Shown: positions 1 through 44,839 of the stretch, piece after piece
Position numbering within the stretch: the first letter of the stretch is position 1
How the letters are laid out: each line of letters begins with the position of its first letter
Assembly: GCA_051942165.1 (NCBI GenBank)
Contig: JAVECS010000017.1
Coordinates: 1 to 44,839, forward strand
Length of the DNA stretch: 44,839 bases
From: Circinaria calcarea
Taxonomy: Eukaryota
Direction of reading: 5' to 3'
The notes under the pieces: generated by a model
Told to the model about the DNA's origin: nothing
What the model saw: the letters and a program-made list of their open reading frames with translations, nothing else
Database searches by the model: none
Made by a program: the position numbers and the translations under genes

Positions 1-316
1 CGCCGATCCCCATGAGTTCTTCGCCAACGGCGGATGGGAGTTCCTGGGTAACGGGTCCGACGACGAAGACCAATCCGAAGAGGAAGAAGAATCCGCGTTC
101 GAGATGAGCGATAGCGAATTGGCAGTTTCAGACGAGAGTTCCGAGGACGAATCCGATTTCGACGATGATGCCAGCGCGGATGCGAGTGCGGATGCGAGCG
201 GAGACGACGATAGCGCGGGTGAGGACTGGGATGAGTTGGAGAAGAAGGCGAAAAAGAAGGACAGGGAGGGTGGATTGGATGATGAGGAAGGGTCCGGGAA
301 GAAGAGAAAGCGGTAG
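1..316 (+). CDS. SPT16: FACT complex subunit Spt16, C-terminal end (5' partial)
   Basis: Frame 2 is open from the window start: ADPHEFFANGGWEFLG, then a long acidic tail and GEDWDELEKKAKKKD...KKRKR*, the characteristic Spt16 C-terminus. Confidence 0.92.
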   Translation, partial: ADPHEFFANGGWEFLGNGSDDEDQSEEEEESAFEMSDSELAVSDESSEDESDFDDDASADASADASGDDDSAGEDWDELEKKAKKKDREGGLDDEEGSGKKRKR

Positions 317-1639
317 CTTTTGAGCTACTGTTGGCTTTTACTCTTGCTGGCACCTCGATCTCCCTGTTACATGGGGATAATTTGAATAGGGAGGATTGAG
401 GAACAAAGTTTGGAAGCGGGGATGTAGGAAAATGAACGGATATGATATTTTCGGCGGCTTTTACCCACATTTAGCCCAGTGGCATAAGCTATGAGGTAGG
501 ATAACTGTCTAGGAATTCTAGAGAAGGGAATGGATAGCCTGCCAGCAATCAAGTCCAGTCCAGTTCATTGAGATGGGCACATTTGTAAGCTCGGTTCAGA
601 GATGAGGTTGTGCAGCCAAAGGACATTGAATAACTGGCTACATGTGCGGTTTGCCGAGATCTGTAAGGTTCAAAATGTGATTTCCCTAGGTTCATTAACC
701 CGGGATCTTACCTCTGCCCTAGGTTTGCCCTTACCCTAAGTCCAACTTATCAACCTATAGTTGGATTTCGGGATTATAGTAATGGTGATGGGAATGTAAA
801 ACTCAGGGTCAGGGGCTCACGGTTACGATGAAAGATATCTTTAGCTGTTCCGCATGTGTCGGTGCATACTTTATTTACTAGCTAAGGCATTTAGTTATCA
901 GTGGTTAATGCGCCTAGGTTGGGTCACCCAGTTTAAAAGGAGTTCTGCTCTGTAGGCGTTTAGGAAACTTTCAATTTGGTGCAACCAGGCTGTAGGAGGT
1001 AAGTACCTAGGGTTTTAGAGTAAGTGGGGAGATGGTTGAGGATATTGGTTTTATTTCGGCGATGGGGTTGGGACTTGAGACCGGGAGTTTGGTTTGTAAA
1101 ATGGGCACCGAGTGTGAATGACTTGCTTTCACATTGGGAATGTGAGGTCCAAGTGCAAGTGACCACACTTCTATACTTCTATGCTCGGGGATTATAAATG
1201 CTAGGCGCACGGCCTGTACCAGTGTCTATCACACCCACTCGGTGCGACGGGAGCGGAAATAGCTGGTTTGGGGTTCCCACCCCTCGTGTTCCATTCCTCA
1301 ACAGCTGATGAAGTCCTCGTGGAGTTAAGTATTGGGGAATAATTGAAGTAAATGGGTAGTTAATGCACGCTCCAGCCCCTGAATCCCTTTCTCCGGGAAA
1401 TGAATGGGTGTTGGCTTTGATTCCTGGCTATTGCTACGCTCTTCTCGGGCTTCCACCATCTCTTAGGCAGGTGCCTTGTAATTGGTCGTATGCGTGCTTT
1501 CTAACGGTGGAAAGTTTGGCAGAGTTTAAAGCCCGTGTCTCCATGTCCAGTGGCAACGGATGGGAGGATACGTCCAAGTGATCCCGGTTGGGTGATATCT
1601 TCTACAGTGAGTGAGTTGGATTTGAGTCGATGCTTCCAG

Positions 1640-2020
1640 CATCGACTTGTGATTGGTGAGCCTACAAATTTCGACATGCGTAGCGTAGATGCCCGATATT
1701 TTGGTTTCGTGAAGAAAAGGAGCAACGGAGCCTTACTTCACCACATACCATAAGCAATCCTAATAGCATCTAAAGTCCCTCCCACAAGAATAGATAGCAA
1801 ATGTTTCACCAGGTAGTAGAGTGATTTGAAATATCCATAGAGTATTTTGGAATTGCTCTTCCTCGCAGGCAGGAGACCTTTCACCCGTTTCACGCCACTG
1901 TGGGCTGGCCCTCCTTCACATAACAGTGGTCCACGTGGTGGACGCCAAGGTTGGAGGTATCTAAGAAGAGTATGCCATAAGCCGAGATAAGAATCTGATA
2001 CAGGTCTTTCAGCCTGCTGC
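1640..2020 (-). pseudogene. Degenerate SesB/LipA-like alpha/beta-hydrolase fragment (type found N-terminal to fungal NB-ARC/NACHT proteins)
   Basis: Three collinear motifs on the minus strand: ILISAYGILFLDTSNLG (family pattern STYGILFLGTPHxG); LVKHFAIYFLWE, recoverable only with frameshifts; and YVVK*GSVAPFLHETKISGIYATHVEICRL (pattern VxxxSAAPxLxxxERSGIxAxHxxMCKF). In-frame TAA at 1733-1735. Confidence 0.6.
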
Positions 2021-2354
2021 GCCTTCGTCTAAGCCATGTACTGTACGAATTTATGGTCCACCATTGTCGAGATGCACCCACGCATTGTGCTGAGGCTGTC
2101 CCCTCTGTCCCGCGTGCGGCGGCTGTCTCTTGGCACCCAAGATAACCACAGTCCTACCTTCCCTTCTTTCTTCTTGATGGCAGTGACACCATCCCATGAC
2201 GACTCGGGCTTCGTCGAATGTTCGATCTGCCGCCGATCAGTTGAAAGCCGGCTTCTATTCCCATAATATGATAATCCAGACAAGGTCGCTCGGCCTGGTG
2301 ACGACTACAGCAGTCAATGGTAAGCTGCGGTACTCTCAAAGGGACCCCTACCGC

Positions 2355-2376
2355 TAATCCCTAATCCCTAAATCCC
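2355..2376 (+). repeat. Short telomere-like CCCTAAT tandem (about 3 imperfect units)
   Basis: ctaatccctaatccctaaatccc read directly from the sequence. Confidence 0.5.
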
Positions 2377-3253
2377 CCGGGATTAAACGTAAGCTTTGGC
2401 GCGTGGAGATCTCTGTGATTACTCCGTAGTGGATTAGGCAGCGCTAAACCCCTGCGAGCAGAAGGCTAAATTGCCACGCGAGGCTTCCGCCCGTCCGCCT
2501 CACCACTCCATAGTACTTTGGTCGCAGGGGTATTTATTGCTAGCGCCACGCTAAAAACACTAATTTTCTTATTAATTGACCGATTTTACTGGTGGACAGC
2601 AAGGCTCTAGCTGTATTAGGCACTGATTTACTAATGCCACGCTAGCAATTAATACCCTTCCGACCATAGTACGGAGTAGTTTCAGGGACTGGTTCCCCCA
2701 CTCTAGTGCATCCCCATCTTCAACCTCACGAACTTTATCTACTTGGGATTCGAACCGCCATCGGTTGACGGAAGGCGGCGCTCGCTTTCGAAGTACAGGC
2801 ATAGCCATGAATGGAGATGAATGGGGAACAGTCGACGTCTTTGGGACCATGTTCAATCCAGCCACCAAAGGTAGAGTACCGAGTAGCCAGTATTTGGATG
2901 CAATCCCCTCGACCCCTTAACGACCGCTAAAGACGGGACGAAGCACGCGCTCAAGGATGATGATAGCGGAGTCTGCCATTCGACGATAAACATAGATCAA
3001 ACCGGAGGCTTATCTTATTTGGGCACGCTAGAAACGCCATGAGCTTGCCAGGTCCGCACGTCCGGTAAGGGCGCGCGGCTGGGGGACGATCCCTTTTGCT
3101 TCATTCGGGGGCCATGGCTCTTCCTCCGCCTCTTTGGCCCTCACACGGTCTCGTTCATGTTGGAGGTCTGGGAAGAGCGAGGAGCTCAGCCTCGGATTTG
3201 CTCTTTATCATTGCCAGTCATGCCTTGTTAAGCAGTTTTGTATTCTCATCAAC

Positions 3254-4238
3254 ATACGTTTTCCATTTTGTACCGTAGCATCGGTCCTTCTTGCTTTGAT
3301 CGAAAGCTCCATGGCCGACGACGACGACAACGCTACTTGGATTAATCCGCCGGCATTTGGTGCCTCAGGGGAAACCGTCTCCTGGCCGATTGGCTCATCC
3401 CAAACACTCAAGTGGTCCGCAGATTATGATGTGCAGTCCATCCTTCTCTGGCCGGATCCGCAACAAGGGACCGAATATCAACGAATTTTAGGTGAGCGGC
3501 ACCAAAACCTCCAAGCTCTACACGCAAGCTCCTCCCTCCACTAGCTGGACACGAACATGGTCCGCTAAACCATATTTTTGGAGGTTGTACTAAAGTGATA
3601 ATCCTATAGATGGAGCGTCAGATGAGGACGAGTACACCTGGACCGTATCAACGAGGTTCGCCTTGTCAAATTCCTTCTTCTTTGGACTTTACAACGATAC
3701 GCCCACTACGAGCTCGGGCCAGGGGGCGAGTTTCAAAAGTAAAAACTTCAACATCGTGTCGGCCGTCAGCTCTTCTAGTACCAGCACCACTTCTACCCGG
3801 TCATCCACGTCTACGCGCACCAGCACATCCTCCACAACTACACGCACCAGAACATCCTCCACAACTACATCATCTGGGTTCCCGGTCTCCTCGGTCACCA
3901 CCACTCCGTCATCAACATCTACCGAGAATCCAACCGACACTCCGTCATCAACATTTACTGAGAGTCCAACCGACACTCCGACATCAGTTGGTGTGGCCAG
4001 TCCGACCTCCACCGGTCTTGCCCGCTCTACGGTCGTGGGTCTCGGTGTGGGTATAGGGATTGGTATCCCGCTGATACTTGTCCTCGCAATCCTAGTAGGC
4101 TTTCGGCTTAGAAAAAGCAAGCGAACTAAGAAGCGAATTGAGCCTAATGGCTACGGAATCGATTATTCGGACCAGGTAGAGGTGCCCAAGCTCCCTGGAG
4201 TAGATTACAGTGGTGGTATGAGGTACGGCTCAAAGTGA
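3254..4238 (+). CDS. Ser/Thr-rich type I single-pass membrane protein (Mid2/Wsc-like architecture); apparent start codon is ATA
   Basis: Exons 3254-3491 and 3610-4238, with a GT-AG intron 3492-3609 that joins the frames. Signal-peptide-like xRFPFCTVASVLLALIESSMA, a globular part (WINPP...LKW...YTWTV), an S/T stalk, TM VVGLGVGIGIGIPLILVLAILVGF, then basic RLRKSKRTKKR. First in-frame ATG is at 3311. Confidence 0.75.
3902..3980 (+). repeat. 36-bp coding tandem repeat (about 2.2 copies)
   Basis: TPSSTSTENPTD / TPSSTFTESPTD / TPTS, with near-identical DNA units. Confidence 0.8.
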
Positions 4239-5773
4239 ACGACAGCGAGCGATGTTCAGCGGACAGATATTGTCAAATACGTCAGCGTCCTGACGGCTCG
4301 GAAAAGGAGCGTTGCAGGAACGTCAAAGCCTGTTACATACAAAATTTGACCGTGCTGACCATCTGGACTATTCGTCGGAGGCGATGGAACATTGGTTTCG
4401 CCAAGGGGCCTCCCCCAGTCGAGGTCGGATATAGCAAGGCGCTGTGGGCTATGGGCTTATCGAAATTAAACAATGGGAATTTTTATCTTGGGATGTCTAT
4501 CTCATTCTTAATGCAAATATCTGAAACTAGTGACATTACAATATGTATTATCCTGAAACAAATTCCTCCAGAATTCATGTAACATCAACGGAGCACCACA
4601 TTCGCGTTTCTCCTTCGTTTCTTGATGCCAACATCCAAAGATATTATCATCGAAAAAGCACCATCACCCCGAAACAGTCCCTCTCCCACCATCCCATCAA
4701 AGCCTAACCACTCTATCCCAGAAAAAGAAGTCTCATCAAACCCGTCAGGCAAGCACAATCTGAGTGCAGAAAGCCTCTGTTTCGTGTTATAGCCTCGACA
4801 GATGACCTTATAGTTACGATTTCCATCCTTAATGGAAAAGAGTCAAGGTTCTTGAACTTTACAGTACCATCATCATCATTGCGGAATCAGCTCCTGCAGT
4901 CAACAGCCTGACATACCCAGTCAAAGCAAGGCCCATATCCCCCCCTTCAAATATCACGTACTCAAGTCCCGCTGATTCTCAACACCCACTCCACCACCTA
5001 CGTTCAAACCTCCTTGGCCAATCGACCGAGATAATAAACCCTTATACGGACCAGAACCTCCTCCCGTGGAGCCCGAATGCATTCAGCTGTTTGAATTTGC
5101 AACATACAGTACCTTTTTTACCTCTACAAGTGGCCCTTTTTTTTTCTCTCTCCACGATATTTCAACTATTCTCGATGTACGTGGTCTGCTTTGCATCTTG
5201 ATTTCGAGCTAGAGCAGGAGGGGTTTAGGAGCAGCCTATAATCGGTGGTTTGGGCTTGTCTCTCTCTGGTGAAGTTGAGAAAGACGTAGGATCTATGCTT
5301 TTTTCCCCCTTTCTACGCGGCTTTTCGGCCGGATGCTCATTTCGTAACGGGATTTATTTAAAACTGACGTGAGTTGCACTGTTGTACTTCACTAGACTAG
5401 GGCTATATTTATGAAGTTTACGAAATCAGAAAGCCCTCTAACAGAACTCTCAAATGCCAGGGCTGGATGCTGATGCATTTTGCTTCCCAATGGTGATGTG
5501 TCAAAAACCCTTCCATATCCCATAAACGCAATCTTGGTATCCCCCGTATTTCCCCAGTAACCCGAAACTCCAACTCTTCCCATGCCAATGTACCCCATTT
5601 CCAACCTTTCATCTGCGTGTATGCCAATTTAAAAATGCGCGGATGAGAGGTCTGCCAATCTATACAAAATTTAGTTTCCCTCCCCCTCCCTCTTCCCCTC
5701 TCCAATTCTAACCCGATCCAAACTCGATCCAAACTCGATCGACGCTCATCCGATTGGGGATGGGGGGAATGGA

Positions 5774-6945
5774 TTAGTTCCCCTTTCGCAGCGTCTGATA
5801 CATGTTCTGCATCCTCGCCATCTGCCCCGCCGTGAAGTTTGTATAACTATTACACCCCCCAAGAGATACACCAATTAGCCTCCCTCTCCTTCTTCAACTC
5901 CAAAATGAAAGACGGGAAAGAAAAAAAAAAAAGGGGGGGGAAAGGAGGGGAATTACCACTTATCACTACTATAGTCCATATAATTCCACACCATATCCCC
6001 GCCCGTCCTCGGCGCGCCCTCCCCGCCGGGACAGGAATCCTTGCTGACGGGACAGCCGTCCGTACTCTCGCTCTCCACGTTCGTATCCGCCACCATGTCG
6101 CCGCCGAGCCCGCCGTCGTCGTTGCAGCTGTTGCCCTGAAAGGTGTGCAGCAGGCCGAACCAATGGCCCACCTCGTGCACCGCCGTACGGCCGAGGTTGT
6201 AGCCGACGACTGGCCCGCCGGGCATGCTACCCGCGAGCACATTGCAGCCGTCGCCGACGTAGGCCGAAGGGGGGAACGCCTTGCGCGCGCAGGTCGGGCA
6301 CGGCAGGTAGGTGATGTTGGTGGGCAGGGTGCAGTAGCCGAGCAGCTGGCTGCCGCCCCCGGGGGTGTTGGGTGCGGTCGAGAGGTTCGACTGGAAGTAG
6401 ATGTTGAGGGCGGAATAGTTGCCGCGGCGCAGCACCTGCTTCATGGTGGCGTCGTCGGCGTCGGTGGCCCAGGAGTCGTTTGTGGTGAAGGAGGTGTTGA
6501 CGAGGCGGAAGCTGATGCCGCTGGGGGCGTAGGCCTGCTGCAGCGAGCCGAACTGGTTGGCGACCATGGCCGGCGTGACGAGGCGGGTTTGGTCCGCCGT
6601 CGTGACGACGTGAAAGTACGTGTTGACGATTTGCGGGGAGACCGGGACGGCGGCGAGCTGGACGCGACGGCGCAGCAAGGGCGAGAGGGAGGCCATGTAG
6701 TGCGGGTTCGACGGCGAGGTGGCGTAGCTGAGGGCGTGGCGGATGTGGGCGGCGACAAGGGAGTCGGAAGGGGGACCCGTTCCGCATGCACGAGAGGGCA
6801 CGTGCGTGGAGGAATTCAGAGGGGCGGAAGGGTTTCGGTGGGGTGAGGGAAGATCAGAGGATGCATGGGGCAAGTGCAGCGTCCCGACGGGGGAGGCGAA
6901 AGTACCGAGGAACAGGAGGGAAAGGGGTAGGAACGTGAGGAGCAT
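5774..6945 (-). CDS. Secreted zinc metalloprotease, M43B (ulilysin/pappalysin-like, MEP1 type)
   Basis: Signal peptide MLLTFLPLSLLFLGTFASP, pro-region RACGT (Cys switch), HEVGHWFGLLH zinc motif and Met-turn NYMDYS. Intron 5847-5956; last exon CYTNFTAGQMARMQNMYQTLRKGN*. Confidence 0.93.
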
Positions 6946-7531
6946 GACGGTCGAGAGAGTGGCTGGGAGCCAGTAGTGACTATGAGAATTGATAATGACC
7001 GCTTTCGTGCCCGGGCAAGGATGGAACCAAATATGTGCAAGACAATGCAAAGGATATATGTTCCGAAAGGTAAAGGTAGAAACGGTTGATCAGATTCGAC
7101 CCTGAAGACCCCTTGCCAAGACTTGAGAAATACCTCGGAATCGAGATGGCAGGCACAACCACTCCGAGGACGGAACTATATAGTCCTTCCGTGCTCGCAA
7201 GTTCACGGTACAAGCAAAAATAACCACGGGGGGCCGCGGCCGTGTCGGTGGCGTCGCCATCGAGTTGTCAGGGTCAGCGGACAAGGGGACTGATAAAGGG
7301 GTAGGAGAGCTGCAAACGGCGAAACTAAAGGAACAGCCGCCACGAAAGCCGCAAAGTCATGAATAACCCGACAAGCCATAAAATCCAACCGTCAGGATAC
7401 GTTTGACTTTCTATGGACTTCCTTTCAGAACCAAGAACCTCAAAGACGACACAGGCTATCGCTCATCACCACCTAAAGCTCCAGACTCCCGACGCCAGAC
7501 CACACAGTTACCGTTAAACCCCCAGTGTTAA

Positions 7532-9108
7532 TCATGCCGTATCGTTACCAGGCCTCGAAATGCCGGTTGCGGTCGCAGTACTCGGTTGGTCATTGTTCCA
7601 AGTCAAGTACGTGTGATCGCCAAGTTTCCTACAAAGAAGTGTCAGTGAAGAAACACAAAAGGTTACGCCCAAACCAAATTACCTAGGCTTGATGAGATGG
7701 GTGACTGTAAACAAACCCCCAAGCACGATGCAGATTCCGCCAACGATTACATAAGCGATCCCAAGGAAGGGATTTCTACCACCCATAACGGTCCGGGTGG
7801 AGATGACGATCGATTTGGTTCCTCCGTACTCTGTAACTGGGAAATCTGCAGGGTCTCAGCACTGGCAAGGGAAGGATAGAAAACTGCCTTACTGAATGTA
7901 ATGTCCACCTGGTATGTCCCGCTCTGCATCGTCTGATTGTCGTTCCTTCTTGCTAATTTAGTGAATGCCGGCAACCCGGCAGTCCTCATCCAAACTTGAA
8001 AGGCCTCGTCCTCGGCTAGATCTGGAGGTGGATTCTCTGCTGTATATCCTTCAGGTCCCCACCTCTCAACCCAGTTCGGAGGCACAGCGATCTGAGAGTA
8101 GTTGTACTCTGTACGACCGTACAGTTCCCTATCGCTAGACCAAGCAATGCTCCGATTACTCATGTAATATATCTCGTTAAGGCTACTGGCGTTGGGAACG
8201 TTCAACAGAAGTGGAGATGTGAATGTATCGTTGAAGACGGAATTGGCAATAAGACCGCAAGGGTAGTAAGGTCTGCCATCTGGAGCCAGCCGGAGAGGAT
8301 CGCAGCTTCCACCTCTGATCGTATCCACTGGGACCGCTCGACCTAGCAGTTGATCGGTGTCAAGTGACTTGACATATCGGCGATGATTTTGGTAGAAGTT
8401 CGTGAGGCGGTAGTAGAAGAGCACGGGCGGTTGGAGATCATTGGGTATATTGAATTGTATGGAACATAGTGGTCTAGTCCTATTGACTCCAGGTTGGTAG
8501 ACTACATTGGTGGTATTGCGCTTCCATTGAGGTGCAATGGTTCTGGCGCCTTTGGCTTTGAAGAAGGAGTAATACTTGTCGCTCGGAATATCCCGGAAAT
8601 CACTGATATCGTTTCCCACCGGCGCTGTCGTGTTACAGTCCGAGTAGTCGATGACAAGCTCTTGCACCTGATTTACCATTAGCCTCTTGTATACCTCGCG
8701 ACGCAAGCTCCTTCGTCCGCTCGTCCAACTGTAGGAGGGGCTCACTTGGGCGCTAGCATATAATAGTAAACCGCCTATGGGGGCGAAGATGATGCCGATG
8801 ACGAAGAAGAGGGGAATAACGGTTTTCGGGGTGAGGATGGGCCTTTCCAGTTCATATTAGCAAGGTCAGAATCCTTGATTTGGAGGCGGACTTGCTGCCA
8901 GGCTTTCAGTCGTTGTTGTCGGAATGCGGTATCTGCAGTGTGGAAGTGTCGGCGTCAGCATCTATCGTCCCCTCGAGTGTTTCCGTTCATCCAGGTACAC
9001 CTGCCCGGACTTACTCGCAGGTCTCCTGCTCTTGGCCTTCTTTTCGGGCTCATGGCCCGGTTCCTGGCCATCCATGGAATCCGTATGTACAGCTTCAGTC
9101 TGGGACAT
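7532..9108 (-). CDS. CDC50: CDC50/LEM3 family phospholipid flippase beta subunit
   Basis: NTAFRQQRLKAWQPILTPKT, YRLTNFYQNHRRYVKS, YYPCGLIANSVFNDTF, VWMRTAGLP, GGRNPFLGIAY and RKLGDHTYLTWN. Introns 8933-9014, 8843-8895 (GC-AG), 8668-8745, 7846-7892 and 7629-7682. Confidence 0.95.
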
Positions 9109-9973
9109 GATGAATGAACAGACCGCATAGAACGAAGTCGTTGATTATCGTCGAGGGAGTGCGTAATCGGTTGTTCATGTGGTGATTAGCTGGAAGTAGA
9201 TGGAGGAGACGTTGCGACTGATGGCGCGCGCTATCACCGTCAGAGTCAGAGACAGGCGAGGCTGATGCACCGCCGAGATGCCACCGTCCCGCCGGTCATC
9301 AGTCATCCGGCATCCGGCATCCGGCATGACTAAGTCCGGGCCCAAGATTTGGAAGTGGGAGCAGGTTTCCCTTACTTTACCCTGCCTCAGACATGAGCTA
9401 TCCGTTTCACTTCCTCCAGCTCTGATGATGAAAAACCACACATCGTCAAATAAGCAGCAGATGTGGTACCAAGTTTGTCATTGCTACCTAGAAGTTGATC
9501 CCGAAAGATCACACAATTTGTATCTAACTACTCCCTACAGCTCGGAGCATCAATATCTTCCTACCATCTACATCAAGAGCCCTGAGCTCGCACCCTCGCG
9601 AGATGCAAAGTGGAGATGGTATCTACCGATCATACTTCTTCCCAATCTGTCCATGCACAACCTGCAAATACCCCGAGGCTTGATCCGTCCAAGCCGCCAT
9701 GCCAACCTGAATATGCATTGAGAGGCGTCGTAATCCGAACGGAGCAGCTCAAAGTGAAGGACGCCACCACGCCGGCCCGAAGACCATGCAAGCTGACCCC
9801 TAGAATACATGCCGTACCAGCCAGCTGGCAAATCGTAAAACCCCGAGACCAACATCAACCGTACGGTATATGGTGAGAAATCCGAAACCGCGTTAAGTAA
9901 ATCGTCGTATCGAAGATGTCAGTGGTATCATCACATCGTAGAAGGTCGAGCACCGTGCCGCCGTAGCACTTCG

Positions 9974-11134
9974 CTAAAGATACTGCTCGAAGAGGGCTTT
10001 ATTGAACCAGCCCACCTTGTCGTATGCCATCCATAACTTGCTAGCCTTGTTGACATCGATCTTGCAAGCCTGTTGTGCATCCGTCTTCCTAAACTCTCTG
10101 CCGATCCTGAATGCCTTGACACGACCTTCGAAAATGCGTCGCTTACTGCAAAGGTAGGTGGCGCAGCTTAGGCGAAGGGTGCTGGCAAGGTTGATTTCCG
10201 CTTCATGCAACATATGTCGATCCGGATCGTTGGAAAGATTCAGAGGGTTGTTGCTAGCCCAGTCGGTTTTGAGAACTTTTGGGTTGCCTGCGGGTAGCGT
10301 AGAGAGCGGGGGACAAAAGTCGGGCAAGACGCTGTAGTCGACATCTTCTGGGCGCTTTTGGCCCGTAACCCGCACCTCTGGAGTAGCTGATCGGCCAAGA
10401 TCTGAAAGTTCTAGCAGTTGGTCCTTGGGAGAAGTTTTTGGGGTTCGCTTGACACGGGTAAAGGGAGGCTTTGGTGGTCGGACTGCTGTTGTAGGCCTCC
10501 TCTGTTGTTTTGGCACGACCGTTGGGGCGATCTTGATGCTTGGTGTGGACGTCACCCCCGGTCGGGCGCATATACGCTTTGCCTGTGAATAGTACGTATC
10601 CGACTCGTCTCGGACTCTCTTCAAGTAGGCTCCAGGATTTTGGTTATATGCCCGACTAACGTTCGAAACAAAGGACAAGGCTAACAAATACTCGTCCCGG
10701 GTGGGTTTGTTGACCTTCTTCCCAAACTGATTCATATGGCAGGCCATGTGCTTGTTGACAAGCTCTTCGGCGTAGATGCGTTCTGGTGATGATGGAAAGA
10801 GAGGTGCGACTTCGTCGTGGTGATGATCTGGATACAAGACAGGATCTCGTATTAAGCCGGGGTTCACCGCCTCCCTCTCGAGTTTGTTCGATGTTCCGTC
10901 AATGTTATCCATATTCTTTGTCCATGGCGACACTGGTGGCGATGGAAGGATTCTGATGTGTTGATTTTCAGGCGTCAAACTGTTCTTCGCGAGAGGCATA
11001 TCGTGGTGTGAGTCATCAGAGTTCTGATGAGATGTCACTGGGGATCGCTGAGGCTTGACGGGATTGCTGAAGCTATCGAGCGGTTTGGGTTCTGGCGGAG
11101 ACATCAGACTTGAAATCGACGGCATTCGTGACAT
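9974..11134 (-). CDS. SWIRM-domain protein (Fun19/YOR338W-like)
   Basis: C-terminal SWIRM: LHEAEINLASTLRLSCATYLCSKRRIF...FRKTDAQQACKIDVNKASKLWMAYDKVGWF. First ATG is at 11134 (the track ORF starts at TTG). Confidence 0.9.
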   Translation of the reverse strand: MSRMPSISSLMSPPEPKPLDSFSNPVKPQRSPVTSHQNSDDSHHDMPLAKNSLTPENQHIRILPSPPVSPWTKNMDNIDGTSNKLEREAVNPGLIRDPVLYPDHHHDEVAPLFPSSPERIYAEELVNKHMACHMNQFGKKVNKPTRDEYLLALSFVSNVSRAYNQNPGAYLKRVRDESDTYYSQAKRICARPGVTSTPSIKIAPTVVPKQQRRPTTAVRPPKPPFTRVKRTPKTSPKDQLLELSDLGRSATPEVRVTGQKRPEDVDYSVLPDFCPPLSTLPAGNPKVLKTDWASNNPLNLSNDPDRHMLHEAEINLASTLRLSCATYLCSKRRIFEGRVKAFRIGREFRKTDAQQACKIDVNKASKLWMAYDKVGWFNKALFEQYL

Positions 11135-12855
11135 TGTTGTAAAGTCGCGGTTTGCTGGCAATGGATGGTGAGCCGTTTGATGTTGTTGAGGGATGAAACG
11201 GGATTGTCAGAGTAGGTGAATGGTCGAGGAAGATAAGAGTATCAATCGATTCAAAGCTAATGGAAGTCAATGGAAGGACGCGACTCTCTCTCTCTCCCTC
11301 GGATTGATTTGTAAGTAATGGGAGGCGAAGCTCGAAGTGTGGCAAGTTCGGAGTTAAGAGGGTCGCCAAAAGATGCGAGTCGGTTCTGAGCGTGTAAGCA
11401 GTGACGAATGGATTGAACTCCTTTGCAGCCAGTATGGCTACTGCACAGCAGATACTGATGAAGTGCAGGAGATTGATGGAGATGAGGCAGGATTGATTGC
11501 AGAAGATGTGCGAAAGGGCGGGCAAGGCTGGGGGGGGGGGTTTCAGGCAGTGGTTATATGGTGGTGGTTTGTAGGACAGTAGGCAAGCATGAATAAGAAG
11601 CAGGCAGCAATGAATGACCAATCAGCCTTGGTCTCGGCCGACTGAATGACCGGATGAATCGAGTGATGCGTCGTCAACTGACGAAGGAAAGGGAAGGACT
11701 CTGTGCGAGGTGAGGCAAGGCAAGGCACAGGGCAGTGTGAGCACCAGGCGAGAACAAAGAGAAGGGGAGGGGGGGGGTGTGACCGCTGGGCCGTATTCAC
11801 ATTATTCACACTATTCGGCTTTCGGACGATGAATAGGAAGCACAATTCCAGAAGAGGCAGTAAGTGCGCAGGCTGAATGGAAGAGCGTCGGGTCAGCTGG
11901 GCAGGATTGTCAGACGAGAAGGGAGTGGAATCTTATTGATGGGGGATGGATGAATCAGGAGAAGGACGGCGATGAATCAGACACCAGCAGGTCGCGCTCC
12001 ACACCATTGGTCAATTCGGATCGGACTCCCAGTAGGGATGAGCCACGTTCGAACAGCAACACGCCAATAGCCCCATAACGCCCCGCTCGGTTGGCATTGG
12101 CGATACGGTAGATAGAATGGCCTAGGCAGCGGTGGCAATCCATGGACAGTGCGATTGATAATGGACCCGAGTCGTGCACGTAAAGACATCCCAAAGCGAT
12201 CCGGATGCTCAGGAAGAGAAAGAAGGTCGAAGAGTCGACTGGAAACCGACCGAAGTCGAATTGGTTGGGGGGGCCCAATAGCGGCGAATGATGATGCCTC
12301 GAATTCATACTGCCTCGGCCCCCGTTCGCTAACAGCCCACTCTCTCAGAGTCACTACTAAAGTACTATGGGTACTCCTACTCTCAACCGTTCTCCATTCG
12401 ACGCCATGTCGTACGCCCGAGATCCGTCCCATGCACGGCAGGGATTCGGTCCCGATTGACTTTTTCCCACCATCTCTCGAAACGGGTCGTCGCGCATGGG
12501 TATTATCGTTTGTTACATGCATTCGTAGCGGGAACGCCACCCTCCTTGTCTGTGGAGAGAGAGAGATATCACTGGAGAGATCATTGACTTGCCAGCGGCC
12601 GTGTGATCGAACCCCTCGACGTCCTGCCACAAGACATCCATATCACACTTGGTTCCATTGACTGCTCCGTGATCACTCTCTCGTTCCAACTGCGGCCCGG
12701 ATGCAATTGGATGCAGCAGCAGATGACACACCTGGTGGTTGCGCACTGATCCACCCTCGACCAGGGGCGGATTAGCCAGATCTCTTGGTGGACCCTCTCT
12801 CCCAATCCCCCCATGTAAAATGATGGCTATTGCGGGGGCGGGAAGTGGTCAATCA

Positions 12856-12880
12856 TGCCATTGCCATTGCCATTGCCATT
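12856..12880 (+). repeat. (TGCCAT)4 hexanucleotide microsatellite
   Basis: tgccattgccattgccattgccatt. Confidence 0.8.
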
Positions 12881-15435
12881 TTCAACTCCCATTGGCGAAT
12901 CAATGGAACTCACGACGGTGGAATTCTGATACAGTAGAAAAGGGAGCGTCACCATGGGCCGGGGACGACATAAGGTCACGGACCGCGATTACCGGGGGAT
13001 CACGTCTCGGCAAAACGAGCAGCATCCGCTGGCACGTGAAAGAAAGGTGTGGTTCATGTACAGCACAGGAGAATATCATTTCGTCAACTCGGATTTCTTG
13101 AATGCCTTCCTGGCTGTCATATGTTTCACGAACGAAGTTGAACCCGGAGTGCATTGCCCAGGCCAACTTCGCCCACAGAAGCTCTCGCTCGGTACCTTCC
13201 CTCGTCGTTGCATGCGTAAAACATGAGGATAGCTACAATGAACCGCAGACAGGGCCTAATGGGTACATGATTGTTACAGCCATCCCGAAGGAGCACCCGC
13301 CATGCTCAGCAATCCATCAGACTCCATACGACCCGTGCTCGCCGTACCATATCGGTGGTGATGGTACACAAACTAGTCGAGCCCGTCAAAGTCCCGGTCA
13401 GGGTGCTCTTGGGTTTGACCAAAGACCCGAACCCTATCTCTTATCCGGCGGGGTCAAGTGACTCCCGGCGAGCTGGGAGCATTCTTACTCTGTTAGTAAG
13501 ATCCATCACAGAGTGAAGCTCCTATGAAGGATTGTCAATGGCGACATGCAAGTTTTGTGAGAAGTTGGCAGAGCGGTTGCAACGGTTCGAGCTCATGAAT
13601 GAAGGAAATTTGACCGTTGCCGTGTTTATTTGCAAAACCTTCACACCTGCTGCCAAGTGAGGTTTTAGGTTCAATTGCCTCAAGTCCTCTAGCATGATTG
13701 AATAGTCTTGGTTTGATAAGGAATGAAGTAGTATTTTCTGGTTTCTTGTTGATAGTAATGGCATGGCTGGATCGCTAGACGTTCTCTTCACGATTGTGCG
13801 GTCACTTCCAAATAGTCCCGAGCGCTGTCTTTAGCTACCCCATCTCTAGAACGTTGCTCATACTATGTACAAACAAAACCAGCGAACGGCTCAATGTGCT
13901 CAACCAAACGTGATTCGAAGCTTACCTCTGGAGTATCGATATTAATTGCTTGGGAAGCGCCACCATGAGCTGTCCATGATTACTCGTTACTATTTTTGGA
14001 GGTCTGACCACGTCGTAAAGGATTATACTCGGTCACAATTGTGGTTTCCTCTGCATGTCAGCTAGGGTTAGTTAGCCTTCGGCCAGTGCGTACCGACCCA
14101 ACAACTCTGTAGGCTTTCCTATGATCAGTCTGTGTCTTCTGGCAGATAAATCTGCCGGCTCCCTGATATTCAACTGATCTGCGCCATGGTTCGTACAGAC
14201 GTAGATGTTATGACTCGAAGCTGGACGGGAAACACTGTAGCCACTTCACACAAGGGGTTACGTGCTATGGGTATATGGAAAGGGTGAACAACGTATACAA
14301 TTAAGCCGTTTCATTGCCGTAGAAGAAGCATGGGCCCAGGTTCGCGATTTGGTATAGTGCTCACTGTACAGTCAAGGCATCGTGTTAGGCTGGAATAGAT
14401 CCAGCCTTATCCTATGCAGGTCCCTCGCTTGTCTTTTGCTGGTCATCACTTGGACTCCCAGGAAACCTACCCCTTACCAAGGTACCCACTTGCTGTCCAA
14501 GGGTATGGAAGCAAAACTGGAGTTTAGAGGCGTGCGAGTGTGTAGTTCGCCTTCCGCATGGACATTTACACCGACTCGATTCCGCCAATGGGTTCAATGG
14601 CGAAAAGAGCGCTGCCACCCCTGGAAGCCACGTGGGAGTCCCTTTTTGACAGGCGAGCCGGGATTAAGGTCGGGTACGGTACGTGGGTACTCCGTAGAGG
14701 AAAACCGTCCCTGCAGCGGTTCCAACGGTCCTGCCCGCTGTCGTGAAACGTAGCGTGCAGGCGGTCAACTGGTCCCCTCACCCACGGTAACGAAAGCATA
14801 GGCCTACCAGACTATAGACTGCCAGTTTAAATCATGCCATCACGAGGAAGCCGCATTACAGTCAGCCAGGGCTTCTCGGGTTGAGCTGGGGATATTAGGT
14901 CACGTAAACCGCCCAGAGCTACTAAAAGCATGCCGGCAATACAAAGATCCTCAACAGTGGTGGCTTACACATTCCGCCTGACCCATGCGATGCTCGGGTT
15001 TTCACAAGCGGAGCAGGCGCTCATCTATCTGAGGAAGAGCATGTCTTTGGTCCCCGTTTTTGAATTGTCGTAGCCGTAGATCATGATCGAGGCCGTCAAT
15101 ACATCAAGCGCTATCGTACATGACTGCCATCAAGGCCAAGGCTCCCCATGTGTTACCACCTGAGGTACTAAACACCAGGATATGCGCTCCCGAATGATTC
15201 GCAAGAGATGCCAGGGTATGTCGAAGAAGCAAGGGGTGGTCGCGTACAACTTTTTAGCAACAAAGGATCATACAAAAGAAATGAAGATCCTGACCGCTGC
15301 TGCTCCTTCCTGGACGTGACCACGGGGTTATGCAGATTACCGTTGTAAGACAAGAAAACCAATCCGTCGAGATGAGCGATTATCATGTGCGAGCCGCGGT
15401 CGACAAAGCGGAGGCTATCCAAACAGTCAAGTAGC

Positions 15436-16403
15436 CTAGTTCGAACACACGGCCTGGACGTGACCTGGCTGCTTACACTTATAGCAGACTCGCTCGGACG
15501 ATGCTTCGGATGGACAGTCGCGGCTCAAGTGGCCGACTTCGCCGCCTAAGGAGGTTAGTCTTTGCTCGGGTCGAGAGCGAGGAGAATGACCTACAGTTGT
15601 AACACTTTTGTCCTTGGGTGCAATCGCGGGACATGTGGCCATACCCACCACAAGAGTAGCAAGTCTGAGCTTGACGCCCGCCACTCCCATAGCCACCGCC
15701 ATAACCACCTCCACTCTGATAACCGCCACTCTGGTATCCGCCAGATCCACCAGCCTCGGTGCAGTTACGCGCAATGTGTCCAACCTTTCCGCATTTGTAA
15801 CATTCTTGGCCTCCTCCACTGGAATATCCACCAGAATATCCACCAGAGCCACGACCAGCTCCTCCAGCTGCTGAAGCTCCTCCACCAGCACCGGGGTTTG
15901 GGCAGTCACGAGAGATGTGGCCGGTTTCGCCGCAACGGTAGCAGGACTTCTCCTTCTGAGGCTCCGTGCATTCGCGGCTCACATGTCCCTCGCCGCCACA
16001 GTTGTAGCACGTTGGAGTACCACGCTTGGGGCAGTCACGAGCTTGATGGGCGTTGTCACCGCCTATTCAAATTAGCATGGGCCACCCGAAGTCATGCTCT
16101 CTACAGGTATAGTCTATGTCAATGACACCAGAAATGAAGAGATTCTGCAAAGCGCACATGAGGCAGCAGTGAAAGTCTAGAGATGCCTACGTCGGATCCG
16201 GCGTGCGCGACAGAAGGAATCTTTCATATAAGAAGAGGAGGCTAGTGTACGAGTATAGAGCCTCGTCTGGTCCCGCACGATTGAATGGCCAATAAATCTA
16301 TCGCAAACCGAGATTCACCACGATTCGAAATTCGCCTTGTACAGTCAAGAAATCAACACTTACAGTTATAGCAGCCGCGTGTACCTTGGTTTTGATAGTC
16401 CAT
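15436..16403 (-). CDS. GIS2: CNBP/Gis2/Byr3 CCHC zinc-knuckle RNA-binding protein
   Basis: Seven CX2CX4HX4C knuckles with Gly-rich linkers. Exons 16403-16364, 16062-15595 and 15545-15436 (introns 16063-16363, 15546-15594). Probable 5'UTR intron 16438-16556. Confidence 0.95.
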
Positions 16404-17257
16404 GTCGTCTCAATTTCCTCGTTCGATTTTAGGTAAACTGTGTCTTTGTCAGTAGATGAGCAGAGCGCACAAATCCTGGGGCCGGCTCAAAGCCAGAGAG
16501 AAGCGTATTCGCCCGTGGCGAAGTAGATCATGGAAAGCTTCGCGGAGTTGACGAACCTCAGCACGTGGTCTTGGAGCGTATCGGGTGGGAGCAGACAATT
16601 GTGATGTGGTACGAGTGGTGAACGAGGTCGAACGTGGGTTTTCTGCCCACATTGTTGAGATGGACTTTCTCGTGCGCTCGGATCCTCGGGCCGGTACCAT
16701 AACGCGCGCCGTTATTGGGTGCGTGGGAAATAAGGGGCGGTTGGAAGCGAAAGCTTGGCAGAGTGGGGGGAGGCTCAACACGTTTGCGTGGTTGCTCAGT
16801 CCGATATCACAATGCGGCTACCAAATAGGAAACCGACAGTACTGCATGCTCCGTACTCCGTACTCCATCGACTAATGCCACCCAGAACCACACAAGCATG
16901 CTACTCTTCCAGAAAACCTGCAACAAAGACTGCCTTGCTGCCTGCACGCCCAAATTGAATGTGCAGGATTTACTATGGCCCGTGCCCTGGCTGGAAGCTG
17001 GCCCTGCCGAGCAAGAATTTCAACTCTACCAGGTCAGGAGACCAGGTCGTTGCCCAAAACTCGGTCTTGGGCTGTCAACCGACATTGACTCAGTCATCAA
17101 CACTTCTCAGTCTTGCCGCTATTCATCCTACTAAATGTTATGTGAGACGTGACTTGAAAAGAAGCAATGGGAAATCCGCAAAGATTGAGCTTGCAAGGAG
17201 CACATGGCGGCACCGCCTTCTAGATATGTATTGGTGATTGCTATTATATAAACATAC

Positions 17258-18980
17258 TCATGAGAAGTCATACACCACCAGGGCTTGAGTTCCATAATCT
17301 TTCTCTTGGAGAACTATTACCTTTTCTTCGTCAAATCCAACCCATCCTTTGGTGGCTTCCAGCCCATCAAAGCCATGACGTGGTCTCCTTTGAGCGTCAG
17401 CGATATCTCTTGATCTATGCTCAAACAACTCCCCATTAACCCTTTCATGTTGTTTTCGCTCGGGTTGCACCTGAACACTGGCTTGACCGGCAGCCATGCG
17501 TCGTTTGGATGACCTCGAGGTAATACCTCCCTCAAGCTCCCATACCCTTATCTCGTCTCCGTGAAGGCTGACCGATACGGCTTTCCCACGGTCGCCTACG
17601 TGAGCCCCTGAAACCGAGGACGTATGACCCCACAATCTTGCTCCATGTCCAATTGTCAATTCTTTCTCGCTCGAAGAAACGAGATAAAGTGTGAGCGTGT
17701 TGTCTGGGTGAGACGCCAGTAAATATGGGTGTGAGTAGGACAAAGATGTCGGCTTTGTCAAAATCGGAAGAGCAGCATCTTCATTGCCTGATACGGGAGA
17801 AGAGTCTAAACCTGAGCGGGGTGAGCTGTAGTTCGATGATGTCGAGCTCAGCGGCGTGAAACCTTGGTCCATCGCAGAGGTTAGTCGAGATTGGGTAATA
17901 TTACCATTCGGAGTTAACCGAAGTTCCTGCAACCCTACTGACCAGCCGGATAAGTAGGTTGGCAAGGCATATGCAATCGAGGCAACAATAGCTGCTGACG
18001 AAGCTCTCAGGGATATTGACAGCGGCGGCCAACTTGTATGTGATTTCAATGAGGACAGTAGCCGTGGAGGATCCAGGACTGAGTCTAATTGATCATACGG
18101 AGAATCAAGAGAAAAGGAGTACAATGATAGCAGCTGCGCATCTGTCATTGTAACAAGGTATGGTGAAGCATATGCGATGGCAGTTATCGCGCCATTGGTC
18201 GAAGCTGCATGTGCATATCTACATGAGATGTTTTGCTCTTGACTTCGTAGAGTGTAGATCCCGAATCCTCCGTCCGAAAAACCAACGGATATCGACAAAG
18301 CGAAGCCACCTCTAGAGTCGTCCAGTGCTAGAGAAGTGGGTACAACCGAGGTCGGACAGTCTAGACAACCGGAATGTAAGTCCAGTCTTGCAAGAAGGCG
18401 GTGCTCGCCCTTCAGCGACCATGCTCTGAGTCCTTGCGCTTGATCGACCGTCACCACAACATCTCCATGTAGCTGTACTAATATCGCCGGGATTGTGGGT
18501 CGTCTTGCAATTTCGACTTCTCTGACACTGCAACTTCCTTTCGACCAATTATGACGGAGTTTGTATTGCTTCTTCCAATTAGTTTTCGTGCCTCTTCTCA
18601 CCAAATGCTCATCCTCAAGCCATTTAGAAAGGCGGGATGAGTAAAGTAAGGAGGCTGCTGGTACGTCTTGATCTCGAATGCCCGGTATGCGTGATGCCCG
18701 AGGGCGTACAAAGCGGCTATAGTATGCGGATTTCCAAAGTTGTGGATCACCTGCAAGCACATGAAATCGATGCGACAGTCTAAATGACGGTGTTAGGGCA
18801 TGCTATGCTTCTGGTAAGCCCTACGAACCTTTGACAAACTGTTAAGGCCGGAACTGGTAGAAACGAGAGAGCCCGCAGGAGGAGCTCGTCACTAAGACGT
18901 GACAGCCTATCTATATCCTCGCAACGCCGGCGCTTCACGTCTCGATTTTCCTCAACGTTGTCCAGGGTATGCTTGACCAT
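17258..18980 (-). CDS. F-box protein with C-terminal beta-propeller-like region
   Basis: F-box LSRLSDELLLRALSFLPVPALTVCQRLSHRF...DPQLWK across intron 18780-18828; WKKQYKLRHNW; LWGHTSSVS...IRVWEL WD-like repeat. Confidence 0.88.
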
Positions 18981-19168
18981 CGCTATAGCTTAGGATTGTA
19001 AGTGTTCAAACTATTTCCTCGCCCATGGTGAGAACCGAGTAATGACGTCGGATCGGGTCCATGTATATGCCGGATAATGCCGCGGCACGTCGTAGAACTA
19101 TCTATGTATGTCGGACGTGTCACATCTAACCCAAGATGATTTCCTTGTGGCGTGAGAGTCGATAGAAA

Positions 19169-22044
19169 ATGGAAAGTCTTGAAAGCTTCAAGTCGTCCTT
19201 GTTAACTACTGTTACAGAACAATGCTCTCAATTTGATCGCGTCCTAAAAGAGGAGCTTGCCAAACGTAGGTTGACTTGAAGGTTTCATTACTTTCTGCTA
19301 TCGCCAATGTTGGGTTTTGCTAAGCTTGGCATACAGTTGAACAGCTACATGCAGTAAAACAGCAAAGATTACAGCAGGAGATTAGTTCATTGCAAAGTCG
19401 AGTCTCAAAATTAGGCGAATTAGAAAAACAAAATGTTGAATTACGCTCGAAAATAGAGAGAGCTGCTAAACGGATACGCAGTCCAAGCGATACACAGGTT
19501 CCGTCCTGTCAGTCTGAGAAAATTGGCTCAAAAGTTCTACCAGTCGAGCCTGGTCCTGCCAATTGTGCATACGAACCTGAAGACTTAGAGAAATCGCTCC
19601 AAGAGAATAAGAGGATTCTTGAATTGCTCGAGAAGGAAAAGGCTGAGGTTGCGAGGCTGTACAATGCACACGCAAGGTTGCAGAAGAGATCTCGGGTCCT
19701 CAAGGAAAGAGCCAAGGAACGGTCAGAGTATCACGACAGAACCTTAGCCAAAAGAAGACCTTTAATTGCCGGCCAACGGCATAATAGCGGCGAGTCCATA
19801 CTGCGCAGCGAAGGGGGGCTTCTGATACCGCACTCCCCAAGACTACCTCGGCCATCATCCTCCTTTAGTGAAGAGAATCCCGATACCCCCAAGCCAGAAA
19901 CCGCACTTCCCCTACTTCAACTCATCCCAGATCAACAGACACAAGATTGTAGGGAAGAAATTGTATGCTCTTCGGATCCTCAAGTTCTGGTTCTACCCAC
20001 CCCGGCACGAAATCCACAGGATATCAACAATGCTATTAAAGATTATCGCCATATCGATAAAGGCAATTCTTCGGAAACCTGCGATGATACTTGTGAGCAA
20101 CCACCACTCCCACCTCTTCCTCAACCGTGGACGCATCGCTCCAATGATATACTTGCATCTGTATTGGAAGATGACGAGTCAGATGTTCCCGTGGTCGTTT
20201 CTGAACGTTCTTTAAAACGGAAGAGACCCAATGCCCTCGAACTGCAGGAACTCCACTTACCTGGAGATGCCGAACATCAGATGGGTAGTGCCGGAAAGCC
20301 GTTCTGTGTGAAGAGCGAACATGGCTCGAGTAGCCCTATGATCGATAAAAATACTTCAGCCTTGGAGTACGCGCATGAAAGTCTTGATTTAGACGAAGTT
20401 GGAAGGAGAATTCTCACACCGAGAAAGAGAACGCGGCTACAACGACTCAAGACTGCATCGCAATCGGAAATGAGAAGGGCTCTGACCCTTGCACATTTAG
20501 GAGGAACAGAGGGGCCAATGAGCTCTGCTGCTTCCAGAGGCACGTCGGCAGGGGATATCGCGGACAGCGCAGCTGACCCCGGCACTAACGGTGTCCTATT
20601 TTCCCGCCCAGAGTTCTGCAACGAGTTAGCTACAAAGATTGCGCGGGAGATGTATGGAATGCTTCAATCTGGACTCGTATCAGAGACACCCGAAACGCAC
20701 TCTCGTCCTACGCGTTCGAGATTAGAGCTCCGAAATCTGCATAATCAAAAAGCACACGAAAGAGAAAGGCGGTGTGCGCAGAAACAACCAGAGCAGGTCA
20801 GACATGGCATAAGTCGACGATTAAAGCGGACTGTAGATGGGGACCTTCGGGAACGAGCCCGCAGTGCACCGATCGATGCTACCAGCTCTGAGACTAGGCA
20901 AACGAGGCTGGATGTGGATGCAGGGAAACCTCGTCTTCCTCCTTTGCATCCTAAAACCCCCAATGCTCGAATTCTGCCGCGGACGCATGATTTTAAGTTT
21001 ACGTCCAAACACTATGTATCAAAGCAGCGGAAAGACCAAGACCATGCCACAGCACGATACATTGACATCACTGAAGATAGGGAGGACAATAACTCGATAC
21101 TTAAGGCTCGGTCTCCGCACTCCACGGTGTTCAATGTGGACGACAGCGTAAGAACAGACAAGGTCAAAACTCCAAGAGCAGCAGACATGCATTATCGATT
21201 GAACAACCTCTTAACAGAACCGTCCCCAGAAACGCCAATGTTATTGTCCCTAAATGGACTAGGAAAGATTACAGAGCTACAACATACGCCCAAGACGCCT
21301 CTTCCTGGTGAGGTGCTCGCAGTAAAGAAAGGCTCGTTGATCTCAAAGGAAAATCTGCTGAGAACCACGCCCGCCTCTGTAGTGAAGAACTCGCCTCGAC
21401 ATCTTACGATGACTCATATGAATGGCACTGGCATTGGCCAGAAGCATACATCAGAAGGGACCCCGGGAATTGCCACGCCTGAGCATGAACCTTTGAGGGC
21501 TCAGCCGCTCCACCGTCTCCGCCTTGATGACTTCAAGATCAATCCTAACCACAATCAAGGCAAGGATTTTGCCTTCAACGAAGTAGTGCGTAATCGTGAT
21601 CAGCGGATATGTCTGCCAAATTGCACAAAACCCGAGTGCTGTGGTGGCATGTTCCACAAAATAGTAGAAATGGGTGGTTGGACGGGTCGACAAACCCACG
21701 GACTCTGGGACTCTTCGCCCCTCGACGAGCGAGACGAGGATGACCGCCTGCTTCAAGATTATCTTGGTACTAGTTCCGCCAGCCTCGCACGCATGTCCGA
21801 GTTAGAAAGGGCGACTCTCCTAACTGAAGCGAAAGCTAAGAAACTCGCCAACGAGTACGGCCGGCACCGGCAAAACTTCGAACGGCCGTCAAGCCCGGCT
21901 GGGTTCTGGCGAACGGATATGCCGACGACGCAGGAAGCCGAGGCGGATCGGGAGCAGGCGAGGAAGGCGGAGAGAGTGAAGGTGGAGGAGAGGTATAGGG
22001 AGGCGTTGCGGGGGCACGGGAGGTGGAAATTTAGGGATGAGTAG
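19169..22044 (+). CDS. SAE2: Sae2/Ctp1/CtIP DNA-end resection factor
   Basis: N-terminal coiled coil (intron 19266-19336); C-terminal DFKINP...CLPNCTKPECCG...GRHR...PSSPAGFWRTDMPTTQE signature. Confidence 0.92.
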
Positions 22045-23045
22045 GGTCATCAAAGGGGCACAGGGGCGAGACCGGAGCGGTGCTTATCGCTGCATCAGTA
22101 CTAGGGCTTGTAGCTTAGGCTTGCTCGACTGGCGGCCTATTTTGCTTGTTCTCCTATACAACTCGCATGACCTGGCTGGTCTTTTGCCTTACTTGGTCTT
22201 ACCCTTGGCGATACGCAACTATTAATTACATACGCTACTCGCTCCTGTAGGTGATCGATCACCCTGTGTCAACCAACTCTCGTCCAGTTTGGTTTCAATA
22301 TACTGTCCACATACCTTGAAGCCCTAGGCACAATGGCAGTGAGATTGAGTAAACGCCTATCGCGAACCAAAACTGTCCTCCGCCATCCTCTCTTGCATGA
22401 CACGATGGGAGGAGAGGCTTCCCCACCGCTGATGTGTATCGATAGACCTTTCTACCAGACATCCGGGTACCTAAAACTACACCGCTTTTAAATATTCTCT
22501 GCTCAACCAGGAACGAATAGTTGGATCCGATGAGTCTAGCCTAGCACGTAGGATCTCTTCAGCGCTGTGGATGATCCCGGAGACGGAATGAACTCGCATA
22601 AAGCGCCTCGCTGTGGTCCTATCGGAGATGGGTCGTTGGCCGGCTAAAAGGACATAGATGCCATTAATGAGTCGTCGGGCAATCCGGGCATGTCGGAGCC
22701 ACGTAAGGGTCGAGAGCCTTGGGGCATACTCCCGAGTGAGAAGTACCATACCTGACCTACTGTTGATTCGTTGATCGAGGTATAGTCTAGCCTAAGAAGT
22801 AAATCCTCTAGTCCTTGTGTGTGGGTAGCCGGTTCGCGAAGAGACCCTTCTTGCATCGTCTGCTTCTGGCACAAGCGAACATCAACAGTCACACCCATTT
22901 GTATGTAAGTTTCAGAATCGGTATATAAGCGGAAACCCTAAAGGCTACTGATAGAGAAGAAAAGATAGCATCATCGGAAACGCAGCGAATGGCCCTAAAT
23001 TCAAACCTGCGCTTCTGAATGCAGGGAGACCAGTCTATCCCGCTG

Positions 23046-24585
23046 CTAAATACCGCCACGGCCCCTCCGCCATCCAGGATACTTCCGGTACTGGCGACTG
23101 TCGATGCCTGACAAAAGTGGGCAATCCAGGGCAGCCAGGCTCTTATTCAGCAAATCAGTCAGAGGCATTGTCGCTAATTTGACGTCCGAGTAAACTGAGC
23201 GTAAAACGCTGGGGCCCTCTACTTGAATGGACGCCAGAATGAAGCATAGGAGGTTATTGCCCTGAGTAAGAGTTCCACTCTTGTAGACGTCCTTTGTCAA
23301 TACCGCAAGGTCGACCGGAACAAAACTATTCGGTAAGCCAATGTTCCCACCCACCATAAGCAGGCGGGAATCTCTGATGCCATAGTAGAGTACATCCGCT
23401 ACAAAGGACTGCCACCGAGAAAATGAGCATACATAAGCTGGGCGTGATAGTTTGGAGTTCTTACTGCGATAGTGTATTCGGCTCCAACAGCCGTCTTGAA
23501 CCAGTTGTCCGGAATACGCTCGTGGCCAGGATTGTAGGTGAAGTTTCCGGATTCTCCAGAGACGGCGAAGAATGATTTAAAAGTCTCCTTGTCAAGGTAA
23601 CCTTCTGGGTATTCCTCCGACTTATTCGACATTATGGCCGCGGGGAGTTGATAGCCGGCGGGAGAGACAAACAGCCCAACAAAAGGAGGAGAGAAGAAAT
23701 ATCCGTTATTCATTAACGAGTCGTTAAGCCTGGCTTGCCGAAAGCTGAAAAGGGCATCGTACTGCTCGCGAGCCCCCTTTCTCTGGATCAGTAAGAAGAT
23801 TCTAGTTACGCCAACGACCGAGTAGGTAATCATACTAGATTCTCTGGGAGGGCATCATAATACTGTTGAAACTGTGAGAGCCTCAACGCATTGTTGTCCC
23901 CCCTGCCCTGATGTTAGTCTACTATTAGGGTAGTTGGAAGTGATTAGAATGTGACTTACGTGAGATATAGGTCTCCGCGGGTCGAAGAAGAATCAGCCTC
24001 GTACCTGTTATGAGAGCCAGTTAAGCCGCTGGGGGCCTTTTGGAGTCCCTGACCGCCTAAGATGTTGGGGCTAGCAGCAGCAGATCCACCAATGGAGAAT
24101 CCGGGGGTCTGAGACAAAGGACTGCCGCTAAACACGGTTCCATACAGGGCTAGGAACGTTCCGAGATCTGTTCCCATACCATATACTTATTGACATTAGT
24201 TTACGGGAAATGGCTTTTGGGACGTTTGCCACTAAATTAACTGACCTTTATTGACAGCCTCAATGAAGCTGGGAATTGTAGCCACTCCGTTATGCGGTAG
24301 GTACCCGTGGTTGGCCAGAGCATTCAGACCAGGGCAAGGACCTCGCTGGTCGCCGGCGGTAGGTGCGACGAAGGCATGTTCCCCTTTCGTGGACACCGCC
24401 TGCGCCTTGGGATCAAAGCCTAATCTCTTGTCGGTTCGACTCCATTTGTCAGGTTCGATCAATTGGAGGCAGCCCCCTTTCCCCGCTTCCTGCCCTGGGT
24501 AATGCGTGAGCGCGTCCGAAGCCGAACCAGGGAAAGCTAGTATAGTGGAAGCTCCGAGGACGAGCACGGCCCACGGCGCCTGCAT
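23046..24585 (-). CDS. Secreted heme-thiolate peroxidase / unspecific peroxygenase (long type)
   Basis: Signal peptide, proximal Cys motif RGPCPGLNALANHGYLPH, SHNRYEADSSSTRGD and GHERIPDNW. Four introns (24186-24245, 23903-23959, about 23777-23835, 23409-23464) give an intact frame. Confidence 0.9.
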
Positions 24586-26295
24586 AATCTTTATCATACT
24601 GCGTACCCGATGGCAATTCAAGTCGGAGTGATCGTCAAGGTGGACCTAGGTAAGAAAAGGATGGCTAGATGCCTTATGAGGTGTAAAGGAGGGATCGTAG
24701 AAACTTGTAAAGGTTCCCCGAACTGTGGTCGCGAGAATGTGTGATTCAAGATAAGGATGCGTGCTTTCAGGGCTCGCCTTGCTAGAGTCGATTCTCCAAT
24801 GCTTGCCGTTGCGCGATCACTTCGTGCTTCACGAGACTTCGGGACTGGCTGCGAGCGGGCGTCAAGTGAGTGAGAGCAGGTAGCGAGACGCTTTGGAACT
24901 GTTTAAGTGGTGATCGAGAAGGCCGGCAATTAGAGTCTTCACTGAGTGTATAAGAACTTCTGTGGATTGATCCGGCTTCGATGCATGGGAAGCTGAGGTG
25001 GGAACTCGAGGACGACAAGGTGGTACATAAGCTGAGGCAGCTCCCTCGGAAGCCATCCATCGAAGGGTGCCTACGCTCAGCTAGTGAAGGGCCTTCGACG
25101 GAGTGGAGGGTACTGCCCGGAGGATTGCTTTCGCCTTTGGCAGCGCTGTAGAGCCTGTGTTGCACCGAGACTGCCGACGGACGAGATTCGCGGCTGTCTG
25201 CATGGTGCTGATTATCTCGACTGTCCTTGGTCATTCAGTGTCCACCCTCAAATCCTCTGTGTTCAGGGAAGGCAGGTAGGAGTCAACGGGAAGACGAAGG
25301 AGACTTGTACGTGGGCTCCTCGCATACAGGAAATTACCGAGAAGGTGCCTGGCAGGGTCGATGGAGACGGTTCCTAACCACAGCTCTCAGGATCCATTCG
25401 GGGGTCTCTCACAGATCCGACCTGCATCCGCAAGACTCGAGGTGGGTGGATTGGCATGTATGACAAATTCGAGGCCGAAGCTGTACTCATTCGTATTGCT
25501 TCTCCCCTCGTCGCTTCCGTTTCGCCCTCTGGGCAAAATCGCAACGGACTAAGCGGCTACCCAAGACGTGTGACCTGGAAGGTGGCAAGCTCGATCTATT
25601 CCCCTCGCCATGTCATCGAATGATGCCACTTGGACCGAAGACGAGCGGGAAGCAGCCCCAGGATATGGCGGTGCAACATGAAAGGTATGGCCGGTTGGCT
25701 GCGAAGGTACGACGGGCAGGGTGAGCGTAGGATGGTTCTATGGTCCGTACGGATTGAACCAACATTTCAATCTATCGTGCATTCTTTCCCAAAACTCAAC
25801 CGTCACCTTCAAAGACCATGGAATCCGCGTGCGGGGAGACTCAACTGTAGCGTCAACGTGTCGATAAGAGGACCTTACATCTGCTTTGCCTCCCCGGCGT
25901 CTTGGCAGCAATTGCCCCAACGGCGCTATTCTACGTACAGCAGTCGAAGCAGTGACAAGAAAAAGGAGCAGGCGCTCACACGAGAACCTTTCCTTTCGAT
26001 GCTATGTATGACGGTGTCCATTCACACGGTACGATTCGAACATGTAACCATGAGCTAAGATAGCTACAGCACGACATTAGGTGATTTGACTACTATATGA
26101 CAACATTATCCTTCCCTCCTCCCTCGCTCCAGCATGAACTCACTCACGCTGATTGACCGTCATCCCGAGCGTCTGCCGCCCACTTCCGACCCGATCCCCT
26201 CGAGGCTCGCCAAGAAGCTCAAAGCAATGTTCGACTTTTGATACACTGATCTTAATACACACTCGGACTTTTGGGCCAAGGTTGGGAAGCCTGGA

Positions 26296-29159
26296 CTAGA
26301 AACCGAGCTTTTGGTAAAACAGTAAGTAGGCGACCTTATTGTCCTTGACGGAGTAGCGGGCCACCGGGGTCCTTTTGCCTGACGAAGGCGTAGGCGTTGC
26401 CGTCCCATTGACAACTCCCGACCACTTTCTGCTCCCAGTGGCGGAGTTAGGCGTGCTACCGTTAACCTGGCTCCAGCCCGTTTCGAACTCAACCTTCTCT
26501 TCATTGTCTTCGCGAACTTGATCGAAAACGCTGCTCATCAAGCTCTGATCATTCTTGTGCTGCTCCAGAGCAGCCGCTAAGATCTTCGGATCTTCTTCAC
26601 TCCCTCCTTCGGCAACATCCTCGCTGCGTATTCGGCGTATGATAGTATCATCAAGCCTTATCCACTCTCGACCCTCTTGACGACGTACATCCACCGTATA
26701 GTGACCACCGCTAGCGTTTTTGCCGTGGTGATACACCACACCGATTAGACGATATTTAGGCAAGCTTCCATGAGCTACCAGACCTCCTCGCCGATGTTGC
26801 GGGAAGACTTCTTTTGGGATTTCAAGCTCTAGTGGGTAGCCGACCTTCTTCCATATCTTCTGAGTGCCTCCAGTATTGTCATACTGGAATCGCTTAAGAT
26901 GGAGAATGAGGACAGGTGGAAGTGTCTCAATGAACACCTGTTTGGTTGCCGCAATGCCGGGCCCCCGAGGAGAATTGAAGTCACCGTGGAGGATTTCTGA
27001 TCTGGTCAGACCTTTCAGTGCATCCGTAATATTGCTAACTTGCGGCGACCCGATATCAAGTTGGAGTGGCTGATATGGTTCTAAGGTCACAGAATTCTTG
27101 GCACCCGGGACCCTTAGTTCTGACCGCAACTTTCCCCCGAAAATCTTTGTTATGGGCGAATCGGCATCGATGAGACCTGAGGACCGGGTGACAGCAGCCT
27201 TTTGACGAGGGCCAACTTCCAGCCATCCATTATTACCTCCAAGGTCCGCTTCACTTCCTGGAGATCTCGTTTCATCGAATACAAGTGACTCGGAGAGAGA
27301 ACTCTTTACAGTTGACTTCATAACCTTAGCGCATTCATCGTGCATCTCTTCCAAGAGAAATCCAAGGAACTCCTCGGCGTCTTGTTGGTGCCCGCGCTGC
27401 AATTGTTAGCAATAGACTGGGGCATGTTAGTACCGAGAAACGTACTCTCATGGTGGAGAATCGTGGTAAGCGCCGAATAACCTCATAAACAAAGTCGGGT
27501 ATGAACGCCTCTCCATAATCCTCAAGCTCACTATCCTGTAGCCGCATTCGCAGTTGCTCAACAGATTTTGCACAGTCAATCACAGGAAATTCTCTTATAA
27601 ACATGATCCTAGAGTACCTTAGCTCACTGGCTATATTGCTGATGAGTTTGTCGGACCAGTACTCACATTGCGTCCATCAAGGGAGTCTCACTTTTAAAAC
27701 TGTGAGCAGCTTGCTTACCGACCTTATCTAAGAAATTGTAAAAGGGAACGCAAAATACCAAGACCTGTAGAATCTAGACGACATGTCAGTAACTGAAATC
27801 TTGAATATAAATCAAGATACATTACCGAGTTCATATAACACATGTTGCCGGTATTAACAAGTCCTCTTGGCTTCAAGAAGGCAAGACGGTTTTCTGATTC
27901 GCTGTCTTGAACACTGAACGAATTTAGTGCATCAGCGATAGAGCAAGCTTTATTGATATGAACTTCGCCGGGTACAGCTCCGGTGGCATCGCTAACAGGA
28001 TTGACGAATGGCAAAGCCGCTGGGGCTCTTATTTTAAGTAGGTCGGCCCAAGACTTTGGAGTTGTTTTTGCCTGTGGTGACGATGCTTTAGACGTTTGTT
28101 CGGAGTCGATAGGCACTTCGTCATCTTCAGCACCCACCCGCTGAGTCACCTCTAGTGCGTTCTTGAGATGATCTGCATTATTAGGCGGTTCTAGGATCTT
28201 CGCTTTCTCGGAAATAACGCTGACTGACTGCCGCTTTGATGAGCGTGAGAGAGACGGAATGTTCGGTACAATAGGCACAACAGGTACAATCTTAGCAGGT
28301 TGACGATTCCCGACTTTGGTATCCGAACTCGGTAAAGGTCTGGACTGTTGGGATGATGCAACCACCGAAGAAGGCGTTGTAGGTTGCGACGACTCGGCCT
28401 CAGACGGAGCTTTGGATGTAATTGGGGTGGCAGAGCCAGACGGCTCCAGTGTAGCTATAGGCTTACCAGACGGCTTAGGAGTTTCTGTTTTGGATGACGA
28501 CTCTAATTCCTGGGTATCCTTTGCCGCCGGAGGATCAATACGTGAAGGCAATTCCAAAGGTGAACTCGAGGGCTGGGGCCGAGGCCGGCGACGGCGCCTT
28601 CTCGACGCTGTTTTCGGGAAATCTGCTTCAGACACGGAGTACCAAGGTAACTGCAGTCGATCAGCGCTGTATTCACAAACGGTGCAGCCATTGGAGCAGC
28701 CTAACTTACTGGAGGATAATATGGCATACGCCGTGTTACCGGAGGAGGTGCGGGCGGTGGTGACGGACGATTTCGCGTAACCGTAGATGGCGAGGGGGAA
28801 TGCCTGATGCCAGGAGGAAGAGGAGGAGGGGAGAGCATTCGAGATCTATCAGACGACGAGTATGGCGCGTGCTGAGGATTCGGTCTGTGCAACATCGGAG
28901 CAGCGTTGTGCATCATGGGATATTGCGCAGCTACTGTCGAGGGATACTGTTGATATTGTCGAGGCATCGGAGCCTGCATGGAGTTATGGTACCACTGGGG
29001 GTTCGGCTGAGGGTGAAAGTGCTGGGCGACGGCGTGCTGGTGTTGGTGGTGGTAATGATAGGCATGTGGATATGGGGATTGTGATGGCGACGGCGTATAA
29101 GGCATTTCATGCGGCCTCCGACTTGTCTGAGTCATCGAGGGGATGTGAGGATTCATCAT
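26296..29159 (-). CDS. UBP3: Ubiquitin carboxyl-terminal hydrolase Ubp3/USP10
   Basis: Cys box GLVNTGNMCYMNS, QQDAEEFL, LILHLKRF, His box HHGKNASGGHY and AYLLFYQ. N-terminal LPWYSV and PKSWADL motifs typical of Ubp3. Introns 28651-28709, 27774-27825, 27609-27666 and 27397-27445. Confidence 0.92.
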
Positions 29160-29722
29160 ATCAGCTTCTGCTTCGAGGAAGCCCACATCGGCGGAGAGAT
29201 GTTTTTGTTAACTTATTCTAGGTATATCGATGCACACACGGCTGTTGGGCAGATGCGCTGGTCTCTTCGTCTCAGTTGAGATCACAGCTCTCCTCTGCTG
29301 GTTCTAAAGCCGTTCTGCAGAGCGACGCTGCCGTGACTCCAATATTCTAGGACCACAAATTGGGGGAAACGAGCAGTACATGTCCCTCTGTCGAAGATAA
29401 ATTCGCGGTCGGTGCTACTTTACGGCGTGCCGGAGTATAACGCTGGCGAGCTGTAGGGGTTAGCGTCACGCTAGCATGACTCCCCACTCGAACTCGAGTA
29501 TCATAAGGTGTGACTCCCTTGTCCTCCGGATCTTCAGAGTACAACGGTCTCTTCTTCTTCCTCCTCCTCCTCCTCCTCCTTCTAGGGAGGTGGTCTCACA
29601 CTTGACTAACCTTTTGACAGCGGCGAAAGACCGCAATCTAGTGTTGGTGGAAGTTAAGATTCTCCTCAGCCAGCCTGGAGAGCTCGAGTTACGAGCTTAT
29701 CGCGCTGGACGCCCCTCTCGAT
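29160..29722. promoter_or_regulatory. Divergent (probable bidirectional) promoter between UBP3 and MAG2, with a (CTT)/(CCT)n tract and a probable 5'UTR intron ending at 29620
   Basis: Head-to-head ATGs 563 bp apart; CCT repeat about 29551-29582; branch ACTAAC 29605-29610 followed by ACAG at 29617-29620. Confidence 0.65.
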
Positions 29723-32138
29723 ATGTCATCGAACACGGCCATCTCATTGGCAGCGTCCAAGGCCTCGAATTCCACCCCTCAGCTAATTTCGCCCGCACAG
29801 TCCCAAGCTCCTTCATCGATAGGGCAAGATGGCCCCTCACAGAGGCGAAGTGGGAGCTCGGGCAACTTTGCAAGAACCGCCATGGCTGCAGCCAGAAACA
29901 ATCAATCTTCCCGAAAGCAGCACAAGACTCAAAGACGAGCCAGACTTGCGGATGAGGATACTGCTGCTGAATCAGTAGGCGCCTGCAGGGTTGATTTGAT
30001 TATACCACTTTTAACGAGCTAACTGGGCATACCCGCAGGCAGCGATAAGGTCGACCAGCAGCCGCAAAGGTCAAACCTCTATAACGCACTTGATGAACTT
30101 TACACTTCCACCTCGACCTCAGAGCCATCCGCACTTAGGGTATAACCGTAACGCCCGTAGAAATCCCACATGGGGACTTGGCTCGGGCCACCATGCCGTT
30201 GACAAAGCCAGGTGAGATTAAACAAGCACATGAGATGATGCATCTCCTGATCCACTGCGCAGATACATTCATGCAAACTATCGTTTCATTGTCGACCCAC
30301 GGGGAGACTATCGTCCGCAGGCTATTGATGCCGACATACATTTGGATTGGAACAACGTTTTACAAATCCTTGCATCGGCTGAGTCTCAATCCACTAGTTG
30401 TCCGATTTGTTTGTCTATCCCAGTGGCCCCTCGGATGGCTAAATGTGGGCACATGTTCTGCTTGCCCTGTCTCATTCGGTACATGCATTCCACAGATGAA
30501 ACGAATCCAGTGCCTGAGAAGAAGGCGAGATGGAAGAAATGTCCCATCTGCTGGGATAGTATTTATGTTTCAGAGACACGACCTGTGCGTTGGTTCCTTG
30601 GACAGGAAGGTGAAGCCCCTCGGGAGGGTGGCGACGTTGTCTTACGGCTCATGATGAGGCAGGCAGGGAGTACACTTGCTTTGCCAAGAGATGGAGCTGA
30701 ATCCCTTTCCAAATCTGAGGCTATTCCATGGTATTATGCCGCGGAGGTGACAGACTATGCCCGCGTTATGAAGGGTGGCGAAGATTACATGATTGCCCAC
30801 TTCGACCGTGAAATCGAGGATTTACGTAGGCAGGAAAAGGAAGATGAAGTCATGTTTAGTGAAGAGGGTCAGTGGACAAAGAAGGCAGTTGCAATAATAC
30901 TTGAGGCAAGAGAGAAGCTTAAAGGAATTGGAAATCCGCCTCACCCCCTCCATAAGCCCGACGAGAGAAAGCTAAAACGTCCGCCAATTCAATTCAACGA
31001 GTCAGACGAGCAGGCTCCAGACTTTTACCTATTGCAACACGCCGTTAAGTCGGGACGTTCGCTCGCTGCAAATCCTAGAATAGCCCCGAACTCGGGCTCG
31101 ACTTCGTCTATTCCAGGCGTAATCGCTACCTCAGAATTGTCGTCACGAGCAATTGAACAGAACGAGAGATTACTCCTCGTTCCCCCAACTCCTCTTACTG
31201 GATCTTATGAACAAGATCCCGGAACTAGCATTCCGGTAAAGTCTAATACTCCTTTGCCGAAGGCTAACGGACTAGAACATCCGCCGTCAGGCGAACCAGC
31301 TTTCTTCTTTTATCAAGCCTTACTCCACTACTACTTATCCCCACTTGATATACGGATCCTTAAAGCAGCCTTTGGTGACTTCGCATCGTTTCCATCTACT
31401 ATCTTACCTCGGGTAGAGCGCGTTTCCACCGGCCATATCGTTGATGATGAGCTGCGGAAACGTGCCAAGTACTTAGCACATTTACCTTATGGGTGTGAAG
31501 TGGGATTTCTTGAATGCGACTGGACTGACACGGTTGTTCCGGAGGTGTTGGCTATGTTCAATGGGGAAATAGAGCGTCGTCGGAAGCGAAATCGGGAAAA
31601 GGAAATGCGTGAAGAGAAAGAGCGCGTAAGGGCGGAAAAAGAAGAAGATGATAACCGATGGGCCGCTGTGAGGAGGAAACGACCAAGCTTCCCAAAGGAC
31701 AAGGCCCCTGATTCAAGTTTTGCGTTACACGCAGAACCCGATGATTCGTTGGGTACTTCTTCATCGGTGGACTTGACAGCCGCCTCTTCCTCGCCACCTT
31801 GGTTATCATCATTAGTCCGTACGGGCTCGGCTTTCGCCTCTCTAGCCTCTCCCTCAACGAGTCCCGGCGCGCCCAGGACGGTCTGGGGAACGACCGCCAT
31901 AGCCTCTAGTTCACCTCCTTTACAGCCCGTAGGCCATGAGCCGGATTTGAACGACAACGATGGATGGCTCGAGGGCTGGGAACATGACCTGTGGGCGGAG
32001 GAGGATTTGATTTCTCGGTTCCAAGCCAACGCTGTTGGCGTTGGCAGCTCCCAATCGGGCGCATCAACGGGCAACAGCAAAAAGAAAAAGAATAAAAAGA
32101 TTATGCTCATGACAACAAACGCTCGGAGAGGTGCATGA
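29723..32138 (+). CDS. MAG2: C3HC4 RING E3 ligase Mag2/RNF10
   Basis: RKGQTSITHLMNF, DKARYIHANYRF, RING CPICL...KCGHMFCLPCLIRY...KCPIC, FFFYQ...YLSPLDIRILK, LRKRAKYLAHLP and a terminal KKKKNKKIMLMTT. Introns 29975-30038 and 30212-30262. Confidence 0.92.
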
Positions 32139-32771
32139 TGGCTCCTATATGGTGTTTAAGGTGTTGTACATGGCATGAGATACATGACCTGATTGATTGC
32201 ATTTATACTTGTACATAGCCCTGCACATTGTGCAGACAACAAGCAACTGATGCTTCCGCAATGATCCTTCTGGACAGCTAAACTTTTCGTGATGCAGGTA
32301 AGCAAGCATAGTGCGTTGTATGGAATACACAATGTCTGGAGGCTCCGTGACCCCTTCTGACCTGGGTTGGTCTCGATGTTATGACAGCGACCTCCGTGAA
32401 TTGGCGACCTTGTCCCGCGGTTGACCAAAAAAAAATGCCCACCGTATTCAATGACCTATTGTGGCAGTTCTGGCCACTAAGTTTGTGATGACTCTTCTAA
32501 CGTAGGCGATTACTTGCCGACAGGGACACTAAATCAAAGCTTCCGGGTTGCCATTTACTCGGTCTAAAAACAAAATATCGGAAATTGCGATTTGGCCGAA
32601 TTCAGTCACGTCGATCACATAATGGAATGCTCCGTATGTAATTTGCACTTTCGCGTGTTGGTCCACCCTTACTACATTGTTTTTCCATCTTCCGCTCGTT
32701 ACCTGTGATTCATCAACGTTTGCTTTGGAGTTTTCAGCGACGTGTCACACGATTGAAAGGGAAAGCCTAGC

Positions 32772-34628
32772 ATGACACAAACAAGATCACAGCTGGGCTT
32801 GACACCCAGGTATGCCGCTCCCAAGCTCCGATTCTCAACATTCAAAACCTTATGCCAAGGCAGGAAAACTGAGCATCCAGGATTTGTCGAAACCCCGGGG
32901 GCTTTCCGAAAGACAAGGTCCCGAAAATCAAACACCCCAGAGGTCAAGGATGCCCATCCGGACGTCGTTAGCACTTTCTCAGAGCCCCTGGAAGACCATG
33001 CTAAGGTACCGATAGCTATCACCCATGGAAATTTAAATGGCAGCATAATGGCAAATAGCAGCGCAAAGGCGAATGGGACGGTTAATGGAAATTTAAATGC
33101 GGCACGCAAAATCGACGGATGGGAGGAGGGTAAAGATCCTCGAGTGGACTATAGCGGTCATTTTGAGTTCGGTGGTTCACTAGGTGTCAGTGCCATGATG
33201 CTAGGGTTTCCTTGCCTTATGTACTACATGTGGATCGGGGCTACATACTACAATGGCCATTTACCTCTACCGGCAGAAGGGCAGAGTGTTCTGAATTTCT
33301 TCCAGCAGATGGTAAAGTTGGTTTATGAAGGCGCCTTTCCAACCGCCAAAGCCTGGGCAATCTATTGGACATTCTTTATCTTTGAGGCTACTTGCTATAT
33401 ACACCTTCCTGGTATTACTACCAAAGGAAAGCGGTTACTGCATGAAGGTGGCAAGCAGTTAACATATCATTGCTCTGGCATCTGGTCCTTCGCGGTTACC
33501 ATCCTAGTCATGGGTTCACTTCATCTCACCGGAGCCTTCAAACTTTATACGATTATAGACGAATTCGGCCCTCTCATGTCGGTCGCCATCATCTCTGGGT
33601 TTCTAGTATCATTTGTCGCTTATACCTCGGCTCTATATCGAGGTGCCGAACATCGAATGAGTGGCTATCCAATCTACGATTTCTTCATGGGGGCTGAGCT
33701 GAACCCGAGGATGTTCGGAATCCTCGATTTCAAGATGTTTTTCGAAGTTAGAATTCCCTGGTACATCTTGTTCATGATCTCATGCGGCGCAGCTGCACGG
33801 CAATACGAGCAGTTTGGGTGGGTGTCGGGCGAGATGATGTTCCTCGTGATGGCTCATTTCCTGTATGCTAACGCATGTTCGAAAGCCGAGGAATGTATCG
33901 TGACTACCTGGTAAGTGGCGTCAAATCAATGTAACAAGTACTCGATTGACCAGACCCTCAGGGATATGTACTATGAGAAATGGGGGTTCATGCTCATATT
34001 CTGGAACATGGCAGGCGTCCCGTTGACATACTGTCACTGCACCATTTACTTGGCCAACCACGCGCCTTCCGTTTATCACTGGAATCGGATTGCTCTGGTC
34101 TTACTCTACGCGTCGTACCTTTTTATGTACTGGGTTTGGGACACTGCAAACGCCCAGAAAAATAGATTCAGACACGAAGAACGGGGCACATTGATGAAAA
34201 GGAATGCGTTCCCTCAACTACCTTGGCAGAGTGTTAAAAACCCCAAAACGATCGAGACCAGAACAGGGGACTCTCTTCTTGTTGATGGATGGTGTATGTC
34301 TCTTTCCCCCTAACCTTGGGTTGCATTTCCCTGACTGTAACTAGATAAGTATGCGCGCAAAATAAACTACACAGCTGATCTCTTCTTTGCTCTGAGCTGG
34401 GGGTTAATCACCGGTTTCGACAGCCCCTTCCCATGGTTCTATCCCGCATTCTTTACCGTCATGATTGCCCACCGGGCATATCGCGATATCCAAAAGTGTC
34501 GAGCGAAATATGGAGAAGCATGGGATGAATATACAAGACGGGTCCCGTATTTGTTCATACCAGTGAGTCCTATTTCTCTCTCCCATTTCATATCTTGTGA
34601 GACTAACGAGTCACAGTATATAATTTAG
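32772..34628 (+). CDS. ERG4: Delta(24(28))-sterol reductase
   Basis: HFEFGG...[52 protein letters not shown] and [21 protein letters not shown]...VPYLFIPYII*. Introns 32810-32863, 33911-33961, 34294-34344 and 34563-34616. Confidence 0.93.
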
Positions 34629-34786
34629 ATATCGTACTTGACATATAGAATGATACTTAATTAATATGTTGAACTGTCCGACCGGCGCTCTCCAGTACCT
34701 CGCCGTGGAAATTCGTAGGGCGAAGATCGCTTGCATCTGTACATCGTCGTGAGCGAGTTGGAATTTTGCACCTCATCAAGCCCGCT

Positions 34787-36036
34787 ATGCTAATCAAGGA
34801 GACTTATAAAGATGTCGCCACGAAGGATGGCGGGGAGGGTACCATGCGTATGAGTTAACACAAGTGAATCGGACAGACCATCACGATTGATTCATTCAGG
34901 GATATACCTCTTTCACCCCACCATCCCCAATTATCCTCGAGCGCGCTTCCCGGGCGTCGTCGTCTTCAGTGAAATCTACCAAGGTCAGCCGCTCATTCGC
35001 TTCGATCGGATTCTGTATTTGCTCTTTGACGTCGAAGAGTGCTCATGTTGAGATGATGACAAGTCACTGGGCCCGTCCAACGGTTTGCCCGGCAGATAGC
35101 TGGTCAAGGCTACATTGTCGCCACGCCTTCCTCCTACCATGAATTCACCGGGCCTGAACCCCTCGCCTACGACGTCCCCGGCACCGATACCGGGAACCAA
35201 TACAAGATCAAGAAGGTACCTGGCTGCTCTTCCAGCCTCTATTACGAACAGGAAGGCTAATTTCCTTACGCTGGGGTACAGAAAGTCTCCGCCTACGACG
35301 AGGACGCCTCTCTCTCCGTCACCACTCTCCTCTCTCTTCCCACCTGCAATGGCCGCGTCGGCGCCACGGGAATGTGTCTCGGCGGGCATCTCGCGTATCG
35401 TTGCGCGCTCGACCGCCGCGTCAGCGCCGCGGTATGTTATTTCGCAACGGATATACACAGCCATAGCCTCGGGATGGGGAAGAAGGATGATTCCTTGGAG
35501 AGGGCGGGTGATATCAAAGGGGAGTTGACTATGGTAGGAGAAATCTGTCCTTATGCAGTCCCCTTGTGTGCCTTTTGGCTGCTGACCCATCGATGTTTGT
35601 CAACGTGCCAGCGTGTCTTATCCAGGTGGCTGTTAGAACAGTTGAGGAGGATTCCACAAGGAGAGCGGAAATCAGAGTGAAATGGCTGACAGGGTTGTGG
35701 TGGTTAGATCTTCGGCAAAAGGGACAATCATGTGCCACCGGAAGGCAGGGATTTGATCCGCAAGACACTGCACGAGAAAGGCGTGGTATTTAGCTTTTAC
35801 GAGGTTGCTTGGGCACAACGTAAGTACTCACGTTGCATAGGTTGCTTTGGAGGATGGGCTACTGACGCCGGCGAATCGCAGATGCATTCATCAGGGATGA
35901 ATTGAGCAAAGGGAGGTATGATCCGGCAATCTCCAGCGTCTGCTTCGAAATGATGCTGGAACTTTTCGGGAGGACGTTGAAACTGGATCTGGGGGCGAAA
36001 AGTAGCGAGGAGCTGGTTGTAGAGGATGTTTGTTAG
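34787..36036 (+). CDS. Dienelactone hydrolase family (carboxymethylenebutenolidase-like)
   Basis: FPGVVVFSEIYQVTGPV, nucleophile GATGMCLGGHL, IFGKRDNHVP and AQHAFIRDE. Introns 34848-34899, 34984-35063, 35216-35281, 35534-35707 and 35820-35881. Confidence 0.92.
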
Positions 36037-36573
36037 GGTGGAGGGTTCGTGATATAACACATTGTGTTGGATGAGGAGAATCACTCCATGGGATTTGGAG
36101 AGGCTAGTCTTGAATATGGAAAGTCGATACTCTTATATAGGTGATCTACTATGATATCAATATAGACTGATCGTCTGTTCGCCATGCAGGCGCGTATGGC
36201 TGCGGGCTGTTGTTAACATAACAAATACATCACTAGATCAGAATTAGCATATGTCATCTCGATAAATGATAGAGTCAGAGTTGGGTAGGCTCAGGTCCTA
36301 CATCCCCTCTGGCACCTCAACCAATTATACGTAGAAAATGGCAACAGCTCACATCCTATAGTATAAGTGGTACTTCTGCGTCTTTCCCGGGAAGTATTGA
36401 TATTTGTCCATTACGAAATAAGGCCAACTCTGCCCGACTCATATCTCCACGGCCCTGGACTTCTGCGGCCATAGGTGGAGCCTCTAATATACGCCTATTA
36501 CGAAGAGTCCGTCTGCCCACTTCGCTCGAAGCAATACTTGCAATTCAGCTTATGCTGTGTTGCTTAACGAAGC

Positions 36574-37613
36574 TTATCCCCCATCTCCGTACTTGTTCCA
36601 TAATTCTTGCATAATGGACACCGCTCCAGATCGGTAGCCACCTCCGAAGATTGCATGATGGTTAAGGTGGTGGTATCTGTATCTTGTTCGCACCATGTTC
36701 GGGATGAGGCCTAGACATGGACTTACAGCTCATACAGGCCGACTCTATCCTCGTATTCCGCCACCGGTTCAGACTTCGGACACAACGCATGGTATTCCTG
36801 GAGGAAAGAACCCCCGAAGCCGCCGAACATTTTCATAATCCCGAGTTCGCATTCGCTGTGGGAGTAAGAAGATGACGGATCAAAGACGACATCTTCAACA
36901 TCTTGACTACTCCCAATCTTCCCTTTCCCTTTGTTTCCACTCCATAAATCGCCGTGGATCACTACGGGCGTGATCCCTTTGCCACAGTCGAGAATTTCAT
37001 CCCCCAGTAGCTTTGGAACGACGGTCCGGGCGGTCCTCTCCACCATGGACCTCAGCTCAGCATCCTTTCCGTTTGTCCGCTCGCTTTTCTTCAGAATCGC
37101 AAGAAGCCTATTCTCGGCGTAGAATTCAGCCCAACTTTCCCGGTAGTCATTTGGCTGCGCCGAATCCCCACAGCAGGTCGTAACCGGAAAGCCGAACACC
37201 GGAGAGGAGTAACCTTCCGGTATGGGGGCAGGAGTGGTATGTAGCTTGGCGAGCTTAGCTGCGAGAGAAAGTCCCGAGCCTTTCCCGGTGGGCGCACGGG
37301 CTGAGAGATCGAAATAATCGGTAACGAGAAAGAAGCGTTCGGGAGGCTCCTCCATTTTGCCAAACGCGTACGCTCTGGGGCAAAGACTTGAGACGACAGC
37401 GTGAATGGCATTCAAAGAGAGATACTCGCCTTCGAACATGATGGCCGCATCGGTGCCGGGCCCCATCTTCAGGAAGTAGTGCTTTTCCGAGCCATCGCCC
37501 GAGGTGGTGGTGATCTTGGCCGTGGTAGAGAAAGCAGAGCCGCTCCGAGGGGCGATGCCGCTACTCGATGGATCCAGCGATAAGGCACGGACGATGGCAG
37601 GGTCCAGCATCAT
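36574..37613 (-). CDS. Fructosamine-3-kinase / ketosamine kinase family protein
   Basis: YFLK...MFEGE, LAKLH, FGFPVTTCCG, WAEFYAENRL, IHGDLWSGN, VFDPSSSYSHSECELG and LYELYHHLNH across intron 36677-36726. Confidence 0.92.
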
Positions 37614-38948
37614 GATTATAGAGAGCTCGATGGAAGCTCCGGGCGGTGAGCGGGTGTTGCACTCGTCAGACACGGCCTGGTCTCGCCCTCCTATCGAGAT
37701 ACGGTGTTGTTTTCTATCTGTCGGCAAGGAGGAGGATTATACTATCCCTGTTGTCTATTGACTTCAGGTCACCGCCGCGCCGAGTATCGAGCTGAGCCTG
37801 CAAGGGTACTTTGACAGTGTACACCCATCCGAATACCTTCTACTACGGTATCAGGCAAAACAGTCCCCAGCGTGGTTGATTCATACCCCCAGAAAGCTCA
37901 ACCACAACCGCATAAAAATCATGGTAAAGGAGGGGGCCATAATAAGCGCATGATCTGGAGTATGCCTACGTTTTTCTGAGAAATTTCAAGCGTGCGCTGT
38001 AATGCTGTCAAGATATCGCGCTAGGATTTATTTCGCCTGACACCATCGTACCATTCTTCCTTCCATTGGAATCTTACGAGTTCGCCTCAAACTGTAATAT
38101 ATTGTCGTGGCCTTCCCGGCCGATAAATACCTTCTATATCGAAGTTTATAACTCCGAGCCTTTGACAACAGGCTTGTGCGACAGCGAGTCAATCGTCTTT
38201 GCGATGATGAAGTCCAGCTACTGGCCTTGGGTACTAACCTTGTAGATGAAGTATTAATTTTTCAATTGATCGTGTCCGGGTGCTGCTCTCCTACCCCCGT
38301 GATTGCAAATCGCATGTCTGTTACAATTCTGAAGCCCAGAATCAAAATTTCCACAACTACGTTCTAATCACCTGAACACCCCACCGAATCTTATAAACGT
38401 TCATGCGATCTAGCCGATCAGTATCGATGTCATTTGGTCTCAAGGCAGGTCTGGAAGGGCGGTGCAACTATTAGGTACGGATCGGCAATCCTATAGAATC
38501 AACCGGAAAAGGGCTTCATCCAAGGACTTTCAACGTTGGTTCAACTCGGAGCACAGAACCAAGGCTATCTCGCGTTGGAGATGAGCAGGCGTCTCTTGGT
38601 CCCTATCGCCATAAGCCTATAGCATCCCGTCCGATTCATGTATCGAGTTCCTGCCAGTAAGAGAGAGAGTGTGCGCGTATATGTAGGCGTCGTCTAGATC
38701 AGAGTATGTACTCAAGTGCCAGCAGTACGCTGACGGCGGTTGGGCGGCTCGTAAGGCGTGTCGACCGGTTAGGATTGTTTGCAGGAGACGGACTGGTTTG
38801 GTACATTCTAATAATGAATATGCCCAGTAACACCTTCCACCCGTCCAATACCCACAAGCTCAGACATCCAGTCTTCTCAATTTGTAACCTCGCAGCCATT
38901 TTTACTGGCAACGCCAGAGCTATGCGGTGTTCTTACAGGTCGAATGCA

Positions 38949-41900
38949 TCATCGGAGCAGGTCCCTAATCTGATATAGCGCCGTCTTAGTCCTTTCCCGT
39001 ACATCGAGTTCAGAATCAGACTCCAGTTCTTCTAGCTTTTCATATATGCCAAGTTTTTTCAACTCGTACGCCCTCGACCTGCAATGGATCCGGTCCGACT
39101 GATCGTCCACCCAGGTCAGATTGATTACAAGCCAGGAACATGTCGCTCGGATCTCCTTGTTGGGATGGCTGAACAATGGCACCAGCAGGTTGAGCAGCTC
39201 ATGCTGCGACATGAGTAGTTGCCGATGTCGCGGTGAAGCTGCCGCAATGTGTACAATTACGTAGCACACTGCTTTGATGATCTCCGTCGGTGGTGGAATA
39301 TGCCGGAGAGCATTCTCGGATGACTTCCTGTCACGCCGGAAAAGGTCGGAAACCTTGGGCAACAGCCTGGCTGCAAGAATGCCAAAGAACTTGTCCTGTC
39401 CCAGCTCTCGAAATAGGTGATCAACCATATCAGCTGCTCCAGGACCGCAGATGAAGTTCTGGATGAAATTTAAAGCCTGCTCTTGTACGGCGATATCGTC
39501 TTTCCTTGCTTGTAGGCTGGCCTGTATCCCAGGGTCGTATCTGGTAGTCAAGCGCTTGCGCTCTTCGACACCTGCTCGCTTAAAGTCTAGATACGGAGCG
39601 GAAACAGTCTTAATTGGGACGTTTTCAGATCTGCTTAAAGCTCCAATGCTATCAATCATGTTGACTTCGTCTTCATCATCGTCCTCAATACCTTGCGAAC
39701 GTTCGTCGAACTCGTCTTCAACAGCATTTAGCAAATCAACTTGTTCCCCCGCGGCGTTCGGGGTACCCATGGCCATTGGTGCTCCATTGCCTGTGTCTCG
39801 ATCACCTCGAACTCCCAACATGTAGGACGTGTCTTCGATATCGTTACTAATGATTTGCTTCAACCAACCCGGTCCTAGTTCCTCTAAGCAGCTCATCTTT
39901 AAGGGATTGGAAGCCGTGTTGACGAGATGCTTGAGTCCCCAAACTGCATTCAACCTGAGCCTCGCGTTCGTTGAATGTGCATGTTCGCAAAGAATCTTGA
40001 GTATGCCAGCGTCGATCATCGTCTATGGTACATTAGTCGACAGCCGGGAAAGAAGTAGACGTACATCGGTTAGACATACCTCTCTCATGGGGCTGAATTC
40101 AAGCAGAAGATTGCAAACAACGGCGGTTGCCGCTATCTGTACTTCCACGTCTGCATGGCCGAGAAGAACCAATAAAGGCGCAGCTAGGCCAGCATCAATA
40201 AGACTAGTTCTCAAAGTGTTCACCGATCTTGATAGAGCCCTAGCAGCGCTACAAGCAGCCAGCAGAACAGGCGTTGGACTTGCAGGAGCTTGAGAGGTGG
40301 GTTTTACAGAATTATACGCATCCTTGGTAGAAGGCGTAAGTGAACATATTACGAATGGGACCACACCATTGTCAATTATGGCTTTCCGATACTCATCCTT
40401 TGCTGTTGCCATTGCAGCTAGCGCAATCAACACAGATTCTCTCATGCGTAAGACGTGATAAGCCGAGGGTGAAATACCGGACACCCCAAGTTTCGAAGAG
40501 CTAGGGATGTCGTGCGAATAAGTTTCATCAGGTTCTAGCGTATGCGGCCTCCATTGTGAAGAAGCAGAACTTGAAGGAATCGGATCGTAAGTTTGCTTTA
40601 ATAAGTGTGAGAGCTTCTTGATAGCTCCAGCTTCTACCGCTGCTTGTTGAAGTTGGACTTGGTCTTCGACGAGCATCGATAAAACCGCTGGAGCCTGCTC
40701 CATTATAAGCGACTCGGGATTCTGCAGAAGACTGTCGTCGTATGACGGAGGCGTATCACTCGAGATCTTAAACTCTTTATCAAGCATTCGAACCAGTAAG
40801 GGCACGAGAAGTAAGGCAAGACCGACCTCCCGTCGTGGATTTGCAAAGCCCATACGACAAAGTATGGTGAGAACCCAAGATGCCATTAGCCTTGTAATGC
40901 CATTTTCCGCCCGAACTACTTGAACAAGCCACGCAATCAAGGGGCTCTCGGCGCGCTCGGTCCCATAAGAGAAGTTCTGTAAATTTCCAAAAGACATCGA
41001 TTCTAACGCCGCGCTATAACCTCTACTACTCCGGTTGTTTGCTCTTCCCAGAGCACCAAGAGGTGGAAGATTCGGTGACTGAGGTGGGATATCTTTTTGA
41101 GGCGAGTTTGGCGGCGATGGCTGGTAGCCAGAGACAGGATTATGCAATCCATGAGTACCACTATAGGGAATAGCATGCGGTAGGGGTATAATTTCTCGAT
41201 GAACTTCGGATCCGGGAAATACCTCAGCAAACGCAGGTGCGCAGATGAACTGCTTTGTCCTGAGCTTTGATTTAGATATAATGACGCCAATAGCTTGCAA
41301 TATAGGTGACAGCCTTGATTTCGTGGTCGCAGGAAATATTGACAAACTAGAAATGTTATCTTTGCGAGGTGATGGGCTTCCCGTAGCAATGACAAAGGAT
41401 GCAATCTTGCCTGCCAATGCTTCCAAAACGCCTGCCCGCGCCAATAATGTACGCTGAACCTCTTCCCGACAAGTTTTTATTATCAGGGCCGCAGCTAGAG
41501 ATAACTGCTGTTGCACAATAAGGGCAGGAGATGTCTGATTCAGTACAGCGACAATGCTCGCAAGATGATGGTCGGTAAAAAGTAACTGCACAAAGCCATC
41601 TTCCACGGTATCTGTATACGGCTGTTCCAATAATAAAGAATCTGCAATACCATTCAAGGCCCTTAATGATCCCAGCACGAGTTGCGGGTGCGAGTCAGCC
41701 GGGTCCAGGATAGCAAGGAGCGGAGGAAGGACCGAGCCAGCTGTCAGCGGTGGTATATAGGCAGGACCCCCTACGTTTGTAAGCTATATGTAGCCTCAAC
41801 GAACAGTACATGACCTCGAGCTCTGAGAAGCTGTGTTACCTACCGTGCGCCAAGCTGGCCACAATGATTACCGCCTGCAAGCGAGCTTCTTCCTCCTCAC

Positions 41901-42147
41901 TCATGCTTCTGCTCCAAGTAGTGTGTTCGGACACGCCATTAGTGTCCCTGTGTTTCCGCTTCCCACTACCTCTGTGGGTATTCAGGATGCGAGATAGAGG
42001 CGCCACGACTCCCAGACCTATCCACATCTCCTTCTTCTGCTCATGACCGATAATTTCGTTCTTCAAGGCTCTTAACGCGGCAACCTGACTGGCGGGAGAG
42101 GAGGGGCTGCGTAACTCGGATAAGATGGATGCAGAGGGGCGAGTCAT
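38949..42147 (-). CDS. VID28: Armadillo-repeat GID/CTLH complex subunit Vid28/Gid5/ARMC8
   Basis: ALRALKNEIIGHEQKKE, ARALSRSVNTLRTSLID, AVVCNLLLEFSPMRE, LRLNAVWGLKHL, VQEQAL, WLVINLTW and LDVRERTKTAL. Introns 41771-41843 and 40023-40079. Confidence 0.9.
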
Positions 42148-43351
42148 TTTGCTGAGCCGATGCCTCCGCGTTCACACGACGGTATGTGCGGCTAGTCGGT
42201 TCTTTCACTTAGCGACCAGCCCACAGATGATGAGAAGGGCGAGAAGGCGTGCAGATGAGGTGAATGAGGTAGCGTGAAGAGGCTCCGATACATAGAGGTT
42301 ATATGAAGCACGGGCCAGGGTAGATGGAATCTGAATCTGAATCGCCGAGAACCCCGGCAGGGCAACAGCCAATTGTGTGGGCTATGCTCTCAGTCGGCCA
42401 CGTATTGCGGTACGGATACCTTAGCGCCTTAGAGTACGGCAGCTTTACGTAATCGTATATGGGGGATTACAGCCGTGACCTAAGGTACCTAAGTAGTAAT
42501 TGCTTCTAAACAATCACCTTCCATTGCGCGATTGAGAACTGATGCATGTAACTGGAATGGTGGCCGCGAAAGTAGAGGGCTTCGCAAGGCCAATCACTCG
42601 GACTGCCCAAGCCTACTCTGCTAGCTAGATAGAACGTACCAGGTAAGGTATGAGTACAACATCATGTCATCGCAGCTGGTTACCTCCCCCAGGCCATAAA
42701 CGCTGCCGACTATTCCGAGCACTTCAATATCCCGTTCACCATACCTGCAGAGAAGATGCAGCTTCACTGGCTCTGCAACGTTTCACTACTTGCTTCAAAG
42801 TGCGTATCCGCCTTGAGCCGAAGGTAGTCTCCGCACTCAGCTAGAAACCCGAGTACTGTAGCGATGCGCTCCTGTTCAGATTACCCATAAGTTGCAATGA
42901 CTATGCCGCGACTAGACTGTCTGTGTCCCAAACAGTCAACGCTAACCGTCTGTCGATTTTCTCCTGGCGGCTCATTTGCGGCGGGAGTAGTGACTCCCAA
43001 AGCGCAAGATGCGCGTATGCGGAGTTGATCCTTGTCGGCCTTCATCAACTGGGGGAGGTGAAACGGTAGTACGCCGATGACATCGTCTGAGGAGATCGAA
43101 GGATTCAGTGGTCCTTCCTGCCTTCTTCCGGAATTCCCACCGGAGAAATCAAGGCGGCTATCGAGAGCTGCATGACAGAGCTTCGCCAAAGCAGAATTGT
43201 TTTTGCGGGGAAGGCAGAGTCTGGGGTAGGCCAAACTGACGGTGCTGGCGGAATTAACATCCAAGAGTAGAGACATTGCACGGAAGAGTTTAGAAGGACA
43301 TAGCGCAAGGAACGACGACAAGAGATTTTCCAACAGGATGGGGGAATCCCC

Positions 43352-43360
43352 TATATAAAA
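43352..43360 (+). promoter_or_regulatory. Candidate TATA box upstream of the cyclin gene
   Basis: TATATAAAA about 540 bp before the ATG at 43896; TSS not known. Confidence 0.4.
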
Positions 43361-43895
43361 GGCTGCTAGAAACTTCCCTCAACTCTGGACTCGTAACGGC
43401 GTGCCGGCTGATGCATGTGTCCAAACAATCTCATACATGTGCTGATTAGAATCCATCCGACCAAAGTCTCCCCATAGTCGATTAACAGCCACGATGATAA
43501 TGACGGAGGATGCCCGGCAGGGCAGAGCCAAAGCCATCGGTCGCCGCCAAGACCCCGCCCCATCCAAGAGGGCTCGACTCGCCTACGATGTCAACCAGCG
43601 CAACGACGCTCAGAGGAAAGTCAATTACACGACTACTCGTGTCATCCCGAGTGACAACGCATCTCGCACTCGACATTCCCAACCACAGCAATACCACTAC
43701 TACTCCAACGGTACGTGGCAGCATCCACTGACGCTGCGAGAGTCTCGCTACTCCGATTTCGTCCCTTGTACATACGACGAACAAACCCTAATTACCCGCC
43801 TCTACAAATATGCTCGCACCCTCCTCTCGCAGAGCAACATCCAGTGCCTCACGCAGCGAAGCCACTCGAGCGCCGGAGGTCCTCGCGATATTGAG

Positions 43896-44839
43896 ATGAT
43901 CGCGTCCTCTCCGTCGCCAACCCTACGTGCAAAACCTGCTTCCCCTTCACGGTCTGCCTTCCAATCTCGTACCAACAATGGACCGTACCGATACCCCATC
44001 TCGAACTCTTCCCATTCATTCATCAAACCACCCTCCCCAGCTGCCTTCCCAAGGTATCCCACCCATTCACCTCAGAGTGGCCAGGCATTGCATAAGCGCT
44101 CCCTGTCAGTCTCTAGAAAGTCGCCCCCAAGGTCGACGGTAGATGCAGGAACACAGTACTCCCCACCAGCCGCTCCAAACTTGGCGGATTTGGAGACATC
44201 CAGGACCGGGGCAAAGCGCAAGGATAGATCAGTCTCACCGGAGGCTGCACCACCCCCAGAGCCAAGTCTCGCACCACAGATGTCTCATAAGCGCGTGGAA
44301 GCTGTCGGTGCTCCATCGCAGCCAATCACCGCCGCATCTTCCACTACCCTTGCCAACTCTGCCTCTAGGACCTCATCACCCAGTCAAGGTTCCTCCCCGA
44401 AACGTGTGCGGCCCCCGAAAGCGGCGGCAAAGATTATGCCTATAAAATACGAAATATGTGACGTTAAAGATCTGGTTGTTTTGATAAGCAACATGCTTAT
44501 GGAGCTTGTGCGTTTCAACGATGAAATCCCCCTCCAAGATGGTAAATTGACCAGGTTTCATTCCCGAGCTCCCCCTGGCATAAGCGTGATGGACTACCTC
44601 CAGCGCCTCACCACGCACGCCACGCTCTCTCCACCGATACTACTTAGTATGGTTTATTATATCGACCGACTATGCGCGCTATATCCTGCCTTCACCATAT
44701 CTTCCCTAACAGTCCATCGTTTTCTCATTACGAGTGCCACCGTTGCAAGTAAAGGCTTGAGCGATTCTTTTTGGACAAACAACACGTACGCAAAGGTGGG
44801 CGGGGTGAGTTTGAAGGAATTGGCCCTGTTAGAACTGGA
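43896..44839 (+). CDS. PHO80: Pho80/PREG-type cyclin (3' partial)
   Basis: Open frame from ATG 43896 to the window end; cyclin box LTRFHSRAPPGISVMDYLQRL...YYIDRL...TVHRFLITSATVASKGLSDSFWTNNTYAKVGGV. Confidence 0.92.
   Translation, partial: MIASSPSPTLRAKPASPSRSAFQSRTNNGPYRYPISNSSHSFIKPPSPAAFPRYPTHSPQSGQALHKRSLSVSRKSPPRSTVDAGTQYSPPAAPNLADLETSRTGAKRKDRSVSPEAAPPPEPSLAPQMSHKRVEAVGAPSQPITAASSTTLANSASRTSSPSQGSSPKRVRPPKAAAKIMPIKYEICDVKDLVVLISNMLMELVRFNDEIPLQDGKLTRFHSRAPPGISVMDYLQRLTTHATLSPPILLSMVYYIDRLCALYPAFTISSLTVHRFLITSATVASKGLSDSFWTNNTYAKVGGVSLKELALLEL

Follow-up and report, generated by a model that had tools for sequence, protein, structure and literature searches.

Why should the gene for an E3 ligase lie back to back with that of the deubiquitinase that reverses it? 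We explored this question in a window of 44,839 nt from the lichen-type fungus Circinaria calcarea (contig JAVECS010000017.1, forward strand), where a UBP3/USP10-type gene on the minus strand (ATG at 29159) and a MAG2/RNF10-type gene on the plus strand (ATG at 29723) diverge over 563 bp. A preliminary description had reported this arrangement, and its coordinates proved exact, with no gene between the two starts.

Mag2 is the yeast RNF10 orthologue and mono-ubiquitylates uS3 in 18S non-functional rRNA decay. Garshott reported that USP10 antagonises RNF10 on uS3/uS5. According to Jung (2017; PMC5704183), Ubp3 deubiquitinates Rps3/uS3, as is likewise stated by Garshott. The literature premise of the preliminary description is sound. 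For mammals, the USP10:RNF10 ratio has been proposed to set the threshold for condemning 40S subunits, which is the function that the preliminary description had proposed for the fungal pair. The same families act in mammalian initiation/40S quality control (RING E3 RNF10/Mag2, USP USP10/Ubp3); the human and yeast enzymes are biochemically documented, whereas the activity of the fungal enzymes described here is predicted from sequence.

Identity of the two genes

The UBP3-like gene occupies 26296..29159 (−) and encodes 881 aa in five exons (29159-28710, 28650-27826, 27773-27667, 27608-27446, and 27396-26296), which are separated by four GT-AG introns of 59, 52, 58 and 49 nt. The N-terminal part of the protein, about 430 aa long, is rich in P, Q and S and of low complexity, and the USP domain forms the C-terminal part. 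Pfam UCH (PF00443) matched exon 5 at 4e-33 over profile positions 87-248 of 254, and we take two stretches of the spliced translation to be the Cys-box and His-box of a USP (C19) catalytic domain. Matches among PDB sequences were to generic USPs only. The exon homologues, with 64-80% identity, carry names that point to UBP3/USP10 and not to another USP paralogue, though these names were transferred by annotators and are not experimental. They include ‘mRNA-binding ubiquitin-specific protease UBP3’ in A. clavatus and A. lucknowensis, ‘ubiquitin carboxyl-terminal hydrolase 10’ in several homologues, and ‘hydrolase 3’ in Diplodia and A. udagawae. The topology of the UBP3 tree matches the class phylogeny. 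We also sought a Bre5/G3BP-binding segment in exon 2 (275 aa), for which no PDB sequence matched at E ≤ 10 and no Pfam family was found; a short linear motif would escape such a search.

The MAG2-like gene (29723..32138, +) has three exons (29723-29974, 30039-30211, and 30263-32138), introns of 64 and 51 nt, and a product of 766 aa. Its RING was matched by zf-C3HC4 families at exon-3 residues 46-96 (3.5e-7 to 1.7e-6). We aligned 12 MAG2-family sequences, among them those of Lipomyces, Protomyces and Synchytrium, so that the alignment reaches Taphrinomycotina, Saccharomycotina and one chytrid. The Cys/His positions of the RING were invariant, and invariant columns were spread over the whole length, so the N-terminal block before the RING and the C-terminal block are conserved as well. 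BLASTP against ‘Mag2p [Sugiyamaella]’ gave 5e-74 over residues 1-463. Among the named relatives, P0303 is called ‘Mag2p’ and two chytrid proteins (P0325, P0376) are called ‘RING finger protein 10’, while the Eurotiales orthologues are named ‘RING-type E3 ubiquitin transferase MAG2’ in eight Aspergillus species, ‘(Rnf10)’ in two, and ‘RING finger protein P8B7.23’ in one (A. udagawae). SPBP8B7.23 of S. pombe is presumably the gene that PomBase names ‘rnf10’. One Atlas cluster of the family was automatically named ‘Alkylbase DNA N-glycosylase’, which we assume to be an old name derived from MAG2.

Relatives' names and family alignments therefore bear out the orthology that had been proposed for both genes. 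They support the minus-strand gene as a probable fungal orthologue of Ubp3/USP10 and the plus-strand gene as a probable Mag2/RNF10 orthologue of the uS3/uS5 ligase family. Spliced metatranscriptome contigs from a relative with 95-99% identity confirmed one intron in each gene (27397-27445 in UBP3 and 30212-30262 in MAG2), so both genes are transcribed and spliced in that relative. No contig covered 28751-29658, and neither the stretch between the genes nor their 5' ends were represented.

Retention of the pair across Pezizomycotina

We found the divergent pair, with UBP3 upstream on the opposite strand, in 26 of 29 evaluable metagenome lineages, whose classes were assigned from trees with named references: eight Lecanoromycetes, one Eurotiomycetes, nine Leotiomycetes and eight Dothideomycetes. 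Sordariomycetes, Pezizomycetes, Orbiliomycetes and Basidiomycota lay outside this class survey. Locus tags could be compared in 17 named genomes, and in 16 of them UBP3 and MAG2 carried consecutive tags. In Xylographa opegraphella the tags are 11 apart and on different contigs, and the pair is apparently broken.

The preliminary description would have been refuted if the adjacency had been limited to close relatives, or retained no better than flanking pairs such as MAG2-ERG4; neither was observed. The comparator, an ERG4/ERG24-family sterol reductase gene, is the downstream neighbour in the window (32772..34313, +, with a provisional 3' end; Pfam PF01222, 1.7e-70 and 8.8e-34). On the MAG2 tree, the UBP3-MAG2 pair changed twice and the MAG2-ERG4 adjacency seven times. 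Of 30 evaluable lineages, 11 had ERG4 as the next gene downstream of MAG2. It occurred somewhere in the retrieved flanks of 16 of 28 sequences, in all four classes and on either side of the pair, but it formed a divergent pair with neither gene. MAG2, UBP3 and ERG4 were the only genes common to the flanks of all four classes; the family-2 peroxidase that is the other neighbour of UBP3 in the window was present in none of 80 loci. In four Leotiomycete lineages the order was ERG4(−) UBP3(−) MAG2(+), which implies that both genes were turned round together in a single block. The head-to-head arrangement is retained in four to six Pezizomycotina classes, far above any flanking pair of the same loci, which served as the reference in place of a genome-wide background. 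Chance could yield one head-to-head pair, but it could not yield retention across classes.

The linkage is nevertheless dispensable, as shown by the breaks in two metagenome lineages, apparently in X. opegraphella, and in S. cerevisiae, where we take UBP3 and MAG2 to be unlinked and on different chromosomes. For S. pombe, the systematic names in the supplement of PMC2911108 run SPBP8B7.21 (ubp3),.22 (erd2) and.23 (a predicted E3). By these names alone, the two families fall within three consecutive names, two genes apart, as a likeness to the window; the difference is that erd2 separates the two, which precludes a common promoter there.

The preliminary description was not aware of any report of this linkage. 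Our literature search, which included RNF10-USP10 and Mag2 papers, found no description of it either.

The divergent region and its TGACTC element

The region between the two ATGs (29160-29722, 563 bp) is a putative shared regulatory region. An Rfam search of 28900-30000 gave no match at E ≤ 0.1 and a tRNA search of 26000-32500 gave none. The long ORFs in the gap are only frame shadows overlapping the 5' ends of the two genes. For 17 lineages (16 loci and the window) in which both N-termini could be aligned, the equivalent gaps measured 451-1986 bp. Of the 16 aligned loci, 14 had gaps of 451-1145 bp, whereas the gaps of the remaining two measured 1613 bp and 1986 bp. A Pfam scan of ORFs within the longer gaps matched none of 11. 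Divergent genes with nothing between them and starts less than about 1 kb apart have the structure of a bidirectional pair, and UBP3 and MAG2 are arranged in this way.

Three TGACTC elements are found in the MAG2 sense at 29334..29339, 29477..29482 (ATGACTCCCC) and 29511..29516 (GTGACTCCC), which lie 389, 246 and 212 nt, respectively, ahead of the MAG2 start codon. The ATG of the second opens an out-of-frame upstream ORF (29476-29955). Between these elements and the MAG2 start, a pyrimidine (CT) tract was read at 29548..29583 (+, MAG2 sense; flagged as a repeat), which may be a fungal core-promoter CT box. A C/T-rich flank after the motif was also seen across lineages.

In 18 of 27 lineages, the 600 nt that precede MAG2 held a sense TGACTC, whereas 500 null resamplings gave 5.4 lineages on average and 12 at most. 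The antisense motif occurred in only eight of the 27, so the strand bias is strong. The motif reached a density of 1.58 per kb, compared with 0.23 per kb in the rest of these loci, and its distance from MAG2 was 90-530 nt. By the site definitions in the literature, none of the 25 TGACTC instances had the high-affinity form TGACTCA. TGACTC(C/T) was the sole conserved cis-element found, and it is MAG2-proximal and MAG2-oriented. In lineage L014-16, where UBP3 has been lost, TGACTC is kept 179 nt upstream of MAG2, so MAG2 may be the only gene that the element serves. The second lineage that lacks UBP3 has it at 586 nt (L062/63) or not at all (L073). In these respects, TGACTC(C/T) behaves like an element of MAG2.

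Possible coupled expression and its alternatives

The back-to-back arrangement across fungal classes suggests that the expression of UBP3 and MAG2 may be coupled. Selection would hold both promoters together, and a shared nucleosome-free regulatory region would couple their transcription, so that the ratio of writer to eraser, which would set how readily a stalled 40S subunit is condemned, could stay stable as expression shifts. The best candidate input would be the conserved, oriented TGACTC(C/T) with the CT tract beside MAG2. If this element is a Gcn4/CpcA-type bZIP site, as it may be, the module would be connected with amino-acid starvation. The preliminary description had likewise suggested that one bidirectional promoter could fix the E3:DUB ratio. 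Whether the pair is an ancient one selected for coupled transcription through the shared region seems to us an evenly balanced question. The enzymes of yeast are like those of the window in being their orthologues by name and family alignment. Yeast Ubp3 is, however, a multi-substrate deubiquitinase with further roles on eS7, in ribophagy, in mitophagy and on sterol enzymes. With so many other substrates, a fixed ratio to Mag2 answers no obvious need, and this counts against the fixed-ratio idea.

The arrangement could also have been retained passively, because a short divergent gap is a small and fragile target in which any break harms one promoter or both; that the two products are functionally related would then be coincidental and coupling unneeded. 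Divergent pairs are generally better conserved in fungi than other orientations (Hurst 2002 and Kensche 2008, as cited by another paper), the gaps are short, the pair has been lost in at least two lineages without obvious consequence, and ERG4, which is not known to act in ribosome quality control, likewise stays in loose proximity. However, the pair spans four or more classes with ERG4 as the only other shared flanking gene, it was inverted as a block, and it is unbroken at gaps of 1.6-2.0 kb in some lineages. It is also improbable a priori that the partners should be the one E3 and the one deubiquitinase reported for the same ribosomal mark. We consider passive retention a serious explanation, but rather unlikely. 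Still less probable, in our judgement, are two back-to-back unidirectional promoters, with MAG2 using its own TGACTC and CT box, UBP3 a separate promoter, the ratio set post-transcriptionally, and adjacency meaning shared open chromatin at most. The proximity and sense bias of TGACTC towards MAG2 and its persistence in L014-16 agree with such an organisation, as does a TATA-like stretch that precedes the UBP3 ATG of the window by about 65 nt. It would leave unexplained why the two genes are kept together and were inverted jointly; moreover, genes that share a nucleosome-free region can be coupled in noise and expression even if they have no factor sites in common. The recurrence of ERG4 on either side of the pair in all four classes would fit a three-gene island ERG4-UBP3-MAG2, reflecting a link of Ubp3 to sterol/ER metabolism and not to ribosome quality control, and Ubp3 enhances proteasomal degradation of key sterol-homeostasis enzymes by the title of PMC8027567. 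We regard such an island as highly improbable, in that the position and partner of ERG4 shift so often, with seven changes, adjacency in 11 of 30 lineages and no divergent partnership.

UBP3-MAG2 joins the conserved divergent pairs whose two genes are linked in function. It resembles other conserved fungal divergent pairs in its head-to-head orientation, its short gap, and its retention over large distances above other neighbours, but it differs in that the partners are an E3 and the deubiquitinase reversing it; no such writer-eraser pair was found described in the literature searched. Coupled transcription through the shared region could be extended to a selected ribosome-surveillance module that dates at least from the ancestor of Pezizomycotina, in which the shared region holds the ratio and a TGACTC/CpcA-type input raises both genes in amino-acid starvation. 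The module would perhaps be as old as Ascomycota, because S. pombe ubp3 and P8B7.23 are two genes apart. This larger reading is doubtful at present. If it were true, general amino-acid control would be linked to 40S turnover.

Structure, transcripts and identity of the gene pair

The DNA of the window is fungal, with short GT-AG introns, and its nearest protein relatives are found in Xylographa, a genus of lichen-forming Lecanoromycetes (65–68% identity for the RING protein and 76–79% for the USP domain). Both gene models were assembled from open frames and splice signals. The UBP3-like gene runs on the minus strand from an ATG at 29159 to a stop at 26296 (five exons, 881 aa), and the MAG2-like gene runs on the plus strand from an ATG at 29723 to a stop at 32138 (three exons, 766 aa). 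Their start codons are 563 bp apart. The ORFs in this gap are solely frame shadows of the 5' ends of the two genes; an Rfam search of the gap gave no match at E ≤ 0.1, and a tRNA search found none. The preliminary description of two divergent genes with no gene between them was confirmed at these coordinates.

RNA evidence came from four metatranscriptome runs of one study, in which 6–10% of the sampled words were present and the contigs belonged to a 95–99% identical relative. UBP3 intron 4 (27397–27445) and MAG2 intron 2 (30212–30262) both appear as exact joints in these contigs, whose cover excludes 27616–29658 and everything beyond 31702. Because the contigs carry both intron joints, the two genes are transcribed and spliced in the relative. 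One low-depth contig joins 29974 to 30026, skipping 51 nt with GT..TG ends, where our model places a 64-nt MAG2 intron (29975–30038); with this joint a stop codon is reached in the window sequence. Alternative or unproductive splicing, strain variation or a mapping artefact could each account for it.

Exon 5 of the UBP3-like gene matches the Pfam UCH family (4e-33). The 120 best longer homologues of its protein all have E ≤ 2.9e-151 and 64–80% identity, and the names among them include 'mRNA-binding ubiquitin-specific protease UBP3', 'ubiquitin carboxyl-terminal hydrolase 10' and 'hydrolase 3'. The MAG2-like protein contains a C3HC4 RING, and its family is kept over the whole length in Pezizomycotina, Saccharomycotina, Taphrinomycotina and chytrids. 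A phmmer search with this protein found 'Mag2p [Sugiyamaella lignohabitans]' (BLASTP 5e-74, residues 1–463) and 'RING finger protein 10' in two chytrids. Orthologues in Eurotiales are named 'RING-type E3 ubiquitin transferase MAG2', '(Rnf10)' and 'uncharacterized RING finger protein P8B7.23'; such orthologue names are annotation transfers and non-experimental. Atlas cluster names were generic RING names plus one 'Alkylbase DNA N-glycosylase'. Sequence searches of the PDB returned generic RING and USP matches only, with no RNF10, Mag2, USP10 or Ubp3 catalytic-domain entry, and no match to the UBP3 N-terminal exon. Named relatives, domains and family conservation bear out the predicted identity of the pair as Ubp3/USP10 and Mag2/RNF10 orthologues.

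Reach and retention of the linkage

We scanned metagenome contigs with a MAG2 alignment, which matched 568 stretches, 215 of them confirmed relatives. We retrieved the best 80 of the 215 together with flanks of at most 10 kb per side and grouped them into 48 lineages at ≥95% nucleotide identity; 19 lineages with less than 3.5 kb upstream were left out, so that 29 were evaluable. A strong UBP3 match (500–1570 bits) lay upstream of MAG2 on the opposite strand in 26 of the 29. Trees with named references placed these in Lecanoromycetes (8), Eurotiomycetes (1, with a UBP3 91% identical to that of Thermoascus), Leotiomycetes (9) and Dothideomycetes (8). UBP3 was missing upstream of MAG2 in L014–16, L062–64 and L073. 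L014–16 are a Lecanoromycete lineage, and L062–64 and L073 form one Dothideomycete clade, so the three negatives represent two events. N-terminal UBP3-like matches (E ≤ 1e-3) upstream of MAG2 in seven short-flank clusters (L020, L024, L026, L036, L053, L060 and L077) were left uncounted as low-complexity sequence.

Named genomes supported the linkage independently: consecutive NCBI locus tags for the two genes were found in 16 of the 17 species in which both proteins have positional tags from one assembly, tags being informative on adjacency and silent on orientation. Nine of these species are among Lecanoromycetes, Candelariomycetes, Coniocybomycetes and Thelocarpon, and seven are Eurotiomycetes (Rasamsonia, Helicocarpus, Emergomyces and four Penicillium species). 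Only Xylographa opegraphella departed from this pattern: its MAG2 tag (MMC26_007479, on a 38.8-kb contig) and its UBP3 tag (MMC26_007468, on a 42.6-kb contig) differ by 11, and the two contigs differ in length. In this congener of pair-keeping species the two genes appear to be apart, owing either to a recent break or to an assembly artefact. In nine further species the two genes lie on contigs of equal length, which is evidence of a shared contig at most. With 26 of 29 lineages in four classes and 16 of 17 tagged species, the adjacency is not confined to close relatives. MAG2 family members are also present in Sordariomycetes, Pezizomycetes, Orbiliomycetes, Saccharomycotina and Basidiomycota, groups outside the metagenome and locus-tag counts.

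In S. pombe, the supplement of a deletion library lists SPBP8B7.21 as ubp3, SPBP8B7.22 as erd2 and SPBP8B7.23 as 'ubiquitin-protein ligase E3 (predicted)'. The last is tied to the MAG2 family because an orthologue in that family is named 'P8B7.23'. We take SPBP8B7.23 to be named rnf10 in PomBase, and UBP3 and MAG2 are presumably unlinked in S. cerevisiae.

The comparator named in advance was the adjacency of MAG2 and its 3' neighbour ERG4 (32772–34313, plus strand), a sterol C-24(28) reductase family gene. Of 30 evaluable lineages, only 11 had ERG4 immediately adjacent to MAG2. On the MAG2 tree, its state required 7 changes (12 adjacent including the window, 19 not), whereas that of UBP3-MAG2 required 2 (25 adjacent including the window, 3 not). 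UBP3-MAG2 is thus retained better than MAG2-ERG4, a comparison made against flanking genes and pairs at this locus. The family-2 peroxidase gene (23399–24645, minus) next to UBP3 on the side away from MAG2 had no counterpart in the best 80 loci. An all-against-all comparison of ORFs from 27 representative loci and the window showed that MAG2, UBP3 and ERG4 are the only genes common to the flanks of all four classes. Fungal divergent pairs are known, as a class, to be better retained.

Four Leotiomycete lineages (L013, L021–23, L031 and L051–52) have the order ERG4(−) UBP3(−) MAG2(+), for which the simplest reading is that the UBP3-MAG2 block was inverted as a unit. In each of the four classes ERG4 keeps a loose linkage to the pair, lying directly 3' of MAG2 or, following block inversion, past UBP3. 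The title of PMC8027567 links Ubp3 to the degradation of sterol enzymes.

Other Pfam-supported genes of the window are CDC50/LEM3 (7747–8856, minus), a SWIRM-domain protein (9974–11206, minus), a pof12-type F-box beta-propeller (17258–18802, minus), SAE2/CtIP (19324–22044, plus), a fructosamine kinase (36723–37736, minus), an Armadillo/HEAT-repeat protein (38949–41783, minus) and a Pho80-type cyclin (43446–44837, plus) that extends past the window end. Beyond ERG4 lies a dienelactone-hydrolase-family (DLH) gene (35261–35680, plus; Pfam DLH 4.3e-8, and 9.5e-11 in L063), of which a 204-aa ORF (34985–35599, minus) is an antisense shadow. Positions 6001–7000 have 66% G+C against about 50% elsewhere, and long ORFs overlap the stretch on each strand; one of these ORFs has weak metallopeptidase matches (Reprolysin_5 / Peptidase_M43). 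In L014–L016, MAG2 is flanked by homologues of the F-box and SAE2/CtIP genes, which is local reshuffling and not distant relocation. In L062, L063 and L073 the DLH gene is the new divergent neighbour of MAG2.

The intergenic region and the TGACTC element

The gap between the two 5' ends was 451–1145 bp in 14 of the 16 loci with both N-termini aligned, and 1613 and 1986 bp in the remaining two. The 11 longest ORFs within the longer gaps matched no Pfam family. We searched for strand-specific 6-mers within 600 nt upstream of MAG2 in 27 lineages, with 500 resamplings as the null. TGACTC occurred on the MAG2 sense strand in 18 of the 27 (null mean 5.4, null maximum 12; null maximum for any 6-mer, 16), and its density was 1.58 per kb upstream of MAG2 compared with 0.23 per kb in the rest of these loci. 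The window has copies at 29334, 29477 and 29511, with a CT tract (29548–29583) after the last. Three other k-mers, GAGACCAAGC, TGAGGCAAC and CGCCCCTC, were enriched at 8–9 of 27 and set aside; they may stem from one related clade or from unaligned coding sequence.

The classical Gcn4 core is described as TGACTC, or TGACTCT as in HIS3, and the high-affinity site as TGACTCA. Of 25 instances of TGACTC, 23 had C or T as the next base and none had A; therefore, the element corresponds to the classical core and not to the high-affinity TGACTCA or the filamentous-fungal CPRE. Among 17 further lineages, 11 had sense TGACTC, and three of the six misses had less than 180 nt of upstream DNA. The 11 include the L014–16 lineage, which has lost UBP3 and retains the motif 179 nt upstream of MAG2. 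In the second UBP3-less lineage, L062/63 have TGACTC at 586 nt and L073 lacks it. On these data TGACTC behaves as a MAG2 promoter element, and we regard it as a candidate for this role.

An upstream ATG within the second element (ATGACTCC) opens a 159-codon ORF (29476–29955, plus) that overlaps the MAG2 start out of frame. It would be a putative inhibitory uORF if the TSS lies upstream of its ATG.

Possible functional meaning of the pair

Published work describes Mag2 as the RNF10 orthologue that ubiquitylates uS3, and USP10 as the antagonist of RNF10 on uS3/uS5; in yeast, uS3 ubiquitylation is regulated by the USP10 and RNF10 orthologues, and Jung 2017 (PMC5704183) deals with Ubp3 and Rps3. 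RNF10/Mag2 and USP10/Ubp3 are reported to be opposing enzymes that decide on rescue or destruction of the stalled 40S subunit, and the RNF10/USP10 ratio has been proposed to set the threshold for its fate. The preliminary description suggested that one bidirectional promoter could fix the E3:DUB ratio. Such control would be consistent with the published ratio idea. However, the sole conserved element that we found favours MAG2, some lineages no longer have the linkage, and Ubp3 has many other substrates, all of which argue against it.

UBP3-MAG2 is a real and deeply conserved divergent pair of Ubp3/USP10 and Mag2/RNF10 orthologues. Conserved divergent pairs of functionally linked genes are already known, and it is a further example. 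Our literature search, which covered journals outside subscription, found no description of this linkage. Annotators of fungal genomes, in which the two genes often carry the label 'hypothetical', can use the linkage as a synteny marker for them. For the ribosome quality-control field, the pair offers a simple, genetically tractable system in which ratio control is directly testable, and its head-to-head order, kept in several fungal classes, adds independent genome-context evidence for the two enzymes acting as a unit.
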